DNA from: Patescibacteria group bacterium | Lineage (GTDB): Bacteria > Patescibacteriota > Patescibacteriia > GWA2-46-9 | Length of the DNA stretch: 64,000 nt | Reading direction: 5' to 3' | Assembly (NCBI GenBank): GCA_041675205.1 | Contig: JBAYUF010000002.1 | Location: forward strand, 68,568-132,567 | Shown: one piece after another, positions 1-64,000 of the stretch | Numbering within the stretch: position 1 is the first letter of the stretch | Layout: each line of letters starts with the position of its first letter | Notes under the pieces: generated by a model | What the model was told of the DNA's origin: nothing | Databases searched by the model: none | Seen by the model: the letters and a program-made list of their open reading frames with translations, nothing else | Translations under genes and position numbers: made by a program

Positions 1-294
1 ACGCCCGTGGTTCTCCATGGCTCGAGCCTCTGGACTAAGGGGCTGGATGGAGTGGAGATCGAAATGCCATCAGCTCATGGTGAAGGGTATTTTCAATCCC
101 AGGGTCCTGTTGTTGTCACGGCAACCTACGGCAGCTATGAAGGTGTCATAACCTATCCGGCTAGTCCGAACGGCTGTCCGGTCGCAGGCATCTGCGACGA
201 GACGGGACGGATCATGGGCATGATGCCGCACCCCGAACGTGGTTGTGAGGCAGCATGGCAAATCTACCGCAACGGCATCGAAGCCGTGCGGTAA
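1..294 (+). CDS. C-terminal fragment of a class I glutamine amidotransferase, PurQ/FGAM-synthase-like (5' end outside window)
   Basis: Translation ends ...HGEGYF...GMMPHPER..., the conserved C-terminal GATase signature of PurQ. The ORF runs off the window start. Confidence 0.5.
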   Translation, partial: TPVVLHGSSLWTKGLDGVEIEMPSAHGEGYFQSQGPVVVTATYGSYEGVITYPASPNGCPVAGICDETGRIMGMMPHPERGCEAAWQIYRNGIEAVR

Positions 295-322
295 AGGAGG
301 TCAGAAGAAACAATGGAGGGAA

Positions 323-355
323 AACGGCGTAGCCTAACAGCAGCGCCGTTTTTCC
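323..355 (+). terminator. hairpin plus short T-run after the purQ-like gene
   Basis: AACGGCG-13 nt loop-CGCCGTT followed by TTTCC. Confidence 0.4.
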
Positions 356-522
356 ATTTGTGTAATATTTTCAAATCACAGTGAGTGTTTCTCGAGTACT
401 GTAATCTGGCTTTGCCGGTTACAGCACGGAGAGAAACAAGAACGACCTTTGCTGAGGGAAGGATATATTAACAGGAAACCGGACGGTTTCCTTTAAAGTA
501 GTGAAGCGCTAGCGTAACGGTG

Positions 523-2049
523 TTATTCCCACTCCGTCGTAGCGGGTGGTTTTGAGGTTATATCGTAGAGGACGCGAGTAACGCCTCTCACTTCATTTGT
601 AATGCGCCAGGAAAGGCGTGCCATAAAGTCGTGGGGAAGTTGTGCCCAGTCCGCGGTCATAATGTCGGACGAGGTAATGATGCGAACAACTATTGGGTAA
701 GCGTAGCGGCGTTCGTCACCGGTGACCCCAACTGTTTTTTGGCTGAGTACTTGGGCAAAGTAGTGATAAAATTCGTCTTCACGCTTCACCCGATGAATTT
801 CTTCTCGCACGATTAAGTCAGCATCACGAACGATACGTAGTTTTTCCGGCGTTACTTCGCCGGCAATGCGAATGGCCAGACCCGGGCCAGGAAACGGTTG
901 TCGCCAAACGAGCGCCTTGGGTAGTCCAAGTGCTTCACCCAGTTCACGGACCTCATCTTTATAAAGGTCGCGAAGCGGTTCAAGTAGTTTCCACTTCAAT
1001 CCTTTCGGTAGCCCACCGACATTGTGATGAGATTTAATAACGCGCGCCGTTTTTCCACTACTCGCTGCAGCGGATTCAATAACGTCTGATTGAATAGTTC
1101 CTTGGGCTAAGAAGGTGGGACGGGGGTGAACAGATTTTACTGCACGGTCGAAGGCGCGGATAAACTCGCGCCCAATAATTTTTCTTTTCTTTTCGCCAAA
1201 CGTAACGCCCTTTAGGCCACGGAGAAATGGTTGCTCTGCATTGACGTAGCGAACACGGCAACCGAGTTGTGACAGAATGGCGCGCACTTCACTTGGTTCA
1301 TTTTTACGCATTAGGCCATGATTCACGAATACGGCCGTGAGCTGTTTCCCTATGGCTCGGCTCACCAGTGCGGCCGTCACCGTGGAGTCGACCCCACCAG
1401 AAACAGCCGCAACAACCGCATTCTGGCCGACAGTATTTTGGATGGCGGTGATTTTTTGGGTAATTAAGTCAGCAACATTCCATGTCTTTTTGCATTTAGC
1501 AATCGTGAAGAGAAAATTTTTCAAAATAGCGTTACCGTACTGCGTGTGCTCAACTTCGATATGAAACTGAATGCCGTAAAGTTTTTCTTTCTCATTGGCG
1601 ATGACCGCATCAGGAGAGTTCGCCGTTTGCGCAATGTGTCGGAATCCTTTTGGTAGTTTCGTAACAATGTCTCCATGAGACATCCAAACGCGATTTTTCT
1701 TTGGCAGCCCCTTCAAAAGCGGCGACGACACCGTGGCGTCGAGCAGCGCCGGGCCGTACTCACCACGTTTCCCCCGTTCCACACTGCCACCAAGCTGGTG
1801 CGTCATCAGTTGCATGCCGTAGCACACGCCGAGTAGGGGAATTCCTAAAGTAAAAAGTTTCTGACTGCAACTTGGGGCACCAGTTGTATACACGGAACTT
1901 GGCCCCCCAGATAAAATAATAGCCTCAGCGTTTTTAATCTGACCAAGCGGAGCAGTGAAGGGAATAAGTGTTGCCTCTACGCCAAGGGCGCGAACACGCC
2001 GACCTATGAGGTGAGAGTATTGTGAGCCAAAATCTATAATGTAGACCAT
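523..2049 (-). CDS. guaA: GMP synthase (glutamine-hydrolysing)
   Basis: 508 aa. N-terminal GATase followed by the ATP-PPase motif SGGVDSTV and the GMP-synthase C-terminus ...TTEWE. Confidence 0.9.
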   Translation of the reverse strand: MVYIIDFGSQYSHLIGRRVRALGVEATLIPFTAPLGQIKNAEAIILSGGPSSVYTTGAPSCSQKLFTLGIPLLGVCYGMQLMTHQLGGSVERGKRGEYGPALLDATVSSPLLKGLPKKNRVWMSHGDIVTKLPKGFRHIAQTANSPDAVIANEKEKLYGIQFHIEVEHTQYGNAILKNFLFTIAKCKKTWNVADLITQKITAIQNTVGQNAVVAAVSGGVDSTVTAALVSRAIGKQLTAVFVNHGLMRKNEPSEVRAILSQLGCRVRYVNAEQPFLRGLKGVTFGEKKRKIIGREFIRAFDRAVKSVHPRPTFLAQGTIQSDVIESAAASSGKTARVIKSHHNVGGLPKGLKWKLLEPLRDLYKDEVRELGEALGLPKALVWRQPFPGPGLAIRIAGEVTPEKLRIVRDADLIVREEIHRVKREDEFYHYFAQVLSQKTVGVTGDERRYAYPIVVRIITSSDIMTADWAQLPHDFMARLSWRITNEVRGVTRVLYDITSKPPATTEWE

Positions 2050-2051
2050 GC

Positions 2052-3059
2052 TTACTGGCGTTTCGGTATAAAGGTAGCCGCGAAGGCGTTGGCGATGAAC
2101 GAGGTTACTTCGGATTCTGAAAAAATAGCATGATGCAATAAGTAGTTGAGTTCGGCGGCCAGATTTGTTTCATACATTTCCGGCCCATCAGTATTGATAG
2201 TCAATTTTACCCCGGCTTGGTGCAGTGTTTGATAGGCGCGGCGTTGCTCATTGAGGGTTTTAAATACACCAACTCGCATATTAGAAGTTGGACATACCTC
2301 TAAAGTGATGCCAGCTTCTTTGATGAGCCCCATCAGTTTTTTGTCTCGATAGGCATTGACCCCATGACCTATGCGTGACGGCGCTATTTTCTTAATGACG
2401 AGTTCAAGCTCTTTTAATGATCCCTCTTCACCAGTATGGATAGTAACGCCGAGCCCTTTTGCTTTGGCAGCACAGAACAGATCAACGTACTGCGCCATTT
2501 TAAATGCGGCTAGTTGTGGACCGGCAACGTCAATACCGATGACGCCGCGATGTTGATACTTGAGAGCTTTTTCGTAAATGATTTCGTTTTGTCGGTAGGT
2601 AAATTCTCGGTCAAGCATCAAAATGATGCCAGCGCGCACATCTGGATATTCGAGCATAGCGCGTTCCAGGCCACGAATAGAGGCATGGATAATATAGTCT
2701 AGGTCTCGTTCTCCGTTCCGATTGCGTTTCATCGGGTTGAAGCGAATCTCATGGAGTACGATATTGTGTGAGCGGTACGCACCACCGATAGTCTGGTGTA
2801 CGGCGGGTTCCATTGCCACTGGTGACGATTGAATGAGCTCGGTCCAGTGGTACTTCGCTCGATCGATTTCTTTGAAACTTTTGTAGTTTCGTTTTACCGT
2901 AACCATGTCTTCAAACTCCCAGTAGTTTTTCGTAGGGAGACGAATACCTTGATCGTGTGCGAGCGTCCACAATACAGCCGCATCGGCCGCGCCACCAACG
3001 TGTGTGTGAAGTTCAGCGAGGGGTAATTTTGCAAAGGGCGACGGTTTTTTTTCTGTCAT
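2052..3059 (-). CDS. add: adenosine/adenine deaminase family metal-dependent hydrolase
   Basis: 335 aa. HTHVGG metal-binding start and an INTDGPE motif typical of the adenosine deaminase fold. Lies between guaB and guaA. Confidence 0.65.
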   Translation of the reverse strand: MTEKKPSPFAKLPLAELHTHVGGAADAAVLWTLAHDQGIRLPTKNYWEFEDMVTVKRNYKSFKEIDRAKYHWTELIQSSPVAMEPAVHQTIGGAYRSHNIVLHEIRFNPMKRNRNGERDLDYIIHASIRGLERAMLEYPDVRAGIILMLDREFTYRQNEIIYEKALKYQHRGVIGIDVAGPQLAAFKMAQYVDLFCAAKAKGLGVTIHTGEEGSLKELELVIKKIAPSRIGHGVNAYRDKKLMGLIKEAGITLEVCPTSNMRVGVFKTLNEQRRAYQTLHQAGVKLTINTDGPEMYETNLAAELNYLLHHAIFSESEVTSFIANAFAATFIPKRQ

Positions 3060-3061
3060 AG

Positions 3062-4123
3062 TTAGTTATAATTGGGAGCTTGTTTTTCTATCTGAATAGT
3101 ATGCGGGTGGCTTTCGGCTCTGCCGGCTGGGGTAATGCGAATGAAATGTTTACTGCACTGCATCAGTTGAGGGATTGTGGAGACTCCAACATAGCCCATG
3201 CCAGCCTTTAGTCCACCGATGAGTTGATACACCGTGTCGGCGAGAGGGCCTTTATACGGAACAATACCCTCGACACCTTCAGGTACGTATTTTTTCATTC
3301 CTTTTTGGCCATAGCGGTCAGAGCTCTCACCAATCTGCATGGCGCCTAATGAACCCATGCCGCGATACCGTTTAACTTTCTTGCCGTTCAGTAAGGTTGT
3401 ATCCCCTGGGGCTTCGTCAGTTCCTGCAAATAATGAGCCAAGCATCACTGCCGCCGCGCCGCCAGCAATAGCTTTGACTATGTCTCCCGAATAACGAATG
3501 CCACCGTCAGCAATAACCGTAATTCGATTTCCTTTGACGGCTTCTGCCACCAGTATAATGGCCGTTAGTTGTGGTACGCCGACGCCGGCAACAACACGCG
3601 TCGTGCAGATAGCGCCCGGGCCGACGCCAACCTTGAGTGCATCAACGTACGGCGCAAAAGCACGGGCAGCCGCGGCCGTTGCTATGTTGCCTACAATCAA
3701 GTTAGCGTGCACTTTTTTTCGCAGCGTTTTTACATCCTTAAGGATACTTGGTTTGTGCACGTGGGCGGAATCAACGACGATTGCGTCGATGCCCACCGCG
3801 TCTAGCGCCAACGCTCGCTCACTATCGTGTGGTCCAATTGCTGCGGCAACAAGACATCCGGCTTTTTTGACGGTTCGCACCATGGCGACCTGTTCTGGAA
3901 TCGTACAATTACGATGCAACACCCCGAGACCCCCCAATCGCGCAATGGCAATGGCCATGTTGGCGCCCGTTACGGTGTCCATGGCGGCTGAAAGCAAAGG
4001 AATAGAGAGCTGAATATTTGGTGTGAGTTTGGTCGTAGTAATGGCGGTGCTGGGCGAGACCTCAGACAATTGAGGCACCAGCAGAACGTCATCAAAGGTG
4101 AGACCAAGCGGCAGTGTTTTCAT
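3062..4123 (-). CDS. guaB: IMP dehydrogenase lacking the CBS/Bateman subdomain
   Basis: N-terminus [11 protein letters not shown]...SAAMDTVT...VKK runs directly into the catalytic barrel ([11 protein letters not shown] ... [19 protein letters not shown]). 353 aa, so no room for CBS pairs. Confidence 0.8.
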
Positions 4124-4137
4124 GGGCCAAGTATAAA

Positions 4138-4169
4138 CGAAAACCGACTGTTCGCACAGTCGGTTTTCG
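4138..4169 (-). terminator. rho-independent terminator downstream of the PA14 protein gene, immediately upstream of guaB
   Basis: CGAAAACCGACTG-TTCGCA-CAGTCGGTTTTCG. The minus-strand reading is followed by TTTAT. Confidence 0.65.
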
Positions 4170-4180
4170 TTCGTGGGCTG

Positions 4181-5422
4181 TTATCCTATTGGTGGTCCTT
4201 CAAGGTAGGTACCGAGATGCTCATTCGATATCGTCAGCACCTCTGGCCATTTGTAACCAAGACCCGTGAAAACATCGCCTGATAAAAATAGTCGACGTTT
4301 ATTGTCTTGCAATAAATAGACAGCCGGTGCGTTTGCTGTTTTTACAACCCTAGCGGTGGGGTAAGAAGTAATATCGATTGTATCAACCACGAGCACATTG
4401 CCCCAGTAGTTATTTGGGTACGACACGAGCGCGGTTGGCGAAGGAAGCGCAATCTTTAGCCACTGTCTGTTTGGCCGTGTCGAGAGAAAATAAACAGTCG
4501 CATCCTCGGGCGTTCGAAGTAGTCGCGCGTCTGGATACTTGTTGAGCTCGGCGCGAGAAATGGTGCGGATAGTATTGTAGTCGTACCCATAGTTAGTGAA
4601 TGATGTTGGGCTTGTTATGTAGTGACGGAATCCATTGGCGTAGAGAGCGTAGACGTCCGGGCTGTTTGCAGTTTTGACGAGCCCCACTGCAGGCGTGTAC
4701 TCACCCGTGCTCGCCCCAAGGACTCGGCCAGGTGTAGTCGTTGGCTTGTCGTTTGATGGCGCAGGGGTAGAAGTAGACAACGCCTCAAGGCCGTACGAGC
4801 GTGCATCGGTGATTGTACAACTAGCTGGTAGTGGGTAGTAATGAAGCGCGCTTCCGGTAACAGTAAAGGAATACTGCGAGCCAGGTGTATGCCGTTCAGT
4901 AAAATAACTGTTTAGTTCATGGACACCTTTGGTCAAGGTAATCTTTTTAACGCCGCTCTTTGCAAATTTTGCGTCACCGAGATCCAGCACCATAGTGTCG
5001 TCAATGCGTAACCAGGAATCGTTGTTTGAGGTAACGCGAAATTCATACTCTCCGGTTGCGGATACCACGAACGCACTACGCCAATGAACAGCGAAGTGGT
5101 ACGGGTCGCCCAGTTTCCCGGTGTCAACCGGAAAGAATTTAGCGCCGAAATTAATAGTTTGGTCTACACGGTCGAAGACACGATATTCTGGGTTGTACCA
5201 GTAGTTATCATCCGCCACCTCTGGAATATAATTTTCAATGTCGTCTTCTACGCCAATGTCATCTTCCGCCAGGTTGTAGTATTGGCCATAGAAGCCACGT
5301 TCAAAAACAACCATATTACGGTCACACGTTGCTGCGGCTGCCGTCTCTAGAGAAGTGAAGGCAGCAGTAGGCACGAGCAGGGCTGCGACAAAAAAAGAAA
5401 TTGTTTTGCGCGATATTTTCAT
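4181..5422 (-). CDS. secreted PA14-like domain protein with C-terminal tandem ~60-aa repeats
   Basis: Likely start MKISRK (inner Met of the ORF), giving signal peptide MKISRKTISFFVAALLVPTAAFTS. The middle region FAVHWRSAFVVSATGEYEFRVTSNNDSWLRIDDTMVLDLG fits the PA14 pattern. Two C-terminal repeats share VKTAN.P.VY.L...N..R..I.S...F...GY.W. Confidence 0.5.
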   Translation of the reverse strand: MKISRKTISFFVAALLVPTAAFTSLETAAAATCDRNMVVFERGFYGQYYNLAEDDIGVEDDIENYIPEVADDNYWYNPEYRVFDRVDQTINFGAKFFPVDTGKLGDPYHFAVHWRSAFVVSATGEYEFRVTSNNDSWLRIDDTMVLDLGDAKFAKSGVKKITLTKGVHELNSYFTERHTPGSQYSFTVTGSALHYYPLPASCTITDARSYGLEALSTSTPAPSNDKPTTTPGRVLGASTGEYTPAVGLVKTANSPDVYALYANGFRHYITSPTSFTNYGYDYNTIRTISRAELNKYPDARLLRTPEDATVYFLSTRPNRQWLKIALPSPTALVSYPNNYWGNVLVVDTIDITSYPTARVVKTANAPAVYLLQDNKRRLFLSGDVFTGLGYKWPEVLTISNEHLGTYLEGPPIG

Positions 5423-5494
5423 GATCTTATTACACTCACCAAAAAATAGTGAATTGAATAAGCTAGCACGTTTTGGTTGAATTGTCAAGGCTAA

Positions 5495-5953
5495 CTACTT
5501 ACTGGGCTTAGTTTTCCTTGGTAAAAGTTTGAAATAGTTCTTCAAAGCTGCTGCTCCTTCTTTGTGAAATAAAGCCGACGACGGTAGCACATCTTTTTTT
5601 GGATTCAGCCACTGGTAGCGGGCGTGTTCACTAGAGAGGACGATGTCGCCCTTGCGGTACGTTGCTTCGTACACCACAAGGAAAATATGTTTTTCTGGAT
5701 TCGAGAAATGACGTCGGAAATGAAATATCGGCTGGCCGATTGTATAGCGAACTTTTGTTCCAAGCTCTTCTTTTAACTCTCTTTTTAACACTGTCAGTAG
5801 TGGTGTTGTATGTTCTGTTGCGTCAATGCGACCGCCTGGGATATCAAGGTATCCTTCTGGTGTATAGACAAAGAGGTATGAGTTACCGCGCCGCAGTAAT
5901 ATTTTCAGTCCCACGTTATATGTGGCGTGGGTATGTTTATGACTAGATTTCAT
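5495..5953 (-). CDS. NUDIX hydrolase
   Basis: NUDIX box GGRIDATEHTTPLLTVLKRELKEELG. Confidence 0.7.
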   Translation of the reverse strand: MKSSHKHTHATYNVGLKILLRRGNSYLFVYTPEGYLDIPGGRIDATEHTTPLLTVLKRELKEELGTKVRYTIGQPIFHFRRHFSNPEKHIFLVVYEATYRKGDIVLSSEHARYQWLNPKKDVLPSSALFHKEGAAALKNYFKLLPRKTKPSK

Positions 5954-6003
5954 AGTGGCGTTTATTGGGGTAGTACCTTTTTTTCGGCAAATTCTCTTTC
6001 AAA

Positions 6004-6723
6004 TTAAAAACCGTAAGAAGGCGCCCAGCCAGTATCGGCCAAATCGGGCTTTAGTTCCATAAGAGTACCATCCACTGCATTTATTTTTGCCGCTATCGTA
6101 CACCGAATGTCTGTTGGGTCCCACGCCCCTTCGTTACATTTTGCGATTGGATGTTTCAACCCCGAATCTCTAAAAATAACCCACCAATAAGGGGATGTAA
6201 AAGTTACTAGATAATTTTTTTGGTCGTTTGGATTAAATTCTGGATGTTTCTCTAGCCAGTATGCGACCCACTCATTTTTCTTTGCATAGTCGAGGGCCTG
6301 TGCTTGTGAACTTGCAAGGCTCGTTTGTTTATTTACTAACTGAATAGTGAACTCACGTAGTTCTGTATTGAATGTTTCGTATGCTGCAAGGTAATTATCT
6401 GCGGTGACATTGGCATCAAATGCAAAAATTTCATCAAGGCTATTAGCCGAAATATAAAATAGAGCAACACCATTCTTAGTTTTTTCTTTTCCAAACGTTG
6501 GCTGCGGCGTTGGATCTTCAGGAATTCCTACGGCCAAACCACCAAGTTCAATTACCGCATTGCTTACTGGTTGGTTAGTTGATGCGTCTAGCACCGAAAC
6601 TAATATTTTGACCTTGCCCGTTTCATTGAGTTGAGACTTTGTATAAAGAAATCCACCAACAGCGACGATGGCAACAATTACTCCTATCAAAATAATATTT
6701 GTAAATCCTTTTTGATTGTTCAT
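6004..6723 (-). CDS. membrane-anchored hypothetical protein
   Basis: N-terminal TM helix NIILIGVIVAIVAVGGFLY. The rest is probably extracytoplasmic. No recognised motif. Confidence 0.4.
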   Translation of the reverse strand: MNNQKGFTNIILIGVIVAIVAVGGFLYTKSQLNETGKVKILVSVLDASTNQPVSNAVIELGGLAVGIPEDPTPQPTFGKEKTKNGVALFYISANSLDEIFAFDANVTADNYLAAYETFNTELREFTIQLVNKQTSLASSQAQALDYAKKNEWVAYWLEKHPEFNPNDQKNYLVTFTSPYWWVIFRDSGLKHPIAKCNEGAWDPTDIRCTIAAKINAVDGTLMELKPDLADTGWAPSYGF

Positions 6724-6947
6724 GTGCGTCTATTTTAGACAGTAATCAATTTTCTATTTTGTGACTAAAATTGTTTTAAAAATTAAACTATGGCAGAAAG
6801 ACATTATTCAAAACACCTGGCTCGCCACGCCGCCGCTGACCACCTGCGCCATCCAGCCGCCGTAGCCTTTGGCTACTTTGGCGGAGGTGGCAGGCTTCGG
6901 ACGGTCAAGAACTATGGCTGGCTCGCCAGCCGAAGCTTTTTCGAAGG

Positions 6948-7024
6948 TTGGTGCTCCCGGCAGGAATCGAACCTGCAACCTTGTGGGTAGAAACCACACG
7001 CTCTATCCAATTGAGCTACAGGAG
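6948..7024 (-). tRNA. tRNA-Arg (anticodon TCT), CCA encoded
   Basis: Reverse complement folds as a cloverleaf: acceptor GCTCCTG/CGGGAGC, D-arm GCTC..GAGC, anticodon stem TGTGG/CCACA with loop TTTCTAC, T-arm GCAGG-TTCGATT-CCTGC, then A-CCA. Confidence 0.8.
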
Positions 7025-7102
7025 CACGTGAGGGGAGTATAGAGGGGACCCTTGTTGAAAATCAATCCTTCCCATTCCTGAAGCGACTGCTATAGTGCAT
7101 TT

Positions 7103-7813
7103 ATGATTTTTACTTTTTTGACTGCCACGATTTCTGTAATCTTCTTTTTTGGCGTCTTAAGATTGCAACGAAGGAAAGATCAGATAACAGAAGGAAAGTC
7201 AGCTTATCAAGTTTACCAAAGTTTTTTTGCCAGTTTTACAGCCTACTTCGCCATACTTGCATTTGCTAATGTCTTACCTATCAGCCCAATCACGGCGCAG
7301 GTGGCATTCTACTTAGCTCTCTACGTTTTTCTTTTTATCGGTCTTGGTTTTTGTCTCCTTTTTACAATTCGAGTGTCTGGCCGGCCAGCGCTGGCGAACA
7401 TTGTTTTTGGTGTTGCCTCTGGTCTTGGCGTCACCATGTTTCTTTACAGAATGGCTCACTTGCCATTACCGCAGCTCAGTTCAACAAGTCTGTTTTTCTT
7501 CTATCGCAACCCAAGCTATACGGGCGGCGAGATTTTTATAATAAGTTTGGGAATCGTTTTCACAGCTGGTTTGTTTGCGGTGCAATTTTTTCGAACGAGC
7601 ATAAACGCAACTGCTGCACCGGTTCGACGTCGAAGTATTTTTATGGCGCTTGGTGCTGTGGTGGCTGCAATTGATGGTGTCAGCTACTTTGCTAGCCATT
7701 TGCTTTCGCAAACTGTTGTGCCGTATGCAGCCACTGCGGGTTTAGTGCCAGCAGTCGTTGGTTTTTTTCTTATGACCTATCCGTTATTATTTCGCCACAA
7801 AGAGGAGCTATAA
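7103..7813 (+). CDS. polytopic integral membrane protein, unknown function
   Basis: 236 aa with about 7 hydrophobic segments. Confidence 0.4.
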   Translation: MIFTFLTATISVIFFFGVLRLQRRKDQITEGKSAYQVYQSFFASFTAYFAILAFANVLPISPITAQVAFYLALYVFLFIGLGFCLLFTIRVSGRPALANIVFGVASGLGVTMFLYRMAHLPLPQLSSTSLFFFYRNPSYTGGEIFIISLGIVFTAGLFAVQFFRTSINATAAPVRRRSIFMALGAVVAAIDGVSYFASHLLSQTVVPYAATAGLVPAVVGFFLMTYPLLFRHKEEL

Positions 7814-7835
7814 AACCAGTTGTGAATGGATGTGA

Positions 7836-8798
7836 TTATTTTTTATTGTGAAATGCTTCGTGCACCCGGCGCAGTTCGCTATCTGTAAGATGGGTGTAAA
7901 TTTGCGTCGTCGTAATTGATGCGTGACCAAGCAGACTCTGCACCGAACGCACATCCGCGCCGTTTATGAGTAGGTCGGTGGCAAAAGAATGACGAAGGGT
8001 ATGCGGTGTCACCTGTTTCATAATACCGGCGACGCGGGCATATTTTTGAAGAAGCCGTTCAATGGAGCGGGGCGTTAGCGGCGCACCGCCTTCTTTTTTT
8101 GCCCGATCGTTTTGAATTTTGCCAGCACGGTCGTGTCGGACAAATAGATAGGGTGAAACATCGTGCCGTTCGGCCAGGTACGACTTTACATACGCCCGTG
8201 CGTCTGGCGACAAAAAAACAACACGAATTTTTGAACCTTTTCCTCGCACACTGAGTTCCGTTAGGGAACCATTGGTTGGTTCACGGGTGCTCACCTGCTC
8301 TCGTTTAAGGTTTGTCAACTCAGAGACACGTAGACCGGTCGAAAAAAGAACGGTCAGCATAGCAGCATCACGCAGTAGGGTCAGTTTTGGCTGCGGTACT
8401 CGTCCTGGCGCAGCGAGTAAGCGCTGTAGTTCTTCGCCGGTCAGAAATGAAATACTGCGGTCAGGCATTTTCATGAGTTCAATCTTTTCTGGTGCCAAGC
8501 TGGCCACATCTCGTTTGGCTAAATATTTTAGCAACGTGCGCAGCGCAATGAGGTGATAGTTTTGCGTGTTCTTTTTAAGTGCTTCGCCGTGAGTATCAGT
8601 AAAGCGATTGAGCCAGAGTCGGTATTGGCGAATATGTTCTGGTGTAATGCGGTTCGTGTTTGTGACACTGTGTTCCTCTGACCAGTCAGCGAAACGATTG
8701 AGGTAGAAGCGGTAATTGCGAATAGTCGCCGCGCTGCGGTTTTTTTCAATCTCCAGGTATTCCAAAAAATCTTGAATGTAGTCTTTGAGATTTGCCAT
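7836..8798 (-). CDS. xerC: site-specific tyrosine recombinase XerC/XerD family
   Basis: C-terminal catalytic motifs HTLRHSFAT...LLGHASITTTQIYTHL. Start taken at MANLKDY (inner Met). Confidence 0.85.
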   Translation of the reverse strand: MANLKDYIQDFLEYLEIEKNRSAATIRNYRFYLNRFADWSEEHSVTNTNRITPEHIRQYRLWLNRFTDTHGEALKKNTQNYHLIALRTLLKYLAKRDVASLAPEKIELMKMPDRSISFLTGEELQRLLAAPGRVPQPKLTLLRDAAMLTVLFSTGLRVSELTNLKREQVSTREPTNGSLTELSVRGKGSKIRVVFLSPDARAYVKSYLAERHDVSPYLFVRHDRAGKIQNDRAKKEGGAPLTPRSIERLLQKYARVAGIMKQVTPHTLRHSFATDLLINGADVRSVQSLLGHASITTTQIYTHLTDSELRRVHEAFHNKK

Positions 8799-8904
8799 AG
8801 TGAATATTGTACGACACGGAAAGGCCATACGCTATATGCTGTAAGGTTTTTGATAGTGGTAGGGTGAGCCAAAAAGCACCCCCTTTTTTAAGTTATTTTA
8901 AAAA

Positions 8905-8948
8905 GAAGAAGAGGCCCGCGTCACCAGTGATATGGTGGGGGCCTTCTT
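8905..8948 (-). terminator. hairpin with U-run downstream (minus strand) of the EamA-like gene
   Basis: GAAGAAGAGGCCC...GGGGCCTTCTTC. The minus strand continues TTTTTAAAATAACTT. Confidence 0.45.
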
Positions 8949-9184
8949 CATGTCGATTCGACCGTTGTCGCCAGAGGAGGCGGCAACAGCACGTCAGTGC
9001 TTCATCGTCCTGTCGAGCAGGAAGTCAAAGCTGGTTGGGGACTGGGCCATGCGGCGGTAGTGGCACGACCGCAACTCGAGCCCGACCCAGATGGCGATAC
9101 AGACGCCGACCCAGGTGGTCAGATGCTGCCTGCGCCTCCTTCGGACGAGGGAATTTCGTTTGTCCATTGTTCCTCCTCCTCGCC

Positions 9185-9640
9185 TTACATTGTCCGCGAG
9201 GTTGCGACTTCTAGGCCCTTGGCGAAAAGGCCGACACTTACCGCCATGGTCAGGTACGCCGCGACCTGCCAGATGTTTGGCAGGGTACCGCCGTCGGCCA
9301 GTTTGATGACGCTGGCGATGATGGGGACGAGCATCAGGATGCCCGTTACCGTGGCTACATCGCCGCCAGTGTTGTAGGCGGCAACGGTAAACCAATCAGC
9401 CCAAAAATAGGCTATTCCCATCGCACCCGCGATGTACAGGTTGCCGCCCTGCGGCCAAATGATCGGCGTTCCCGTCGACCATTTGTAGGCCAAAATGGCC
9501 AGGACTACGGGCAGCATCGCTATGTAAAAGCAAAGCAGCACGGCAGTCGGGGTGAGCTCTTTGAGCCGCATCTCGATGACGGCACTCTGCGTGCCGTAAA
9601 GCACAGCGCCGATGAGGGCGTACAGCGTTGCCTTGTTCAT
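9185..9640 (-). CDS. small 4-TM membrane protein, EamA/DMT-like
   Basis: 151 aa with four hydrophobic helices. Sits in a high-GC patch. Confidence 0.4.
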   Translation of the reverse strand: MNKATLYALIGAVLYGTQSAVIEMRLKELTPTAVLLCFYIAMLPVVLAILAYKWSTGTPIIWPQGGNLYIAGAMGIAYFWADWFTVAAYNTGGDVATVTGILMLVPIIASVIKLADGGTLPNIWQVAAYLTMAVSVGLFAKGLEVATSRTM

Positions 9641-9800
9641 GGGTGTTCCTCCGGATCGATTTTCAGTGAGCCTTCTGTGTTGGCAACCGCTATTTATGGG
9701 GTAGAGCCAAATCTCTCACAGGATGTGAGCGACCGAGTAAAGTAGCGGGTTTTGAGATAAAAGTCAAACCTATTGATTTCCTGATTTCATTAGCAATAGA

Positions 9801-9829
9801 TTGACAACCCCAGCAATATTGCCTATACT
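9801..9829 (+). promoter_or_regulatory. sigma70-type promoter for rpsO
   Basis: TTGACA, 17-nt spacer, TATACT, about 115 nt upstream of the rpsO start. Confidence 0.6.
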
Positions 9830-9944
9830 GGTCTCTCGCGTACGTTTTTATATATGAGAGGACGCGCTCCCGCACGGGCGCTCGGTGTATTGGGTACGGT
9901 CTTACCCTGCACTTGGCAAACCGACGATTAAACGAACAGAGCCT

Positions 9945-10337
9945 ATGCTCGACAAGAAAGCGAAAGACCGAATTATTAAAAAGTTTCGTACCCATGAGTC
10001 TGATACGGGCTCGAGTCAGGTGCAGATTGCAATACTGACGTCAGAGATTAAAGACCTGACGGATCACTTGAAGACGCACCGTAAAGATCACTCGTCTCGT
10101 CGAGGCCTATTAAAAAAAGTGGGAGAGCGTCGTCGATTATTGCGTTACCTTGAACATGAGGATCCGCAAGCTTTCGAGCAGCTCGTGAAGCAACTAAAAC
10201 TTAAAATTGCCAAGCGCTACGATCAAAAGACTATCGAGGCAGCTGAAGCAGCGCACGACGCTGAAGTAGAAGCCGAGGCAGAAGCTGAGGCTGAAGCCGA
10301 AGCAATGGCAAAAGATGCTGACGACGAAATAGACTAG
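9945..10337 (+). CDS. rpsO: ribosomal protein S15 with C-terminal acidic EA-repeat extension
   Basis: Core S15 (FRTHESDTGS ... HSSRRGLLKKVGERRRLLRYL) plus a roughly 40-aa tail ending AEVEAEAEAEAEAEAMAKDADDEID. Start taken at MLDKK. Confidence 0.85.
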   Translation: MLDKKAKDRIIKKFRTHESDTGSSQVQIAILTSEIKDLTDHLKTHRKDHSSRRGLLKKVGERRRLLRYLEHEDPQAFEQLVKQLKLKIAKRYDQKTIEAAEAAHDAEVEAEAEAEAEAEAMAKDADDEID

Positions 10338-10343
10338 ACATAG

Positions 10344-10895
10344 ATGATTAAACATAGTGAGCAGCGGGTTGGCGTCTTAGTAGACGTCGCCAACATGTAT
10401 CATTCAGCGAAAAATTTGTTTGGTAGCCGGTTGAACTTCAAGGCAATGTTAGACGCCGCGGTGGGTGGGCGACGCTTGACGCGTGCCATTGCCTACGCGA
10501 TTAAGTCTGATTCAGAAGAAGAGGTTTCTTTTTTTGAAGCTTTGGACAAATCGGGATTCGAAGTGAAAACGAAAGATCTGCAGATTTTTTCTAGCGGCGC
10601 TAAGAAAGCTGACTGGGATGTTGGTATCGCTATTGATGCGGTGACGTTGGCGTCGAAAGTTGATGTCATCGTTCTCGTTACTGGTGACGGAGATTTCATT
10701 CCGCTCGTTGAGTATCTACAGATGCGAGGGCTACTGGTTGAAGCCATTGGTTTCGGCGAAACGACATCGGGCGGCCTAAAAGCTGCGGTGGACGATTATA
10801 TAGATTTGTCGAGCGATAAACGGCAGTACCTCATGCGCTCGCGGTTAGCCATGAAAGCAAAAACAGATAGCAAAACAAAAACGGAGACGCCGTAA
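10344..10895 (+). CDS. NYN/LabA-like domain protein, putative ribonuclease
   Basis: VGVLVDVANMYHS ... VIVLVTGDGDFIPLVEYLQMRGLLVEAIGF matches the DUF88/NYN pattern. Located between rpsO and pnp. Confidence 0.65.
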   Translation: MIKHSEQRVGVLVDVANMYHSAKNLFGSRLNFKAMLDAAVGGRRLTRAIAYAIKSDSEEEVSFFEALDKSGFEVKTKDLQIFSSGAKKADWDVGIAIDAVTLASKVDVIVLVTGDGDFIPLVEYLQMRGLLVEAIGFGETTSGGLKAAVDDYIDLSSDKRQYLMRSRLAMKAKTDSKTKTETP

Positions 10896-11012
10896 TTTTA
10901 TTTATTACCGCACTGCGTATCATGAGCAGGTGGTAGCTACGCTAGTTTTCCGAAATAGTTCGGGCAACTCGTGTACCTACCACACGAATGACGCACAGTT
11001 GCGGATGAAAGA

Positions 11013-13214
11013 ATGTCTATGCAAGAAGCAGCAGTCGGCGCGACAATACGCCGCGAAGTAACCTGGGGCGGAAGAACGCTTCAGATTGAGTTTGGTAAAT
11101 TGGCGAAGCAGGCAACAGCCTCAGCCACGGTTCGCTATGGCGAGACCGTTGTGCTCGCCACAGTAGTGATGAGTCCAGACGTTCGTGAAGGAATGGAATA
11201 TTTTCCACTCACTGTCGAGTACGAAGAACGGTTTTACGCCGCAGGTAAAATTAAAGGGTCACGCTTCATTAAACGAGAAGGCCGACCATCAGACGAAGCG
11301 ACGTTAACAGCTCGTTTAGTTGACCGTTCAATTCGGCCGCTGTTTGACGACCGCATGCGAAACGACATCCAAGTCGTGGTGACGGTGCTTTCTTTTGATG
11401 GAGAGAACGACCCGAGTATTCCTGCATTAGTTGGTTCTTCGTTAGTACTCGCGCTTTCACCCATTCCTTGGGCTGGTCCCTTAGCAGGCATTCGTGTTGG
11501 TCGGGTGAATGGGCAGTGGATTGCAAATCCAACGATTAAAGAATTAGAAGAGAGCGACGTTGACCTCGTCGTTGCTGGAACACGCGACCGCGTGACAATG
11601 ATTGAGGCTGGCGCCAAGGAAATTACCGAAGATGATTTTTTTGCCGGTATCAATTTTGGTCAAGCACAACTGCTTCCAGCCCTAGAGTTGATAAACGAAC
11701 TAACTGCAAGTCATGCGGTTGAAAAGATTGACGTTGCCGCGTTGCTGGCTGATGAGGCGGTTTTGGAGCCAGAACTTGCCGAACGAGTACGCACCTGGAG
11801 CAGGGCGGAGATTCGTAGCCGATTCTTTAGCGACAAAACAGCAACGAAACGAAATCGTAAAGAAGTACTCGCTACTATAAAGGATGAACTGGAGGCGCAG
11901 CTCGTGACGGATCAAATTGGCAAAGAGCGTCGGGCTGTTGCCAAAGCGTTATTCTACGAAATTGTCGAAGAAGAAATTACCCGAGCGGCTATTGAGGATA
12001 AGCGTCGAGTCGATGGGCGCGCGCTCGACGAGATTCGACCGCTTTCCGTCGAGGTTGGACTACTACCACGCACACACGGTTCAGGTTTGTTCAATCGCGG
12101 TGAGACGCAAGTACTTTCAGTGGTAACGCTTGGTTCACCGGGTGACGAACAGATACTCGATACGATGTCGCTTAACACAAAGAAGCGTTATCTTCACTTC
12201 TATAACTTCCCACCGTTCTCGGTTGGCGAGGCTGGACGAATGTCAGGACCAAAGCGTCGTGAAATTGGTCATGGTGCACTGGCTGAGAAAGCACTCATTC
12301 CAGTACTTCCAACAAAAGAAATATTCCCGTACACGACGTTAGTCGTCTCGGAAGTTTTGGGTTCCAATGGTTCCTCATCGATGGGTTCAGTGTGTGGTTC
12401 GACGTTGGCGTTAATGGATGCCGGCGTACCACTCACCGCACCAGTGGCTGGGGTGGCTATGGGTCTTGCCTCAGACGAGGCTGGTCGCTATGTCATTTTG
12501 ACTGACCTGCAAGATTTAGAAGATGGAAAAGGCGGCATGGATTTTAAAGTGGCAGGATCAAAAAATGGAATCACTGCCGTGCAGATGGATACAAAGACAA
12601 ACGGACTGACAAGCGCAATGATTGAAGAGACGTTGACCGCCGCACGCATTGGCAGAATGAAGATACTCGATGTCATGACGAACGTCATCGCGGCGCCTCG
12701 AAGCGAAATGTCGGCGCATGCCCCGCGCATCATTACTGTTAAAATTAATCCGGAACGCATTCGCGACCTTATTGGTCCCGGCGGAAAGATGATTAATGAA
12801 ATTATCGACAAGACGGGCGTCACCATTGATGTTGAGCAAGACGGCACGGTCTTTATCGCTTCCCCAAATGCCGACGGCCTAGAGCAGGCGGTAACGTGGG
12901 TAAAGAATTTAACGCGAGATGTTGTGGCTGGGGAATTCTATGAAGGGAAAGTAACGCGACTCATGGACTTCGGTGCCTTCGTAGAAATCCTTCCAAAGAA
13001 GGAAGGGCTAGTGCACATTTCAGAGATGGCGCCGTACCGAGTAAATAAAGTTGAAGACATTCTTTCGGTTGGGAAAGACGTGCGGGTTAAGGTCATTGAA
13101 ATTGATGAGCTTGGCCGCACTAATCTTTCGTTGAAGCAAGCGAATCCGCCAGAGTGGTTTCCACCAGCGCCAGCAGGGAGCGACGCACCGCGTGACAAAC
13201 GTCGCGATAGTTAA
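11013..13214 (+). CDS. pnp: polyribonucleotide nucleotidyltransferase
   Basis: 733 aa: two RNase PH domains, then a KH domain (IGPGGKMINEI), then a C-terminal S1 domain. Confidence 0.9.
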   Translation: MSMQEAAVGATIRREVTWGGRTLQIEFGKLAKQATASATVRYGETVVLATVVMSPDVREGMEYFPLTVEYEERFYAAGKIKGSRFIKREGRPSDEATLTARLVDRSIRPLFDDRMRNDIQVVVTVLSFDGENDPSIPALVGSSLVLALSPIPWAGPLAGIRVGRVNGQWIANPTIKELEESDVDLVVAGTRDRVTMIEAGAKEITEDDFFAGINFGQAQLLPALELINELTASHAVEKIDVAALLADEAVLEPELAERVRTWSRAEIRSRFFSDKTATKRNRKEVLATIKDELEAQLVTDQIGKERRAVAKALFYEIVEEEITRAAIEDKRRVDGRALDEIRPLSVEVGLLPRTHGSGLFNRGETQVLSVVTLGSPGDEQILDTMSLNTKKRYLHFYNFPPFSVGEAGRMSGPKRREIGHGALAEKALIPVLPTKEIFPYTTLVVSEVLGSNGSSSMGSVCGSTLALMDAGVPLTAPVAGVAMGLASDEAGRYVILTDLQDLEDGKGGMDFKVAGSKNGITAVQMDTKTNGLTSAMIEETLTAARIGRMKILDVMTNVIAAPRSEMSAHAPRIITVKINPERIRDLIGPGGKMINEIIDKTGVTIDVEQDGTVFIASPNADGLEQAVTWVKNLTRDVVAGEFYEGKVTRLMDFGAFVEILPKKEGLVHISEMAPYRVNKVEDILSVGKDVRVKVIEIDELGRTNLSLKQANPPEWFPPAPAGSDAPRDKRRDS

Positions 13215-13240
13215 TTAGAGAAGGTAGCGTGAACAAAAAG

Positions 13241-13267
13241 CCACCCTCCCCATAGCGGGGAGGGTGG
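13241..13267 (+). terminator. GC-rich hairpin after pnp
   Basis: CCACCCTCCCC-ATAGC-GGGGAGGGTGG. The U-tract is weak (TGTGG). Confidence 0.5.
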
Positions 13268-13779
13268 TGTGGATAAGGTTGGGTATAACTTGGGATTCAT
13301 TTGCGACTAACTATTCCTCATCAGGCCAAACAATAGTATTTTGTTCGTAAAAGTAAGGTTGTTTTGTCGGCTGTTTCATGCTATACTATGTTCAGTTCAT
13401 TAAAAGAATAAACAAAGAGCAAAGGAGCTGTGGTCCGAATATTGTTTCGGTACACTGCTCCCCCTACTACACCGAAAAGGTGCGATACAAACACCCGTCT
13501 GCGCACCTGAACCAACAAAAATAAAAAGCCCTCAATCAATGAGGAAAAGGTGATCACTCGTGTTCGCAATGTCGACCGAGTTACACCACTAAGGTCGGTA
13601 GCGGGGTGCTCTTACGTTTATGACGGGGAAACGCCTTCGGGTTATTAGCCAAAAATTTTCACTACTGCCACCGGCGGTTATGAAATGGGCTACGAACCCG
13701 CGAGAGGCGCATCACGCCACATTATTACATAGGGCGCTCGATGCGCCTCTTCACATTTCCGGATGATTTTAGCTTCCTG

Positions 13780-13808
13780 TTGCTCTCTTGCAAGCAGTGC
13801 CGTATACT
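13780..13808 (+). promoter_or_regulatory. candidate promoter for the DksA-like gene
   Basis: TTGCTC, 17-nt spacer, TATACT. Confidence 0.4.
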
Positions 13809-13841
13809 CTCGTTTGCCCGTGTGGGCATTTCATATTTTTT

Positions 13842-14207
13842 ATGGACAGTACGACTACAGAGCCAATTCGCCAGAAGCTGCTCGACAAAGAGGCCACGTT
13901 AAAGAAGGAGCTTCTAGACGTTGCTGATAAAGGTGTTGGTGGAAAGTACGAGGCAAATTTTCCTGATTACGGAAACGATGAAGACGAAAATAGCGCTGAG
14001 GTCGCTACCTTCACAGATAATCTTTCGGTTGAGCATGAGTTGACGAGTACACTTCGTGACATTCGTTCTGCGCTCCTCCGTCTAGACGACGGCACCTATG
14101 GTGTTTGCAAATATTGCGGGAAGCAGATTGATGAGAAACGACTCTTGGCACGACCGTGGTCAAGTTCATGTATAAGCTGCAAGGAAGAAATTAAGAGTCG
14201 AATGTAA
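13842..14207 (+). CDS. DksA/TraR-family C4 zinc-finger protein
   Basis: C-terminal CKYCGKQIDEKRLLARPWSSSCISC. Start taken at MDSTTTEP. Confidence 0.65.
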   Translation: MDSTTTEPIRQKLLDKEATLKKELLDVADKGVGGKYEANFPDYGNDEDENSAEVATFTDNLSVEHELTSTLRDIRSALLRLDDGTYGVCKYCGKQIDEKRLLARPWSSSCISCKEEIKSRM

Positions 14208-14220
14208 GTAGGAAAAAAGT

Positions 14221-14688
14221 GTGTTGACGCTGCTTGCTGTTATTGCCTTAACTGTTATTGACCGCGTCATTAAAACGTTTGCTTTCGACGCCGCAACGCC
14301 GCAGCCGATTATCGGCGCGGCGTTGTCGTTTCATCCGGCCGTGAATCCACTTGGTCCGTTTGGGATACCAATGACGAATAGTTGGGTGCTGGCTCTTGGC
14401 GGTATTGCCATCGGCATGTTTAGTATTGTGGTGCTTCATGGTACTGCGCGACCGTATCGTTTTGGCGCAGTGCTCGTGCTCATTGGTGGCGCTTCAAACC
14501 TGCTCGATCGTTTTCGTTATGGGTATGTTATTGATACGTTTCGTTTTTCACCCGGTCTAATTTTTAATACGGCGGACCTGTACATTGTGTTTGGGGTTTT
14601 CATTATCGTGGGGATGTATATTCGTGAGTGGAGAAATGAGCACCTATATGGCAGCACGAGTGTTCTCAGCAGCGACCGTCGGTCTTGA
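14221..14688 (+). CDS. lspA: lipoprotein signal peptidase II
   Basis: IGGASNLLDRFRYGYVIDTF ... IFNTADLYIVFG. GTG start. Confidence 0.8.
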   Translation: MLTLLAVIALTVIDRVIKTFAFDAATPQPIIGAALSFHPAVNPLGPFGIPMTNSWVLALGGIAIGMFSIVVLHGTARPYRFGAVLVLIGGASNLLDRFRYGYVIDTFRFSPGLIFNTADLYIVFGVFIIVGMYIREWRNEHLYGSTSVLSSDRRS

Positions 14689-16165
14689 TGCGGTAACCGT
14701 TGCCGTTGAGGCAGACGTCGGTCGCTCGTTACCGAGCGTCCTCATTGTTGGACTACCAGACACAGCGGTACAAGAGGCTCGAGAACGGGTGCGGTCTGCG
14801 GTGAAGCACAGCGGACTTCCCTTCCCCACAACTCGGGTGACTGTTAATCTGGCGCCGGGTGGCGTAAAGAAAGAAGGGCCACTCTATGACCTACCTATTG
14901 CGCTTGCCATATTGCTCGCGAGCGGCGTGGTTACGCCACAGCGGCCAATCGACAAGGTTATGTTTTTGGGTGAGTTGGCGTTAGACGGAACACTTCGTCC
15001 AGTGCGGGGCGTGCTGACGGCGGCGCTCCGGGCCAGAGCCGACGGGTTCACTGCAATTATTGTGCCTGTGCAGAATGGACCAGAAGCGGCGCTAGTAAAA
15101 GGGTTAACCGTATTTGGGGCGCCGTCACTTGCGGCCGTACTGTCGCACTGTTTATTAGAGCAGGAGCTACCTCGAGCGGTGGCTACGCAAATACCTGATA
15201 CGTACACAGAACCAGATGATGACTTTCAAAAAATTGTTGGGCAGCAGTTTGCTAAGCGGGCCTTGGAAATTGCCGCGGCTGGTGGTCATAATATTCGCTT
15301 GATTGGTCCACCGGGGGCTGGAAAGACGTTACTAGCGAAAGCCTTGGCCAGCATCCTGCCTCCTTTAACAGAAGACGAAGTGCTTGAGGTAACGAATATT
15401 TACTCGGTCAGTGGATTACTCGAAACTGCCTGCGTGAGAGAACGGCCGTTTCGTAATCCCCACCACACGGCTTCGCCCGTTGCCTTGGTGGGTGGCGGCA
15501 GCCCGGCGAAACCTGGAGAAGTATCTCTTTCGCATCGAGGCGTTCTTTTTTTAGATGAATTTCCAGAATTTCCAAGAAGCGTTCTTGAAACACTTCGACA
15601 GCCGTTGGAAGACGGTCGCATTGTTGTGGCTCGTGCTGCTGGCACGGTTGTCTTTCCGGCTCGATTTGTTTTGGTCACCGCAGAGAATCCATGCCCTTGC
15701 GGCTATGCGACTGATTCGGAGCGCCGGTGTACGTGCTCATCAGCCGTGCTCAATAAATACCGACAGCGCCTGTCCGGTCCACTTATTGATAGAATTGATT
15801 TACATGTTCACGTGCCGCGAGTTCCAATTGTTGCTCTACAAACGGATGGTCGGATAGCCGAGTCGTCGTTTACAGTTCGAGAGCGAGTGCGCGAGGCACG
15901 TGTTTTACAAGAAGCCCGTCGGGTAGAGACAAACGCTTTAACGAATGCGGAACTATCAAGCGATCAAATTCGTCAGCATGGTAAATTAACGGCGGCCGCG
16001 GAGCAGTTGCTGGGTGTGGCAGCGGAACGGTTAGGCTTTTCGGCTCGTAGCTTTTATAGGGTTATGAAAGTTAGTCGCACTATCGCTGACTTGGCAAAGT
16101 CTGCAACTGTCGAAGAGGCGCATATTGCTGAAGCATTGCAGTACCGTGGCGAAGAAGCCGCTTAG
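14636..16165 (+). CDS. comM: YifB/ComM family Mg-chelatase-like AAA+ ATPase
   Basis: N-terminal Lon-like domain, Walker A GPPGAGKT, and ChlI-like C-terminus. Start taken at MSTYMAARV. Overlaps the lspA 3' end. Confidence 0.8.
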   Translation: MSTYMAARVFSAATVGLDAVTVAVEADVGRSLPSVLIVGLPDTAVQEARERVRSAVKHSGLPFPTTRVTVNLAPGGVKKEGPLYDLPIALAILLASGVVTPQRPIDKVMFLGELALDGTLRPVRGVLTAALRARADGFTAIIVPVQNGPEAALVKGLTVFGAPSLAAVLSHCLLEQELPRAVATQIPDTYTEPDDDFQKIVGQQFAKRALEIAAAGGHNIRLIGPPGAGKTLLAKALASILPPLTEDEVLEVTNIYSVSGLLETACVRERPFRNPHHTASPVALVGGGSPAKPGEVSLSHRGVLFLDEFPEFPRSVLETLRQPLEDGRIVVARAAGTVVFPARFVLVTAENPCPCGYATDSERRCTCSSAVLNKYRQRLSGPLIDRIDLHVHVPRVPIVALQTDGRIAESSFTVRERVREARVLQEARRVETNALTNAELSSDQIRQHGKLTAAAEQLLGVAAERLGFSARSFYRVMKVSRTIADLAKSATVEEAHIAEALQYRGEEAA

Positions 16166-16213
16166 CGAACGCAGCGACCGTGGTATACTTTTAGACAATC
16201 AAACACTTTCTCA

Positions 16214-18385
16214 ATGGCAAAACGAACCCGTCGACAGGAACGTCGACACACAACAAGAGGCCCCTTACTATCTGCTGAAACAGCGGCTAATTTGTGGCTA
16301 CTCGTACTTCTGGCGGTGGCTGGGGTGAGTGTCCTGGCGCTCCTTGGTATCGCCGGTCCATTTGGTATGTTTTGGCAGCGGACGCTAGCCATACTGTTTG
16401 GTTGGACGGCTTGGTTGTTCCCCGCATTTTTATTGGTACTCATCGCCCTTCGCATTCGACCGTTCCATGGTCGGCGGTCGAGTGTAGTACTTTTTGGGGT
16501 GGGCCTTTTTATCCTTTCGTTCGCTGGACTGGTTGATACGTTGATTCCCCTTGATCCAGCGCTTCGGGCAACCGTGGCTGGTGAGGGTGGTGGGTATATT
16601 GGTCTTTTTTTACGTTCGCCGCTCGAAACCATTTTAGGTGCGTGGGGTGCTATTTTTGTTCTCTTGGTTCTTCTTTCCGCTGCGGTCGTTATTACCCTTG
16701 AAATTACGTTGGCCCATATCGCAGAATCATTTGGTGCAGGCATGTCCGCGATAGTCGATTTTTTTGCTGGTGTGCTGCGAGGTTTCCGTCGGCCAATACC
16801 CACAACAACAGTAGCGACCACTGAACGGACACCGTCATTTACGACAGCCGTCGTGAGTCATCCAGAGGAGCCAGACGAAGACCAAGTGAAGGAGGCGGCC
16901 GAAGCTGTTCTGCCTGGGCTGACAGCGACTCGTCGGCCGTATAAAGCTATCCCGATTGATTTACCACTAGACCTCTTGAAGCCAAGTTCTGGGAAGCCAA
17001 CCAGCGGCGACATCAATGCGAATCGGGATATTATTAAGCAGACACTGGGTAGTTTTGGCATTGCAGTTGAAATGGGTGAAATTAGTGTTGGGCCAACGGT
17101 CACGCAGTACACACTGAAGCCTGATCAGGGCGTGAAATTGGCCGCTATCACAACGCTCTCTAACGATTTATCCCTCGCGCTGGCGGCTCATCCTATTCGT
17201 ATTGAGGCGCCAATTCCAGGTCGGTCGTTAGTCGGCATTGAGGTCCCAAACAAAGCAGTGGCTCGCGTGCAATTACGAGAAGTCTTAGAGGGTGAGGGTT
17301 TCCAAAAGCGAACATCGAATCTTGCCTTGGCCCTTGGTAAGGATGTCAGCGGCGCTGCGTGGGTGGCTGACCTAGAACGAATGCCGCACCTCTTGGTGGC
17401 TGGTTCCACTGGCTCTGGAAAGTCAGTCGCGTTAAATGGGATTATTGTTTCGCTTCTGTATCAAAATAATCCAACAGATTTAAAATTTATTTTGGTTGAC
17501 CCGAAGCGAGTTGAGTTCGCGGTCTACCAGCACATGCCGCACTTATTGACGCCGATTATTACCGAATTGCCAGCCACAGTGAATGCTCTGAAGTGGTTGC
17601 TTGGTGAAATGGATCGACGGTTCACCGTGCTGGCAGCAGCGAGTCATCGCAATATTCAGTCGTACAATTTAAAAGAGAAAGAACGGATGCCGTATATTGT
17701 CGTCATCATAGACGAATTGGCAGATATCATGACTGCCGCTGCTTCAGAGGTGGAGTCAGCTATCATTCGGCTTTCACAAATGTCGCGGGCGGTGGGTATT
17801 CATCTTATTTTAGCAACGCAACGTCCGTCCGTTGACGTTATCACTGGACTCATCAAGGCGAACATTATCGCCCGCATCGCTTTCTCGGTTGCGTCCATAA
17901 CGGACTCTCGCACTATTCTTGACATGGCCGGCGCCGAAAAATTATTGGGTCGGGGAGATCTACTCTACGTTTCTGCTGAGGTGACAAAACCAAAACGATT
18001 GCAAGGTGCGTATTTGGCCGATGAAGAAATTGCCGATGTTGTGCGGTTCTTGAAAAACAACGCCACGCCGGAATATGTTGACGAGGTGGTAACGAAGCCG
18101 AGCGCCGGTGGCGGGGCATTTGATGGTGAACCAGATGACCCACTCTATCGTGAGGCTGAGTCGCTGGTGCTCACCACTCGTAAAGCTTCGGCCTCATACC
18201 TGCAGCGTCGGTTGAAAGTTGGATACGCCCGAGCGGCACGACTAATCGATATGATGGAAGCGCAAGGTGTGGTTGGGCCGGGGGATGGGGCGAAGCCTCG
18301 GGATGTGTTGCTGGCGGCTGAGGGAGATGATACTGTGGAGGATAGTATTGAAGAATCTACTGTTGATAATGACTACGACCAGTAG
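16214..18385 (+). CDS. ftsK: DNA translocase FtsK
   Basis: N-terminal TM helices, motor domain with GSTGSGKS, and a gamma winged-helix domain (YLQRRLKVGYARAARLIDMME). Confidence 0.85.
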   Translation: MAKRTRRQERRHTTRGPLLSAETAANLWLLVLLAVAGVSVLALLGIAGPFGMFWQRTLAILFGWTAWLFPAFLLVLIALRIRPFHGRRSSVVLFGVGLFILSFAGLVDTLIPLDPALRATVAGEGGGYIGLFLRSPLETILGAWGAIFVLLVLLSAAVVITLEITLAHIAESFGAGMSAIVDFFAGVLRGFRRPIPTTTVATTERTPSFTTAVVSHPEEPDEDQVKEAAEAVLPGLTATRRPYKAIPIDLPLDLLKPSSGKPTSGDINANRDIIKQTLGSFGIAVEMGEISVGPTVTQYTLKPDQGVKLAAITTLSNDLSLALAAHPIRIEAPIPGRSLVGIEVPNKAVARVQLREVLEGEGFQKRTSNLALALGKDVSGAAWVADLERMPHLLVAGSTGSGKSVALNGIIVSLLYQNNPTDLKFILVDPKRVEFAVYQHMPHLLTPIITELPATVNALKWLLGEMDRRFTVLAAASHRNIQSYNLKEKERMPYIVVIIDELADIMTAAASEVESAIIRLSQMSRAVGIHLILATQRPSVDVITGLIKANIIARIAFSVASITDSRTILDMAGAEKLLGRGDLLYVSAEVTKPKRLQGAYLADEEIADVVRFLKNNATPEYVDEVVTKPSAGGGAFDGEPDDPLYREAESLVLTTRKASASYLQRRLKVGYARAARLIDMMEAQGVVGPGDGAKPRDVLLAAEGDDTVEDSIEESTVDNDYDQ

Positions 18386-19124
18386 TGTCATGCCTCGTAT
18401 TGTAAGCTCGACGGGTACACCAGCGGTGTTCCGTCGGGTTGTTATTGCGGACGAAATTTCCATTGGCGGAACACTCAGAGCTGCTCGTGAAGCGTTGGGA
18501 TTCAGCATTGCCGAATGCTCCAGAGCAATTGTTGTTCCAGAGCGGTATCTTAAAGCTATCGAAGCCGAAGATTTTGAAGCCCTACCGGGCCTAGTGTATG
18601 AGAAGCACTTTATTACCCGCTATGCACAGTTACTCCACGTAACGGTTGAAACAACGGTGCTTGGTTGGGAAGAGCTTCGGGAAGAAGTGCCAACCAGAGA
18701 CCAACAGTTTGCTCAGCGAGTAGGCTGGAAAGACCTCATGAGCGGCCCAACCTTCTGGAGGCGAATCGGAGCCAGTACTGGTGCCTTGGCCTTGGTGCTT
18801 TACCTGGGAGCGCAACTCGTTACTATGGCGGCGCCACCGAAGCTGGCTATTATTGAGCCAACCGCGGGGGCCATTGTGACGACGGAAAATTTAATTATTG
18901 CCGGTAACGTTACTCAGGGCGCGCGGATTTCCATTAATGGGCAATCAATTATCGCTTCGCCAGACGGTCTTTTTACTGTTCCCGTTCGCCTAGGCCCAGG
19001 GCCAAACAGTATTCGCATTGTGGCTGAGAAGCGGTATGGCCGGCCGGCGATATTAGAGCGACAGGTGTACTACGCGGCGTCGAAAGAAGCCGCTGCAATT
19101 CCAAGCGAAAAGAATTCATTATAA
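18369..19124 (+). CDS. RodZ-like HTH membrane protein
   Basis: XRE-type HTH ([19 protein letters not shown]), one TM segment, and a C-terminal beta-rich domain. The start is uncertain; the ORF overlaps the ftsK 3' end. Confidence 0.5.
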
Positions 19125-19126
19125 TT

Positions 19127-20182
19127 ATGGCAAAAGCAAAACATACAAGTGGCGGGGACCATCGGGATAAAGCAGCCGCATCGGCGATTGCGCAGATCCA
19201 AGAGCGCTTTGGGGCGGGTTCAATTATGCGCTTCGGTGAAGCACAAACTATGGATATCGATGCAGTTTCAACTGGCTGTTTGTCGCTCGACTTGGCGCTC
19301 GGCGTTGGTGGTGTACCTCGGGGCCGCATCATTGAAATTTATGGTCCAGAAGCATCTGGTAAAACTACGTTGGCGCAACACATTGTGGCCGAGGTGCAAA
19401 AGGCTGGCGGTACCGCTGCCTTTATTGACGCTGAACACGCCTTGTCGCCGGAGTACGCCAAAAAAATTGGCGTGGACGTCGACAAGCTTTTTATTTCGCA
19501 GCCAGACAACGGCGAGCAAGCATTGGAAATTTTAGAAACACTTGTTCGTTCCAATGGTGTCGATGTTGTTGTTGTTGACTCGGTGGCGGCGTTAGTGCCA
19601 CGGGCAGAAATTGAGGGCGAAATGGGGGATTCTCACATGGGACTGCAGGCTCGGCTGATGAGCCAGGCACTCAGAAAACTGGCAGGTATAGTTTCAAAGA
19701 CGCAGACCGTCGTTATTTTCATCAACCAGATTCGAATGAAGATTGGTGTCTTTTTTGGTAATCCAGAAACGACCACCGGAGGCACGGCCCTGAAGTTTTA
19801 CTCGTCAGTGCGGATTGAAGTTCGCCGAGCGGCGCAGATTAAATCTGGAGAGAAGAATGTGGGAAACAGGGTAAAGGTGAAGATTGTGAAAAATAAAGTA
19901 GCCCCACCATTTCAGACCACCGAGTTTGATATTATGTATAACGAAGGCATTTCTGTGGCTGGGGACCTTATCGATACGGGGCTACTTTATGGTGCCGTTG
20001 AAAAAAATGGGAACAGTTACAGTGTGGGCGAAGAAAAGTTGGGTGTGGGTAGGGAGACCGCGCGGCAGTATCTGCGAGAGCACAAAGACACGATGAAGCG
20101 CATCCGGGAGATTGTTATGAAAAAAGTTGCGGAAGATAGGTTGGCCCAGAAACCATTGCCAGCGCCAGACAGCGAAGAATAA
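19127..20182 (+). CDS. recA: recombinase RecA
   Basis: Canonical RecA sequence ([11 protein letters not shown] ... [14 protein letters not shown]). Confidence 0.95.
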
Positions 20183-20203
20183 ATTTGTTAGCAAAACGAA
20201 CTC

Positions 20204-20243
20204 GACCCCGGCACCATGATTCTCATAGCGCCGGGGTCGACTT
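20204..20243. terminator. GC hairpin between the convergent recA and M15 peptidase genes
   Basis: CGACCCCGGC-17 nt-GCCGGGGTCG. Weak U-tract on the minus side. Confidence 0.4.
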
Positions 20244-20271
20244 GTAGTTACGCCGTCCTCCGAGGTGCGTT

Positions 20272-21576
20272 CTACTTGATGCCCATCTCCTTTGCTAGGC
20301 GATGGGCAACTTCGTTGCTCCACACGGCCATGGGCTGGCCGGTGGTTCGGTCGCGAACGTCGGCGAGCAGTGCGTGGCAGGTATTGCCACTACCGGGCAG
20401 TTCGGCCACCTGATTGCCCCCGTACCAGTTAGGGACGTTGAAGTGCCACGGCTCACCGAGATCGGTGTTGAGGCTGAAGTAGCTGCAGCCCACGCTACGC
20501 ATAGCGTGGAACAGCAGTCGCCGTTCCTCTTGCGCCTCAGTAAACACACCATCGTTCACCGTGGTGATGCCGAGATGGCGCAGGTATGTACGCAGGATGG
20601 GGTCCTGCGCAACTTCCTCGGCATAGACGGCGGTGTTGATGCCATCCATGTCGAAGTAGTTGATGACCGCCGGCGAGACAGCGACATCGGGTCGCGGGAC
20701 GTAGTCGAACGGTACGCCCAGGTTGACGTATTTCCCGGTCGTCGTGTTCCGCATCCAGACATCCACGGCTCCACCGTTGCCGTGCGCGGTAATAGCACTT
20801 TCCTCGATCTTGAGCGAACCTTCTCCCATATTCGCCTTGAAGGTGAGGAAGAGCTCGGTGGCCTTATAGACGGTGATGTCGAGAGAGACAGCCGCCTTGG
20901 CGAGTTCTTCACCTTGGCCGCTCTGCACCAGTCTGCTGATTGCCTCGATGAGGGCGTCGTCTTGGCGCAGACCGCAGTACGACCCGACGTCGTCGGCCTT
21001 GAGCCCGACTTCGAGCTCTTCAGCGATTGTCAGATCTTCGGGATTGAGGCCTCGTGACCTGATGATCTGTCCGCGCAGGTAGCGCCAGAGCGCCGCCTGC
21101 ACCCACCAGGGTCGCCAACCATCGACGACCACCAACTGGCGGTTGTGGTCGATGAGCAGCTGGTCTACTTCGAGTAGTGCTCCGAGTACTGGTATTCGTA
21201 CGAAGATCGTGGCAGGCCCACCGAGGCCGCGCCCGTAGTACTCGCACAGGCCGTTGACCTTGCCGACGTTGTAAATCGGCAAGGTGGCGACATCGACAAT
21301 CGGAACCAGCGGATCCGGATTTTCGACGTCGAGAGGTGAGATCGCCACCCCTCGATAACCGGTATCGTCACCATCGAGTCGAAGCTGCCCTGCTTCGCCT
21401 TTGAGCCATGCCACGCGCTGCCGGATGATCGGTTCATTTCTGTATTTCAAGTTCCGTGCTCCTGTTGCTGTTTGCACCTTGCTGGTGCGAGTTTGTGGTT
21501 TCGTAATGCTACATCCGGGCACCGTTGCACCCATCGTAAATGCAGCAGTTGCTTTAAGGAATGTTCTACGCCTCAC
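20272..21576 (-). CDS. Tat-signal secreted LAS/M15-family zinc metallopeptidase (VanX/VanY-like)
   Basis: N-terminus RRRTFLKATAAF is a twin-arginine signal. HGNGGAVD (H-x6-D) and EPWHF (E-x-x-H) match LAS/M15 zinc sites. GTG start. GC is about 60%. Confidence 0.55.
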   Translation of the reverse strand: MRRRTFLKATAAFTMGATVPGCSITKPQTRTSKVQTATGARNLKYRNEPIIRQRVAWLKGEAGQLRLDGDDTGYRGVAISPLDVENPDPLVPIVDVATLPIYNVGKVNGLCEYYGRGLGGPATIFVRIPVLGALLEVDQLLIDHNRQLVVVDGWRPWWVQAALWRYLRGQIIRSRGLNPEDLTIAEELEVGLKADDVGSYCGLRQDDALIEAISRLVQSGQGEELAKAAVSLDITVYKATELFLTFKANMGEGSLKIEESAITAHGNGGAVDVWMRNTTTGKYVNLGVPFDYVPRPDVAVSPAVINYFDMDGINTAVYAEEVAQDPILRTYLRHLGITTVNDGVFTEAQEERRLLFHAMRSVGCSYFSLNTDLGEPWHFNVPNWYGGNQVAELPGSGNTCHALLADVRDRTTGQPMAVWSNEVAHRLAKEMGIK

Positions 21577-21627
21577 TTCTTCTTACCGTACCTCCCTATG
21601 AAATTTTCAATGTCCAAGTAACGAGCG

Positions 21628-21656
21628 AGAATATCATTATTTTTTAAATTTGTCAA
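21628..21656 (-). promoter_or_regulatory. candidate sigma70 promoter for the M15 peptidase gene
   Basis: Minus strand reads TTGACA, 17-nt spacer, TATTCT. Confidence 0.45.
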
Positions 21657-22143
21657 TCATCAACTTTTAAAAGGGAGGCCGCCAGGTTTGAACCAAAGCG
21701 GCCTTGTGAGCAGGGCGAACCTGACTCTAGGTGCCGGAGGTTAATCCGGCTTCATGTTTCAAATTTTTTCCCCAACCGGAGGCTTAGGGGCAAAGCCTGA
21801 CCTGGCTAGGAAGCAGGTCCCTGATGAAGTCAGCATTTTTCTCCGTGCCACGGGGGAAAAAACTGACGTTCACCCGTCCATTCTCATGGACGGACGTGAC
21901 CGACCCTCTTCTGCCGGGGTCGATACCCGGAATCTCAACCGCGAGTACTCTCGCGTTTTGTTGGAGGCCAGCCTCTTCCACCTCACCACCACCATTTCTC
22001 GTTGCCTTCATGTCCGTATCCCTGTACTGCGGAGCTAGGTGTTGTAGGGCAAGCTGCTCCGCCTGCTTGCGACTACGAGGTTGCTCTTATCATATTGGTT
22101 GTCAACCAAAGTGGTCATTGCGACGTGGTCGCAATGTTTAAAA

Positions 22144-22292
22144 AGTCAGTAGTCCCACAGCAGCGGGGCAACAAGAGAGTCAGTAGTCCCACAGCAGCGG
22201 GGCAACAAGAGAGTCAGTAGTCCCACAGCAGCGGGACAACAAGAGAGTCAGTAGTCCCACAGCAGTGGGGCAACAAGAGAGTCAGTAGTCCC
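22144..22292. repeat. 34-bp perfect-to-near-perfect tandem repeat, 4.4 copies
   Basis: Unit AGTCAGTAGTCCCACAGCAGCGGGGCAACAAGAG x4 (two copies carry single substitutions) plus a 13-nt partial copy. No spacers. Preceded by the inverted repeat CATTGCGAC-GTG-GTCGCAATG. Confidence 0.9.
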
Positions 22293-22569
22293 GAAATGTA
22301 TACAACTCTCTAGCTCATTGATATAATATAGGCACTGGACTGGTGTGGTAGCAACATAAGTGGGTGCGTCGCAGGAATTCTTCCCGCCACACATACATCA
22401 ACTGCGACAACGCCGTTGTCACACTACCCATTTCAGATCAGAAGCCCCGCGCCAGAGACCAAAAATCTGGCGCGGGACCAACTTCATAAAACTTTTTATA
22501 TGTGTTGCGGCCCGCCTTCTCTTGCGAAAAGGCGGGCCGCGGTCGAAAAAGAGGATGGGGTACGGATCC

Positions 22570-22980
22570 TCAGCGCTGACAGTGTGCCAGACTGAATTTG
22601 ATCCGTTCGGCGTCCAGATTTGTGAACGTTGCCGTTCCTCGCGTGCTCTTCACCACGACAGGAACGGTGACGAGGTGTCGCGGCCGCCCGAGCCCTTGCT
22701 CATACGCCGCAACCTCCAGATTGCGCCAGTCGATCTCCTGGCCGTTGGTCGGCAGCAGGATCACCGTCAGTTGCGCATCTCTCCTCGAAACGCGAACACC
22801 GCTGTGGCTGCCAGTCTTTGCCACGAATCCGATGTCGCCTTCAAATATAAAGGAACACAGCAGATCGTTCGTGCTACGAACGACCCGGCGTCTCCATTCT
22901 GCTGCAGTCTCCGGCTCAGTTACCGCGGCAGCCATCGGCTTGCGGTCCCGCTTTCCGTCACGAACAGGAATTCCTTTCAA
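22570..22980 (-). CDS. hypothetical protein, TTG start, high GC
   Basis: GGAGGG ribosome-binding site 6 nt before TTG. 136 aa with an RRRVVR motif; no confident family assignment. Confidence 0.4.
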   Translation of the reverse strand: MKGIPVRDGKRDRKPMAAAVTEPETAAEWRRRVVRSTNDLLCSFIFEGDIGFVAKTGSHSGVRVSRRDAQLTVILLPTNGQEIDWRNLEVAAYEQGLGRPRHLVTVPVVVKSTRGTATFTNLDAERIKFSLAHCQR

Positions 22981-23062
22981 GATGTACCCTCCGGTTGTGT
23001 AGTTGACCCACGTTCAGGGTCGGCCAGATTTAACCACGTAGTAGGAATGGCGTCAATTAAAA

Positions 23063-23088
23063 AACACAGCCCCCAATTGGGGGCTGTG
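23063..23088 (-). terminator. rho-independent terminator for efp
   Basis: ACACAGCCCCC-AATT-GGGGGCTGTGT followed on the minus strand by TTTTTTAATT. Confidence 0.8.
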
Positions 23089-23109
23089 TTTTTGTTGTCT
23101 TTTTTACTA

Positions 23110-23679
23110 CTACACCCGTTCTACGTATTCTTCCCGTTCGGTATTCACCCGAATGGTGTCACCTTCTTTGATAAACAAAGGAACATTTAGGGTAGCGCCG
23201 GTTTCTAGCTTCGCGGCTTTCAAAACGTTGCCTTGGGCGGTGTCACCACGGGCACCTGGTTCAGTTTCCAAAACCTTTAACTCAACCTTCTTCGGTAACT
23301 CAATGTTAATGGGTTTGTCGTTGTAGTACAGGACGTCGAGAATCTCGCCGTCTTTCAAAAAACTAATTTTAGTGCCAAGTACCGAAGCCGACAGAGAAAA
23401 TTGCTCAAAGGTATCGCCATCCATGAATTGCAATTGGTCACCCTCTCGGTAGAGGTAGCTCACTTTGCGCCGAACTAAGTCAGCTGTTTCTACTCGGTCG
23501 CCAGGCTTAAAGCTAATTTCCAAAACCTTGCCAGTAATGAGGTGGCGCATCTTCGTTTGCATGACAGGCTTCCGTTGTTGCATACGAACAAAGTTTGCCT
23601 CAAGCACAATGAACGGTTCGCCATCGTAATTAATGACGAGGCCAACCTTGATGTCGTTTAAAGTGGAGATCATCCCCAT
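23110..23679 (-). CDS. efp: elongation factor P
   Basis: 189 aa matching EF-P along its full length (KPGKG-like loop region). Confidence 0.9.
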   Translation of the reverse strand: MGMISTLNDIKVGLVINYDGEPFIVLEANFVRMQQRKPVMQTKMRHLITGKVLEISFKPGDRVETADLVRRKVSYLYREGDQLQFMDGDTFEQFSLSASVLGTKISFLKDGEILDVLYYNDKPINIELPKKVELKVLETEPGARGDTAQGNVLKAAKLETGATLNVPLFIKEGDTIRVNTEREEYVERV

Positions 23680-23688
23680 ACTGCCTGA

Positions 23689-23934
23689 CTACTGTTGGTT
23701 CACAAACGGTAGCAACGCCATTACTCTTGCCCGCTTTATAGCAGTGGCGAGCTTTCGTTGATGCGTGGCGCAGACACCACTCTTTCGCCGAGGAACGATT
23801 TTTGCGTATGACGATGTGTATCGCTGCAGAATCACGGTTTCTTTGTAGTCGATGTCGTTGATGCCGTTAACGCAGAAGTGACAGTAGCGACTTTTTGGCG
23901 CAATGGCCGAGGTGTGTGAAGTTGGTTTGCTCAT
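23689..23934 (-). CDS. rpsR: ribosomal protein S18
   Basis: CHFC...DIDYKETVILQRY...KRARVMALLPF. Confidence 0.85.
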   Translation of the reverse strand: MSKPTSHTSAIAPKSRYCHFCVNGINDIDYKETVILQRYTSSYAKIVPRRKSGVCATHQRKLATAIKRARVMALLPFVNQQ

Positions 23935-23936
23935 AA

Positions 23937-24386
23937 TTAGAATGGAATGTTTTCAAGTTGAATTTCGTCTTCGATCGGTTCTGGCTGAACGCCTTCATTG
24001 CCGTTACTCTGCGGTGAGTTGCTGGTAGTGGGGCGGAAGGGCATTTCTCCACTAGCTTTGTCGAGCATGATAAAGTTTTCTGCCACAATCTCCGTTCGAT
24101 TCTTTTTTGCGCCGTCTTGCGCCTCCCACTCGCGAGTCTGCAGCCGGCCTTCGATGTAGATTTTGCGGCCCTTGCCAAGGAAACGGCCGGCGATTTCTGC
24201 CAATTTACCCCAGACGACGATGTTGTGATATTCGGTGCGCTCCTGTTTCTCACCGGCTGGCGTTGTCCAGCTCCGATTGGTAGCAACACTAAAGGTCGCG
24301 ACGTTTTGACCTTGTGGTGTTGCTCGTACCTCTGGGTCGCGGGTTAGGTTCCCAATGAGGAGAACCTTATTTAGACTCATTGCCAT
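23937..24386 (-). CDS. ssb: single-stranded DNA-binding protein
   Basis: OB-fold (NKVLLIGNLTRDPE...) and acidic C-terminal tail ...IEDEIQLENIPF. Confidence 0.9.
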   Translation of the reverse strand: MAMSLNKVLLIGNLTRDPEVRATPQGQNVATFSVATNRSWTTPAGEKQERTEYHNIVVWGKLAEIAGRFLGKGRKIYIEGRLQTREWEAQDGAKKNRTEIVAENFIMLDKASGEMPFRPTTSNSPQSNGNEGVQPEPIEDEIQLENIPF

Positions 24387-24406
24387 AAAAGAAATCTAGC
24401 TGTTTT

Positions 24407-24877
24407 TTACGCTAACGGAGCTTCGTCGACAATCCTCGATAATTTTTCATCGAGCTCTTCGGCGCTCATGGCTGGGGTAGCACTCTCAGCGGCCGCTTCT
24501 TCGGCCACGCCAGCGGCGACAGCGCGCTGTTGTCGACGAGCAGCCAATCGGGTGCGTAGTGCTTGCTCTCGCTCAATCGTTGCGGCACTCTTTACCGGTT
24601 TCTCAACAATGAGGTGGCGCAATATGTCTTGCGTCAAGCGGAATGTTTCGTTCAACTTCGCCACGGCACTTGGTTCGGCACTGAACTCAACCAATCGATA
24701 ATACGCGTAGCGCTCGTGCTTAATAGGGTACGCCAAGCGACGTTTTTCGAGATTGACCTCGTGCGAAACTTCACAGCCGTTTACTTGCAGCTGTTCTGTT
24801 ACTTTTGCGATGACTGGAGGAACACCATCGTCGCCAGTGCTGCCGGCGACCATGTAGAGCAGTTCGTATCGTTTCAT
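24407..24877 (-). CDS. rpsF: ribosomal protein S6 with C-terminal extension
   Basis: MKRYELLYMV... core S6 sequence. rpsF-ssb-rpsR gene order. Confidence 0.85.
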   Translation of the reverse strand: MKRYELLYMVAGSTGDDGVPPVIAKVTEQLQVNGCEVSHEVNLEKRRLAYPIKHERYAYYRLVEFSAEPSAVAKLNETFRLTQDILRHLIVEKPVKSAATIEREQALRTRLAARRQQRAVAAGVAEEAAAESATPAMSAEELDEKLSRIVDEAPLA

Positions 24878-25085
24878 TCTATTGGGTTAAAAAAAATAAG
24901 AGCGGCCCGTATGGCACCGCCCTCGCCACCACATTGGTGCGAAGTGCTTTGCCGGTTCCCAGGCCCTGTGCGTGGGATGTCTCGGACGAGTCGCCGAGAC
25001 ACAAAAGGCATATAATTTATACTTGCCCACCCTATCACGCTTGTACCTGGTGCGCAAGTATAGAGAACATGTAATACTAGGCCGT

Positions 25086-26303
25086 ATGGCTAAATATGTC
25101 GTTATTTTTGGGCGCGAACCGGCGCTCGCTTTCGCTGAGTTGACTCGGCTTTTTGCCCGTGGCGACGCCACTACCGGCACGGCACAGTTGCTCGGTTCAG
25201 TTGCGGTTGTCTCGGGACTAGAGGCAAGTGCGGCGGTTCGTTTACCAGAACTATTGGGCGGAACGGTAAAAGTTGCGGAAGTACTAGGGCAGATTACGAA
25301 CATCCCCAAAGCTCATGACGTCAGCCCCTGGCTAGACATTTTACTACCACAGGTAACACGCTTGCGACCTGCAACCTTCGGCATTAGCTACTACACAGCG
25401 ACAGGCCAAGCGCCAGGTGCTCAGGCAGTAGAAAAAATTGGCTTGTCGATAAAACGGCATTTAAAAACGCTCGGCGTTTCAGGTGTGCGCTGGGTCAATG
25501 GTCGTGGTCAGCCACTAACCTCCGTGCAAGTTACGGGAAACAAGTTAACGCAAGATAAAAACGCGGAGTTTATCGTTGTCATTGGTGATGAAGTTGCTTA
25601 CATCGCTCGCACGGTAGCCGTTCAACCTTATGAAGCATGGGGTAAGCGAGACTATGGTCGACCACGACGGAACGCTCGGGCCGGCATGCTACCACCAAAG
25701 TTAGCCCGGGCAATGGTTAATCTGCTGGGTATGCCTATGCGCGGCACACTCCTTGATCCGTTTTGCGGTTCGGGAACTGTTCTCATGGAAGCGCTACTGG
25801 CTGGTTGGCAAAATGTTGTAGGAACTGATATCGCCAAATTGGCAGTGACTGACAGCGCGGCCAATATTGATTGGTTGCGAGAACACACGCCAGTTAGTGG
25901 TGAGGTAAAACTTTTTACAATACCCGTACCAGACCTAGCGACCGTTGTCCCTTCGGAGAGCGTGCAGGGAATCGTTACTGAAGTTGCCTTGGGCCCACCG
26001 TGCGCCGCACGGCCAAATGAAAAAAGCGTTGCGGCTATGAAAGAACCCTTGCTGCCGCTGTATAGTAAAGCGCTCGAATCGTTTGCTGCAGTTTTAATTC
26101 CTGGTGGTCGAGCAGTCATCGCCTTCCCGGTGTGGGAAACAGACGAGGGCAGTGCAATTGGTGTCATTGCTGATTTAGTACTTGATATGGCTATGTTCCG
26201 AGTAATCCCGTTTCCTGATGGCGCGCAAACAAGCATTTATCGTAGACCCGGGCAGGCAGTTGGCCGTGAAATCATTGTTCTCGAGAAGCCCGTAAACAAT
26301 TGA
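25086..26303 (+). CDS. SAM-dependent RNA methyltransferase (UPF0020/THUMP-type)
   Basis: LLDPFCGSGTVLMEA. Start taken at MAKYVV. Confidence 0.55.
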   Translation: MAKYVVIFGREPALAFAELTRLFARGDATTGTAQLLGSVAVVSGLEASAAVRLPELLGGTVKVAEVLGQITNIPKAHDVSPWLDILLPQVTRLRPATFGISYYTATGQAPGAQAVEKIGLSIKRHLKTLGVSGVRWVNGRGQPLTSVQVTGNKLTQDKNAEFIVVIGDEVAYIARTVAVQPYEAWGKRDYGRPRRNARAGMLPPKLARAMVNLLGMPMRGTLLDPFCGSGTVLMEALLAGWQNVVGTDIAKLAVTDSAANIDWLREHTPVSGEVKLFTIPVPDLATVVPSESVQGIVTEVALGPPCAARPNEKSVAAMKEPLLPLYSKALESFAAVLIPGGRAVIAFPVWETDEGSAIGVIADLVLDMAMFRVIPFPDGAQTSIYRRPGQAVGREIIVLEKPVNN

Positions 26304-26372
26304 GAGCACGGTAGTTTCCTGCTATTCTTAAGGAGTGACGGAACAAACCAAAATAGGAAAGGAGGTGAGGAT

Positions 26373-26615
26373 ATGAAAAATCTTCACATGTTAACTTTCC
26401 TTCTTCTCGTTGTTGGCGGCCTTAACTGGCTTTTGCAGGGTCTTTTTGGTTGGGAAATTGGTTCACTCTTTGGTGGTATGGATATGGTTATTTCAAGAGT
26501 GATTTACATCTTGGTTGGTTTGTCTGCTATTTACGAAATAGGTACCCATAAGTCGACTTGCAAGATGTGTGGTATGAAAACCCCATCAGGAATGCCCACC
26601 GGTTCAATGTCGTAA
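26373..26615 (+). CDS. DUF378-family small membrane protein
   Basis: LLVVGGLNWLLQG...ISRVIYILVGLSAIYE. AGGAGGTGAGG ribosome-binding site. Confidence 0.55.
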   Translation: MKNLHMLTFLLLVVGGLNWLLQGLFGWEIGSLFGGMDMVISRVIYILVGLSAIYEIGTHKSTCKMCGMKTPSGMPTGSMS

Positions 26616-26663
26616 TACGGTTTTTGCATATTCCCCTAAGATAAAAAAGGGGAGTATGCTGGT

Positions 26664-26693
26664 ATGTTTCCATGTACTAGTACATGGAAACAT
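26664..26693. promoter_or_regulatory. perfect 30-bp palindrome carrying the TGTACTAGTACA (TrpR-operator-like) core
   Basis: ATGTTTCCATGTACTAGTACATGGAAACAT. Lies between the convergent DUF378 and ychF genes. Confidence 0.5.
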
Positions 26694-26715
26694 AGTATGT
26701 AACAACTGTTTGGTG

Positions 26716-27771
26716 CTAGGTGCTGAAACGAAAGTGGCAGACATCACCATCAGCCAGGGTATATGTTTTTCCTTCGAGCCGGAGTAGCCCCAGTTCCTTT
26801 GCTCGTACTTCGCCACCTGTTTTAACCAATTCTTGCCACGGAATAACTTCAGCAGCAATGAAGCCGTGTTCGAAATCGGTATGAATAACACCAGCCGCTT
26901 GTGGTGCCTTGGTGCCTTCGTGAATCGTCCACGCTCGAGTTTCTGTGGGGCCGCTCGTGAAGAACGTAATCAAGTGTAGTAATTCATAGGCTCCGGAAAT
27001 AAGCCGATCAAGACCGGAGCGCTCTAAGCCGAGGTCAGTGAGATACGCCTTGGCTTCGTCGGGTGCTAGTTCGGCTAGCTCAGATTCAATTTTTGCAGAA
27101 ATACGTATTGCGCCATTCGTCCCTATGCTGGCGGCATTTTCTTCGCTGACATTCTCGACAATTAAAAGTGGTTTTCGGGTGAGTAAATTTATAGACTGCA
27201 AAATCACAGCTTCATCTTCGGTTGTTTCAACGTCACGTACATGGTTAACAGTATTCAGTGCTTCGGCTAATCGACGGCAGAGGGCAAGTTCGGTGGCTGC
27301 ACGTGCATCCCCACTGTTCGCTCGACCCTCGGTGGCGGCGATGCGACGCGTGACCGTATCGAGGTCTGCCATGGCGAGCTCCAGCCCGATAGTAATTCGA
27401 TCACGTTCAGGATCTGGTGTGCCGTCAACGTGAATGATGTTTGGGTCAACAAAATCTCGAACCACTTCTACTATAGCGTCCACTTCACGAATGTGTGCCA
27501 AGAATTTATTACCGAGGCCCTCGCCTTTGTGCGCGCCAGCCACTAGCCCCGCAATATCAACAAATTCAATCGCCGTTGGAATAATTTTTACCGATTTTGA
27601 AACAACAGCCAGGGCTTCAAGTCGCTCATCGGGCACAGCCACCACGCCCACGTTCGGCTCAATGGTGGCAAAGGGATAATTTTCAATAACGACCTGTTTT
27701 TTTGTAAGCGCCTTAAAGAGCGTCGATTTCCCGACGTTTGGTAGACCAACGATGCCAACTTGAAGTGCCAT
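26716..27771 (-). CDS. ychF: ribosome-binding ATPase YchF
   Basis: [14 protein letters not shown]. Start taken at MALQVGIV. Confidence 0.9.
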
Positions 27772-27860
27772 AGAATAGGTAGTGTTGCGCACTATACCCG
27801 GTTTCGTGTAGATTTGCCAGCAAGCTTGGGTACATTCAAAGATACTCATGAGGAGGAATC

Positions 27861-28793
27861 GTGAAGAAAGCAAGAGTTACGGTTGGTTTCTCGTGTGCTC
27901 TCGAGGTCGTTTGCCGCGGCATCGAGACTGGCGCCGCGGGCAGCAAATTGAACGGTGTCATTGAGCTCGAGCTTGGTGGTACTTCATTCAACGTTGCGGT
28001 CGCCTTGAGTCAGGCTGGTTTTTCACCACACTTGGTGGCGACCATTGGCGGACACGACGAGTTCGCGCCTATCGTGCGGCAGAAGCTGAAGGCGACAGGC
28101 ATCGAAGCAAGTTTGTTTCCGGTTCGTAAACGGACACCGGTTTCACTCCTGCTTCCAGAGAAGAAGTGGCTCCTGACCGATCGTCGTGGCATGGACCGGC
28201 CGTTACGAGCAGCAGAACTTGAGGAGCTTCATCGGCATGCGGCCCCGACCCGTGTCGTGACCGGACTGCTGCCTGATGCAGATGAGGTCAAAATCGCACG
28301 AGCATTATTCCGGCATCAAACGCCGGATCGTCGGCTCAACATTCTCAACCCGCGTGCGTCGCTCGTTGTCAGTGACCTCTTCGACCTCTTGTTGCCGCAG
28401 ATCAACTGGCTGGTGTTGAACAGGGAGGAATCCGAATTCTTCTTCGGGCTCGGCAGTCGAGTGGATCAGTTCTTGCACCGCCACAATACGGTGCTCGTGG
28501 TGACGAGAGATACGGAGGGGGCACAAGTACTCACGGGCGGCGCTCGATATCGAATTCCGGCGTATCCGGACATTGCGGTGGTGCAGGAGACGGGCGCCGG
28601 TGACTGCTTCCTCGGCTACTTTCTCGCTTCCTACCTGCAGAAGATGCCCTGGCAGATGTGTCTGAAGCGAGCCGTGGTAGCAGCGGGACTCAAGGTAAGC
28701 AGGCCGGGTTCGGCGTCAGCGCCAGAACGACATGAGGTCGATGTTTGTGTGGCTGGTTGGCACGAGGAGGTCGCCGTCGACTCAGTCACCTGA
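27861..28793 (+). CDS. PfkB-family carbohydrate/nucleoside kinase
   Basis: C-terminal GAGDCFLGYF motif. Confidence 0.65.
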   Translation: MKKARVTVGFSCALEVVCRGIETGAAGSKLNGVIELELGGTSFNVAVALSQAGFSPHLVATIGGHDEFAPIVRQKLKATGIEASLFPVRKRTPVSLLLPEKKWLLTDRRGMDRPLRAAELEELHRHAAPTRVVTGLLPDADEVKIARALFRHQTPDRRLNILNPRASLVVSDLFDLLLPQINWLVLNREESEFFFGLGSRVDQFLHRHNTVLVVTRDTEGAQVLTGGARYRIPAYPDIAVVQETGAGDCFLGYFLASYLQKMPWQMCLKRAVVAAGLKVSRPGSASAPERHEVDVCVAGWHEEVAVDSVT

Positions 28794-28864
28794 AGAAAAT
28801 TTAAAGAGGAGGGAAGCAATGCGGGGGACAAACTTGTCCCCCGCGCTTCACATTTCTCTTAATA

Positions 28865-29401
28865 TTGTTCAGACTGAGGATTATGCAAACAAATGTGCCC
28901 CACATTATTCTTGATATTGAAACCACGGGTTTCCGGTGGGATGGCGGCGATGAAATCGTTGAGCTCGCTGGCGAGCGATTAGTGGGCGGTGTTGTCGTCG
29001 ACACATTTCATTCGTACATGACGCCGTTTCGTCCTGTGCCGCTTGACGCCAGTAGAATTCACGGCCTCACGACCGATTTTTTGCGCGAACAAGGGGTGCC
29101 TCCACGAGTTGCACTGCAACAGTTTGCTGACTTCATTGGAAACGGTATTTGGGTGGGGCATAATGTGCGTCGGTTTGATTATCCGTTTGTGGCCTATGCC
29201 TTTGAAGAATACGGCGTTACCTATGCGAAACATCCTACAATTGTCGACACACTAGAACTTGCTCGGCAACATTTAAAACTCCCAAATTACCGGCTGGGGT
29301 CGGTCGCAATGCATTTCGGCATTAATAGCGATGGTGCTCACCGGGCAGGTCGAGATGTTGAGATAACGAGGGAGGTCTTTTTAAAACTAAGCCTTCATTG
29401 A
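28865..29401 (+). CDS. DnaQ-like 3'-5' exonuclease (DEDDh)
   Basis: ILDIETTGF ... HNVRRFDYPF ... HRAGRD. Confidence 0.7.
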   Translation: MFRLRIMQTNVPHIILDIETTGFRWDGGDEIVELAGERLVGGVVVDTFHSYMTPFRPVPLDASRIHGLTTDFLREQGVPPRVALQQFADFIGNGIWVGHNVRRFDYPFVAYAFEEYGVTYAKHPTIVDTLELARQHLKLPNYRLGSVAMHFGINSDGAHRAGRDVEITREVFLKLSLH

Positions 29402-29467
29402 CAGCTATTGTTCTCGCGCTTAGGCTGTGAGCGAGCTCCAAGACTACAGAGTTCAAGGAGGTATCGA

Positions 29468-30001
29468 ATGCACAATGAGGATCTTGCGTTACCCGACCCG
29501 GTTCTACCGGTACAATTTTTCAGCCGCAGCGCCCTAAAGGAGTTACCTTCGGGCGAGCACCGTTTATTCATTGCGGTGCTGAGAGATGCAATTCAGTGCG
29601 TCCAGAAGCATGCCTACGCCCGGGATCGAAAGCGGCAGGGGCTGTACCAGGATGCATACGGCTGGCTGCTGTCGGACGACTCGGCATGGCCCCTCAGCTT
29701 CGTGAATGTATGCGATGTTTTGCAAATGAATCCGGACTACATCCGGAAGGGTTTGCGGAACTGGACATCTCGTGGCGGGACGAAACGGAAGGAGGCGCAT
29801 TCTGTCGCAGCGACACAACCAAGGGCTGTTGACCCGGCAAGGTGCGATCGCTGTCAGCGGCGGTCAAAACCCCCCAGGGGCGGTCGGCTCTGCCTTTCCT
29901 GCCAGTCGAGTTACTACTCGTACCAGCAGAAACACGGGAAGATGCCCGTAGGTGAATTCATCAGAAATCTCGCCTATCGAGCGCGTCGGCAGCAGGATTG
30001 A
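29468..30001 (+). CDS. hypothetical protein with C-terminal CxxC...CxxC zinc ribbon, high GC
   Basis: CDRCQRR...CLSCQ. Start taken at MHNEDL, 7 nt after an AAGGAGG site. Confidence 0.4.
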   Translation: MHNEDLALPDPVLPVQFFSRSALKELPSGEHRLFIAVLRDAIQCVQKHAYARDRKRQGLYQDAYGWLLSDDSAWPLSFVNVCDVLQMNPDYIRKGLRNWTSRGGTKRKEAHSVAATQPRAVDPARCDRCQRRSKPPRGGRLCLSCQSSYYSYQQKHGKMPVGEFIRNLAYRARRQQD

Positions 30002-30017
30002 CGAGCGAGAAGCAGCA

Positions 30018-30050
30018 GCCCGCCGCGAGAAAACAAATCTCGCGGCGGGC
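30018..30050 (+). terminator. 13-bp perfect hairpin after the Cys-rich gene (no U-tract)
   Basis: GCCCGCCGCGAGA-AAACAAA-TCTCGCGGCGGGC. Confidence 0.4.
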
Positions 30051-30061
30051 GCTCAGCATTA

Positions 30062-30070
30062 TGCTACAAT
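30062..30070 (+). promoter_or_regulatory. extended -10 (TGCTACAAT) promoter for recQ, with only ~3 nt between the predicted transcription start and the ATG
   Basis: TGnTACAAT motif ends 9 nt before the recQ ATG. Confidence 0.45.
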
Positions 30071-30079
30071 GCCGCCACT

Positions 30080-31774
30080 ATGGAGATGCAGGTAAAGAAA
30101 ATTTTGTCTGAGCAATTTGGCTACAGCGAATTCCGACAAGGGCAAGAAGCAGCTGTATCGGCTGTGTTGGCTCAGCGTGATGCGCTGGTTGTGATGCCGA
30201 CCGGTGCCGGTAAATCACTCTGCTATCAATTGCCGGCGTTGGCACTGCCCGGCCTTACGATTGTTGTTTCCCCGCTCATTGCCCTTATGCAGGACCAAGT
30301 GAGCGTTCTTGTAGCGCGCAACATTCCAGCGACGTTTATAAATAGTACGCTGTCGACAAATGAATCTGTTGCAAGGCTTGCTGCGGCACGCTCGGGAGAA
30401 ATAAAGTTACTCTATGTGGCTCCAGAACGATTTTACGACCAGGCATTCATGCGGGGCTTACAGGAGGTAACGGTTAGTCTGTTTGCCGTCGACGAGGCGC
30501 ACTGCATCTCTGAATGGGGTCACGATTTTCGACCAAGCTATCTTCGGTTGAAAGATGTTTTACAAACACTTCATCGTCCGCCTGTCTTGGCGCTGACCGC
30601 CACCGCCACGCCGGACGTTCGTCGTGACATAATTGCGTCGCTAGATCTTAAAGATCCGGCGGTGATTGTAACTGGGTTTGACCGACCCAATGTAACGTAC
30701 GGGGCAATTCGAGCCACCCCAACAGAAAAAATAGAACATGCAGTCAGGCTCGTTCGAGAAATTTCTGGGCCGGCGATTATTTATGCGGGCACCCGTGACG
30801 CGGTTGATACCATGCGAGAGGTGTTAGCGGTGAACGACATTTCCGTTACGGCGTATCATGCGGGTATAGACAAGGCCGACCGAGAGGTCTCGCAACAGCA
30901 GTTCATGGAAGGGAAAACTCGAGTGATGGTAGCAACGAATGCTTTTGGGCTTGGCATTGATAAGCCAGACGTACGACTGATTGTGCACATGGATTTGCCG
31001 GGTACACTGGAAGCGTACTATCAAGAAGCTGGCAGAGCTGGGAGAGACGGTAAGCCAAGTTACGCAGTATTATTGCATCATCCGTCTGATAGGTATCTAC
31101 GAGAGTTCTTTCTTGAAGGAGAGAATCCATCGCCAGCTTTTATTCGAGCAGTCTACGGGTCTTTGGTTCGACAGATTGGGGATGTGATTAAAACGACGTA
31201 CGCAGAGATCCTGGCCGCGACTGGAATGAAGGCTCCGGAAATGGCAGTCAGCACTGCCCTAAAGGCACTTGAACACGCCGGCTATATAGAGCGTCCGCGT
31301 GAGTCTGCTTCCGCGGCGGGCGTGCAGCTTCTGCAACCACTAGCCGAAGTTGATGCTGCCATTAATCGTCGAGCGCGGGTGCAACGAGCCGTTTGGGAGG
31401 CACTGCGAGATCGGTATGGTAAAGCACTCGAAGTAGGCGTTCGATTTTCACCTGAAGAGATTGTTCGCAGTGCGGATTTCAGCCGAGAAGGGTTAAGTCG
31501 GTCACTGAAGGCGCTCACTGAGCGGGGGCTCTTGGCGTATGCTCCGCCATATCGGGGGCAGGAGATTAAAATTTTAAATCGAGTCATGCCAGAGGCACTT
31601 GCCTTACGGTGGGAGCTCCTACGCGAGAAACGCCGGCATGATGAGCAGAAACTTAATCTCATGGAAGGCTACGCTCACGCTGTTGCTTGTCGGCGAGCAT
31701 TCATTCTGCGCTACCTTGGTGACACCGTGGCTAACGAACGGTGTTTCGGGTGCGATAATTGCGGCGCTCGTTAG
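30080..31774 (+). CDS. recQ: ATP-dependent DNA helicase RecQ
   Basis: FGYSEFRQGQ...MPTGAGKSLCYQLPAL ... DEAHCISEWGHDFR and C-terminal RQC cysteines. Confidence 0.85.
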   Translation: MEMQVKKILSEQFGYSEFRQGQEAAVSAVLAQRDALVVMPTGAGKSLCYQLPALALPGLTIVVSPLIALMQDQVSVLVARNIPATFINSTLSTNESVARLAAARSGEIKLLYVAPERFYDQAFMRGLQEVTVSLFAVDEAHCISEWGHDFRPSYLRLKDVLQTLHRPPVLALTATATPDVRRDIIASLDLKDPAVIVTGFDRPNVTYGAIRATPTEKIEHAVRLVREISGPAIIYAGTRDAVDTMREVLAVNDISVTAYHAGIDKADREVSQQQFMEGKTRVMVATNAFGLGIDKPDVRLIVHMDLPGTLEAYYQEAGRAGRDGKPSYAVLLHHPSDRYLREFFLEGENPSPAFIRAVYGSLVRQIGDVIKTTYAEILAATGMKAPEMAVSTALKALEHAGYIERPRESASAAGVQLLQPLAEVDAAINRRARVQRAVWEALRDRYGKALEVGVRFSPEEIVRSADFSREGLSRSLKALTERGLLAYAPPYRGQEIKILNRVMPEALALRWELLREKRRHDEQKLNLMEGYAHAVACRRAFILRYLGDTVANERCFGCDNCGAR

Positions 31775-31775
31775 T

Positions 31776-32675
31776 ATGCATATTCTGAATGGAAAAATAA
31801 TTGCGGCTGCTATGGATAGTGCCATGCGCGAGCAGGTGGCAGCATTGCCTTTTGCGCCAACCCTGCACTGCATACTCGTTGGTAGCGACCCGGCGTCAGT
31901 GTTGTACTTGCGTCGCAAGGGCGAGGCGGCCGACCGCCTTGGTATCCAATTCGCGCTTCATCACTTACCCGCCACCGTCAGTGCAGCAGTAGTGGCTGAC
32001 ACCATAGCCAGCCTCAACAAAGAACCAGGTGGTTTGATATTGCAGTTGCCTCTACCTTTAGCGCTCAGACCCAGCACCGATGCATTAGTTACCGCCATTG
32101 ACCCACAGCATGACGCTGATGGATTAACAGATGCAAATCGTCAACGGGTTTTACGCGCCGAACCGGACGCCTTTCTTCCGGCGCCCGTTGGGGCGGCCAT
32201 CGCACTTTTGCAAACCGTCGACGGCATAGTGCCAGTTGCCACACTCCTTCCTTTTTCAAGCAACTACCGGCCGTTTTGGGTTCCGGTGCGTTTTGTAAAT
32301 AAGTCAGCCGTGGTGGTATCAAACGGTGATTTCTTTGGCTCAACTTTGTGCTCGGTATTAACCCAGGCTGGAATGCACGCTCGGGTTATTCGTAGCGACG
32401 CGAAAGACTTAGCTGAAATTTTAGCAGGTGCGGCTGTGGTAGTTACGGCTGTTGGTAATCCTCAATTTTTGCGAGGAAGCCAGTTTGCACTTGGCAGCAC
32501 CATTATAGATGTTGGAACAACCTTAGTTGACGGAAAAACGATTGGGGATGTCTTGTGGGACGAAACATTGCAGTCGGTCGGTGCTGCGACACCAGTGCCT
32601 GGCGGTGTAGGTCCTGTAACGGTAGCTATGCTGTACGCAAACTTAATTCGATTGTGCAGAGCACAACGTTCCTAG
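31776..32675 (+). CDS. folD: bifunctional methylene-THF dehydrogenase/cyclohydrolase
   Basis: ILVGSDPASVLY ... LPLP ... TPVPGGVGPVTVAML. Start taken at MHILNGK. Confidence 0.85.
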   Translation: MHILNGKIIAAAMDSAMREQVAALPFAPTLHCILVGSDPASVLYLRRKGEAADRLGIQFALHHLPATVSAAVVADTIASLNKEPGGLILQLPLPLALRPSTDALVTAIDPQHDADGLTDANRQRVLRAEPDAFLPAPVGAAIALLQTVDGIVPVATLLPFSSNYRPFWVPVRFVNKSAVVVSNGDFFGSTLCSVLTQAGMHARVIRSDAKDLAEILAGAAVVVTAVGNPQFLRGSQFALGSTIIDVGTTLVDGKTIGDVLWDETLQSVGAATPVPGGVGPVTVAMLYANLIRLCRAQRS

Positions 32676-33958
32676 AGCTCTGGATATAGAGGGTGAAGTG
32701 TTGTTAGTTCTGCAACTGTACGTTTTACTTTTTCACGCACTGCTTCGTCTGTTGGACGACGTAGGATGTTTGCGATGCATTCGCCGACTCGCTGCATATC
32801 TTTTTCGGTGAATCCTCGTGAGGTGAGAGCCGGCGTGCCGAGGCGGATACCTGAGGGGTCAAGTGGTTTCCGTGTATCAAACGGAATCATATTTTTGTTA
32901 ACCGTAATGCCGACACTGTCCAGCGCTTCTTCTGCTTCTTTTCCGGTGAGACCAACTGGGGTAACGTCGATTAAAAGCAGATGGTTGTCAGTGCCACCCG
33001 TAACAAGACGGACGCCGGCCGTAGTGATGGTTTCTGCTAAGGCTGCGGCATTCTTTACGATTTGTCGGCCGTATGTTTTGAAATCGTCAGTGGCCGCTTC
33101 GGCGAGCGCTACGGCGATAGCCGCCGTTTGATGATTGTGCGGCCCACCTTGGAGTCCTGGGATAATAGCGCTGTCTACAAGCGTATCGAGCGTCTTTGTT
33201 TTTGCACGTTCATAGTGTTCAGCCAGACGGTCGGTGAGACGAGGCACCAGAATTATTGCTCCGCGTGGCCCACGCAATGTTTTGTGCGTGGTCGTCATTA
33301 CGAGGTCTGCATAGGGCACGGGAGAATCATGAACGCCGGCAATAATGAGACCTGTAATGTGGGATATGTCGGCGAGCAAATAGGCGTTTACTTCGTCGGC
33401 TATGGCTTTGAATGCGGCAAAGTCAATTTTCCGTGGGTAGGCGGTGGCGCCACACACAATGAGCTTTGGTCGTTCACGCTTGGCGATAGCACGAATTGCA
33501 TCGTAGTCGAGGAGTTCTGTTTCCTTGTTCACCCCGTAGCTGACGCTCTTATAGTAACGACCAGAGAAATTGAGGCCGTAGCCGTGCGTGAGGTGACCAC
33601 CGTGGCCAAGTTCCATACCAAGCACGGTGTCGCCGGGATTGAGTAAGGCAAAAAAACATGCCTGGTTAGCTGGTGAGCCGGAATACGGTTGCACGTTGGC
33701 ATGCGCTACACCGAATAACTCTTTTGCCCGACTGCGTGCCAGTTCCTCTATTTCGTCGATTATGCTGTTGCCGCCATAGTAACGACGACCAGGATACCCT
33801 TCGGAGTACTTGTTGGTGAGCACAGAGCCGAGTGCTTCGATTACGGCTAAAGAGGTAAAATTTTCAGACGGAATCATTTCTAAACCATGCTGCTGTCTGG
33901 CCAGTTCTGCTGCTATGAGCCCAGCAATGATTGGGTCTTTAGATTTAAGATGTTGCAT
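32672..33958 (-). CDS. glyA: serine hydroxymethyltransferase
   Basis: PSENFTS...TNKYSEGYPGRRYYGG and the PLP lysine region TTTHKTLRGPRG. Start taken at MQHLKSKDP. Confidence 0.9.
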   Translation of the reverse strand: MQHLKSKDPIIAGLIAAELARQQHGLEMIPSENFTSLAVIEALGSVLTNKYSEGYPGRRYYGGNSIIDEIEELARSRAKELFGVAHANVQPYSGSPANQACFFALLNPGDTVLGMELGHGGHLTHGYGLNFSGRYYKSVSYGVNKETELLDYDAIRAIAKRERPKLIVCGATAYPRKIDFAAFKAIADEVNAYLLADISHITGLIIAGVHDSPVPYADLVMTTTHKTLRGPRGAIILVPRLTDRLAEHYERAKTKTLDTLVDSAIIPGLQGGPHNHQTAAIAVALAEAATDDFKTYGRQIVKNAAALAETITTAGVRLVTGGTDNHLLLIDVTPVGLTGKEAEEALDSVGITVNKNMIPFDTRKPLDPSGIRLGTPALTSRGFTEKDMQRVGECIANILRRPTDEAVREKVKRTVAELTTLHPLYPEL

Positions 33959-34039
33959 AGATTTAGGAATCGTATGCTCTGTAATGTGGGATGTCAAAGT
34001 GGATTGCCATCACTAATTTCACGTGCTAGCGTTCGGGAT

Positions 34040-34843
34040 ATGGAAAGCATTGCAAGCAGAATTGAACATTCCTGGCAGGTGGCGATTGGCGCTGCTAAAG
34101 CGGCTGGGGAATATATCGCACAGCACCCGCTGGAAGGTGGTGGCGTTCGATTTAAAGATGAGGCGGGGCTTAATGCTGTTACTGAAATTGACGAGGCAGC
34201 CGAGCGGATTATTCTCGACACAGTGCAAAAAACATTTCCCGAAGATAGCATCTTTTCAGAAGAGTCCGGAGATGTTGCCACTGGGTCACTATGGAAGTGG
34301 GTAATTGATCCCTTAGATGGAACCACAAATTTCACCCATAACTTAGCACATTCTAATGTTTCTATAGCGCTTCTCTACGACGGTAAGCCAGTGGTAGGGG
34401 TGGTGTTCAATCCGTTTACTAATGAATTGTTCAGCGCGTACGGGACAACGCAGTCAACGGTGAATGGGGTGCAACTGCAACCATCAATATGCGCCGTGGC
34501 GAGTAAAGCCATAATTACCCTGGGACGCAGCAGTGAAGGTAAGGCAAAAATTCGTCACGCTGCACTCTACGGGTACTTGCATCCCTTAGTGCGAACCACG
34601 AGAGTGCTTGGTGCGTCAGCAATTGACCTTTGTATGGTAGCTGCGGGTAGGATTGACGGCGCAGTATGGAATGATATGCGGCACTATGATGTTGCCGCCG
34701 CCGCTTTTATTGCACAGAACGCCGGCCTTATCGTTACTGATTTTTCTGGCTCCCCATTTAACTGGGCAGTCCCGCTGAGTGATCTCCTCATAGCTCCGGT
34801 ACAATTACACGCCAACCTAGTGAACCTCCTTAAGAATAGTTAG
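34040..34843 (+). CDS. inositol-monophosphatase family protein
   Basis: WVIDPLDGTTNF. Confidence 0.7.
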   Translation: MESIASRIEHSWQVAIGAAKAAGEYIAQHPLEGGGVRFKDEAGLNAVTEIDEAAERIILDTVQKTFPEDSIFSEESGDVATGSLWKWVIDPLDGTTNFTHNLAHSNVSIALLYDGKPVVGVVFNPFTNELFSAYGTTQSTVNGVQLQPSICAVASKAIITLGRSSEGKAKIRHAALYGYLHPLVRTTRVLGASAIDLCMVAAGRIDGAVWNDMRHYDVAAAAFIAQNAGLIVTDFSGSPFNWAVPLSDLLIAPVQLHANLVNLLKNS

Positions 34844-34881
34844 TTGCTGAGTCAGGACGGAACGGCTACACTGCCGATACT

Positions 34882-35658
34882 ATGGTGTCTATTGTAGAGA
34901 AAAAACTGATTGTTTTTGATTTGGATGGTACATTGGCTGAAAGTAAGGCTATTATGGACAGTGAAATGTCCGGCCTTCTGGTGCGCCTTCTCAGGCAACG
35001 ACTCATCGCGGTTATCGGCGGTGGAGCATTCTACAAATTTGAAGAGCAATTCATACATTCGTTTCAGTGCCCAGACGAACTGAAATCGCGCTTACTATTG
35101 TTCCCAACGTGTGCGGCGCGAAGTTATCGGTTCGAAGCAGGAGCGTGGAAAGAATTGTATGCTGATATGATTCCCGAACCTGATAGGCAGAGAATTCGGC
35201 ACGCATTCGACAGCGTTTTTATGGAGGTTGGTTATTCGCACCCAGAGAAAACGTATGGTGAAATTATTGAAGACCGTGGTACGCAGGTAACATTCTCCGC
35301 TCTTGGCCAACAGGCTCCAGTGGCGGAGAAAAAACTATGGCGAGTAACGAAAGATTGGCGGCCGCTTATACAAGCAGCACTTATGGCTCGGTTGCCAGAG
35401 TTTGAGGTTCGGTTGGGGGGTGAGACGTCAATCGATGTTACAAAAAAAGGGGTGGACAAGGCATACGGCATTAAACAAATAGAACAGCAGACCGGCACTG
35501 CTATTAAGGAAATGGTTTTCATTGGTGACGCTCTTTTTGAGGGGGGGAATGACTATCCAGTGAAGGCAATTGGCGTTGATTGTTTGGCAGTAGCTGGGCC
35601 GTCGGACACGAAACAAATTTTACGGGAGTGGCTTTTTATTCTTGAATCAACTACATAA
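34882..35658 (+). CDS. HAD-IIB hydrolase, eukaryotic-type phosphomannomutase-like
   Basis: IVFDLDGTLAES ... FIGDALFEGGNDY. Confidence 0.55.
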   Translation: MVSIVEKKLIVFDLDGTLAESKAIMDSEMSGLLVRLLRQRLIAVIGGGAFYKFEEQFIHSFQCPDELKSRLLLFPTCAARSYRFEAGAWKELYADMIPEPDRQRIRHAFDSVFMEVGYSHPEKTYGEIIEDRGTQVTFSALGQQAPVAEKKLWRVTKDWRPLIQAALMARLPEFEVRLGGETSIDVTKKGVDKAYGIKQIEQQTGTAIKEMVFIGDALFEGGNDYPVKAIGVDCLAVAGPSDTKQILREWLFILESTT

Positions 35659-35660
35659 GT

Positions 35661-36422
35661 ATGGCTTTACCAACACCACCAACAGTTGAACAGACGTATT
35701 ACGTTATTTTGCCGCTCCTACGCCGTGTGGGGCAACTCCTTCTTTCTCGGCAGCGAGAACTGGTTGGTTTGTCCGACAAGCAGCGCCATGTAAAGGCACA
35801 GGAAATTGAAACAGAAATTCGTTCGTTTTTGTCGACGACACTGCATCAACTTTTTCCAGCTCATTCGGTGCATGGTGAAACAGGCAGCACGAACGCGCCC
35901 TGGCAGTGGGTGATAAACGCGTTTGATGGTGGTCGTTACTTTTTTCGTGGACTACCACTCTTTACGACATCCTTAGCGCTTCGAGAGAAGGGCGAAGTTG
36001 TGCTTGGTGTCGTGCTTGAACCAGCAACGGGGAATGTCTTCTCGGCTCGTAAGGGTGAAGGCGCCAGTCTTAGCGGCCGCCCACTAGCAGTTTCTGAACA
36101 AAAAGAGTTGGCTGGTGCTGTGGCGTACGTTACGAATGATAAACCAGCCGCTACGGCATTAACGGGGGCTGGCGCAGTTCACGTTGATTTAGATTGCCTC
36201 TCCTTGGGGCTTTGCTACGTCGCAGCTGGTGCGTACGACATTGTTGTTGCGCCTACGGACAGTGTCAGCTTGTTTAAGAGTGCAGCTGCTCTCCTCGTGG
36301 CTCGTGAGGCTGGTGCATTGCTAACTGACAAAGCCGGCGTGCCACTTGGTAGTTCAAAACAAACAAGCATCCTCGTAACAACAAAACATTTGCAAAAGAA
36401 AACAGTTACTATCCTGGCGTAG
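35661..36422 (+). CDS. second inositol-monophosphatase-family protein, divergent
   Basis: WQWVINAFDGGRYF aligns to the IMPase WVIDPIDGTxNF motif. Confidence 0.5.
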   Translation: MALPTPPTVEQTYYVILPLLRRVGQLLLSRQRELVGLSDKQRHVKAQEIETEIRSFLSTTLHQLFPAHSVHGETGSTNAPWQWVINAFDGGRYFFRGLPLFTTSLALREKGEVVLGVVLEPATGNVFSARKGEGASLSGRPLAVSEQKELAGAVAYVTNDKPAATALTGAGAVHVDLDCLSLGLCYVAAGAYDIVVAPTDSVSLFKSAAALLVAREAGALLTDKAGVPLGSSKQTSILVTTKHLQKKTVTILA

Positions 36423-36427
36423 CTGCT

Positions 36428-37210
36428 ATGGTTGGTTTTTTTGATTCTGGTGCAGGAGGCCTAACGGTATTAAAAGCCGTTCGTGCCCGGCTACCCTCGC
36501 TTGATGTCGTGTACCTGGGGGACACAGCTCGTGCGTTGTATGGTAATCAGCATCCCGAAGCAATTCAGCGCTACACTCGAGAAGCGGCGGCTTTTTTGGT
36601 CGCGCAGGGTGCAACGATTATTGTCATTGCTTGTAATACTGCCTCTGCTGTTGCTGCTGAGGTGTTGCGTGCTGAGTTAACTATGCCGGTGTTTGATGTT
36701 TCAGATGCCTCTGTGGCCGAAGCTTTGCGCGTTAGTAAAGCAAATCGCATCGGCGTCATTGGTACTCGCACAACAATTGCTAGCAAAAGTCATGAGAACC
36801 TTTTACGGGCGGCCTGCCCGGAGGCGACTATCTTTACGCAGCCAACGCCACTCCTCGCACCACTCGTGGAAGAACGGGCGTGGCGATATCCGGAGGCAAT
36901 GCGTATTTTACGGCGGTACTTAAAGCCACTTAAAGAGCGACACATCGACACCCTCATTTTGGGGTGTACGCACTACCCAATGATTGCGCCACAGATACAG
37001 CGCATAATGGGCAAGCGGGTAAAATTAGTGAGTTCGGCAGACGCAATGGCAAACAAATTAGCACAGTACCTTGCCGACAATCCAAATAGTGAATCCTCCG
37101 GCACAGGAATCATGAAACTATTTGCCACCGGAGACACGGCCCATTTTACAGATACCGCCAGATGGTGGTTGGGTGAATCGGTGCGAGTTGAAAAAGCAGT
37201 GCTTAATTAG
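36428..37210 (+). CDS. murI: glutamate racemase
   Basis: GFFDSGAGGLTVL ... IACNTAS ... GCTHYP. Confidence 0.85.
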   Translation: MVGFFDSGAGGLTVLKAVRARLPSLDVVYLGDTARALYGNQHPEAIQRYTREAAAFLVAQGATIIVIACNTASAVAAEVLRAELTMPVFDVSDASVAEALRVSKANRIGVIGTRTTIASKSHENLLRAACPEATIFTQPTPLLAPLVEERAWRYPEAMRILRRYLKPLKERHIDTLILGCTHYPMIAPQIQRIMGKRVKLVSSADAMANKLAQYLADNPNSESSGTGIMKLFATGDTAHFTDTARWWLGESVRVEKAVLN

Positions 37211-37211
37211 T

Positions 37212-38582
37212 ATGGAGTGGGCAGGAAAACGAGTTGCTGTAATTGGTTTTGGTCGTGAGGGGCAAGCAGCAGTTCGCTATCTACTTTTGAAAAATGCTGT
37301 TGTAACAGTTTGTGACGCGCGAGAAATTGTAGCGCAGGAGGCGGCAGCGCAAGAGTTAAAAGAACGAATTACATGGCAGCTTGGGCCGGAGTATCTCGCT
37401 GGATTAAGCAGTTTTGATTGTATAATGCGAAGCCCTGGGGTGCGCATTATGCCAGAGATAAAAGTCGCGGTGGCAGCTGGCGTAAAGCTCACCAGCCCAA
37501 CGGCTGAATTTTTTGAGATGTGTCCAGCAAAGATTATTGGTGTTACTGGAACAAAAGGAAAAGGCACGACAGCGTCGCTAATCGCTGAAATAATAAAAGC
37601 TTCTGGTCGTACGGTGCACCTCGTGGGGAATATTGGCGCGCCCGCCATTGCGGCACTGGCTACTATCAAGGCTGACGACTTCGTGGTCTATGAACTTTCA
37701 AGTTTTCAATTGCAAGACCTTTCCGTTTCACCAACCATAGCTGTTGTTTTGGGTATTACCGCTGAACATCAGGATTATCATAGTTCAATGGCGGAATATG
37801 TTGCGGCTAAAGCAAACATTCTTCGCCATCAGCATGAGAACGATATTGCTATTATCACTGTCGACTACACTGCAAATGAAGCATTAGCAGGCAATGTACA
37901 TGGGAAACTCGTTCCCATTAGCACAAAACGAGTGCTTGAATACGGTGTCGGCATTAGTGAAGACTCGATCATCTCCACGCTTGAAGGAGAGCAAACACTA
38001 GTGTTGCCGATTACCAATGTGCGTTTGCCTGGCAGATTTAATTTAGAAAATGTTATTGCTGCTGTAGCAGCTGGACTTGCTTTAGGAATTCCCGAAGCGG
38101 TTATCGCTGAAGCGGTCGCAAATTTCCATGGTTTGCCGCATCGGCTTGAGCATGTTCGAGATGTCGCCGGAGTAAGTTATTGGAATAACTCATTCGCCAC
38201 AACGCCAGAAGCCACCATTGCTGCTGTGCAATCATTCACTGCCCCCATTGTGCTAATGCTCGGCGGGAGCGATAAAAAACTTTCGTATGATGAACTTGCT
38301 ACTGTTATTGCCAGCTCAACCGTACATACAATCGTCGGCATTGGTCAGAGCGCTGTAACACTCTACACGGCAATTGAAGCTGCAAGTGTTCGACAAGGGA
38401 AAACCCCACCGAAGTATGTCTCAGGCGGGGAAACCATGGCGACTATGGTAGCTGCTGCGAAAGCGTGTGCTACCTCGGGTACGATTGTTCTGCTGTCACC
38501 AGCGGCCGCTAGTTTTGATAAGTTTTCAAACGCCTCTGAACGGGGGGACGCCTTTAGAACTGTCGTGCAAGCGCTCTCGTAG
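37212..38582 (+). CDS. murD: UDP-N-acetylmuramoylalanine--D-glutamate ligase
   Basis: GVTGTKGKGTT. Start taken at MEWAGKR. Confidence 0.85.
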   Translation: MEWAGKRVAVIGFGREGQAAVRYLLLKNAVVTVCDAREIVAQEAAAQELKERITWQLGPEYLAGLSSFDCIMRSPGVRIMPEIKVAVAAGVKLTSPTAEFFEMCPAKIIGVTGTKGKGTTASLIAEIIKASGRTVHLVGNIGAPAIAALATIKADDFVVYELSSFQLQDLSVSPTIAVVLGITAEHQDYHSSMAEYVAAKANILRHQHENDIAIITVDYTANEALAGNVHGKLVPISTKRVLEYGVGISEDSIISTLEGEQTLVLPITNVRLPGRFNLENVIAAVAAGLALGIPEAVIAEAVANFHGLPHRLEHVRDVAGVSYWNNSFATTPEATIAAVQSFTAPIVLMLGGSDKKLSYDELATVIASSTVHTIVGIGQSAVTLYTAIEAASVRQGKTPPKYVSGGETMATMVAAAKACATSGTIVLLSPAAASFDKFSNASERGDAFRTVVQALS

Positions 38583-38589
38583 TGTCGCT

Positions 38590-39879
38590 TTAACCACGCT
38601 TGGCAAGTGCCTCCTCTAGGCGTTTTAGGGCAACGATAAACGCAGCCGTGCGCATGCTTGTTTTATATGATTCTTTCGCTTTCCAAACAGCAGCAAACGA
38701 GTCGCGCATAATCGGCTTTAATTTTTCTCTAACCTGCTTTGCTGTCCACCGGATACCTTGTTTATTTTGCAGCCATTCGAAATAGGAAACCGTGACCCCG
38801 CCGGCATTGGCCAAAATATCTGGCACGACGAGAACGCCACGTTTGAGCAGTTTACTATCCGCTTCTGGGGTAGTTGGGCCGTTTGCTACTTCGAGAATGA
38901 TTCGTGCCTTGATACGACCGGCATTTTTCTTGGTAATCTGATTTTCGAGCGCGGCTGGAATAAGGATATCGCAGGGTGCTTCGAGTAGTTTTTCGTTCGT
39001 TACGCCTTTGTAATTTTTACCATCGCACACCGATCCAACGCAGTACATCGAACCTATCATACCGCGGTCTTTTTTTGTGGCCATCACGTTTTTGGGGTCC
39101 ATGCCTTTGCCGCGGACGTCGAGTATGCCACCAGTAGAATCACTTAGACCAATGATGCGGTAGCCGGCTTTGTGAGCAAGCGTTGCCATATGAAAGCCAG
39201 CGTTCCCAAAACCTTGAATGATAACGCTGGTTTTTTTGGGGTTCAGTTTTAATTTTTTCGCGACATCTTCTAGCACCATGTAGGCGCCGTCCGCTGTGGC
39301 TGTATCGCGACCGAGCGAGCCACCCTCAGAAATTGGCTTACCGGTAACAACACCCGGTTCCGCGCGGCCGACAATGTGCCGATATTCGTCGGCAATCCAT
39401 GCCATAATCTGCGGGTTTGTATTTACGTCTGGTGCTGGCACGTCTCGTTCTGGGCCGAAGACATCTTTCATCATTCGAGTGAACGATCGTGTTAGCCGTT
39501 CCAATTCTCCGCTAGAAAGTTTTTTGGGGTTAACAGTGATACCACCTTTGCCGCCACCCATTGGTATACCCACGACGGCGCACTTCATGGTCATCCAAAG
39601 GGCAAGCGCCTTCACCTCGTTCTGGTCGACGTTTGAATGATAGCGTAAGCCGCCTTTGTAGGGGCCGCGGACGTTGGAGTGTTGCACTCGGTAACCGGTA
39701 AACAGTTTTTTTTGTCCGTCATCCATTACTACTGGAACGGTAACTTCAATGACTCGCTCTGGTTTACTTAATGTATCGAGCACTGCCGGCGGCGTGTTAG
39801 CAATTTTGCCAGCCTGTTGCAGCTGGGTTAGGGCATTCTGAAAAGCATTCATGGAGTTATCAACGACTTGGTAGCCCAA
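38590..39879 (-). CDS. gdhA: Glu/Leu/Phe/Val dehydrogenase (glutamate dehydrogenase)
   Basis: KGGLRYH ... GGGKGG ... GFGNAG. Confidence 0.85.
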   Translation of the reverse strand: MGYQVVDNSMNAFQNALTQLQQAGKIANTPPAVLDTLSKPERVIEVTVPVVMDDGQKKLFTGYRVQHSNVRGPYKGGLRYHSNVDQNEVKALALWMTMKCAVVGIPMGGGKGGITVNPKKLSSGELERLTRSFTRMMKDVFGPERDVPAPDVNTNPQIMAWIADEYRHIVGRAEPGVVTGKPISEGGSLGRDTATADGAYMVLEDVAKKLKLNPKKTSVIIQGFGNAGFHMATLAHKAGYRIIGLSDSTGGILDVRGKGMDPKNVMATKKDRGMIGSMYCVGSVCDGKNYKGVTNEKLLEAPCDILIPAALENQITKKNAGRIKARIILEVANGPTTPEADSKLLKRGVLVVPDILANAGGVTVSYFEWLQNKQGIRWTAKQVREKLKPIMRDSFAAVWKAKESYKTSMRTAAFIVALKRLEEALAKRG

Positions 39880-40855
39880 TGGCCTGGCGCACTTTTTTCA
39901 TAGTATGCAACGCAATTTTTTCAGCATTTTTTGAGCCATTGCGAAGTGTCGTAAGCATTGCTCTTGGCCGGCTACGCAGATGCAGGAACTTTTTTTGAAA
40001 GTCTTCGAGCCCGACGCAGATGTCGTTCGCTAGTGTTTCCTTTAGCTCACTGTAGCGAATAGTTCCGGATTGCTGTTTTGCCCGAAATTCAGCGGCCACT
40101 TTTGGCGTGCTGAAAGCATCAAGCAGAAGGAATAGGTTGGCTACCCCAGCCGCCACTTCGTTTTTGTCTCCCGTGCCACTGTCTGTGACTGCTCGGGCGA
40201 TTTTTTTCTTAATGATTGCTGGTTCGTCGTCCAGAAAAAGGCAACCGGTCGGTTCGGACTTACTCATTTTACGGTTCGGATCAGTTAGGCTCATTAGCCG
40301 TGGTACGCTTGTGTAAAGTGGCATCGGTACGGTGAACACTGCGCCGTAGCGAGTGTTGAATTTTTTGGCCACGGTGCGCGTCAGTTCGAGGTGCTGCGTC
40401 TGGTCGTCTCCAACCGGGACGAGGTTGCCATTGTAGAGAAGAATATCGGCGGCCATCAAGGTGGGATAGGTGAACAGGCCGACGTTGGCGTTGCCTGGTT
40501 GCCGGGCGCTTTTATCTTTATACTGCGTCATCCGTTCTAGCTCACCCATGGGCGTTACCGTGTTCAGAATCCAAGCTAACTCGGCGTGGGCGGGAACGAA
40601 CGACTGCAAGAACAAGGTGCACTTTTTCGGATTCAACCCAGCAGCCAGGTAACTTGCAATGATATCTATGATTTCGGCTGTTTTTTCTTTTGTATTGTAG
40701 CTTTCTGTCAAAGCGTGCAAGTCAGCCACCATAAAGAGGCAGTCGTGATCTGTTTGGAGCGTAACAAAGTTTTTGAGTGCGCCAAGATAGTTACCGACGT
40801 GTAGTCGGCCAGTGGGCTGAATACCAGATAAGACCCGTGAGCGAATGGTAGCCAT
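39860..40855 (-). CDS. trpS: tryptophanyl-tRNA synthetase
   Basis: GIQPTGRLHVGNYLGA (HIGH region) and KMSKS. Confidence 0.9.
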   Translation of the reverse strand: MATIRSRVLSGIQPTGRLHVGNYLGALKNFVTLQTDHDCLFMVADLHALTESYNTKEKTAEIIDIIASYLAAGLNPKKCTLFLQSFVPAHAELAWILNTVTPMGELERMTQYKDKSARQPGNANVGLFTYPTLMAADILLYNGNLVPVGDDQTQHLELTRTVAKKFNTRYGAVFTVPMPLYTSVPRLMSLTDPNRKMSKSEPTGCLFLDDEPAIIKKKIARAVTDSGTGDKNEVAAGVANLFLLLDAFSTPKVAAEFRAKQQSGTIRYSELKETLANDICVGLEDFQKKFLHLRSRPRAMLTTLRNGSKNAEKIALHTMKKVRQAIGLPSR

Positions 40856-40868
40856 AGATGGCAGCAGC

Positions 40869-42362
40869 TTACACCTTCTTGAATAACCCGAACAGTTGCC
40901 GTGAACGATTTAATTCAAGCTTAATGCGTTCTCTGGCCGTTCTTGTTTTAACGAATTGCAGCCAGTCTGGTGACGGGCGAGCTCGCTTTTTGTCGATGAC
41001 AATATCAACCATATCACCAGACTTAAGTGGCGTTGAAAGGGGCATCAGCTTGTTATTAATACGCGCCGCGACACAGTGGTTACCAATGTCTGAGTGAATG
41101 TGATAGGCAAAGTCTACGGGTGTGGCTTGATCGGGGAGTGCAATGACGTCTCCGCCGGGAGTGAAGACAAAAATATTTTCAGGGAAGACATCAATTTTTA
41201 AGTGCTCGAGATACTCGGTGGTGTCGCGAATTTCTTTCTGCAATTTTACGAGCTCTGTTACCCATGCGTACCGTGGGCTGTTCATTTTTATGCCTTCCTT
41301 AGGCTTACCTTGTTCGGTGTAGTACCAGTGTGCGGCTGGGCCGTAGTGTGATTCTTCATCCATGGCTTTGGTGCGAATTTGGAATTCAACGATTTCGCCA
41401 GGGCCAACGAACACGGTCGTGTGCAGCGATTGATAACCGTTTGGCTTCGGTTGGGCGATGTAGTCTTTAATACGGCCACGGAGCGGCTTCCAGAGTTGGT
41501 GAATGATGCCAAGGACGGCGTAACATTCGGTAACGTTTTCAACAATCACGCGTACGGCTACGAGGTCATAAATTTTTGAGATATCACGGTCGTGGCGCAG
41601 CAGTTTTTTATAAAGACTGTACAGAAACTTGGCACGCCCTTCGATGTCGAGCACCGTGATAGTTTGGTTTTCATCAAGTTTATCGCGCAGTAGTGCCATT
41701 ACTTTTGCCAAGTTCTTTTCTTTACTTGGCGAGGTTGTGGCCATGAGCTGCGATACCCAGGCGTACGATTCTTGGTCGGTGTATTTGAACGACAGGTCTT
41801 CTAGTTGACCTTTAATTTCCCACATGCCGAGGCGATGCGCGATGGGGGCGAATATTTCCATACTTTCGAGCGCAATGCGCTGGCGTTTTTCTGGCGCTAA
41901 GGCGTCGAGCGTTTCCAGGTTGTGCAATCGGTCCGCGAATTTAATGAGAACGACCCGAACGTCTTTTGAAATGGCTAAAAACATTTTTCGCAGGTTTTCC
42001 ACGTAACGCTCCATGCCTCGGTACTTGAGCGTGCCGAGTTTTGTGATGCCTTCCACCAGCGCCGCCACATCAACGCCAAAATTTTCTCGAATGTCTGGCA
42101 CGGTGTATGAGGTATCTTCAGGAACATCGTGCAACAATCCGGCGATAACCGTGTTCAAATCGACTCGCATGGTGGAGAGCTTGTTCGCAACTGCCAAGGC
42201 GTGCGTGATGTAGGGTTCGCCGTTGGTGCGCTTTTGGCCCTGATGTGCCTGGTCGGCAAATTCATAAGCCAGACGAACCATATCAAGATCAGCTCCGGGA
42301 AATTGTGCTGCGAGTCGTTTGAGAAGTTGCGTGAGTACTTGGGGCTCCTTTGGCTTCTCCAT
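40869..42362 (-). CDS. short RelA/SpoT-family (p)ppGpp synthetase/hydrolase (HD + synthetase + TGS; no ACT domain)
   Basis: HD motif (LLHDVPED), synthetase domain, C-terminal TGS. Start taken at MEKPKEP. Confidence 0.8.
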   Translation of the reverse strand: MEKPKEPQVLTQLLKRLAAQFPGADLDMVRLAYEFADQAHQGQKRTNGEPYITHALAVANKLSTMRVDLNTVIAGLLHDVPEDTSYTVPDIRENFGVDVAALVEGITKLGTLKYRGMERYVENLRKMFLAISKDVRVVLIKFADRLHNLETLDALAPEKRQRIALESMEIFAPIAHRLGMWEIKGQLEDLSFKYTDQESYAWVSQLMATTSPSKEKNLAKVMALLRDKLDENQTITVLDIEGRAKFLYSLYKKLLRHDRDISKIYDLVAVRVIVENVTECYAVLGIIHQLWKPLRGRIKDYIAQPKPNGYQSLHTTVFVGPGEIVEFQIRTKAMDEESHYGPAAHWYYTEQGKPKEGIKMNSPRYAWVTELVKLQKEIRDTTEYLEHLKIDVFPENIFVFTPGGDVIALPDQATPVDFAYHIHSDIGNHCVAARINNKLMPLSTPLKSGDMVDIVIDKKRARPSPDWLQFVKTRTARERIKLELNRSRQLFGLFKKV

Positions 42363-42373
42363 AAAGGTTATTT

Positions 42374-44590
42374 CTACGTTTCCGATTGCATGCCGATATA
42401 GCCGCAACCCTTCATAGAGCAGCGTACCGCGCCTTTGGCTGCGAAGACAAGCAGTGAGCCGCAGGTTGGGCATTTCTCGCCGGTTGGTTTAGACCATAGC
42501 GCAAATGAGCAGGCCGGGTAGGTGTTGCAGGCAAAAAAGTTTCGCCCACGCTTCGAGCGTTTTTCAACGAGGTCACCCTTACCGCAGCCAGGACATGGTA
42601 CCCCGGTGGATTTCACGATTGGTTTAATTTTTTTGCATTCTGGATAGCCGGTGCAACCAAGGAAGGTACCAAATCGCCCACGTTTAACGGCCATGGGCTT
42701 GCCACATAATTCACATGGTTCTGCCGCAAATGTTTCTGCTGCCACCGCTTCGTCGCTCCCCGCTAGCGGCTTTGTGGTGCGACATTCCGGGTATCCGGTG
42801 CAGGCCAGGAACCGACCAAAGCGACCGAACTTTACCACCATCGGTTTACCGCAGGTGGCGCAGACTTGGTCACTGGCTTCTTGGGTTATGCTCTCTTTAC
42901 TGATTTCAGCATCTTTTACTATAAGGTGCTCTTTGAATGGGGTGTAGAAAGCACGCAGCACGGGCACGAGCTGTTTTTCACCCTCAGCAATTTCATCGAG
43001 CTCGCGTTCCAGCGTGGCGGTGAACTCAAAGTCAATGATTTCTGGGAAGTGTTCAACTAAAAGGTCATTTACCAATTCAGCGAGTTCGGTGGGATACAGC
43101 CGTCGTTCTTTTTTTTCAACGTAACCGCGGTCTGTAATGGTGCTAATGGTTGGGGCGTAGGTTGATGGTCGGCCGATGCCATGTTCTTCAAGCGATTTAA
43201 TGAGCGTAGCGTCTGAGAAGCGAGCGGGGGGTTCGGTGAAGTGTTGCGTGCCGCCAACTTTTTGTAGCATTGCCGTTGCTCCAACAGTAACGTCCGGCAA
43301 GTCGACGTCGTTTGCATCGTTATAGTAGACCTTGCGCCAACCATCAAAAGAAAGAACTGAGCCACTCGCACGGAGTGTATAGTCGGGAGCTTGCACGGTC
43401 GCCACGTCAATTGTGGTAGTGCGAACAATTGCCTCCGGCATTTGCGAAGCTATGGCCCGTCGCCAGATGAGTTCGTAGAGCTTCTTTTGTTTCGGGTCGA
43501 GGTACTCTGCCACTGACTCTGGAGTGCGAAGCGCGCTTGATGGGCGAATGGCTTCGTGTGCCTCTTGGGCGTTTTTGGAACGTGATTTAAATCGACGCGG
43601 CTCTGTTGCGTACTCTTTGCCGTAGGTTTCCAGAAGGTACGTCTGTGCTTCAGTTAAAAATTTCTCTGACAGGTTCATTGAATCGGTTCTCATATACGTA
43701 ATGAGACCGACGGCACCTTCGTCACCAATGGTTACCCCCTCGTACAGTTGCTGCGCCACCATCATGGTTTGCTTCGGACTCATATTGAGGCGACGGCTAG
43801 CCTCTTGCTGCAGAATAGATGTGGTGAAAGGCGGGGGTGGTGTTTTCTTCGCTTCGCGGCCGTTTACGTCCGCAATTTTGTAGCTGGCTTTTTCAAGATC
43901 AGCGACAATTGCATCGGCCGCCGATATTCCGGGTAGGGCAAATTTATCGAGCCGCTCACCATTACGGGTGAACAGTGCGGCAGTTATAGTGCCAGTGGGT
44001 ACGGTAAAGTCAGCTTCAATCGTCCAGTACTCTTCAGCATTGAAGGCTCGTATTTCTCGTTCTCGTTCCACAACCATTCGTACGGCGACCGATTGTACAC
44101 GACCGGCTGAGAGACCTCGATAAATTTTTCGCCATAGAAATGGAGAGAGTTCGTAGCCAACTAATCTGTCGAGCATTCGTCGCGCCTGTTGGGAGTCGAC
44201 CATTCGCTCGTCAATGGTGCGTGGGTGCTCAAGCGCTTCAGCAATCGCTTCGTCAGTAATTTCATGAAAAGCGATACGTTGTGAGTTTTCGTTGGTGAGG
44301 CCAAGTGCTTCTTTGAGGTGCCAGGCAATAGCTTCCCCTTCACGGTCTTCATCAGTTGCCAGAATGACCATGTCAGCCTTTTTGGCCTTGAGCTTTAAAG
44401 CAGTCAGATTTTTCTTCGCTTTCAAAGGCACGACGTACTGCGGTGCGAAATCGTTCTCTATATCGATACCCATTTTCGACTTCGGCAAGTCGCGGATGTG
44501 GCCATAGGAAGACATGACAGAAAATTTCTTGCCAAGGAACTTCTGAATGGTTTTGGCTTTTGTTGGCGATTCAACGATGACGAGTTTCAT
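42374..44590 (-). CDS. topA: DNA topoisomerase I
   Basis: TOPRIM plus active-site Tyr region, with multiple C-terminal C4 zinc ribbons. Confidence 0.9.
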   Translation of the reverse strand: MKLVIVESPTKAKTIQKFLGKKFSVMSSYGHIRDLPKSKMGIDIENDFAPQYVVPLKAKKNLTALKLKAKKADMVILATDEDREGEAIAWHLKEALGLTNENSQRIAFHEITDEAIAEALEHPRTIDERMVDSQQARRMLDRLVGYELSPFLWRKIYRGLSAGRVQSVAVRMVVEREREIRAFNAEEYWTIEADFTVPTGTITAALFTRNGERLDKFALPGISAADAIVADLEKASYKIADVNGREAKKTPPPPFTTSILQQEASRRLNMSPKQTMMVAQQLYEGVTIGDEGAVGLITYMRTDSMNLSEKFLTEAQTYLLETYGKEYATEPRRFKSRSKNAQEAHEAIRPSSALRTPESVAEYLDPKQKKLYELIWRRAIASQMPEAIVRTTTIDVATVQAPDYTLRASGSVLSFDGWRKVYYNDANDVDLPDVTVGATAMLQKVGGTQHFTEPPARFSDATLIKSLEEHGIGRPSTYAPTISTITDRGYVEKKERRLYPTELAELVNDLLVEHFPEIIDFEFTATLERELDEIAEGEKQLVPVLRAFYTPFKEHLIVKDAEISKESITQEASDQVCATCGKPMVVKFGRFGRFLACTGYPECRTTKPLAGSDEAVAAETFAAEPCELCGKPMAVKRGRFGTFLGCTGYPECKKIKPIVKSTGVPCPGCGKGDLVEKRSKRGRNFFACNTYPACSFALWSKPTGEKCPTCGSLLVFAAKGAVRCSMKGCGYIGMQSET

Positions 44591-44731
44591 AATAGGCAGA
44601 AGCGTACTCGAGGGTTCTGTAGGGTGTCAACCTTAGTGGTCATTTCGATAACATCAGAATGTTTAAAAAGCCAGTAGGCCCGTTACCTTAATTAACATTC
44701 AAAATTTTTTGAATGTATTGAATATTGGGTA

Positions 44732-44761
44732 TCCCGCCATTTTAGGCGGGACATCTTTTTT
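44732..44761 (+). terminator. plus-strand terminator-like hairpin with T6, in the intergenic region between two minus-strand genes
   Basis: TCCCGCC-ATTTTA-GGCGGGA then CATCTTTTTT. Flanked by palindromes CATTCAAAATTTTTTGAATG and CATTCCTG-TTTAG-CAGGAATG. Confidence 0.45.
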
Positions 44762-44883
44762 CATTCCTGTTTAGCAGGAATGCATAGATTATTAGTAGTG
44801 CCGCTAGCAAGCGGCGCAGCAGCGGGGCAACACTTCGACTCGCTCCGCTCGCTCAGTGTAAATAGTTTAATTTGTTTGGATTC

Positions 44884-45981
44884 TTACAATTTTATATATC
44901 GTTTCCCGCCCACATCTCGCACGAGGCCAGAAAGCTCAAGCGAGAGGAGTTCAGTGGCGAGTATTGTTGTTGATAATGAACATCGTGCCGCTAGGTCATC
45001 GAAGTATATTGGTTCGTGGGAAAGTGCCGCCATTATGTTTGTCGCGGTTGCGCTCAGTTGTTGATTGAGTTTTTTTGTTGGCGCTACTCTCGGTTCTAAC
45101 CCTAATGCAACGAAAACGTCTTGCGCGCCAGTAATCACGTGCGCTCCGTCGTGTAGTAGCGCGTTGCAGCCGGCGGCGTTTTCTTCGGTGATGCGCCCAG
45201 GGATGGCTAAAATTTCACGGTTATAGTCGAGAGCCAAACGAGCGGTGATGAGGGCACCGCTTTTCAGTGGTGCTTCGATGACCAATGTTCCAAGGCTTAG
45301 ACCGGCTATGATGCGATTGCGTTCCGGGAAATGATGTTGACTCGGCCCAACGCCGGGTGGGTACTCGCTCATAAGGAGGCCACCGGATTCGACAATTTTC
45401 GTTGCCAGTTGACGATGTTCTGGTGGGTAGATATCTGATTCTGCAATGGAACTACCGAGCACAGCAATAGTTCGGCCGCCAACTTCAAGTGTCGCCTCAT
45501 GCACGATTGCGTCTATGCCACGCGCCAGACCGCTCACCGTTGTTAGCTCATTTTTTGCCAGCGCTTGCGTTAGATGAAGCGCGGCTACCTTTCCGTACTC
45601 AGTCATTTTACGTGTTCCGACTATTGCGATTGTCGGTTCGACAGGTTTGTTCAGGGGGAGTACACCACGGTAAAAAAATAGGTGTGGTGCGTCGGGTATT
45701 TCTTTTAGGAGTGCGGGGTAGGTACTATCTGTCTTGATGACAAATTCTATGTTTTCGCGACGCAGTTTCTCTTGTGTTGTTGTAGAATCGTTGGTTGTAC
45801 GATAGGTAAAAAATTTCTCAATTGTTTCATGCTCAAAGTTCAGGCCGCGCAATGTTTCACGCGATGCACGCCAAGCTGCTTCACCGCTCGGCAGATACCT
45901 GGCCAGCTTTCTTATTTGTATAGGCGCCAAAACGAAGCTGAGTGCCAGCCAAAAATCTCTATCTTGCGTTTCAGTGGCCAT
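44884..45981 (-). CDS. dprA: DNA-processing protein DprA
   Basis: Rossmann-like DprA core (GLARGIDAIVHEA...IAVLGSS). Confidence 0.85.
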   Translation of the reverse strand: MATETQDRDFWLALSFVLAPIQIRKLARYLPSGEAAWRASRETLRGLNFEHETIEKFFTYRTTNDSTTTQEKLRRENIEFVIKTDSTYPALLKEIPDAPHLFFYRGVLPLNKPVEPTIAIVGTRKMTEYGKVAALHLTQALAKNELTTVSGLARGIDAIVHEATLEVGGRTIAVLGSSIAESDIYPPEHRQLATKIVESGGLLMSEYPPGVGPSQHHFPERNRIIAGLSLGTLVIEAPLKSGALITARLALDYNREILAIPGRITEENAAGCNALLHDGAHVITGAQDVFVALGLEPRVAPTKKLNQQLSATATNIMAALSHEPIYFDDLAARCSLSTTILATELLSLELSGLVRDVGGKRYIKL

Positions 45982-46000
45982 TTCTTAATACTATAAGGGT

Positions 46001-46234
46001 ATGTCTTGCATTAAGTGCGGAACACATCTTCATCCAGACGAACATGGTGATTGCCGTGAGTGCGGTGCTGCGTACGACGAGGTAAATAAAGAGGTTCGGA
46101 TTTCAGGACAGCGGCAAGGAGAGACGGAAGGCAGCGGAGGTGCGCAAGAGGAAGCATTGCGAGAAGAGGATAGTAGTGAGAAACAGCTTAATTTTTTTGG
46201 TAGAGAAAATAGACGAAGTCGACGAGCGGCGTAG
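46001..46234 (+). CDS. small zinc-ribbon protein
   Basis: CIKCGTHL...CRECG, followed by a charged tail. Confidence 0.35.
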   Translation: MSCIKCGTHLHPDEHGDCRECGAAYDEVNKEVRISGQRQGETEGSGGAQEEALREEDSSEKQLNFFGRENRRSRRAA

Positions 46235-46257
46235 CCTTTATGTAAAAATTTTAGCAC

Positions 46258-46288
46258 GGCTGCTTCCTTGACAGGAAGCCTTTTTCTT
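46258..46288 (+). terminator. rho-independent terminator
   Basis: GGCTGCTTCC-TTGACA-GGAAGCC then TTTTTCTT. Confidence 0.7.
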
Positions 46289-46299
46289 GTTAAGGTGCC

Positions 46300-46516
46300 G
46301 CGTCGAGTACGGGTAGTAATGCGCTACTGCACTCGAAATGAAATAACATTTCCGGGGTTCTTATCTGGGAGCGACGAACGAACCACTACCCCTCCTAAGT
46401 GGGACAAGTAGTCAGCGAGTAGTGTGGTTAAGGTAACTACCAAACACCCCACTCGCTCCCAGGTAAGAGGTTCGGAAAATAAACAGCACCGACGTACGTC
46501 GGTGCTGTTTTGTTGT
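46300..46516 (+). ncRNA. candidate small structured RNA with its own terminator
   Basis: Nested long-range pairings CTGGGAGCGA...CACTCGCTCCCAG and AACCACTAC...GTAGTGTGGTT. Ends in the perfect hairpin CAGCACCGACG-TA-CGTCGGTGCTG plus TTTTGTTGTTT. No ORF longer than 60 aa. Confidence 0.35.
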
Positions 46517-46978
46517 TTGAGTTATTTTTTCTTGCACTTAAGGCTCGCTTTTTAGATAAGATTTTTATTACTCTTTTGCTTGCTTAAAAGAATAGAGACC
46601 AGTCCGCCGTAGGCCGATCCGCCTTTGGCGGAAAAATGGCACCCTCGCTTCGGCAGCTACGCGGTTTCTCGCAAAAGTTGCAGCACAGCCATAAACTTCC
46701 CTTCGCACACGCTCAGGGTCGAACAGTATGGCTGTTTCTCGCTGCAACTTTTCCTTAACCGCTGGGCTGCCTTTGCTATGGGGTTCGTGGGAGTCATATA
46801 AAAACTTTTTGAAAAGGGAGCGCCGCGGGTACGCTCCAGGTCGGTTGACCGGAAAACGTACCCGCGGCGGGTGCCATGTCAGGGTTGGATTCCCTGTTGA
46901 CACGAGTCAGCGATGCTGACGTTGTTGAAGAAATTCAGATGTGCGAAGCGACTGGAAGCCGCCCCGCTTGGTTCGGGT

Positions 46979-47446
46979 TCAGGCCTTCTTGTGGCTGTGG
47001 CCGCCTTTGTCGAGGATGCTGGCGGCTTCGTAGTTGTGCGAGTTGTTGTCGGTGCCGACCTTGGTGTCGATTCCGATGGATCCCTCCTTGTTGCGCACGA
47101 GCGCCGGGGAAATCGTCTTCTCGGTCTTCAGGATCGCGTTGGCGGTGCCGGTGCCGACCTTGGTGCTGGTCGAAAGCGCGGTGCCCTCCATGGCGTCAGC
47201 GATGTCGGCACGATGAGCCGTCAGCGCAATCGCAGGATCGTCGGCGGCGATGGCCGAGGTGAGGGCCGGCATCGTGGTCGTCTTGCCGGTGCCGTTCGGA
47301 ATGATGGCCGTGCCGGTGTTCCCGACGTCGACGGGAGCGGCGGCGATGGCCTGCAGAGCGGGGTTGCCAGCCGTAGCAGCCGGCGGCGACGAATACACCA
47401 GGAGTGCGGCGAGGAGGGCGAACCCTCCGTAACGGATCAACTTCAT
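46979..47446 (-). CDS. secreted Ala/Thr/Gly-rich low-complexity protein, high GC
   Basis: AAGGAG ribosome-binding site. Signal peptide MKLIRYGGFALLAALLVYSSPPAATA. Confidence 0.45.
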   Translation of the reverse strand: MKLIRYGGFALLAALLVYSSPPAATAGNPALQAIAAAPVDVGNTGTAIIPNGTGKTTTMPALTSAIAADDPAIALTAHRADIADAMEGTALSTSTKVGTGTANAILKTEKTISPALVRNKEGSIGIDTKVGTDNNSHNYEAASILDKGGHSHKKA

Positions 47447-47721
47447 GATGGAACTCCTTCTATTGTCTTCCGATTGTCATTGAACGTTTCGCCTTCAAGC
47501 TAGTTTCTCGAGGGAATCCCGAGCCTATATCTAGTATCTTGAGTGGCATCCCAAGTCTAGCTTCTTTTCTTGAAGACTTCCCGAATGGGCAACGATATAA
47601 TATAATTTTTTCCTTTTTTGTCAACAAATTTTCCGCAGTTTTAAATATCTAGGATTGACCTTTTGCCCTTCTTTTGCTTTACTATGCGGTCGCTTCAACC
47701 GTAGAATTTGTTTGCGACTAC

Positions 47722-47754
47722 TGACGAAACGTCGGTACATCAACCAAGGAGGGC
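47722..47754 (+). promoter_or_regulatory. conserved 5' element, copy 1 (hairpin GACG-AAA-CGTC + GGTACATCAACCAAGGAGG)
   Basis: Shares about 28 nt, with identical spacing to the start codon, with copy 2 at 47911-47940. Confidence 0.5.
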
Positions 47755-47758
47755 TATC

Positions 47759-47887
47759 GTGAACCGTCGCCGTGCACTCATACTCGTTCTTTTCGTCGCC
47801 GGGGTCGTGGCTCTTTTCGACAGCTACTCTGGCGCGTTCAAGGTTAACGCGGCAGGAAACTGCCGCGGGTATTCACTCAGCCGTTAG
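47759..47887 (+). CDS. candidate 42-aa secreted/membrane peptide (GTG start)
   Basis: AAGGAGG ribosome-binding site. VNRRRALILVLFVAGVVALF... Below the 60-aa cutoff of the ORF track. Confidence 0.3.
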   Translation: MNRRRALILVLFVAGVVALFDSYSGAFKVNAAGNCRGYSLSR

Positions 47888-47910
47888 GAGGTTTTTCGTT
47901 TCAACCCAAC

Positions 47911-47940
47911 CGACGGAACGTCGGTAGACAACTTAGGAGG
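47911..47940 (+). promoter_or_regulatory. conserved 5' element, copy 2 (hairpin CGACG-GAA-CGTCG + GTAGACAACTTAGGAGG)
   Basis: See copy 1. Confidence 0.5.
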
Positions 47941-47947
47941 AAGTCCA

Positions 47948-48397
47948 ATGAACGTTCGTTCCATTTTTGCCCTGGCTCTTACGGCGGTTGGTGTGATCGC
48001 CATCCTCCACAGTGACGCCGGAAAGTGGGCAGCGCCCGCGAAGCCGGTCGTTGCTGAAGCGGACTGCCCGGGCAGCACCCATGCTGTTCGGCACCACCAC
48101 CGCGAGGCCGAGGAGTACATCCTCGGCGGCGACGTTGTTCGGGCCATTCACGAGATCCAGCTGGCTTCGTTGTTCTCGTGTGACGTCAGCCCTGGCATCA
48201 GACACCTTCAGGTGCTGGCCTGGAACAGCCTCGCTCAGGCTCATTTCCAGCAGGGAGCTTGGCCGGACAATGGTCATGCACAGCAGGCGCTCGAGGAGAT
48301 TCGGCATGCGCAGCGACTTCTTACGATGGTGGCCGACCACGAATCTTCGTGGCCCCATTCGATGATCATCGACCACGAATCTTCGTTGCCACATTAG
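47948..48397 (+). CDS. secreted His-rich protein, high GC
   Basis: Signal peptide MNVRSIFALALTAVGVIAILHS. HAVRHHH and a repeated DHESS(W/L)PH C-terminus. Confidence 0.45.
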   Translation: MNVRSIFALALTAVGVIAILHSDAGKWAAPAKPVVAEADCPGSTHAVRHHHREAEEYILGGDVVRAIHEIQLASLFSCDVSPGIRHLQVLAWNSLAQAHFQQGAWPDNGHAQQALEEIRHAQRLLTMVADHESSWPHSMIIDHESSLPH

Positions 48398-48567
48398 CCC
48401 GTGCCCACCGGCCGCTCTCAATCTCGAGGGCGGCCGATACTTCTTTATATAAACTATTGACTTTGTGGCAGTTTTCAGCTAAATTATCGTGTTCGATTCC
48501 GGCTCGCACTCTAACAATAACTGCAGACAACCGCTCTGACATACGTTCAGGGCAAAGGAGACGCTAG

Positions 48568-49680
48568 ATGCGTCAGTTCTTCGTTCGTTTCCTTGGCGCC
48601 ATCTTGGCGTCCATCACCATGACCCTCGCTCCTGCGCCGGCTTCGGCTGGAGCGGGGAGTCAGATCGCATTGCTGTCCGAGTTTTGCCTCTACCCCGATT
48701 GCGGGGCGAGGCTTGCCTACACCTCTCATGAGTGGGGGTGGGCCAATCCGGCCACCCTCACCGAAACATTCGATCTCGGCCTCGACGACTGGGCGTCGGT
48801 CGGTGGTGCCTACTTCTACGGAAGCACCATCTACTCCGGTACGATCACCGCTGGCTTCAAGCCGGTGGTCGTGCAGCTCAACTACGTCAACGCCGCTGTT
48901 GACGGTGAGCTGCCCTCGAGCGACCTCGACCTTGCGTTCGAAACGTCACGCTGGCGGCTGTCGTTGGCGTGGGACCTGGCGTCCGTCGGCATCGATGGCT
49001 TGTCCATCGGCGTCATCGGCGTCCTGCCTGGAAGCGAGAATAAGGTTGGGATTTCAACCGAGATTCCTGACTTCGGCGACCTCGACCTCGTGAAGGCTCA
49101 CGAGGAACCCGGTTGGGACTTTACTCTCGGGATGCTCTACGAGATGGGCGAGCGCGATTGGCTGCGTTTTGGTGCGACGTTGAACGTCGCATCTTACGAC
49201 AGCAGCGTTGACGCGCTCGACCTCGACAGCGGTGAGGTCTACCGGACCAACTCCACGTCGAACCTCTGGTTCGGCCGGCTGGGTGCGACGGTACATCCGT
49301 TCGTGCCCATGGGCCTTGCCAGTGGTGAGTCCTCGTGGGACGAGTGGCTGCGCAAGGTGGAGATTTCAGCCGACCTTCGTGTCGTGAATATTTCCATCTC
49401 GGGCGAAGATACCATTCGCCCGATCGACGCCTTCTTCGGCGTCGATGTTCCCTTGCTCCCGAGGCATTGGAACCCGCTGGCGAAGTATGTTGAACTCGTC
49501 GGTGTCAGTGGCGTCGGGACCGATGGTAGCTGGGGCGCAGGCCTCGGCATCTACGGTCAAGGGCCGCTTCGGTGGCTGACCTGCGACACTATGTACTCTT
49601 CCCAGCCCGGGGGTGACCTCGGGAAGGATTTCACGCTGAGCGGCATCGGCTGCACAGCATCAATGCCGCTGCCTTTCTAG
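48568..49680 (+). CDS. secreted OMP-like beta-barrel candidate ending in Phe
   Basis: Signal peptide ...LAPAPASA. Alternating Gly/aromatic pattern. C-terminus ...ASMPLPF. Own TTGACT-17-TAAATT promoter. Confidence 0.4.
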   Translation: MRQFFVRFLGAILASITMTLAPAPASAGAGSQIALLSEFCLYPDCGARLAYTSHEWGWANPATLTETFDLGLDDWASVGGAYFYGSTIYSGTITAGFKPVVVQLNYVNAAVDGELPSSDLDLAFETSRWRLSLAWDLASVGIDGLSIGVIGVLPGSENKVGISTEIPDFGDLDLVKAHEEPGWDFTLGMLYEMGERDWLRFGATLNVASYDSSVDALDLDSGEVYRTNSTSNLWFGRLGATVHPFVPMGLASGESSWDEWLRKVEISADLRVVNISISGEDTIRPIDAFFGVDVPLLPRHWNPLAKYVELVGVSGVGTDGSWGAGLGIYGQGPLRWLTCDTMYSSQPGGDLGKDFTLSGIGCTASMPLPF

Positions 49681-49716
49681 GAGGACTGGCAGCGCCCATT
49701 TCGTTTGGAGGGAAAG

Positions 49717-49748
49717 GGGCTTCGTGAACACACGAAGCTCTTTTTCTA
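49717..49748 (+). terminator. rho-independent terminator after the OMP-like gene
   Basis: GGGGCTTCGTG-AACA-CACGAAGCTC then TTTTTCTATT. Confidence 0.75.
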
Positions 49749-49777
49749 TTGAAAAGTTCAGGAAAATGTGCTATAAT
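49749..49777 (+). promoter_or_regulatory. consensus sigma70 promoter giving a (near-)leaderless decarboxylase mRNA
   Basis: TTGAAA, 17-nt spacer, TATAAT. The ATG lies 6 nt after the -10. Confidence 0.6.
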
Positions 49778-49782
49778 TCACT

Positions 49783-50976
49783 ATGAAATTTACAATTTCG
49801 CCTGTTTATATGGCAAAAACAAAAGAGCTTGGACTGGCGCCACTCATAGCAAAAAGCGAAACGCGGGAAACACCCGCGTTCTGGTTCAGTAAGCGGCAAG
49901 TGGCGGCGAACTATCAACGGTTCCGCCGCGGTCTGCCAAACGTGAAGATTTTTTTCACATTAAAATCAAATGCCGTTCCGGCTGTGGTGCACGTTTTAGT
50001 TCAAGAGGGTGCTCATTTTGACGTGGCGTCACTGGGTGAAATTCGACTTCTCAGAAAATTAAAGGTAAGCCCAGAGCGGATGTTTTTTACGACGCCAGTA
50101 AAAATTCCGGCGGAGATTCGGGCAGCGTACCGCATTGGCGTCCGCCATTTTGTGGCAGATTCGATGATGGAAATTTCGAAGTTGGCTCGCTACGCACCAG
50201 GCAGCAATGTCTTCATTCGATTCCGCACCAGCAACAAAGGTAGTCAGTGGCCGTTGTCGCGACGATTTGGTGCTGAGACGTCACAAGTGTTGGGGTTGCT
50301 GCAATTTACTGTAGAGCAACGGTTGGTACCATATGGCTTGGCATTTCATGTTGGGTCGCAATGTTCAAACGTACAGAACTGGCAACAGGGTATACGCCGA
50401 GCGGCAGCTCTGGTGAATACGTTCAAACAGAAAAGTGGCTACGACCTCAAGGTTATTGATATTGGTGGTGGTTTCCCTGTGTGCTACACGAAAGATGTGC
50501 CATCGCTTGAGACAATTTTCAGTGCCATTCAGCAAAGTGTGAAACGGTATTTGCCTGGTTTAGAAATTTGGGCAGAGCCGGGACGAGCAATGGTGGCTGA
50601 CACTGGTTTCGCGGTGACGACGGTCATTGGTCGTACTAAGCGAGGGCGGGACAATTGGTTATTCTGTGACCTCGGTGCGTTCAACGGGCTACTAGAATTA
50701 ATTGAGCCAAGTTCGCGAGGGTTTGCGTATGAAATTTATGCACCAGTGAATAAGGTGAATGGGAGTGCCAAGCGAGTGAGTAACGGTAACGGCAAGAAAA
50801 AAATGTTTACTCTCACCGGCCCATCGTGTGATGGTGATGACATTATTATAGAGCACGTAAACCTAGCCGATATTGGTGTGGGGGACAGAATCTACCTTTT
50901 GAAAACAGGCGCGTATAGCATTATGTATGCCTCGAAATTTTGCGGAAATAAGCAGCCCAAGGTGCACGTTGTGTAG
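49783..50976 (+). CDS. fold-type III PLP decarboxylase (Orn/DAP/Arg decarboxylase family)
   Basis: FFTLKSN (PLP-Lys region), HVGSQ, GGGFP, GPSCDGDD. Confidence 0.7.
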   Translation: MKFTISPVYMAKTKELGLAPLIAKSETRETPAFWFSKRQVAANYQRFRRGLPNVKIFFTLKSNAVPAVVHVLVQEGAHFDVASLGEIRLLRKLKVSPERMFFTTPVKIPAEIRAAYRIGVRHFVADSMMEISKLARYAPGSNVFIRFRTSNKGSQWPLSRRFGAETSQVLGLLQFTVEQRLVPYGLAFHVGSQCSNVQNWQQGIRRAAALVNTFKQKSGYDLKVIDIGGGFPVCYTKDVPSLETIFSAIQQSVKRYLPGLEIWAEPGRAMVADTGFAVTTVIGRTKRGRDNWLFCDLGAFNGLLELIEPSSRGFAYEIYAPVNKVNGSAKRVSNGNGKKKMFTLTGPSCDGDDIIIEHVNLADIGVGDRIYLLKTGAYSIMYASKFCGNKQPKVHVV

Positions 50977-51083
50977 GCTGCGTTGACAGCGCTCACAAAA
51001 AGGACTATGGTAAGCAGCCGTTTTTGAAACACGGCAATTCACAACAAAGACCCCGTGCGAGCGCATTGGGAGGAGGTAGACAG

Positions 51084-51698
51084 ATGGCAGAGCATGAAGC
51101 GGTTCAGCCTTTCATCGCCGATTCGTTGGAGGAGCTGACCGCAGTGCGGCTGCTCCTCTACGAAATCGGCACCGACGAAATGCATTGGCCGGAGGAGGAG
51201 GTGATACCAATCCTTCGTTGGCCGCAACAGATCTTGGTCGGCGTTCGGGCTGCGGGTGAACTCGTGGCAGCGGGGCAGATTCTCGTTGCCCCGCGACCGT
51301 TCCCGGTCGAATCGTTCGAGCCGGGCTGTATCACCCACAGTGCCCGACCGGTCGAGGTGAGCCTCGTTGGTATCGAGCGTGCGTACCGCCGGAAAGCCCA
51401 GGACGGCGCAATGGCGGTGCTCGACGCTTTGGTGAAGGCAATTTACTGGGGTTGCCACAGCGTCGGATTTACCGACATCTGGGCGCTGTATGAACCCACC
51501 CGGATTTTGATTTTCGACCAAATTGCCGGCATTCCGGTGGTGGTCGAAACCGTCGGGCAGCACTACTGGTGCAGCCGCGAAGTGCACACACCGGACTGCC
51601 CGCTCACGTACGGGTGTCGGATGAACCGGCTTCGCGGCGAGGCCAACTGGCTGGCCTCACGGCCGGAGTTCTACGCTTACGTCATGGCGGGGATGTAG
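51084..51698 (+). CDS. hypothetical protein, high GC (possible acyltransferase-like fold)
   Basis: GGAGGAGG ribosome-binding site. Start taken at MAEHEAV. IERAYRRKAQDGAMAVLDALV weakly resembles a GNAT motif A. Confidence 0.3.
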   Translation: MAEHEAVQPFIADSLEELTAVRLLLYEIGTDEMHWPEEEVIPILRWPQQILVGVRAAGELVAAGQILVAPRPFPVESFEPGCITHSARPVEVSLVGIERAYRRKAQDGAMAVLDALVKAIYWGCHSVGFTDIWALYEPTRILIFDQIAGIPVVVETVGQHYWCSREVHTPDCPLTYGCRMNRLRGEANWLASRPEFYAYVMAGM

Positions 51699-51756
51699 GC
51701 GAGGAGAAGTGTGATAAACTGGTGGGGAGGTTGCGAAGAATACGCGACCTCCCCAC

Positions 51757-53427
51757 TTGACGATTATGAACGTGTACTTCATTGCCACTCTTGTTCTTAT
51801 CGTGCTCGAAACACTCATCGGGCTCATTGTTTATTTGCACGATTCGAAGCAGCGTACGAATCGTCTGTTTCTCTCATTAACACTCGCAATCGTATTGTGG
51901 ACAGTCGCAAACTATTTAGCTGATGTTTTCAGTTCTCACTTTTGGGCCGAGACAGCATATCTTGGAGCGCTCCTGATTTTTTATACATTGTTCCTTTTTG
52001 TTGAGGCTTTTCCTCAGCCAACGGGCATTATCTCAAAAGGAGTTCAGTTAGTGTTACTTGCCCTCACTGCATTACTCGGCGTCATTATTTACCTTCCCCA
52101 GGGATTCATCGTGGCAGCGGTGATTCCGCGCAGTGGCGGCATTGATGTACAAACCGGTGTCTTATTCCCAATTTTAGCCTCCTACTTCATTACCTTATTT
52201 TCTGTCGTTTGCATTTTTCTTTTTCAAAAGCTTAGACATAGCGAGAGCTTAGAGCGAATTCAGTTGCAGTACCTCACGTTTGGTCTGTTGGCCGGACTTA
52301 TTATTGGTATCGGTGGAAATTTAATTATTCCGCTCGTCAGTGGTGATTTTTTATCGAGTCGGTATGGTCCATGGGGGGTTATTATTTTTTTACTCCTCAC
52401 CACGTTCGCCATTGTTCGTTACAACTTACTTAATATTACAGTAATTGCGACGGAGGTATTTGTTGTACTCTTGTTGCTCATCTTGCTTGGGCAGGTATTC
52501 TTGGCCGATGGCGATATTCAGCTTGCTGGAAACATTACCGTACTGGTGCTGGCGTCAGTACTCGCCTACTTCCTTATTCGAAGTATGCTTCGGGAAGTGA
52601 AGCAGCGGCAAATACTTACCAGGCTAACGACACAGCTCGAAGATGCTAACCAGCAATTGAAAGTGCTTGACGAAGCGAAGTCAGAATTTGTTTCTATCGC
52701 GTCGCACCAATTGCGCACACCACTCACGGTTATTAAGGGATACGTTTCAATGCTTTCTGAGGGCTCGTTTGGCAAAATTCCGAATAAGCAAGAAGATCCA
52801 ATCAGAAAAATTTATGAATCAGCCAATCGGCTGATTGAACTGGTTGAAAATTTACTGTCTATTTCTCGCATTGAATCGGGTCGCATGAAGTACAATATGG
52901 CACCAACCAAGCTTGAAGAACTAGCAGCTTCCGCCACAGAGGAATTGCAGACGGCAGCCGGCAACAAGAAATTGAAGTTGGTGTTCGAGCAACCAAGAGA
53001 AGCGTTACCAGTGTTACCACTTGATGGTGAGAAGTTGCGTCAGGTGATGATGAACTTAATAGATAATGCGGTGAAGTACACACCGAAAGGGTCGGTTACC
53101 GTACGGGTTGAAGTGGTTCGCAACAAACGACCGCCGTACATTGCTGTGCCAAGCATCATGTTTTCCGTAACAGACACCGGTGCAGGACTTGCCCCAGAAG
53201 ATCAGAAACGTTTGTTTCAGAAGTTTAACCGAGCGGATGGCAATAACCTCAATACCCGTGGCACTGGCCTTGGCCTCTACGTCGGAAGAATGATGGTTGA
53301 AGCACACCACGGTGTTATTTGGGTGACGAGCCCAGGCGTGAACAAGGGCAGCACCTTCGCTTTTGCCGTGCCGCTTCCTAGTGTGACGGATGAAGCCATC
53401 CTTGCCTTGAAGGATATGGTTCGCTAG
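51757..53427 (+). CDS. sensor histidine kinase with N-terminal polytopic membrane domain
   Basis: H-box ASHQLRTPLTVIKGY. HATPase region with TGAGL and G-box GTGLGL. Confidence 0.8.
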   Translation: MTIMNVYFIATLVLIVLETLIGLIVYLHDSKQRTNRLFLSLTLAIVLWTVANYLADVFSSHFWAETAYLGALLIFYTLFLFVEAFPQPTGIISKGVQLVLLALTALLGVIIYLPQGFIVAAVIPRSGGIDVQTGVLFPILASYFITLFSVVCIFLFQKLRHSESLERIQLQYLTFGLLAGLIIGIGGNLIIPLVSGDFLSSRYGPWGVIIFLLLTTFAIVRYNLLNITVIATEVFVVLLLLILLGQVFLADGDIQLAGNITVLVLASVLAYFLIRSMLREVKQRQILTRLTTQLEDANQQLKVLDEAKSEFVSIASHQLRTPLTVIKGYVSMLSEGSFGKIPNKQEDPIRKIYESANRLIELVENLLSISRIESGRMKYNMAPTKLEELAASATEELQTAAGNKKLKLVFEQPREALPVLPLDGEKLRQVMMNLIDNAVKYTPKGSVTVRVEVVRNKRPPYIAVPSIMFSVTDTGAGLAPEDQKRLFQKFNRADGNNLNTRGTGLGLYVGRMMVEAHHGVIWVTSPGVNKGSTFAFAVPLPSVTDEAILALKDMVR

Positions 53428-53432
53428 GCTTA

Positions 53433-54218
53433 GTGCAGACAACTATGGCAGAGGCAAAGAAAAAAGTGCTTATCATTGAAGACGAGGCATTCCTCGCCGA
53501 GATGTACCACACGAAGTTTAAAGAGTTGGGGTACCAGGTTTTTGTTGCACCTGACGGCAAGCAGGGAATTGCGGTGATGCATAAAGAAAAACCGGATCTC
53601 ACTTTGCTCGATATCATCATGCCAGACCTCGATGGCTATGAGGTTTTAAAAGTAGTGCGGCAGGATGCAGACTTGAAAGACTTGTTGATTGTCGTCCTTT
53701 CGAACCTGGGACAAGACGAAGAGATTACAAAAGGCATGCAGCTCGGTGCCGACGACTACTTGGTAAAGTCTGACCTTACGCCGAGTCAATTGGTAGAGAA
53801 AATTGAAACGGTATTGGCTCGTGGCCGCACAGCGAGTGCTGCGGTGCAGCAAGTGCGGGTGCTCCTCATTGAAGATACGCGGGACATTGTTGAATTGTAT
53901 CGTCATCGATTTGAGAAAGAAGGATTTATTTGTACCGTGGCGGAAAATGGTGCCTGGGGAGTGAAGACTGCTCAGACCCAACCATTTGATCTCATACTTC
54001 TCGACATAGCTATGCCAGCCATGAACGGGCTTGAAGCACTGGCCACGTTGCGAGCCACGCCGAAACTGGAGAAGACGCCAATCATTGTTTTTTCGAACAC
54101 TGTCGAATCAGATGAGTTGAGTGATGTAAAAAAAGCCGGGGCAACGGAAGTGTTTCTAAAAGCGCGAGTAACCCCAACGCAGATTGTGAACAAGATTCGT
54201 GAACTAATCGCTCGATAG
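53433..54218 (+). CDS. response regulator with two tandem receiver domains and no output domain
   Basis: Two REC units: LLDIIMPDLDG ... VVLSN and LLDIAMPAMNG ... IVFSN. Confidence 0.75.
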   Translation: MQTTMAEAKKKVLIIEDEAFLAEMYHTKFKELGYQVFVAPDGKQGIAVMHKEKPDLTLLDIIMPDLDGYEVLKVVRQDADLKDLLIVVLSNLGQDEEITKGMQLGADDYLVKSDLTPSQLVEKIETVLARGRTASAAVQQVRVLLIEDTRDIVELYRHRFEKEGFICTVAENGAWGVKTAQTQPFDLILLDIAMPAMNGLEALATLRATPKLEKTPIIVFSNTVESDELSDVKKAGATEVFLKARVTPTQIVNKIRELIAR

Positions 54219-54259
54219 GAAACAACATTGACCAGCGATATTGTAAGGGCTAAGATTCG

Positions 54260-54283
54260 CGCATCGTTTTGATGCGTTTTTTG
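54260..54283 (+). terminator. rho-independent terminator after the HK/RR pair
   Basis: CGCATC-GTTTT-GATGCG followed by TTTTTTG. Confidence 0.75.
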
Positions 54284-54313
54284 TTTTGAGCCATCGGAAG
54301 GAGGGTAGAGGTC

Positions 54314-54616
54314 ATGGAAAGAACCTTAGAAAGTATTGGGGTTGAGATCGACGAGATCGATGCCTTGTTCGTGCGTCTGCTCGCCTTACGATTTCGGTTG
54401 GCACTTGAAGCCGGCGAGATCAAGCGTGCTGCTGGATTGCCAATTGTGCGTCCGGCCGTGGAGCAGGCGAGGATTGCAGCAGTGACGAAGTTGGCAGAGG
54501 CGCAGGGGCTGCCGGATGATTTCGTTCGGGAGCTGATGGAGAAGATCGTTTTTCGTTGTCGGACGGCACAAAAACTACCACCACCTACGCGAACAGGGTG
54601 GGCCGCCTGCAGCTAA
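54314..54616 (+). CDS. AroQ-class chorismate mutase
   Basis: IDEIDALFVRLLALRFRLALEAGEIK. Confidence 0.55.
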   Translation: MERTLESIGVEIDEIDALFVRLLALRFRLALEAGEIKRAAGLPIVRPAVEQARIAAVTKLAEAQGLPDDFVRELMEKIVFRCRTAQKLPPPTRTGWAACS

Positions 54617-54627
54617 GATGTTCGACG

Positions 54628-54660
54628 GCGAGGGGGCTGATCGAAATCAACCCCCTCGCG
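54628..54660 (+). terminator. hairpin terminator after the chorismate mutase gene
   Basis: GCGAGGGGG-14 nt-CCCCCTCGC. A T-run follows 12 nt later. Confidence 0.5.
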
Positions 54661-54662
54661 CC

Positions 54663-54705
54663 TTGCTAGATTTTTTATTGTTAAATACAATGTACTAGTA
54701 CATTG
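54663..54705 (+). promoter_or_regulatory. promoter (TTGCTA-17-TACAAT) overlapped by the 18-bp perfect palindrome CAATGTACTAGTACATTG (TrpR-type operator)
   Basis: Palindrome at 54688-54705 overlaps the -10 and the predicted transcription start of the trpR-like gene. Confidence 0.55.
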
Positions 54706-54755
54706 ATATGGGGAACGTAACAAAAAAGTACATTAGTGAAGTTGAGGAAGTAGTT

Positions 54756-55001
54756 ATGCGCGCGGCGCGGTCGCCGGAGTTGCTGCATGAGTTTTTGCGT
54801 GACGTATTAACCCCAGCCGAACTTGATGAAGTGGCCTTGCGTTGGCAGATTGTAAAGCGTCTGGCGGCTGGTGCGTCGCACCGCGACATTGCCGAAGAGC
54901 TTGGTGTGGGGGTGGCTACCATTGCTCGGGGTGCCAGAGAATTAACAAACCCGACCGGCGGTTTTTGGCGCCTGCTGCAACGACCGACCGAACGTTCTTG
55001 A
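54756..55001 (+). CDS. trpR: TrpR/YerC-family repressor
   Basis: VLTPAELDEVALRWQIVKRLAAGASHRDIAEELGVGVATIARGARELT aligns to the TrpR HTH (...ELGAGIATITRGSN...). Start taken at MRAARS, which has a GAGGAAG ribosome-binding site; the alternative start is 54708. Confidence 0.7.
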   Translation: MRAARSPELLHEFLRDVLTPAELDEVALRWQIVKRLAAGASHRDIAEELGVGVATIARGARELTNPTGGFWRLLQRPTERS

Positions 55002-55029
55002 CACCACATCTCTTTCTGCTATAGTTCAC

Positions 55030-55041
55030 TGTACTAGTACA
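55030..55041 (+). promoter_or_regulatory. second TGTACTAGTACA operator, upstream of the trp leader
   Basis: Exact 12-bp core within the imperfect palindrome CACTGTACTAGTACACTG. Confidence 0.55.
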
Positions 55042-55058
55042 CTGAAACAAAGAAAAGT

Positions 55059-55127
55059 ATGATTTCTATACACATTGAAGCAAACGCTCGTTGGTGGTCC
55101 GTTCTCTATCTCAGAGGGCGAGCCTAG
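55059..55127 (+). CDS. trpL: trp leader peptide, 22 aa, with tandem Trp codons
   Basis: ATG ATT TCT ATA CAC ATT GAA GCA AAC GCT CGT TGG TGG TCC ... TAG translates to MISIHIEANARWWSVLYLRGRA. Confidence 0.5.
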   Translation: MISIHIEANARWWSVLYLRGRA

Positions 55128-55150
55128 ATTGTTATTGTTAATAATAGTTT

Positions 55151-55180
55151 TGGCCCGCTCTCTGGAGCGGGCGTTTTGTT
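55151..55180 (+). terminator. trp attenuator terminator
   Basis: GCCCGCTC-TCTGG-GAGCGGGC then GTTTTGTTTT, about 70 nt upstream of trpE. GAGGGCGAGCC (55113-55123) could form the alternative antiterminator pairing. Confidence 0.6.
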
Positions 55181-55251
55181 TTGGGTAGCGAGCCGGAATG
55201 AACCTTTGACAACAAAAACCTTTTGAAAAGAAAAGGAATAGGGAGAACGAC

Positions 55252-56823
55252 ATGAAAAACGGTGAAGCACTGAATCGTGAAATGGGTGAGGGGATGGAAA
55301 GCTGTTGGAATGGAGCATGGCGTGTGATTGATGATTACGCGGCGAATGTGCTCGATGATTTCCAGCGCATGGCTGCTGTGGGTGGTAGGCACCTGGTGCC
55401 GGTCGTTATTGGGTTGCCAAGTGACAACGTAACACCGGTAGCGGTGTATCAATCCGTCCGTCGAGCCACCACCCCAACAGTATTTCTTGAAAGTGTGCCG
55501 CAGGGGCAGCACTTGGGGGATTACACCATCGTTGGTTGTCGGATGAGCGCCCGTTTCACCGTGCGAGGTGAACGGTCGGCATTGAAACCACGGCTGGGTC
55601 GGGTGGAAATTGCCGAGGGAATGGCTCTCGAGCATCTGGAAGCGTTTTTGCAGTCAACAACACCACTGCAGCAACCTGGTCGAGCACCATTTCTTGGTGG
55701 TGCAATCGGCTACGTTGGTTTTGAGGGTGTATGCCTCATTGAACCAACGGTGTCACGGCACAGCGTGAACAAACTGGATTGGCCAGAGATTGATCTCGTC
55801 GCGTTCGACGAAGTAATCGTCTTTGACCATGCCCGTCAGCTTGTTTACCTCGTCGCTTTGGCTGAGTTCAACGGCAGCGAAAATGTAGCGGCGGCGCATC
55901 GGGATGCGTACGAACGTGCCGGTCGACTGATCCGTCATCTGCAAAAACCAATCGAGCCGCTCACCAAGCTGACCGGCGTGGATGGTAAGATTTCGAGCAA
56001 CATGACTCGGGACGTCTACGAGCGGATGATCGAAACCGGGAAACGGTATATCACCAGCGGTGATGTATTTCAGATAGTGCTGTCGCAGCGGTTCAGTGTT
56101 GGTTTTTCTGGTGATTCATTCGACTTCTACCGACACCTGCGTCGTATGAATCCATCACCGTATATGTTTCACCTTGAGCTTAGCGACGGGCGAGTGCTTA
56201 CTGGTGCGTCGCCCGAGGTTATGGTGAAAGTCAGTGGTGATGTCGTGCACATTCGACCAATTGCTGGAACCAGACGGCGGAGCATCGATGCGGTGGAAGA
56301 CGAGCGCCTGCGGCAGGAGCTGGCGGCAGATCCAAAGGAGCGGGCCGAGCACAGCATGTTGGTTGATTTGGCGCGAAATGATGTTGGCCGAGTGACAGTG
56401 ACGGGGAGTGTAGTCGTCAGCGGAGTGATGCGGGTAGAGAAATACAGCACGGTGCAGCATCTGGTGAGCGACGTGAGCGGACGACTGCACGAAGCTATTA
56501 CTCCGTTTCGGGCGTTTCTCACCTGCTTGCCGGCTGGTACGCTCTCCGGTGCGCCTAAGATTCGCGCCTGTCAATTGCTGGTTGAACTTGAGCCGTGTGC
56601 TCGTGGGCCATATGGCGGCGCTGTTGGTTGGTTCACCTCATACGGTCTTGATACGGGCATAGCGATTCGAACGGCGTGGGTAGATTCCGGAACTATGTAC
56701 TGGCAAGCAGGGGGAGGCGTAGTTGCCGACTCAACACCTGCCGGTGAGTACGAGGAGTCGCTAACGAAAGCAAGATCAATTGGCAACGTGCTCAAGCATG
56801 CAACGGGAGGTACTGGACGATGA
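55252..56823 (+). CDS. trpE: anthranilate synthase component I
   Basis: 523 aa chorismate-binding enzyme (LSQRF ... GAPK ... GGAVG). Confidence 0.9.
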   Translation: MKNGEALNREMGEGMESCWNGAWRVIDDYAANVLDDFQRMAAVGGRHLVPVVIGLPSDNVTPVAVYQSVRRATTPTVFLESVPQGQHLGDYTIVGCRMSARFTVRGERSALKPRLGRVEIAEGMALEHLEAFLQSTTPLQQPGRAPFLGGAIGYVGFEGVCLIEPTVSRHSVNKLDWPEIDLVAFDEVIVFDHARQLVYLVALAEFNGSENVAAAHRDAYERAGRLIRHLQKPIEPLTKLTGVDGKISSNMTRDVYERMIETGKRYITSGDVFQIVLSQRFSVGFSGDSFDFYRHLRRMNPSPYMFHLELSDGRVLTGASPEVMVKVSGDVVHIRPIAGTRRRSIDAVEDERLRQELAADPKERAEHSMLVDLARNDVGRVTVTGSVVVSGVMRVEKYSTVQHLVSDVSGRLHEAITPFRAFLTCLPAGTLSGAPKIRACQLLVELEPCARGPYGGAVGWFTSYGLDTGIAIRTAWVDSGTMYWQAGGGVVADSTPAGEYEESLTKARSIGNVLKHATGGTGR

Positions 56824-57404
56824 GTGAGTCTCCACGGGTACTGCTTCTTGATCACTTCGACTCCTTCACCTACAACCTGGTGCAACTGTTGGCAGTAGCC
56901 GGGGCAAGTGTTCGCGTCGTGCGGACAAATGAGGTGATGTCGACAGATGGCTTCACGCATCTTGTCCTGTCCCCCGGCCCAGGGCATCCGGATGACGTGC
57001 GGCCGTTCAAGACTGCACTGGACCGCTGGGCCGATGTTGTGCCGATACTCGGTGTCTGTCTTGGCTGCCAAGCCATTGGCTCCTGGGCGGGTGTTCCTGT
57101 TGTGCCAGCCGGGCGACTGATGCACGGCAAAACCTCTGAGGTTCGGGTGACGGTAACAGACGACGCTTTGTTCGTGGGAGTACCATCGTCGTTTACCGCC
57201 ATGCGGTATCACTCGTTGGTGCTGGACAGTGGAGCGGCTGCGCAAAGTAAGGCACTGACCGTAACAGCGCGAAGTGATGACGGTCAGGTTATGGCCGTAA
57301 CGCTCACTGGCCCGCGCAATGTATACGGGGTGCAGTTTCATCCGGAGTCATACTTCAGCGAAGAGGGTGAACAGCTGGTAAGCAATTTTCTGAAGACGCG
57401 ATAA
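56820..57404 (+). CDS. trpG: anthranilate synthase component II (glutamine amidotransferase)
   Basis: LGVCLGCQ and HPES motifs. Overlaps the trpE stop by 4 nt. Confidence 0.85.
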   Translation: MSESPRVLLLDHFDSFTYNLVQLLAVAGASVRVVRTNEVMSTDGFTHLVLSPGPGHPDDVRPFKTALDRWADVVPILGVCLGCQAIGSWAGVPVVPAGRLMHGKTSEVRVTVTDDALFVGVPSSFTAMRYHSLVLDSGAAAQSKALTVTARSDDGQVMAVTLTGPRNVYGVQFHPESYFSEEGEQLVSNFLKTR

Positions 57405-57518
57405 GGAGGCGCGTCAGCAATTGATTCGAGAGGCCGCAGACTAGTATGTTTGCGGCCTTTCTTCACGTTCTCTGTAGTTGCATCGGTAAGAAGCCTGTGC
57501 TTTAATGCCACTACTCTT

Positions 57519-57593
57519 GCGGGAGTAGTTCAGTGGTAGAACGTCTCGTTGCCAACGAGAAGGTCGCGGGTTCGACTCCCGTCTCCCGCTCCA
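57519..57593 (+). tRNA. tRNA-Gly (anticodon GCC), CCA encoded
   Basis: GCGGGAG acceptor stem, GTTCAGTGGTAGAAC D-arm, anticodon loop TTGCCAA, T-arm GCGGGTTCGACTCCCGT, then TCCA. Confidence 0.9.
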
Positions 57594-57709
57594 GCTTTCG
57601 CTAAAGCTTCAGCTGGCTTACGCCAATACCAGTTTGAAGGTTCATCGAAACGTGGATGCAAAAATAAAAGGAAAGCTGCGCGCCGTAGCCGCAGCGAAGG
57701 CGGGCTTAT

Positions 57710-57952
57710 ATGTTTTACGTATATTTACTTCGAAGCGTTAAATCACCCTCCCAACATTATGTTGGTTTTTCTAAAGACTTAAAACAAAGAATAGAGGATC
57801 ACAATTCAGGAAAATCTAGGCATACGTCAAAATTTAAACCATGGAAACTCAGTGTGTATTTTGCTTTTGAAAATACAAAAACAGCAAAAAATTTTGAGTA
57901 CTATCTAAAAACGGGGTCGGGAAGAGCTTTTCTTAGAAAACATTTTTTATAG
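57710..57952 (+). CDS. stand-alone GIY-YIG nuclease-domain protein
   Basis: FYVYLLRS...YVGFSKDLKQRIEDHN. AT-rich DNA immediately 3' of tRNA-Gly. Confidence 0.55.
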   Translation: MFYVYLLRSVKSPSQHYVGFSKDLKQRIEDHNSGKSRHTSKFKPWKLSVYFAFENTKTAKNFEYYLKTGSGRAFLRKHFL

Positions 57953-58070
57953 CAAATACACTTGCATTGCAAAGAAGTGTCTTGGTCATTTTGACAAGGA
58001 CGCTTCTTTGTTTGTCGGGTTACCGTATCAAGGCTCCAGACAGTACATCAGTGTATACTGAGCTAACACT

Positions 58071-60047
58071 ATGAAATTCAAATTCCACTCCAAATTTAAA
58101 CCCACCGGTGATCAGCCAGAAGCTATTCGGCAACTTTCGACATGGCTCAAAGCCGGCAATACGCACCAGACACTACTCGGCGTTACTGGTTCAGGAAAAA
58201 CGTACACCATGGCCAAAGTCATTGAAGCCATGCAGCAGCCGACGCTTATTATCTCACCCAACAAGACGCTTGCCGCGCAGCTCTATGGTGAATTCAAACA
58301 GTTCTTTCCAGAGAACGCGGTTCACTACTTTGTTTCGTACTACGATTACTATCAACCTGAGGCGTATATTCCACAGTCCGATACGTATATTGCTAAAGAG
58401 TCGATGATAAACGACGAAATAGATCGGCTGCGACACGCCGCGACTCAGTCGTTATTAACGAGGTCAGACGTTATTATTGTTGCCTCGGTTTCGTGTATCT
58501 ATGGCTTAGGTTCACCAGAGAATTACCAGTCGCAGCGGGTGCCGATTTTAGTGGGTGACACATTGGGGCGGCAGGCATTTCTTAAGTCGCTGGTGCAGCT
58601 GCAGTATCAGCGGAACGATATCGATTTTCATCGCGGTACGTTTCGGGTGCGGGGGGAGATAGTCGAAGTGCATCCAGTTAGCGGCGAGGATGTTTTACGT
58701 TTCGAGTGGTATGGGTCAAAACTTGAGTCGATTACCTTGCTGCCGAATATGCTTGAGAAACGAGCGGGCGAGGCACGGAAAGCCGTGTCGCTCTCGACCG
58801 TCGACATTTATCCGGCCAAACATTTCGTAACGCCAGTGGATGGTCAAAAAGATGCGATAGCTGCAATTCGTGAGGAGTTAACTGTTCGACTGCAGGACCT
58901 ACGAGCCAACGAAAAATTGCTTGAAGCGCAGCGACTGGAAGAACGAACAAATTATGACTTAGAGCTTTTGGAGACAACTGGTTATTGTAATGGTGTTGAG
59001 AATTACTCACGTCATTTTGATGGTCGCCGCCCGGGTGAACCACCCTTTACCCTGCTTGATTATTTTGGGTTCTCAGCCCGGCAGCATAAGCTCCCAGGGT
59101 TTCTCACTTGTCTGGACGAGAGCCACATTGGTGTACCGCAAATTCGAGGTATGTATGCTGGCGACAGGTCGCGAAAACAAATGCTGATCGATTATGGCTG
59201 GCGTTTGCCGTCAGCGTTTGATAACCGACCATTAAACTTTCCAGAATTTTCAGAGCGAGTAGGTCAGCTCGTTTATGTTTCTGCAACACCAAATGAATAT
59301 GAGCTGCAACTTTCCGGCGCCCCTCACGGTTTCCGGGATGTTGCTAAACGTACGGCGTACAGCGTAAAGCGTACGGCTTCTATCCACGTGGCTGAGCAGC
59401 TGATTCGCCCAACCGGCATTCCAGACCCGAATATAGATGTTCGAAAAACTGAAGGTCAGCTGGATGATTTAGAGCGGGAGATTACGACACGTGTCGCAAG
59501 GGGTGAGCGAACACTCGTGACCACCCTGACGAAACGTCTCGCTGAAGACCTCACGGAATACTTGGCAGAGCGGCATATTCGGGTTCAGTATTTGCATGCG
59601 GACGTTGAAACACTGGAACGTATTGAGATACTCAAAGATTTGCGAGCTGGTCGCTACGACGTCATCGTTGGTATTAACTTACTTCGTGAAGGTTTAGATT
59701 TGCCGGAAGTGTCGCTCGTGGCAATACTCGACGCCGACAAAGAAGGGTTTTTGCGAAATGAAACAACGCTCATTCAAACCATGGGTCGAGCGGCGCGGCA
59801 CCCTGACGGGGCAGTAATTATGTACGCTGACAAAATTACTGGTTCTATGCGGCGGGCCATTGATGAGGTTATTCGCCGCCGCGCCATTCAGTTGGCCTAT
59901 AACAAGAAAAATCATATTACGCCCCGGGCAACGTTGCGAGATAATTTTGATTTGGTTACTTCGGCAAGTAGTGTGGATATAATGGACGAAGCACACGGTA
60001 CTACGCGAGCAACCAGGGGTGGTCGTCTGAAAAAGCCGCGGAAGTAA
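58071..60047 (+). CDS. uvrB: excinuclease ABC subunit B
   Basis: GVTGSGKT and the helicase motifs, with a UvrB C-terminal domain. Confidence 0.95.
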
Positions 60048-60189
60048 TCATAGAGCAACTGCCGGTGAGTTTTGTTAGCACGGGCATACGATAATTGACT
60101 TCGCGTGCAACCACGTGCTATTTTTGTTTTAGAAGCTCGCTGAAGCTCATCATTAGTATGAGAGCCGCGAGCTCCTTTCATTTTTTGAA

Positions 60190-60654
60190 ATGGAGGCAGG
60201 AAAAAAAGAGGGGGAATTTCGCTGTCAAAAATGCAGCCGCCTACTTGCGAAGGGGGAGCTGTATTCGGCGTCGCTGGCTATTAAGTGCGGGCGTTGCGGG
60301 TCAGTTAATTCCATTCTAGAAGCTATTGCAGATATGGTGATTATTACTGACATTGATGGAGTCATTCATTTTGCAAACGGGCAGGTGGAAGCCATGACTG
60401 GCTATACAATAGAAGAAGTCATTGGTCAGCGCCCATCCTTATGGGGTGGTCAGATGGACATTCAATTTTATAAAAATCTCTGGCTTGAAGTTAAAATTCA
60501 TAAACGCCCTATTGCCGTTTGGGTGATAAATCGTCGTAAAGACGGCACTCAGTATACGGCGGCGCTCCGTATTTCACCTGTACTAGATTCATCGGGCACC
60601 CTTAAATTTTTTGTCGGCATGGAGTCTCTTGTGCGGCCGACTATCACAATATAA
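60190..60654 (+). CDS. N-terminal zinc-ribbon + PAS domain protein
   Basis: CQKCSRL...CGRCGS followed by the PAS core ITDIDGVIHFANGQVEAMTGYTIEEVIGQ. Confidence 0.55.
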   Translation: MEAGKKEGEFRCQKCSRLLAKGELYSASLAIKCGRCGSVNSILEAIADMVIITDIDGVIHFANGQVEAMTGYTIEEVIGQRPSLWGGQMDIQFYKNLWLEVKIHKRPIAVWVINRRKDGTQYTAALRISPVLDSSGTLKFFVGMESLVRPTITI

Positions 60655-60658
60655 CTAT

Positions 60659-61156
60659 ATGCAGGCTCCTCAAGGACATCCAGCAGAAGAAGATCGCTTA
60701 GTTGCTCTGGAGCGATTGGGATTACTTAATACACCACAAGAAGCTCGTTTTGATGAGTTAACAAAGCGAGCTATGGCGCGTTTCGGTGTTCGTATGGCGG
60801 CGGTAACACTGATTGATCGTAAGCGCGAATGGTACAAGTCGTGCTGCGGCGATATTTGTCCGCCGGATCGCGAAGGGGCACGGAGTGTCTCCTTCTGTGG
60901 CCACGCCTTATTGGCAAACTATGTTTTTGTTGTGGCGGATACATTATTGGACCCCCGGTTCGCCGATAATCCTATGGTGGTGAACGCTCCATTCATTCGG
61001 TTTTACGCCGGCGTTGCTTTGCGTGAGCGTTCAAGTAATTTACCTGTTGGCGTTTTTTGTATCAAAGACACCAAGCCTCGAGAAATGACCGCGCAAGATA
61101 TTAGCGACCTCTTAGATTTTGCCAAAATTGCAGAGAGGGAGTTGCAGGTGAAGTAA
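60659..61156 (+). CDS. stand-alone GAF-domain protein
   Basis: EEDRLVALERLGLLNTPQEARFDELTKRA... Start taken at MQAPQG. Confidence 0.55.
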   Translation: MQAPQGHPAEEDRLVALERLGLLNTPQEARFDELTKRAMARFGVRMAAVTLIDRKREWYKSCCGDICPPDREGARSVSFCGHALLANYVFVVADTLLDPRFADNPMVVNAPFIRFYAGVALRERSSNLPVGVFCIKDTKPREMTAQDISDLLDFAKIAERELQVK

Positions 61157-61282
61157 GAAATAATTTGTTCATTTTCTTGCTTGCCCAAGATTCGATAGCA
61201 AAGAAAAGTTCGTCTGAGGCGGATCCGCCTCTGGGTGTAGGTCTGTTAAGGGGTTCTTTCCGTAAGCGCACTCCTCGAGATT

Positions 61283-61331
61283 CGGGGCACTGGAACCAAA
61301 AATTCCAGTGCCCCGAGCTCAGAACTTTTTT
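61283..61331 (+). terminator. rho-independent terminator between the GAF gene and convergent uvrC
   Basis: CGGGGCACTGGAA-CCAAAAA-TTCCAGTGCCCCG then AGCTCAGAACTTTTTT. Confidence 0.7.
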
Positions 61332-61365
61332 GAAACTTGAAGCTGGTTAAAATATTGGCAGATAA

Positions 61366-62682
61366 TTATCTCTGCAACAATTTTTTCCTTCTGAGGAGTG
61401 TATGGTAGCTCTTGCAGAAACGGTGGGCTTCGTCGCGAACGCGCTGAACGAGATGTAGTGCCGGAGAGGTACGTAGTAAGACCATGGCCGACACTTGGTT
61501 CGGTATAAAAATTTCTTCATAACGCTTGGCGAGCGAAATAAGCGGAACGGTTAAATGCAATTCGCGCCACACCTCAAGCGCGGCACTCAGTTGCGGTCGT
61601 CCTCCATCCACAATTACTAAGTCAGGCATTAGCCAGGGTTCTTTTGTACCACCTGGTCTGTGCTCAAAGCGTCGGCGAAATGTTTCCTTAAGGCTCGCAA
61701 CATCATTTGAGCCAATGACCGTTCTAATCTTAAATTTTTTGTATTCACGCTTATCAGCATTGCCATCTGTGAAAACGACCATTGATGAGGTAGTCAACGT
61801 GCCTGAGACGTGTGAAATATCATAACCTTCAATGCGGTGCGGTGGCTTTGCGAGCCCCAATACACGCCCCAGCTCAATAACATCGCCTTCAGCTTTTTCT
61901 TCATATCGTAGGATGTGCGTCATAACAATGACCTTTTCAAGCCATTGCAGTTGCTGGTCGATGCGCTGAAGACGAAAGCGTGACTCGTCATCTGTTTTTT
62001 TGGCTACCTGTCTTCGCTCTCTTTTTAAAGCGGAAACCACCAACCGTTTCTTCCCTTCAAAAAAAAGTTTAATTCGCCGAATACTTTTTCGGTATTCGAC
62101 AGCTGAGATTCGTCCACTGCATACACCTGGACAAAGCCCTAAGTGAGAGTCTAAGCAACCACGTCTACTATTTGGCACGCCCTCCTTCGCTGAAGCTTTG
62201 AAGGGCACGCACTTGGTTCGGTACGGAAAGAGTTTTCGAATGACCCGTAGTGCTTCTTTTACGGCTCGCGCATCAGTAAACGGGCCGAAGTATGTGCCGT
62301 CACTGCCAATTTTTCTCGTCGGCAGTATACGTGGGTATTCCTCGTCAGTGATAACGACAGAAAGAAATGTTTTATCGTCCCGTAGCAGTACGTTGTATGG
62401 CGGCCGGAGTTTTTTTATGTAGTGAGCTTCGAGGAGTAACGCCTCGATTTCAGAATCCGTTTCCTCATAGGTAATCGATGTGGCGTCAGCTAAAAGCTTT
62501 TGTTTGGCAGGTGAGTGGTTGCTGCTCAAGTGGAAATAAGACGAAACACGATTTTTTAGATTACTGGCTTTGCCAACATAAAGAACCCGGCGAGCGCGTT
62601 TATAGAAGTACACGCCGGGAGCAGTAGGAAGGTTTTTTGGTGCGGCTTTCATCTGTCCTAGTCTACTTTGCTGGCTGCTCAT
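61366..62682 (-). CDS. uvrC: excinuclease ABC subunit C, short form without the C-terminal (HhH)2
   Basis: GIY-YIG (GVYFYK...LYVGKA), UvrB-interaction and Cys motifs (CPGVCSG), and RNase H-like domain ending ...RDEAHRF... Confidence 0.75.
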   Translation of the reverse strand: MSSQQSRLGQMKAAPKNLPTAPGVYFYKRARRVLYVGKASNLKNRVSSYFHLSSNHSPAKQKLLADATSITYEETDSEIEALLLEAHYIKKLRPPYNVLLRDDKTFLSVVITDEEYPRILPTRKIGSDGTYFGPFTDARAVKEALRVIRKLFPYRTKCVPFKASAKEGVPNSRRGCLDSHLGLCPGVCSGRISAVEYRKSIRRIKLFFEGKKRLVVSALKRERRQVAKKTDDESRFRLQRIDQQLQWLEKVIVMTHILRYEEKAEGDVIELGRVLGLAKPPHRIEGYDISHVSGTLTTSSMVVFTDGNADKREYKKFKIRTVIGSNDVASLKETFRRRFEHRPGGTKEPWLMPDLVIVDGGRPQLSAALEVWRELHLTVPLISLAKRYEEIFIPNQVSAMVLLRTSPALHLVQRVRDEAHRFCKSYHTLLRRKKLLQR

Positions 62683-62738
62683 TGTGCAATGTGAGAAATG
62701 GACAAGTCTACACTCCGACGATACTATGGCAGAGACCT

Positions 62739-64000
62739 ATGCAAGACAAGCAAAAAAATTCAAAACCACAGCCAGTGAATCCACTTGCTGCTTTCGAAGA
62801 GGAGACACTTGCCTTTTGGCAGCAAGAAGACCTTTTTGCCCGGTCGGTTCGTGAGCGGCCAGAAGACAAACCCTTCGTTTTTTACGACGGCCCACCATAT
62901 GCAACTGGTGTGCCGCATATTGGCACGCTCTTAGCGCAAACGCAGAAAGATGTAGTGCCGCGCTACAAAACAATGCGTGGGTATCGCGTGACTCGGCGGT
63001 TCGGTTGGGATTGTCATGGTCTGCCAATTGAAGTGATGGTTGAGAAGTCGTTAGGATTAAACAGTCGAAAAGATATTGAAGCCATCGGTATTGAGCAGTT
63101 TAACACTGCGTGCCGCGAGACAGTTTTAAAGTACGTTGACGTTTGGCGGAGCGTCGTTACACGGATTGGTCGCTGGGTTGATTTTGATAATGACTACAAA
63201 ACGATGGATCTCGACTTTATGGAGTCGGGTATTTGGGTGTTTAAACAGCTATATGACAAGGGGCTTGTTTACGAGGCCTACAGAAGTTCACTGTATTGTA
63301 CGCGTTGCGAGACGCCACTCTCTAAAATGGAAAGCGGCGGGGAAAATTATCACGATGCGGTTGACCCGTCGGTCTATGTGGGATTTAAGGTGCACGGTGA
63401 AATTGATACGTACTTACTGGCTTGGACAACAACGCCGTGGACCCTTTCAGCAAATACTGCTTTGGCCGTGAACGCAAAAACCACGTATGTGAAGGCACGT
63501 TTGAAGACAGAAAAAGCACCATGGGCTGGCCGAGTGGTAATCCTTGCTAAGGATAGACTATCAGTGCTTGCGGATGAGCCGTATGAGGTGCTGGCCGAGG
63601 TGGCGGGAGATGCGTTAGTCGGTATGCGTTATGCGCCTGTTCAGCAATTTATTGCTCCCGACAATACTGACAAGGCATACCGAGTACTGCATCAAGATTT
63701 TGTGTCGCTCGACGACGGCACTGGTATCGTTCACATCGCACCGGCCTTTGGCGAGAATGATTTCTTGGCGCATCAAAACGACGACGTGCCACTTATTCTG
63801 ACGATTGGGGATGATGGCCGGTATCTCCCAGAGGTGAAGCCATATGCCGGTCGGCACGTTAAGGAGGCAGATTCAGATATTGTGGTTGATCTCACGAATG
63901 CCGGCGCTGTCTTTAAGTCGGACAGTATTACGCACAGTTACCCTTTTTGCTGGCGGTGCAAAGAGCCGCTCATTTATAAGGTGCAAGATTCTGTGTTTGT
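62739..64000 (+). CDS. ileS: isoleucyl-tRNA synthetase, 5' portion (continues past window)
   Basis: PPYATGVPHIGT (HIGH region) and the CP1-editing start. Confidence 0.9.
   Translation, partial: MQDKQKNSKPQPVNPLAAFEEETLAFWQQEDLFARSVRERPEDKPFVFYDGPPYATGVPHIGTLLAQTQKDVVPRYKTMRGYRVTRRFGWDCHGLPIEVMVEKSLGLNSRKDIEAIGIEQFNTACRETVLKYVDVWRSVVTRIGRWVDFDNDYKTMDLDFMESGIWVFKQLYDKGLVYEAYRSSLYCTRCETPLSKMESGGENYHDAVDPSVYVGFKVHGEIDTYLLAWTTTPWTLSANTALAVNAKTTYVKARLKTEKAPWAGRVVILAKDRLSVLADEPYEVLAEVAGDALVGMRYAPVQQFIAPDNTDKAYRVLHQDFVSLDDGTGIVHIAPAFGENDFLAHQNDDVPLILTIGDDGRYLPEVKPYAGRHVKEADSDIVVDLTNAGAVFKSDSITHSYPFCWRCKEPLIYKVQDSVF

Follow-up and report, generated by a model that had tools for sequence, protein, structure and literature searches.

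FadL-type transmembrane beta-barrels count as a hallmark of diderm outer membranes, and BAM is needed for their assembly. The described systems considered here are the long-chain fatty-acid channel FadL of E. coli, the monoaromatic hydrocarbon channels TodX and CymD (Toluene_X, PF03349), the Bacteroidota FadL-like barrels PorV (part of the type 9 secretion translocon) and BamG (part of the extended BAM complex), and OmpG, a monomeric 14-stranded porin without an N-terminal hatch. No report on FadL-like or porin-like barrels in Patescibacteria was found in the literature.

A gene (D) with a predicted product of this fold was analysed in a 64-kb stretch of DNA (the window, meaning the whole stretch at its full length) from a Patescibacteria (CPR) genome. 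It lies in an island at window positions 46979–49750, between dprA and an ornithine-decarboxylase-like gene, together with three further ORFs. The features of the island are as follows:

46979–47446, minus strand: gene A, 155 aa, rich in Ala, Thr and Gly, N-terminus resembling a signal peptide with putative cleavage at ATA|G, ORFan
47597–47624, minus strand: sigma-70-like promoter for A, TTGACA-16-TATTAT, 11/12 matches
47678–47707, plus strand: weaker promoter-like site ahead of B and C, TTTACT-18-TAGAAT, 9/12 matches
47720–47737, plus strand: leader motif copy 1, ACTGACGAAACGTCGGTA, a short hairpin that ends 22 nt before the B start codon
47759–47887, plus strand: candidate gene B, 42 aa, GTG start, AAGGAGG Shine–Dalgarno site
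47909–47926, plus strand: leader motif copy 2, ACCGACGGAACGTCGGTA, which ends 22 nt before the C start codon
47948–48397, plus strand: gene C, 149-aa His-rich protein, predicted to be secreted
48324–48395, plus strand: 36-nt tandem duplication in C, source of the C-terminal DHESSWPH/DHESSLPH repeat
48409–48436, plus strand: terminator-like hairpin after C, −23.9 kcal/mol, z = −4.8
48457–48485, plus strand: promoter of D, TTGACT-17-TAAATT with upstream TTTATATAAAC
48568–49680, plus strand: gene D, 370-aa precursor, signal peptide guess ASA|G after residue 27, C-terminus ...MPLPF
49713–49750, plus strand: intrinsic terminator after D, 17-bp stem and T-run, −24.9 kcal/mol, z = −5.3

The initial annotation had described a high-GC island (about 60% against about 50%) and had proposed that its GC3 be compared with that of the other genes; the deviation was borne out by both measures. 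The island has a GC content of 58–65% and a GC3 of 0.65–0.85. The coding parts of positions 46800–49650 show a GC of 0.58–0.68, as against approximately 0.50 on either flank, and the intergenic promoter regions inside the island are AT-rich (0.43–0.45). GC3 values of 0.846 (A), 0.651 (B), 0.693 (C) and 0.757 (D) were obtained, 2–4 standard deviations over the mean of the remaining 52 window genes (0.500, sd 0.079). Among the long ORFs of its region, only that of A carries the GC excess in the third codon positions.

The expression and export signals claimed in the same annotation were likewise found. Each of the four ORFs is preceded by a Shine–Dalgarno site, read by eye as AGAAGGAG for A, AAGGAGG for B, TAGGAGG for C and AAGGAG for D, and each begins with a signal-peptide-like N-terminus, in which manual reading of the sequence identified one to three basic residues, a hydrophobic core (maximum 11-residue Kyte–Doolittle value 2.1–3.4) and a small-x-small site (ATA|G, SGA|F, SDA|G and ASA|G for A to D, in that order). 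The promoters ascribed to the island correspond to promoter-like sites at 47624–47597 (minus strand), 47678–47707 and 48457–48485 (both plus strand), and its clean terminator to the hairpin at 49713–49744 with the T-run that follows D.

As judged by sequence searches, A, B and C are ORFans. A search of 5.8 billion proteins with A returned A itself as the sole match, and no match to it was found in Pfam, NCBIfam, PDB, PHROG or PADLOC. The homologue search with C returned the query alone, and nothing relevant was obtained in PDB sequence searches with A and C. Pfam, NCBIfam, PHROGs and PADLOC likewise yielded no match to B or C above noise. The 42-aa peptide B, a candidate gene only, consists of a hydrophobic N-terminus followed by a 16-aa tail, and no family match was found in Pfam and NCBIfam scans; its leader and N-terminus can be aligned to those at the 5' end of C. 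The leader motif occurs three times in 64 kb (0.07 occurrences expected). The repeated DHESS-PH motif noted earlier in C is present as DHESSxPH and is the product of the 36-nt tandem duplication. Residues 80–133 of C are conserved, at 56% identity, in a gene on contig L008 that lies upstream of the closest homologue of D; this copy is without the duplication. The C–D pair, the terminator after C (with an identical hairpin stem) and the promoter of D are all kept on L008, the promoter being near-invariant even though the flanking coding sequence is at 65% amino-acid identity. Small ORFs adjoining D-family genes at other loci showed no similarity to A, B or C.

The 370-aa product of D was correctly reported to end in LPF (...MPLPF). 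Its N-terminus, MRQFFVRFLGAILASITMTLAPAPASA|G, reads as a Sec-type cleavable signal peptide (by manual reading), and its C-terminus, ...GIGCTASMPLPF, has hydrophobic residues at every other position and an aromatic end, as in a beta-signal; F or W is the last residue in 11/18 family members. A 'tRNA-Asn' called by ARAGORN at 48861–48956 lies inside the coding sequence of D, is given no support by the Rfam tRNA model and was rejected as a false positive.

An AF2 run on D with seven sequences was poor (pLDDT 56) and was replaced by a run with 18 sequences. In the latter model, residues 28–72 form short helices without strands, giving a predicted helical N-terminal domain with CxxxxC and NPA motifs. 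C-terminal to this domain, a beta-barrel of the 14-stranded type with the FadL/TodX/PorV fold is predicted. The OMP-like beta-barrel candidate of the initial annotation is upheld at the level of a model. DSSP analysis of the better model gave one long strand that is broken (145–152/157–166), a feature not equatable with the S3 kink of FadL, an inward bend of that strand by which the barrel wall is opened to lateral diffusion. The NPA motif of D (N60-P61-A62) would occupy mature residues 33–35 if the precursor is cut after A27, and that of E. coli FadL is N33-P34-A35. Across the family the motif reads N-[PA]-[AG], and 14/17 members have the N. When the N-termini of D and E. coli FadL were aligned pairwise, the score was not significant (305/2000 shuffles scored equally well), and a comparison of the D-family profile with E. 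coli FadL by hhalign returned a probability of 0.2%. No match to D was found in Pfam at E≤0.1, nor to Toluene_X (PF03349) at E≤1 in any of 18 family members; NCBIfam, PHROGs and PADLOC gave nothing above noise, and the PDB search with the family profile returned no barrel and nothing relevant. The alternating-hydropathy test on the predicted strands of D was also not significant (541/2000 shuffles); it was treated as uninformative because the DSSP strands include extramembrane parts. The fold of D is a sequence-based prediction, with no sequence-level link to FadL, and D is predicted to be a new sequence family inside the FadL/TodX/PorV structural superfamily.

Compared with the described systems, D has no detectable sequence homology to FadL or to TodX/CymD and is approximately 60–80 residues shorter than FadL. 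Two Cys pairs that FadL does not have, the N-terminal CxxxxC and C339/C362, are conserved in the D subfamily, and the host of D, unlike those of FadL and TodX, is a presumed monoderm. The identity of D to the PorV and BamG barrels (6h3i_F, 9n2d_B, 9hj3_F) is 7–11%, and, unlike in those systems, no T9SS or BAM genes were seen near D at any locus examined. Unlike OmpG, D possesses an additional N-terminal stretch of about 45 residues in which motifs are conserved.

The family is very rare, with seven proteins among 5.8 billion and 26 clusters among 1.84 billion, and is predicted from the model to be a previously unannotated one with a FadL-like fold. In the nearest clade, the D homologue stands directly after phoU in the order pstS-pstC-pstA-pstB-phoU-D, with a Porin_5 gene upstream. 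The contigs with this arrangement have a GC content of 64–66%, one of them being labelled Deltaproteobacteria, and the GC3 of the pst-linked homologue (0.79) equals that of its neighbours. In a neighbour-joining tree, D of the window and P0002 were sister to the pst-linked clade. A metagenome scan with the seven-sequence alignment yielded one further pst-phoU-linked locus; a scan of viral contigs yielded no D relatives. At three other, lower-GC loci, the D-family members have a higher GC3 than their neighbours: 0.63 versus approximately 0.50 in the flanks on L020, where a T4SS_pilin (PF18895) gene is adjacent, 0.51 versus 0.35 on L021, and 0.84 versus 0.62–0.69 on L028. The last of these shares gene order with the window (SHMT 65%, PMM 55% and Inositol_P 42% identity); by this sequence comparison it is from a relative of the window organism, and its D-family gene is at a different site. 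L020 and L021 would be CPR loci, as judged from their neighbour genes alone.

The proteins of the 187-kb contig carry the NCBI label 'Patescibacteria group bacterium' (the label of the submitter), those of the window under accessions MFA7286352–MFA7286387. The backbone shares its dprA-topA-relA...SHMT synteny with a Ca. Sungiibacteriota MAG, at 41–54% amino-acid identity. When DprA was used to look for close relatives of the host in a set of 185,579 species representatives, no match exceeded 44% identity, the sole CPR match being the Ca. Sungiibacteriota MAG (41% identical). At its locus (L010), dprA-topA-relA is kept, pyrF and an unrelated 162-aa ORF lie upstream of dprA, and the island is absent. 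In the literature, CPR are treated as being without an outer membrane (10.1101/2021.05.31.446380; 10.1101/2025.01.22.634366). Together with the label and the synteny, this literature supports the earlier remark that such a barrel would be anomalous in a monoderm host. Horizontal acquisition, also proposed in the initial annotation, is indicated by the GC3 excess, by the native occurrence of homologues in 64–66% GC contigs and by the absence of the island from the syntenic site of the only (distant) relative found. The island resembles other atypical, horizontally acquired islets in its high GC3, its own promoters and terminators, its patchy distribution and its absence from that site. Unlike typical acquired islets, it is without an integrase, a tRNA target or flanking repeats: no flanking direct repeats were found at the island, no real tRNA at its borders (ARAGORN, Rfam), and no integrase or other mobility gene marking it, the nearest integrase-family gene being 38 kb off. 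Phage and defence families gave no matches in the island (PHROG, PADLOC), viral contigs gave no homologues, and a structured region to its left gave only a sub-threshold Rfam match to a terminator-like leader.

It is probable, in our view, that the island is a recently acquired accessory cassette that carries a new FadL-superfamily channel and is used in the CPR cell. A cassette from a high-GC diderm lineage would have been inserted between dprA and the ornithine-decarboxylase-like gene with its expression signals intact, and would be expressed in the recipient. The D precursor would leave the cytoplasm through Sec and lose its signal peptide. In the model, the mature protein would carry an N-terminal 'hatch' domain, with NPA at mature residues 33–35 and the conserved CxxxxC pair, lodged within or beneath a 14-stranded-type barrel with an aromatic end. 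By analogy with FadL and TodX, D may form a channel in the outer membrane through which hydrophobic or amphipathic molecules enter passively, and would probably be used when phosphate is limiting. Donor type, substrate class, expression and any function of D in CPR are all points that we infer.

Three other accounts of the island were weighed against this reading. That a high-GC diderm fragment was joined to a CPR contig in assembly or binning is barely credible: the GC change is abrupt and both Logan contigs stop within the island (47687–47713), but this break falls in an AT-rich intergenic region within the island, away from the island–backbone boundary, and three contigs that are 100% identical to the window (jointly 41161–57563) include both junctions. 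One of them (L024) joins A to dprA and topA, another (L001) joins B, C and D to decarboxylase and kinase genes, and a contig from JGI (L025) spans A, B and C. It is also very improbable that the host is not a monoderm, the lineage or a mislabelled contig having an outer membrane in which D is an ordinary channel. In favour of this account, the genome was inspected over just 64 kb, its taxonomic label was assigned by the submitter, and the backbone carries biosynthetic genes unusual for CPR (anthranilate synthase and chorismate mutase); against this, the backbone is syntenic with the Ca. Sungiibacteriota MAG, no outer-membrane biogenesis families were found among the approximately 55 genes scanned in the window, and D is foreign in composition and therefore not part of a core envelope.

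An undegraded cargo without function, obtained very recently from a diderm neighbour or host, is rather unlikely. The argument for it is that a BAM-dependent barrel cannot be assembled in a CPR cell, CPR being described as without an outer membrane and the window containing no outer-membrane genes; moreover, A, B and C are without homologues elsewhere, and the GC3 of the island is not ameliorated at all, which is equally consistent with a very recent, possibly neutral acquisition. However, all four ORFs, their Shine–Dalgarno sites, the promoters and the terminators are intact, and full-length, foreign-looking members occur at three more lower-GC loci, one of them in a relative at a different site. 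In a family of only 26 clusters, these three additional loci are hard to reconcile with pure accident. Given the intact expression signals and equally foreign members at at least three other lower-GC loci, we think that the D gene has been captured repeatedly and used, rather than carried as dead cargo.

In its native context, the linkage of the family to pst-phoU suggests a hitherto uncharacterised part of the phosphate-starvation response in the outer membrane. CPR tend to be regarded as scavengers, not producers, of lipids and other hydrophobic molecules. As a speculative and distinctly doubtful extension, Patescibacteria might repeatedly take FadL-type barrel genes from diderms for use at the symbiont–host interface, for example as a barrel exported into the outer membrane of the host, or placed in an outer layer that has gone unrecognised in the epibiont, and drawing off such molecules; if so, an outer-membrane-type barrel would serve a cell that has neither an outer membrane nor BAM of its own. 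The presence of an intact, promoter-equipped D gene in CPR, with foreign-looking copies in a related genome and at two other lower-GC loci, poses a concrete question: some Patescibacteria may have an envelope layer that can hold a barrel, or may deploy barrels in the membranes of their hosts, or small genomes may tolerate more useless foreign DNA than has been assumed.

GC content reached 58-68% over 46800-49650 (300-nt windows) against a background of about 50%, and the island at 46979-49750, between dprA and an ornithine-decarboxylase-like gene, carries four ORFs.

Open reading frames of the island
46979-47446, minus strand: A, 155 aa, GC3 0.846
47759-47887: B, 42 aa, GTG start, GC3 0.651
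47948-48397: C, 149 aa, GC3 0.693
48568-49680: D, 370 aa, GC3 0.757

GC3 averaged 0.500 (sd 0.079) in the remaining 52 window genes. Since the GC excess sits at third codon positions, it is not explained by amino-acid composition; in the A region, the A frame alone gives a long ORF whose GC-rich position is the third. A Shine-Dalgarno sequence precedes each ORF (4/4) by 6-8 nt, and on manual reading all four N-termini show basic residues, a hydrophobic core and a small-x-small site. Promoter-like sites lie 5' of A (11/12 matches), of B and C (9/12) and of D (9/12), and hairpins with T-runs lie 3' of C (-23.9 kcal/mol, z = -4.8) and of D (-24.9 kcal/mol, z = -5.3). Intergenic stretches within the island are AT-rich (GC 0.43-0.45). 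The GC rise, the Shine-Dalgarno sites and signal-peptide-like N-termini, and the island's own promoters and terminator, as described in the initial annotation, were recovered; the cassette is compositionally foreign to the patescibacterial backbone and well delimited within it.

An assembly artefact is very unlikely, since three contigs are 100% identical to the window. Logan contig L024 (41161-47713) joins A to dprA and topA, Logan contig L001 (47687-57563) joins B, C and D to the decarboxylase, kinase and trp genes, and JGI contig L025 (46798-48334), from metagenome 3300037067 (landfill leachate well, LW3), spans A, B and C. The break between the Logan contigs falls in an AT-rich spacer within the island, not at the boundary between island and backbone.

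Protein D matched no family in Pfam, NCBIfam, PHROG or PADLOC. Its family comprises 7 proteins among 5.8 billion and, by profile search, 26 clusters among 1.84 billion representatives. AlphaFold2 gave a pLDDT of 56 with 7 sequences; with 18 family members, a pLDDT of 85.1 and a pTM of 0.78 were obtained, all five models lying at 82.5-85.1. Short helices (residues 28-72) are followed in the model by long antiparallel strands (74-364). Listed with the model were TodX (26.0), a BAM-associated OMP of B. thetaiotaomicron (24.9), FadL (24.8), the P. aeruginosa FadL homologue (24.0), PorV (23.3), BamG (21.8) and OmpG (18.3). A FadL-like barrel is confidently predicted for D, in agreement with the OMP-like beta-barrel first proposed.

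E. coli FadL carries NPA at the same numbering as the N-P-A of D (mature residues 33-35 if cleaved after A27); across the family the motif reads N-[PA]-[AG], and 14 of 17 members have the N. At the C-terminus of D (...CTASMPLPF) hydrophobic residues alternate and the last residue is Phe; F or W is final in 11/18 family members. The NPA motif and this C-terminus would fit the FadL family. FadL lacks the four cysteines that are invariant in the D subfamily (CLYxDC in the N-terminal domain, C339 and C362). Homology between D and FadL was not demonstrable at the sequence level, and D was therefore assigned to a new sequence family of FadL/TodX/PorV fold rather than to Toluene_X. The 96-nt "tRNA-Asn" reported by ARAGORN inside the D coding sequence (48861-48956, plus strand) was not matched by the Rfam tRNA model and is almost certainly spurious.

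Closest to D is a clade (P0003-P0007 and the L026 homologue, 42-45% identity) encoded on contigs of 64-66% GC, one of them labelled Deltaproteobacteria. Wherever upstream sequence is present, the D homologue lies directly 3' of pstS-pstC-pstA-pstB-phoU, with a Porin_5 gene preceding pstS; downstream, a DUF523/DUF1722 protein and a PlsC-type acyltransferase are encoded. On these contigs the pst-linked homologue has the same GC3 (0.79) as the genes around it (0.78-0.85) and is therefore native there. In a neighbour-joining tree, window D and P0002, its closest homologue, are sister to this clade. In part of the clade the D homologue is followed by a conserved 96-113-aa protein (L006 3647-3937; L007 1807-2097; L009 2771-3112) with two hydrophobic segments, no Pfam match and no similarity to A, B or C; it is possibly a partner in the native system. 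Elsewhere, a high-GC D-family gene lies directly 3' of an arginase/agmatinase-family gene (L019 6928-9128), and in the window D lies directly 5' of the ornithine/arginine-decarboxylase-family gene; both neighbours belong to polyamine metabolism, which may be coincidence.

P0002 (65% identical to D) is encoded on a 1.5-kb contig of 61% GC, L008, where a C-like gene, represented by its 3' end (56% identity over 54 aa), lies 5' of it, followed by the same terminator stem and a nearly invariant promoter, TTTATATAAAC-n-TTGACT-17-TAAATT. This conservation indicates that C and D travel together and that the D promoter is constrained. Among 5.8 billion proteins, A and C found only themselves and the L008 fragment of C; A, B and C matched no family, and no PDB match was found. 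C is rich in His (14 of 149 residues, manual count), and a 36-nt tandem duplication, absent from L008, produces its C-terminal DHESSxPH repeat; the conserved residues 80-133 of C may be a helical repeat. An 18-nt leader hairpin motif, ACNGACGNAACGTCGGTA, ends exactly 22 nt before the start codons of both B and C (three window matches, 0.07 expected), and the two leader regions align ungapped through the start codon and hydrophobic N-terminus; candidate gene B thus resembles an incomplete copy of the C 5' end.

More distant D-family members again look foreign in three lower-GC loci.

D-family genes in lower-GC loci
L020: GC3 0.63 (two adjacent small ORFs 0.62-0.69), flanks about 0.50; T4SS_pilin (PF18895) and Gmad2 nearby
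L021: GC3 0.51, flanks 0.35; adjoins S12-S7-EF-G
L028: GC3 0.84, flanks 0.62-0.69; own promoter and terminators

We infer from their neighbours only that L020 and L021 are patescibacterial; PF18895 is among the pilin profiles used in a survey of Patescibacteria (10.1101/2025.01.22.634366). L028 derives from an organism related to that of the window: SHMT (65% identical), PMM (55%) and inositol monophosphatase (42%) occur in the same order. Its D-family gene belongs to a different subfamily (33% identity to D) and a different locus. L028 and L022 carry D-family genes from two different subfamilies, each with an alpha/beta-hydrolase gene upstream (L028 571-1305, L022 760-1530); the two hydrolase genes are homologous (29% identity, E = 9e-28), and an esterase/lipase may be functionally linked to the channel.

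Proteins of the 187-kb contig are named "Patescibacteria group bacterium" at NCBI. Among 185,579 species representatives DprA had no close relative; the top-ranked and only patescibacterial match (41% identity) was in a Ca. Sungiibacteriota MAG, L010, which shares the order dprA-topA-relA/spoT, with SHMT further on (41-54% amino-acid identity). The island is absent from this syntenic site, where pyrF and an unrelated ORF lie upstream of dprA. As listed, relA/spoT (40869-42473, minus strand) and topA (42374-44590, minus strand) overlap by 100 nt, and the true relA start is probably a codon further downstream. Genes for making amino acids are not common among Patescibacteria; on this backbone, chorismate mutase, a Trp-repressor-like protein and anthranilate synthase components I and II are clustered at 53433-57404. 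A tyrosine recombinase of phage-integrase/XerC type (7836-8828, minus strand) adjoins tRNA-Arg (6949-7025); no link was found between it and the island, 38 kb away. Five further genes have GC3 values well above the backbone.

Further high-GC3 genes
9185-9640, minus strand: GC3 0.75
20272-21576, minus strand: GC3 0.69
27861-28793, plus strand: GC3 0.64
29408-30001, plus strand: GC3 0.63
51024-51698, plus strand: GC3 0.72, 224-aa ORFan

They comprise an EamA-like membrane protein, a protein weakly matching Peptidase_M15, a PfkB kinase and two familyless ORFs. Just the native-looking decarboxylase gene separates the island from the ORFan, and several foreign insertions seem to make this genome a mosaic. 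Between a zinc-ribbon ORF with its terminator and the A stop codon, about 560 nt (46349-46910) are densely packed with nested hairpins, among them perfect stems of 13 bp and 12 bp; the folding energy of 46560-46910 is -156 kcal/mol (z = -7.3 plus strand, -8.8 minus strand). This single-copy element of the window gave no convincing ORF, Rfam match or comparators, and may be a novel structured RNA, or else A may have a long structured 3' UTR that runs to a bidirectional terminator (46481-46510).

From the foreign cassette, the FadL-like prediction, the native high-GC pst-phoU relatives and the recurrent foreign-looking copies we infer horizontal acquisition, as initially suggested; the donor would be a high-GC diderm lineage. 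If D works as FadL and TodX do, hydrophobic or amphipathic substrates would pass through it passively, with an N-terminal hatch as the gate. Speculatively, a lipid-like or phosphate-related substrate is suggested by the link to pst-phoU and by the acyltransferase and alpha/beta-hydrolase genes that neighbour family members at other loci.

Patescibacteria have been placed in a monoderm clade that lost porins (10.1101/2021.05.31.446380). Pfam scanning of about 55 window genes returned housekeeping and metabolic families (e.g., RecA, FtsK, PNPase, LspA, EF-P, SSB, S6, S15, MurD, SHMT, UvrBC) and none for outer-membrane biogenesis; judged from this 64-kb window, the organism probably lacks BAM. 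That it has an outer membrane after all is an unlikely possibility; D may also be used at its cell surface or in a host's outer membrane. Substantial weight is also given to the cassette being a neutral recent passenger; the intact signals, constrained promoter and recurrence favour a cassette acquired and used in the patescibacterial cell. No report of a D-type (FadL-like) barrel in Patescibacteria was found in the literature, and the claim made here extends to a single genome and a 64-kb window. D is a new, unannotated protein of an already known structural type, and its presence in Patescibacteria is unexpected.

Follow-up and report, generated by a model that had tools for sequence, protein, structure and literature searches.

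A duplicated stem-loop next to the ribosome-binding sites of two island genes in a Patescibacteria-group genome

Two short hairpins that lie just upstream of the ribosome-binding sites of neighboring genes in a Patescibacteria-group genome are homologous, and on the alignment evidence given below a chance match between them is ruled out. Each of them, as judged from the same comparisons, belongs to a duplicated module, about 120-145 nt long, that comprises an upstream box, the hairpin, the Shine-Dalgarno sequence (SD), the start codon and about 25 codons of a signal peptide or membrane segment. By comparison with the neutral sites of the same module, the hairpin is maintained by selection and hence functional, although gene conversion over a short tract could mimic this pattern. 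The reading favored here, held at somewhat less than even confidence, is that the element acts as a stem-loop in the sense-strand mRNA leader and affects stability, processing or translation.

The gene island and its duplicated module

The analysis covered a 64-kb stretch of DNA, referred to below as the window. The two hairpins belong to an orphan gene island of this Patescibacteria-group MAG (NCBI tags WC052_01790/01795/01800). The island spans about 3 kb, has a G+C content of 55-60% where the surroundings have roughly 50%, and is flanked by dprA/topA and by an ornithine-decarboxylase-like gene. It holds four ORFs, all of them with export-signal-like N-termini. The smallest, encoding a peptide of 42 residues (pep42), is absent as a gene call from the ENA and Logan annotations. 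It shares one reading frame with the next gene, which encodes a His-rich protein of 149 residues (His149), and a single TAG separates the two. The tail of pep42 is unique; within it, positions 47848-47867 form a GC hairpin of 8 bp capped by a GAAA loop. No full-length homologue of His149 was returned by either large protein search, and protein searches gave no homologues of the 155-aa protein. The sole relative of the island is L008, a Logan contig of 1531 bp (65% protein and about 79% DNA identity), which ends within the His-rich homologue, a C-terminal fragment, short of the region of the two hairpins. In the Logan copy L002, the 314 nt that could be aligned show no difference. The features of the island are the following.

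46481-46510, bidirectional: hairpin resembling a terminator, with the arms of hairpin copy 2 (ACCGACG and CGTCGGT) as its inner arms
46979-47446, minus strand: 155-aa ORF with an export-signal-like N-terminus
47690-47700, plus strand: upstream box copy 1, TCGCTTCAACC, identical to copy 2 at 10 of 11 positions
47719-47737, plus strand: hairpin copy 1, DNA TACTGACG-AAA-CGTCGGTA, RNA UACUGACG-AAA-CGUCGGUA, 8 bp including one U.G pair
47746-47753, plus strand: SD AAGGAGGG of pep42, read from the sequence, with the GTG at 47759 5 nt further on
47759-47887, plus strand: pep42, 42 aa, GTG start and TAG stop, from the ORF list and the codon-position comparison
47896-47906, plus strand: upstream box copy 2, TCGTTTCAACC, in a U-rich single-stranded stretch 3' of the pep42 stop
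47909-47925, plus strand: hairpin copy 2, DNA ACCGACG-GAA-CGTCGGT, RNA ACCGACG-GAA-CGUCGGU, 7 bp, Watson-Crick throughout
47935-47940, plus strand: SD AGGAGG of His149, read from the sequence, with the ATG at 47948 7 nt further on
47948-48397, plus strand: His149, His-rich 149-aa protein, predicted from its sequence to be secreted or membrane-anchored
48409-48436, plus strand: intrinsic-terminator-like hairpin closing the pep42-His149 unit, found by the terminator scan and conserved in L008
48533-48553, plus strand: separate hairpin abutting the SD of the 370-aa gene, of like architecture, with no detectable homology to copies 1 and 2
48568-49680, plus strand: 370-aa ORF encoding a beta-barrel-like protein, from the ORF list

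The homology of the two copies is supported by several scores. The motif CGACGRAACGTCGGTA matches the window exactly at 47911-47926 and with one mismatch at 47722-47737; its remaining matches have 2-3 mismatches and fall within coding sequence, for example at 40792 in a tRNA-synthetase-like ORF. When the -130 to +75 regions of all window genes were aligned locally with one another, the pep42/His149 pair scored 19, and none of the 1275 background pairs exceeded 17. A covariance model (R1) gave 61.1 and 56.5 bits to the two copies and 13.5 bits to the next-best site in the 64 kb. Likewise, a sequence profile built on both copies recovered them with E-values of 5e-24 and 1e-15, and nothing further below E=1. 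The sequence-only reading had reported two copies of an element at these positions, and these scores confirm both the copies and their common origin.

The claim that both copies lie at the same distance from their start codons also holds. The motif starts 37 nt before the start codon in both cases, the hairpin ends lie about 21 nt from the start codons (GTG 47759 and ATG 47948), and 8-9 nt separate either hairpin end from AGGAGG. The copies are 189 nt apart, that is 63 codons and in frame, and the pair of hairpins and the pair of start codons show this same spacing. This identity of distance is a consequence of common descent and is therefore not independent evidence of function.

The element had been delimited to 47722-47948, an extent that proves too short, since the similarity takes in the upstream box on one side and the first 25 codons on the other. 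In copy 1, additional sequence, 17 nt long when aligned by hand, is inserted between the box and the hairpin and contains the -10-like TAGAAT. The first 25 codons of pep42 and His149 are 49% identical with zero shift, a value reached by none of the in-frame controls taken from the 141 hydrophobic 25-codon segments of the window (mean 30-31%, maximum 44-45%). Beyond codon 25 the similarity ends, with 22% identity over 47834-47878. The 5' region and the leader peptide are thus homologous and the mature parts unrelated, as in a cassette of the upstream-homology-box (UHB) type; with just two copies, the module does not form a multi-copy recombining family.

Structure and conservation of the hairpin

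The stems had been described as 4-5 bp long and actually measure 8 bp in copy 1 and 7 bp in copy 2. The folding of both leaders, proposed earlier as a check, shows that each hairpin is stable, at -9.0 kcal/mol (z -3.2 against shuffles) for copy 1 and -10.0 kcal/mol (z -2.5) for copy 2. Each is the dominant local fold and leaves the SD AGGAGG unpaired, so that a stable fold stands beside an accessible and strong ribosome-binding site. Hairpins at or below -9.4 kcal/mol are found upstream of about 13-15% of the window genes, several of them being terminators of the preceding gene. The two copies share the 3' arm CGUCGGUA and both loops read RAA. Only three differences separate the hairpins: an A or a G in the loop, an outermost pair that is U-A in copy 1 and A.A in copy 2, and a C to U change opposite G. 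The last of these is the sole substitution in the seven shared stem pairs, and pairing survives it on the sense strand only. The sequences that follow, CAUCAACC in copy 1 and AGACAACUU in copy 2, contain no U-run; the two hairpins are therefore not terminators, nor does the terminator scan list them, and a terminator or attenuator was rejected. A CsrA-type site was discarded as well, the loop of copy 1 being devoid of GGA.

The case for selection comes from the coding part of the module. Over the 25 shared codons, identity at the first, second and third positions is 12, 17 and 8 of 25. Third positions (32%) are therefore at the level of random identity, which means that neutral sites have been randomized since the duplication. 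Against this background, 16 of 19 positions are identical in the hairpin and 10 of 11 in the box, with binomial probabilities at a neutral identity of 0.32 of 4e-6 and 9e-5, respectively. A hairpin conserved to this extent while third positions are saturated has been kept by selection or else by a very short gene-conversion tract. The same comparison bears on the small peptide. Codon positions 1 and 2 keep the hydrophobic export segment, which argues from the sequence that pep42 is a real coding gene, translated now or for a long time in the past.

The arms of copy 2 recur once more nearby. The pattern CCGACG-N0-8-CGTCGG occurs three times in the window against 0.06 expected, the third palindrome lying at 46487-46504 within the terminator-like hairpin, which brings the hairpins with these arms to three within 1.5 kb. 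To the eye, CAACC, a hairpin and AGGAG also follow one another in the leaders of two other genes, the 370-aa gene and the minus-strand 155-aa gene, and these leaders were considered as copies 3 and 4. They fail as such in local alignment (p 0.03-0.3), in the sequence profile and in the covariance models, and are regarded as sharing the architecture alone. The hairpin of the 370-aa gene can be followed in L008, where its seven pairs all survive one compensatory change (U-A to C-G) and two wobble changes (C-G to U.G).

Distribution of the element

Further copies were sought well beyond the island. None was found in the 64-kb window and 10 kb of host flank (left extension L075), where nothing exceeds 13.5 bits. 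At the gathering threshold, Rfam 15 recognizes two tRNAs only in the whole window, and it gives no match to copies 1 and 2. Plasmid and phage blastn searches returned no matches, and a viral motif scan produced two isolated ones, neither of them with any gene context. Protein-pattern scans of JGI metagenome contigs and GTDB species representatives detected no relatives of the island; a promoter-pattern scan of the JGI contigs yielded two matches, and the one inspected is an unrelated AT-rich contig. Homologues of the 370-aa protein are carried by high-GC deltaproteobacteria-like contigs, 3' of pstCAB-phoU, and are not accompanied by the element.

Among the GTDB species representatives, the pattern GACG-N3-CGTCGGTA-N6-10-AGGAGG was found as 61 single matches in 61 unrelated genomes, compared with about 90 estimated by chance. 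The best of these 61 pattern-matched loci, designated L070, belongs to another Patescibacteria MAG. A model for which copies 1 and 2 were the sole input gives it 36 bits, the next locus 26 bits and the rest 14 or less. L070 reads UACCGACG-GAU-CGUCGGUA, then 9 nt, then AGGAGGAAG, with an ATG 7 nt past AGGAGG, and this near-identical 8-bp hairpin precedes a 243-aa ORF of cytoplasmic appearance. In a search space estimated at about 1.2e12 positions, a score of 36 bits lacks significance; L070 was therefore rejected as a proven homologue and is a lead only. A sequence-specific recognition site common to the Patescibacteria, UACCGACG-NNN-CGUCGGUA placed 8-9 nt 5' of AGGAGG and serving an RNA- or DNA-binding factor or a copying mechanism, is a long shot. 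If it did exist, it would jointly explain why the hairpin was retained here, why it was reused in the terminator of 46481-46510 and why L070 has a near-identical one.

The sequence-only reading held that a motif found nowhere else and not conserved in related genomes would owe its similarity to chance. The motif is indeed absent elsewhere in about 74 kb and its GTDB matches are at chance level. To infer chance from this would be wrong, since homology of the two copies is demonstrated and selection has retained the hairpin.

Possible modes of action and related systems

Two candidate promoters precede copy 1 and were detected by a consensus scan.

47655-60 and 47680-85, plus strand: candidate promoter A, TTGACC, 19 nt, TACTAT
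47678-83 and 47702-07, plus strand: candidate promoter B, TTTACT, 18 nt, TAGAAT

The same scan shows no promoter-like site between pep42 and His149, and copy 2 therefore lies inside a transcript. The two genes are probably co-transcribed from one promoter at 47655-47707. Copy 1 starts 11 nt after TAGAAT. Promoter A has the better -35 box.

In the favored reading, a leader stem-loop of 7-8 bp would abut the 5' edge of the ribosome-binding site, its last base at -22 from the start codon, and would shield the mRNA of each cistron from decay that depends on the 5' end while keeping the strong SD unpaired. Hairpin 1 would stand at or near the primary 5' end of the pep42 mRNA, and hairpin 2 might become 5'-proximal for His149 by cleavage in the U-rich stretch 47890-47908. 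Such an arrangement recalls the leaders of E. coli ompA and papA and of B. subtilis aprE, in which a 5' stem-loop and a strong ribosome-binding site act as mRNA stabilizers. The likeness consists of a short stable stem-loop 5' of a strong SD that is not sequestered, with no terminator; provided that TAGAAT serves as the -10 box, it extends to the position of hairpin 1, which would then start 2-5 nt from the 5' end. Transcription from promoter B would therefore reproduce the classical arrangement of these three leaders. With promoter A, about 27 nt would precede hairpin 1 in the mRNA, more than suits a classical 5'-terminal stabilizer, and the model would be weaker. The present element differs from the three leaders in that the sequences are unrelated and in that one operon holds two copies. 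Stabilization of the ompA, papA and aprE mRNAs by a 5' stem-loop together with ribosome binding is the subject of papers cited in PMC3997798. The same-arm terminator hairpin 1.2 kb away is left unexplained by mRNA stabilization.

The element had been proposed to be a shared control site, acting on translation, by RNA binding or as a DNA operator. What stands is a shared cis-element, conserved beyond the neutral level and kept in the same register with the ribosome-binding site; between RNA and DNA the evidence weakly favors RNA. This leaning is derived from the single wobble change between the two copies and from four pairing-preserving transitions in the non-homologous hairpin of the 370-aa gene (roughly p 0.06). 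A DNA operator is considered unlikely. It would consist of palindromes of 17-19 bp bound by a dimeric transcription factor, with a promoter-proximal site and another 189 bp further on that would repress by roadblock or looping. In copy 2, two 7-bp half-sites indeed form a perfect inverted repeat around a 3-bp spacer, copy 1 comes directly after the -10-like TAGAAT, the third palindrome at 46487-46504 has the same arms, and the 189 bp from center to center make 18.0 helical turns of 10.5 bp each. This spacing is already accounted for by the in-frame duplication, however, and the sole difference between the arms is compatible with a wobble on the sense strand. Moreover, copy 2 has no promoter to control, and Pfam detects no DNA-binding domain in the eight ORFs scanned in 44.9-51.7 kb, which include those of the island and their neighbors. 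The lac and gal operators resemble the present pair in being two similar palindromes near a promoter, an integral number of helical turns apart; the present pair differs from them by the absence of a regulator gene, by a second site located between cistrons and by the wobble-type asymmetry of its arms. Binding at the RNA level was weighed as well. Ribosomal-protein leaders and phage coat-protein operators provide the models for a translational operator, in which a trans-acting protein would recognize the hairpin and co-repress or co-activate both cistrons. The identical 3' arm, the RAA loops and the way in which both hairpins adjoin the ribosome-binding site on its 5' side would suit such a protein, and there is a precedent in single-hairpin leaders adjoining the SD that bind protein, such as those of L31 (PMC7247131). 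Yet no candidate for such a protein is known, the SD and the start codon are outside the hairpin, only two sites exist in about 74 kb and neither copy is matched by an Rfam family, and this possibility is regarded as improbable too. The hairpin of the 370-aa gene resembles the Rfam RF03156 (L31-Firmicutes leader) consensus CUCUG...UCAGGGC..AAGGAG and shares with it a single hairpin directly 5' of the SD. Its match at 48534-48560 scores 25.5 bits, below the gathering threshold of 33.3, and the L008 orthologue has none; copies 1 and 2 give no match to this family even at E up to 10. Since the genes downstream encode pep42, the His-rich protein and the beta-barrel-like protein and not rpmE, the assignment was rejected.

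Other explanations dispense with a binding factor. The hairpins could be a relic devoid of function, their similarity left by the duplication or refreshed by a short gene-conversion tract; the entire module is duplicated, after all, and there are two copies only, in one island, of a motif enriched nowhere else. Identity of 8/25 at third positions as opposed to 16/19 in the hairpin and 10/11 in the box makes a relic doubtful at best, the more so as conversion must have hit two short separate patches and skipped the sequence between them, and as the single change in the shared stem pairs keeps the pairing. A small palindromic unit, mobile or repeated in the manner of REP sequences and landed by chance before two genes and in a terminator, would agree with the presence of the same arms in three hairpins within 1.5 kb and with the near-identical 8-bp hairpin before the SD in L070. 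Like REP and BIME sequences, the element lies between the cistrons of an operon and is an imperfect palindrome, rich in GC and about 20 nt long. Unlike them, it is not dispersed (no extra copies in about 74 kb, and GTDB species-representative matches that are single and at chance level), its register with the start codon is fixed, and it lies inside a longer duplicated block, the homology of copies 1 and 2 reaching far past the palindrome into coding sequence. This origin is thus very improbable. An integron attC site, a REP sequence proper or the end of a mobile element was rejected, there being no core sites or correctly placed GTAG, no integrase or transposase nearby and no dispersal. The 5' arm of copy 1 could finally pair with the 3' arm of copy 2, and vice versa, and loop out the entire pep42 cistron, forming a long-range processing stalk and possibly a site for a double-strand-specific RNase. 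A helix of 9 + 7 bp with a 3x3 internal loop is in fact the MFE and centroid structure of 47714-47965, yet it is no better than that of shuffled sequence (z -0.9). Any two copies of one palindrome are able to pair in this way, and co-transcriptional folding and translation of pep42 favor the local hairpins, which leaves very little room for such a stalk.

The duplicated module as a whole has a counterpart in Borrelia, where the ospE, ospF and elp genes have a common upstream region and leader-peptide coding part followed by unrelated mature parts. The likeness to the present module lies in precisely this division. The difference is that the copies described here are two, in tandem and in one operon, with no plasmid or prophage context and no sign of ongoing recombination. 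These upstream-homology-box families are named in titles cited in PMC10016077.

The feature is genuine, though local and rather ordinary. No described family includes it, and its kinds, namely a stem-loop leader adjacent to the ribosome-binding site and a cassette of upstream region plus signal peptide, are known. Its practical value is modest, a testable leader element and an annotation fix and not a new class of system. The evidence on pep42 amounts to a correction of the annotation, as its signal segment has diverged from that of its paralogue in the way a protein-coding sequence would. Should the favored reading of a sense-strand leader stem-loop be true, the hairpin would represent a small, cleanly delimited cis-element in a phylum that resists culture and whose post-transcriptional control is almost entirely undescribed.

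Arms of the leader hairpins and comparable elements in other genomes

The arms of leader hairpin 2 (47909-47925), the copy of the duplicated element lying 5' of the His-rich gene, recur in the window as the inner arms (ACCGACG and CGTCGGT) of a terminator-like hairpin, and ACCGAC and GTCGGT are also found in the stem of a second terminator (4136-4171). By pattern count, the window has three matches to CCGACG-N0-8-CGTCGG, where 0.06 would be expected. The elements considered here, within the window and in other genomes, are the following.

Hairpin-containing elements, in coordinates of the window or of the contig named
46481-46510: terminator-like hairpin, 13-bp stem with T-runs on either side
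2251-2306, minus strand, Patescibacteria MAG SCPX01000011.1: L070 hairpin locus
116-161, Acidobacteria MAG JADBLN010000016.1: L027 putative leader, 5' of an ORF 300 aa or more in length

The scan of GTDB species-representative genomes for a hairpin followed by AGGAGG returned 61 pattern-matched loci, of which L070 ranks first with 36 bits, a score that is not significant given the size of the collection. Its hairpin, UACCGACG-GAU-CGUCGGUA, is followed by 9 nt and then by AGGAGGAAG and the ATG of a 243-aa ORF, which is an unrelated gene; the leader of about 120 nt lies 3' of TTGACA, 16 nt and TATACT. At L027, GUGUCCUCC and GGAGGACAC form a 9-bp helix enclosing a CCGACG-AAU-CGUCGG hairpin, by which the Shine-Dalgarno sequence (SD) would be sequestered. 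This element resembles a leader of the SD-sequestering type; it seems to have no relation to the duplicated leader hairpin of pep42 and the His-rich gene.

Reading frame and repeats of pep42 and the His-rich ORF

Between 47759 and 47950, one reading frame is common to the 42-codon pep42 and the His-rich ORF, with an offset of exactly 63 codons, and the two in-frame ORFs are separated by a single TAG. The unique tail of pep42 contains another hairpin, located 18 nt 5' of its stop codon.

47848-47867: GC hairpin of 8 bp with a GAAA loop, CGCGGCAG-GAAA-CUGCCGCG

The stop codon itself is overlapped by an SD-like TAGGAGG (47885-47891), downstream of which there is no start codon. At the other end of the His-rich ORF, a 36-nt tandem repeat (48324-48395, copies 83% identical) encodes a 12-residue block, with DHESS-x-PH, twice at the protein C-terminus. 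In the alignment with the homologue carried by the Logan contig L008, a gap takes up all of the first repeat copy and the greater part of the next.

Gene calls upstream of pep42

About 680 nt (46235-46912) are devoid of any called gene and contain many long inverted repeats, such as a perfect 13-nt pair (46821-46833 and 46857-46869); a comparison of this stretch with Rfam at a permissive threshold produced terminator-like noise only. Two overlapping genes are called beyond it.

46913-47503, plus strand: 196-aa ORF, ENA gene call, with an R/G-rich, antisense-looking product
46979-47446, minus strand: 155-aa ORF, NCBI call, with an SD
47624-47597, minus strand: promoter of the 155-aa ORF, TTGACA, 16 nt, TATTAT

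The 155-aa minus-strand ORF is the more plausible gene.

The 370-aa gene and its upstream region

The intergenic region between the His-rich and 370-aa genes is conserved in L008 (180-366) to a degree no lower than that of the coding sequence on its flanks.

48400-48567: terminator, AT-rich stretch, then TTGACT, 17 nt, TAAATT

A hairpin and the SD of the 370-aa gene (48534-48560) resemble the Rfam L31-Firmicutes leader consensus with 25.5 bits for a gathering score of 33.3; this assignment was rejected, the gene context being wrong and the orthologue fitting no better.

The 370-aa protein (48568-49680) is predicted, at low confidence (pLDDT 56), to form an all-beta barrel, and the best structural matches of this model are the outer-membrane barrels OmpG, FadL and Bdellovibrio OmpA. 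Its homologues lie 3' of pstCAB-phoU in high-GC, deltaproteobacteria-like contigs. A barrel-like protein with such homologues is odd in a Patescibacteria genome, which suggests that the island was acquired by horizontal transfer.

Follow-up and report, generated by a model that had tools for sequence, protein, structure and literature searches.

A predicted two-layer tryptophan switch ahead of trpE-trpG in an Uhrbacteria-like CPR genome

Members of the CPR/Patescibacteria are uncultured, possess very small genomes and are commonly assumed to be amino-acid auxotrophs. To our knowledge, next to nothing has been learned about how they regulate their genes. A stretch of 64,000 nucleotides from an Uhrbacteria-like CPR genome, hereafter termed the window, carries trpE and trpG behind a trpR-like gene, repeated palindromes and a short reading frame with adjacent tryptophan codons, which raises the question of whether tryptophan controls these genes and by what means. 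Sequence comparison, RNA folding and protein structure modeling make it very probable that tryptophan acts on this locus through a two-layer switch like that of E. coli. The sequence supports both layers of this switch, namely the predicted autoregulation of trpR together with control of trpEG by TrpR, and leader-peptide attenuation at 55059-55182. The mechanism is a textbook one that overturns no principle; the combination of TrpR with a leader attenuator has not been described before in this phylum.

Table 1. Position of the features discussed, in window coordinates.
Feature	Position	Strand	Basis and remarks
Predicted third operator copy, 30-bp perfect palindrome ATGTTTCCATGTACTAGTACATGGAAACAT	26664-26693	.	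holds the exact 12-mer (26673-26684)
Chorismate mutase gene (AroQ type), directly 5' of trpR	54314-54616	+	Pfam CM_2, 64.5 bits
Predicted trpR promoter, TTGCTA (54663-54668), 17 nt, TACAAT (54686-54691)	54663-54691	+	consensus scan, 9/12
Predicted operator O1, 18-bp perfect palindrome CAATGTACTAGTACATTG	54688-54705	.	12-mer core 54691-54702; spans the predicted trpR transcription start
trpR, TrpR-family repressor, 97 aa	54708-55001	+	Pfam PF01371
Predicted leader/trpEG promoter, TTGACA (54998-55003), 16 nt, TGcTATAGT (55017-55025)	54998-55025	+	consensus scan, 11/12
Predicted operator O2, TTCAC-TGTACTAGTACA-CTGAA	55025-55046	.	22-bp palindrome with one mismatched pair; core 55030-55041
Leader peptide ORF (trpL-like), 22 codons, MISIHIEANARWWSVLYLRGRA	55059-55127	+	CGT-TGG-TGG at 55089-55097; stop UAG at 55125-55127
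Segment 1, window-specific	55096-55107	+	pairs with segment 2, -12.7 kcal/mol
Segment 2, last leader codons, antiterminator 5' arm	55111-55124	+	folding, comparison
Segment 3, antiterminator 3' arm, terminator 5' arm and loop	55152-55165	+	folding, comparison
Intrinsic terminator, GCCCGCUC-UCUG-GAGCGGGC then GUUUUGUUUU	55153-55182	+	hairpin 55153-55172 and U-run
trpE, anthranilate synthase component I, 523 aa	55252-56823	+	Pfam Chorismate_bind, Anth_synt_I_N; GGGAG Shine-Dalgarno
trpG, glutamine amidotransferase component	56820-57404	+	Pfam GATase; start overlaps trpE stop

TrpE-like and TrpG-like genes follow the leader, as an earlier note on this DNA had read. TrpE is matched best by the NCBIfam model trpE_most (461.8 bits, below the cut-off of 517.7), with PabB models reaching at most 295 bits, and TrpG exceeds the cut-off of the model trpG_papA (152 against 121 bits). 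A blastp comparison with the ORFs of 85 trp loci found no trpD, trpC, trpF, trpB or trpA in the 64-kb window. The order HK-RR-(CM)-trpR-leader-(trpD)-trpE-trpG is shared by six Uhrbacteria-like lineages, the window and the five relatives used for the leader comparison (L008, L090, L093, L094 and L098), with TrpE identities of 44-69%; a chorismate mutase gene also precedes trpR in L001, L090 and L093. A metagenome scan with TrpE returned only relatives of at most 44% identity from other phyla, and nhmmer detected the leader in none of these.

The trpR-like gene had been taken to encode a TrpR-family repressor, an assignment that sequence and modeled structure now support. Pfam Trp_repressor (PF01371) matches the product with 63 bits (cut-off 27), and the match extends over 76 of the 88 positions of the profile. 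The NCBIfam TrpR model TIGR01321 gives 44.1 bits, which is below the cut-off of 67.25 and falls short of the equivalog level, and the YerC/YecD model scores lower than that (28.8 bits; cut-off 42.2). The AlphaFold model (pLDDT 90.2) has six helices arranged in the all-helical TrpR fold with a helix-turn-helix, and the best 41 Foldseek matches in the PDB are all TrpR or TrpR-like. Superposition on the E. coli repressor-operator complex 1tro (1tro_G) yields a TM-score of 0.72 and an rmsd of 2.2 Å, and that on 3frw a TM-score of 0.80; 1trr was also matched. In the alignment, T35, R45, R74 and G75 correspond to Thr44, Arg54, Arg84 and Gly85 of the corepressor pocket in the E. coli TrpR structures, where Arg54 and Arg84 sandwich the indole ring. 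None of the four positions varies among 12 CPR homologues. E. coli Ser88 and Thr83 are not kept (E78 and A73). A genome scan with a single TrpR protein as query gave no match, and homologues were therefore recovered by an alignment-based scan.

The exact 12-mer TGTACTAGTACA occurs at 54691-54702, 55030-55041 and 26673-26684 of the window and in none of 100 dinucleotide-preserving shuffles of it; the 8-mer core TACTAGTA is confined to the same three sites, with a chance expectation of 0.24. Two copies had been reported and both are in place, whereas the third had been missed. The first copy starts on the last base of the predicted trpR -10 box, in accord with the reported overlap, and its own end is 5 nt short of the trpR ATG (54708). 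The second, found as described just 5' of the 22-codon ORF, begins 4 nt past a near-consensus promoter, and O2 covers the predicted leader/trpEG transcription start. This promoter has an extended -10 (TG-n-TATAGT) and a -35 box that overlaps the trpR stop codon. Both promoters are predicted from matches to a sigma-70-like consensus; CPR promoters are uncharacterized. At each of them the operator core, GTACT-AGTAC, consists of two abutting inverted GTACT half-sites, that is, GNACT half-sites around a CTAG as in TrpR-type operators, with a spacing of 0. The likeness to E. coli trp operators that had been pointed out thus holds for the CTAG-centered palindrome but not for the two-CTAG arrangement, only a single CTAG being present here. 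In E. coli, abutting half-sites are the meeting point of two tandemly bound TrpR dimers, and by this analogy the window TrpR likely binds as tandem dimers as well.

Comparison with other genomes supports the palindrome as the operator of the window TrpR. It is present at both promoters in relatives despite divergence of the flanking DNA: cGTACTAGTACA stands at the O1-equivalent place in L007, L008 and L090, an identical 24-nt sequence (TTCACTGTACTAGTACACTGAAAC) forms the O2 region of L008, and a TTGAC(A/G)-type -35 box is found at the equivalent position in L007, L008, L090, L093, L094 and L098. Both operators have changed jointly in L093, to TATACTAGTAT (ATACTAGTAT), and ATAC-type operators also occur in L113 and in L098, which has two CTAGs 8 bp apart. 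A survey of 45 trpR genes, drawn from many Patescibacteria, found the motif [GA]TACTAGTA[CT] 48 times in the 413 kb that surround them and 3 times in the 577 kb of trpE loci used as controls; in 25 of the 45 loci an operator site falls between -300 and +650 nt relative to the trpR match. The residue equivalent to E. coli Arg69 is W, W and Q in three lineages that read ATACT, not GTACT; co-variation of this residue with the operator is retained only as a hint, given the exceptions L131 (R with ATAC) and L115 (H with GTAC). Control of trpS by the same operator was also rejected. The trpS-like gene of the window (39860-40855, minus strand) has no site, and trpS-trpR loci of other CPR lineages carry a conserved promoter-like element, TGTACTATT...ATG, in place of the palindrome. 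The third copy in the window lies between the 3' ends of the convergent DUF378 and ychF genes, where neither a WW ORF nor a promoter context was found.

The proposed 22-codon ORF with CGT-TGG-TGG is present downstream of O2, its tryptophan codons (55092-55097) being codons 12 and 13. The caution that it is easily overlooked was well founded, as the public gene calls for the same contig omit it. Comparison of the leader in relatives, which the earlier note had suggested, shows that tryptophan codons are kept in frame with the UAG in all five. They lie 10-11 codons upstream of this invariant stop across the six lineages, with the second codon exactly 10 codons before it in the window, L008, L090 and L098; the tandem UGG-UGG is kept except in L093 (single UGG) and L094 (W-A-W). 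The sequence CGAGC(C/A)UAG is invariant in the six lineages, its sole C-to-A change being synonymous and compensated in segment 3. The C-terminus of the peptide, (R/D)-R-A-stop, is conserved and the remainder is not. The leader ATG lacks a Shine-Dalgarno sequence in all lineages compared, whereas every trpE there has a strong one; the window has an A/G-rich stretch before the ATG, without a GGAGG-like sequence. The window and L008 share the leader ATG (AGTATGATTT), and in L090 a TAA follows the in-frame ATG, leaving TTG as the only start. The leader ATG abuts the operator directly in other CPR lineages, which suggests leaderless or short-leader mRNAs there.

An intrinsic terminator had been placed after the leader ORF, along with an alternative pairing that folding was to examine, and both were recovered. 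The terminator hairpin (55153-55172) with GTTTTGTTTT has a folding energy of -17.3 kcal/mol (z -4.0); across the six lineages 97.9% of its cells are paired, with one G-C to A-U change. The antiterminator, formed by segments 2 and 3 (55111-55124 with 55152-55165), reaches -29.9 kcal/mol (z -6.2) and competes for the terminator 5' arm, rendering the two structures mutually exclusive. Across lineages, 85% of the antiterminator cells are paired and four pairs have changed on both sides, a count matched by 3 of 500 shuffles; the bases of the terminator loop co-vary with segment 2. Constraint folding with a ribosome footprint on the tryptophan codons gave a minimum free energy structure containing the antiterminator in the window, L008, L093 and L094, and in L090 when the footprint covered the first tryptophan codon only. 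A footprint placed at the stop codon gave the terminator in all five (window, L008, L090, L093 and L094). The full-length RNA without translation is predicted to prefer the antiterminator in three of five lineages, and the default state of the leader may therefore be 'on', unlike that in E. coli.

Segments 1 and 2 also pair in the window, with the energy given in Table 1, as a classical anti-antiterminator would. This 1:2 helix fails the comparative test, being 56% paired among relatives, no better than slid or shuffled controls, and was rejected; a three-segment model is therefore preferred, in which segment 2 is covered by the ribosome that has reached the stop codon. Hence the idea of classical ribosome-mediated attenuation stands for the tryptophan codons, the terminator and the antiterminator, which are conserved in five relatives, and falls for the classical 1:2 helix.

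In the switch that these features suggest, tryptophan-loaded TrpR would bind the GTACTAGTAC-centered palindromes O1 and O2, which would overlie the predicted transcription starts of trpR itself and of the leader/trpEG unit, and block initiation. Judging from structure and conservation, transcripts that are initiated would carry the leader ORF with its two adjacent tryptophan codons. When Trp-tRNA is ample, the ribosome would reach the UAG at 55125 and occupy segment 2, the last four codons; with segment 2 masked, segment 3 would pair with segment 4 to form the terminator, and transcription would stop around 55173-55182. A shortage of Trp-tRNA would instead stall the ribosome at 55092-55097, a position in which it would mask segment 1, and segment 2 would be free to pair with nascent segment 3. 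This 2:3 pairing would exclude the terminator and allow RNA polymerase to enter trpE-trpG. A terminator scan found none between trpR and the leader; when tryptophan is plentiful, transcripts of trpR too therefore probably end at the attenuator.

The hairpin might instead serve trpR as a constitutive terminator or insulate trpE, with the WW ORF and its pairing incidental and TrpR as the sole regulator. The lack of any other terminator between trpR and the hairpin would fit, as would the leader without a Shine-Dalgarno sequence, the unconserved 1:2 helix and the in-frame stop after the L090 leader ATG. However, a strong predicted promoter with its own operator intervenes, all of whose transcripts would be stopped. 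The fixed distance from the tryptophan codons to an invariant stop in six lineages and the co-variation of the loop with segment 2, for which a plain terminator has no need, also argue against it, as do 12 more CPR loci in which a WW ORF comes straight after the operator and is followed by a terminator. We consider this explanation highly improbable. Scarcely any credence attaches to attenuation by another sensor, be it a TRAP-like factor, a T-box-type contact with tRNA or a TnaC-like arrest at the stop codon at high free tryptophan. The conserved C-terminus and invariant stop might reflect such an arrest, and T-box-like leaders at other Patescibacteria trpEG loci show different RNA-based tryptophan sensing in the phylum; yet pairing with segment 3 explains the conserved C-terminal codons, including the synonymous compensated change, and the rest of the peptide varies, unlike arrest peptides. 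T-box or TRAP-type control of the window leader was rejected, as the T-box family RF00230 has no match in the window at the gathering score, nor in 54600-55300 at E<=10, and no GAG/UAG triplet-repeat array was seen.

For the repressor layer, the palindromes might be bound by the TrpR-like protein with a ligand other than tryptophan (anthranilate, indole or another aromatic compound), or by another protein. The score below the NCBIfam equivalog cut-off leaves room for this, and the protein is as close to uncharacterized Firmicutes TrpR-like proteins (3g1c, 3frw) as to E. coli TrpR and lacks the equivalents of Ser88 and Thr83. Such a reading is nevertheless improbable, in view of the invariant equivalents of the indole-sandwiching Arg54 and Arg84, and likewise of Thr44 and Gly85. 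The operator is, moreover, tightly linked to trpR genes; across the phylum it accompanies leaders with Trp codons as well as trpE, trpD-like and trpB-like genes, and homologues of trpR adjoin trpS. Repression by tryptophan-loaded TrpR combined with ribosome-mediated attenuation is the preferred reading.

Among the many CPR lineages with this arrangement, the operator and WW leader also precede genes for TrpD-like phosphoribosyltransferases, a TrpB-like PLP enzyme, PRPP synthetase and small proteins without known domain that adjoin secA, and in other Patescibacteria trpR homologues are neighbors of trpS. It is conceivable, and we propose it tentatively, that operator, WW leader and terminator form a portable tryptophan-sensing cassette across Patescibacteria. 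If so, the cassette would mark a phylum-wide TrpR regulon and reveal which partial or salvage tryptophan routes and unknown genes these host-dependent bacteria really use, and operator copies away from promoters (e.g. 26664-26693) would add a second role, for instance as a transcription roadblock. The locus offers a concrete, testable regulatory circuit for CPR, made of parts whose behavior is known from E. coli. Used as probes, its operator consensus and WW-leader signature may show what CPR treat as tryptophan-related, including genes without assigned function and unusual pathway fragments such as a solitary trpEG. The locus also provides a natural instance of abutting-half-site TrpR operators, relevant to the long-standing question of TrpR binding in tandem.

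Within the phylum, T-box-like leaders precede trpEG in L140 and L142, with the same targets and terminator output and a different sensor. In L140, the Rfam T-box model matches over its full length at 3708-3897 with 38 bits (gathering score 93, hence sub-threshold); the L140 locus lacks the operator, a WW ORF and an adjacent trpR. The trpRBA operon of Chlamydia trachomatis likewise has trpR directly 5' of the tryptophan genes that it controls, a regulatory intergenic region with an internal promoter, and a reduced-genome host with a partial tryptophan pathway (PMC7755916). Its TrpL is long, has no tandem tryptophan codons and is deemed a poor attenuator there, attenuation being exerted in trans by YtgR (PMC7755916). 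In contrast, the leader described here is short, carries the WW pair and a canonical terminator and antiterminator, and is directed at trpEG rather than trpBA. Sinorhizobium meliloti trpL-trpE(G) resembles the window in placing a leader-peptide attenuator before a unit that encodes anthranilate synthase only, with the remaining trp genes located elsewhere (PMC6614838). The sequences are unrelated, and the abstract of that paper describes attenuation alone and mentions no TrpR layer.

The E. coli trp operon is a close model, although the two differ in several respects. The operator has a single CTAG palindrome, GTACT-AGTAC with spacing 0, in place of GNACT-N8-AGTNC with two CTAGs 8 bp apart in trpO; nine codons separate WW from the stop instead of three; the CPR leader lacks a Shine-Dalgarno sequence and a conserved 1:2 helix; and the operon comprises trpE-trpG only, with trpR directly upstream in the same direction. 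Membership in the Rfam Trp_leader family (RF00513) was rejected, the window leader aligning to the full model with 25.7 bits (gathering 41; E 0.0024-0.0069) and L008, L090, L093, L094, L098 and L113 giving no match at E<=5; the resemblance itself is retained. The UGGUGG aligns to RF00513, and the terminator arms are like those of E. coli (GCCCGC...GCGGGC with a U-run). Both systems combine a short leader ORF with tandem UGG and a 2:3 antiterminator opposed to a 3:4 terminator. They also share the two layers, with a TrpR-family repressor, here predicted to be autoregulated, and CTAG operators over the trpR and leader promoters. The pairing of trpR with trpE recurs in the gammaproteobacterial TrpR regulon, of which the two genes form the core (PMC5343134), and the arrangement matches the logic of dual control in the E. 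coli trp operon as outlined in PMC7755916.

The Trp regulatory module that an earlier note had described from sequence is confirmed as an observation, and its reading as TrpR repression combined with Trp leader attenuation is supported by sequence comparison. The window belongs to a metagenome-assembled genome of Patescibacteria (CPR), and NCBI lists identical TrpR and TrpE proteins under "Patescibacteria group bacterium". The assignment of the 97-aa protein to the TrpR family rests on a Pfam Trp_repressor match, on a structure model (pLDDT 90) that matched only TrpR or TrpR-like structures, and on retention of the pocket residues, the equivalents of E. coli Thr44, Arg54, Arg84 and Gly85 being conserved together with most of the recognition helix. 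Its score against the NCBIfam TrpR equivalog model is under the cut-off.

Features of the trp locus and of the third operator copy in the window.
Feature	Position	Strand	Remark
DUF378 gene	26373-26615	+	convergent with ychF
Third operator palindrome	26664-26693		ATGTTTCCATGTACTAGTACATGGAAACAT, 30 bp, perfect
ychF	26716-27873	-	
Histidine kinase	51757-53427	+	HisKA_7TM, 7TM
Response regulator	53433-54218	+	two receiver domains, no output domain
Chorismate mutase	54314-54616	+	
Operator O1, palindrome	54688-54705		CAATGTACTAGTACATTG
TrpR-family protein, 97 aa	54708-55001	+	Pfam Trp_repressor
Operator O2, palindrome	55025-55046		TTCAC-core-CTGAA, one mismatched pair
Leader ORF, 22 codons	55059-55127	+	MISIHIEANARWWSVLYLRGRA, then stop
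CGT-TGG-TGG	55089-55097	+	
1:2 hairpin	55096-55107 with 55113-55124		-12.7 kcal/mol
Antiterminator	55111-55124 with 55152-55165		-29.9 kcal/mol, z -6.2
Terminator	55153-55172	+	GCCCGCUC-UCUG-GAGCGGGC + GUUUUGUUUU, -17.3 kcal/mol
trpE	55252-56823	+	
trpG	56820-57404	+	
tRNA, GIY-YIG gene, uvrB	3' of trpG	+	

The exact 12-mer TGTACTAGTACA, which the note had placed at the trpR -10 and again 5' of the leader ORF, occurs at both sites (54691 and 55030) and in no shuffle of the window. The count of two has to be amended, since a third exact copy lies at 26673; the 8-mer core is confined to the same three sites. Predicted promoter-like sites precede O1 (TTGCTA-17-TACAAT, ending at 54691) and O2 (near-consensus TTGACA-16-TGcTATAGT, ending at 55025), so that the transcription start expected at each promoter falls within an operator. 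The third copy lies between the 3' ends of its two neighbors, within a palindrome whose RNA, read from either strand, would fold into a hairpin (about -18 kcal/mol). No U-run, WW ORF (a short frame with tandem Trp codons), obvious promoter or obvious target was found around it. Could it be a roadblock, a decoy or a relic?

An alignment of these TrpR-family proteins, used to scan GTDB species representatives, yielded 45 loci, nearly all from Patescibacteria. These loci, 413 kb in all, contain 48 occurrences of the pattern [GA]TACTAGTA[CT]; trpE loci of other phyla, which served as controls, contain 3 in 577 kb. In 25/45 loci a site lies between -300 and +650 nt from the trpR match. The symmetrised profile of 64 distinct sites, TG.TAyyAnYGTACT|AGTACRnTrrTA.CA, contains weaker TACTA-like elements 8 bp to each side of the core, and the related locus L098 has a pair of CTAGs 8 bp apart. 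Overlapping GNACT-N8-AGTNC operators at an 8-bp offset would give this pattern. E. coli TrpR binds in tandem on a CTAG-centred half-site palindrome, a layout that the CPR operators match. The title of PDB entry 1trr names such binding. Both operators of relative L093 are shifted jointly to ATACTAGTAT; ATAC-type operators also occur in L098 and L113, and the Arg69 equivalents in these three loci are W, W and Q, respectively. This co-variation is only a hint because exceptions occur elsewhere.

The leader ORF is present as proposed and is missing from the public gene calls for the contig, which have nothing between trpR and trpE. No Shine-Dalgarno sequence precedes its ATG. The terminator and the alternative pairing both fold and compete with each other, as the antiterminator joins the leader's last four sense codons (segment 2) to the 5' arm and loop of the terminator. 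In constrained folding, the minimum-energy fold contained the antiterminator when the Trp codons were covered by a ribosome footprint, and the terminator when the footprint lay on the stop codon.

Exact-protein look-ups and protein searches found the same synteny in five further lineages: L008 (TrpR 84% identical), L090 (Candidatus Uhrbacteria CG10; TrpE 69%), L093 (TrpE 51%), L094 (TrpE 48%) and L098 (Uhrbacteria RIFCSPLOWO2_02_FULL_48_12; TrpE 44%, trpD ahead of trpE). The contig of a sixth, L007, stops within the leader. In all relatives, trpR is followed by a TTGAC(A/G)-type promoter with a GTACTAGTAC-type operator, a short frame with Trp codons that ends in invariant CGAGC(C/A)-UAG, and GCCCGCUC...GAGCGGGC with a U-run. 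In the window and in L008, L090 and L098, the second Trp codon lies exactly 10 codons ahead of the stop; L094 has W-A-W, and L093 a single W aligned to the first. The remaining peptide sequence and the length (19-35 codons, with the L098 frame open over 96 codons) are not conserved. Such variability outside the Trp codons is typical of regulatory leader peptides.

On the six-sequence alignment of the window and five relatives, terminator pairing is 97.9% with one G-C to A-U change, and antiterminator pairing is 85% with both sides changed in four pairs, a number reached by 3/500 shuffles (slid controls, 0-1). Co-variation also links the bases of the terminator loop to segment 2, which a plain terminator would not need. 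The description of the attenuation as classical stands for the Trp-codon leader, terminator and antiterminator, but not for the 1:2 helix, which is not conserved on this alignment. Thus, a three-segment model is favored in which a ribosome terminating at the stop codon would itself mask segment 2. As a consequence, read-through may be the default for leader RNA that is not translated; in 3/5 lineages the antiterminator is part of the full-length minimum-energy fold.

The region between operator and attenuator tolerates insertions. Between operator and Trp leader, L093 (2014-2245) carries a GC-rich hairpin and an ORF of 60 codons that has a strong Shine-Dalgarno, and L098 has GC-rich repeat-like elements within its open leader frame. 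Three independent assemblies (L090, L091 and L092), identical over the leader region compared, share an in-frame TAA six codons past the leader ATG (7802-7897) and a trpG broken into two reading frames (9590-10167); the trp operon may be decaying in the CG10 lineage.

The histidine kinase-response regulator pair always lies directly 5' of (chorismate mutase-)trpR-trpEG (window 51757-54616; L001, L090, L093, L094, L098). In L094, trpR follows the response regulator and lacks its own operator. Chorismate mutase, trpE and trpG are the only genes of the pathway in the whole 64-kb window, where homologues of trpD, C, F, B and A were not found; the remaining genes may lie elsewhere in the genome, or the cell may exchange anthranilate with a partner.

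Twelve further Patescibacteria lineages have, in the trpR region, tandem-Trp short ORFs (for example MDTKINNGIGFWWGADSLMLLR and MSKAVIKYTVSAWWTLPSFAKFVV) that start at or just 3' of a GTACTAGTAC operator, most followed by a hairpin and U-run. Downstream are a TrpB-like PALP enzyme (L097), TrpD-like Glycos_transf_3 (L117, L121), PRPP synthetase (L112), trpE-trpG beyond three small ORFs (L113), or small proteins without Pfam domain ahead of secA (L111, L116, L119, L124, L125); L109 and L115 complete the set. In many Patescibacteria (L003-L006, L101, L103, L104, L106-L108, L110, L114, L118, L137), trpR lies immediately 3' of a class-I Trp/Tyr-type tRNA synthetase gene (trpS-like). The palindromic operator is absent from these loci, which share a conserved TTGGTGTACTATTnnnCTATGAC element containing a TACTAT -10-like box 6 nt ahead of the ATG, suggesting a leaderless trpS-trpR mRNA. 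The trpE-trpG loci of L140 (3708-3950) and L142 (~3640-3920), with no adjacent trpR and no operator plus WW leader, have a T-box-like leader (GGUGGCACCGCG motif and terminator; for L140, 38.1 bits and E 4.5e-7 against the full Rfam T-box model, under the gathering score of 93). Thus, Patescibacteria would use two unrelated Trp sensors to control the same genes.

Rfam Trp_leader aligns the UGGUGG codons and terminator arms of the window leader at 25.7 bits versus a gathering score of 41 and does not match the relatives' leaders; membership in that family was therefore rejected. For CPR/Patescibacteria, a literature search on TrpR, leader peptides or anthranilate synthase gave no relevant result, and the sole earlier mention of a CPR trp repressor gene that was found is a passing remark on TrpRS-A operons (PMC5370408). 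TrpR is reported to be conserved in many gammaproteobacterial groups and absent from other Proteobacteria classes, and the core of its gammaproteobacterial regulon, trpR and trpE, is the same as in the window (PMC5343134). E. coli combines TrpR repression with TrpL attenuation through a WW motif, according to PMC7755916, and the window locus follows the same logic. The phylum and the evidence of wide cassette reuse in CPR genomes somewhat raise the interest of the module: the type of mechanism is already known from E. coli, and what is new is its occurrence in a CPR lineage.
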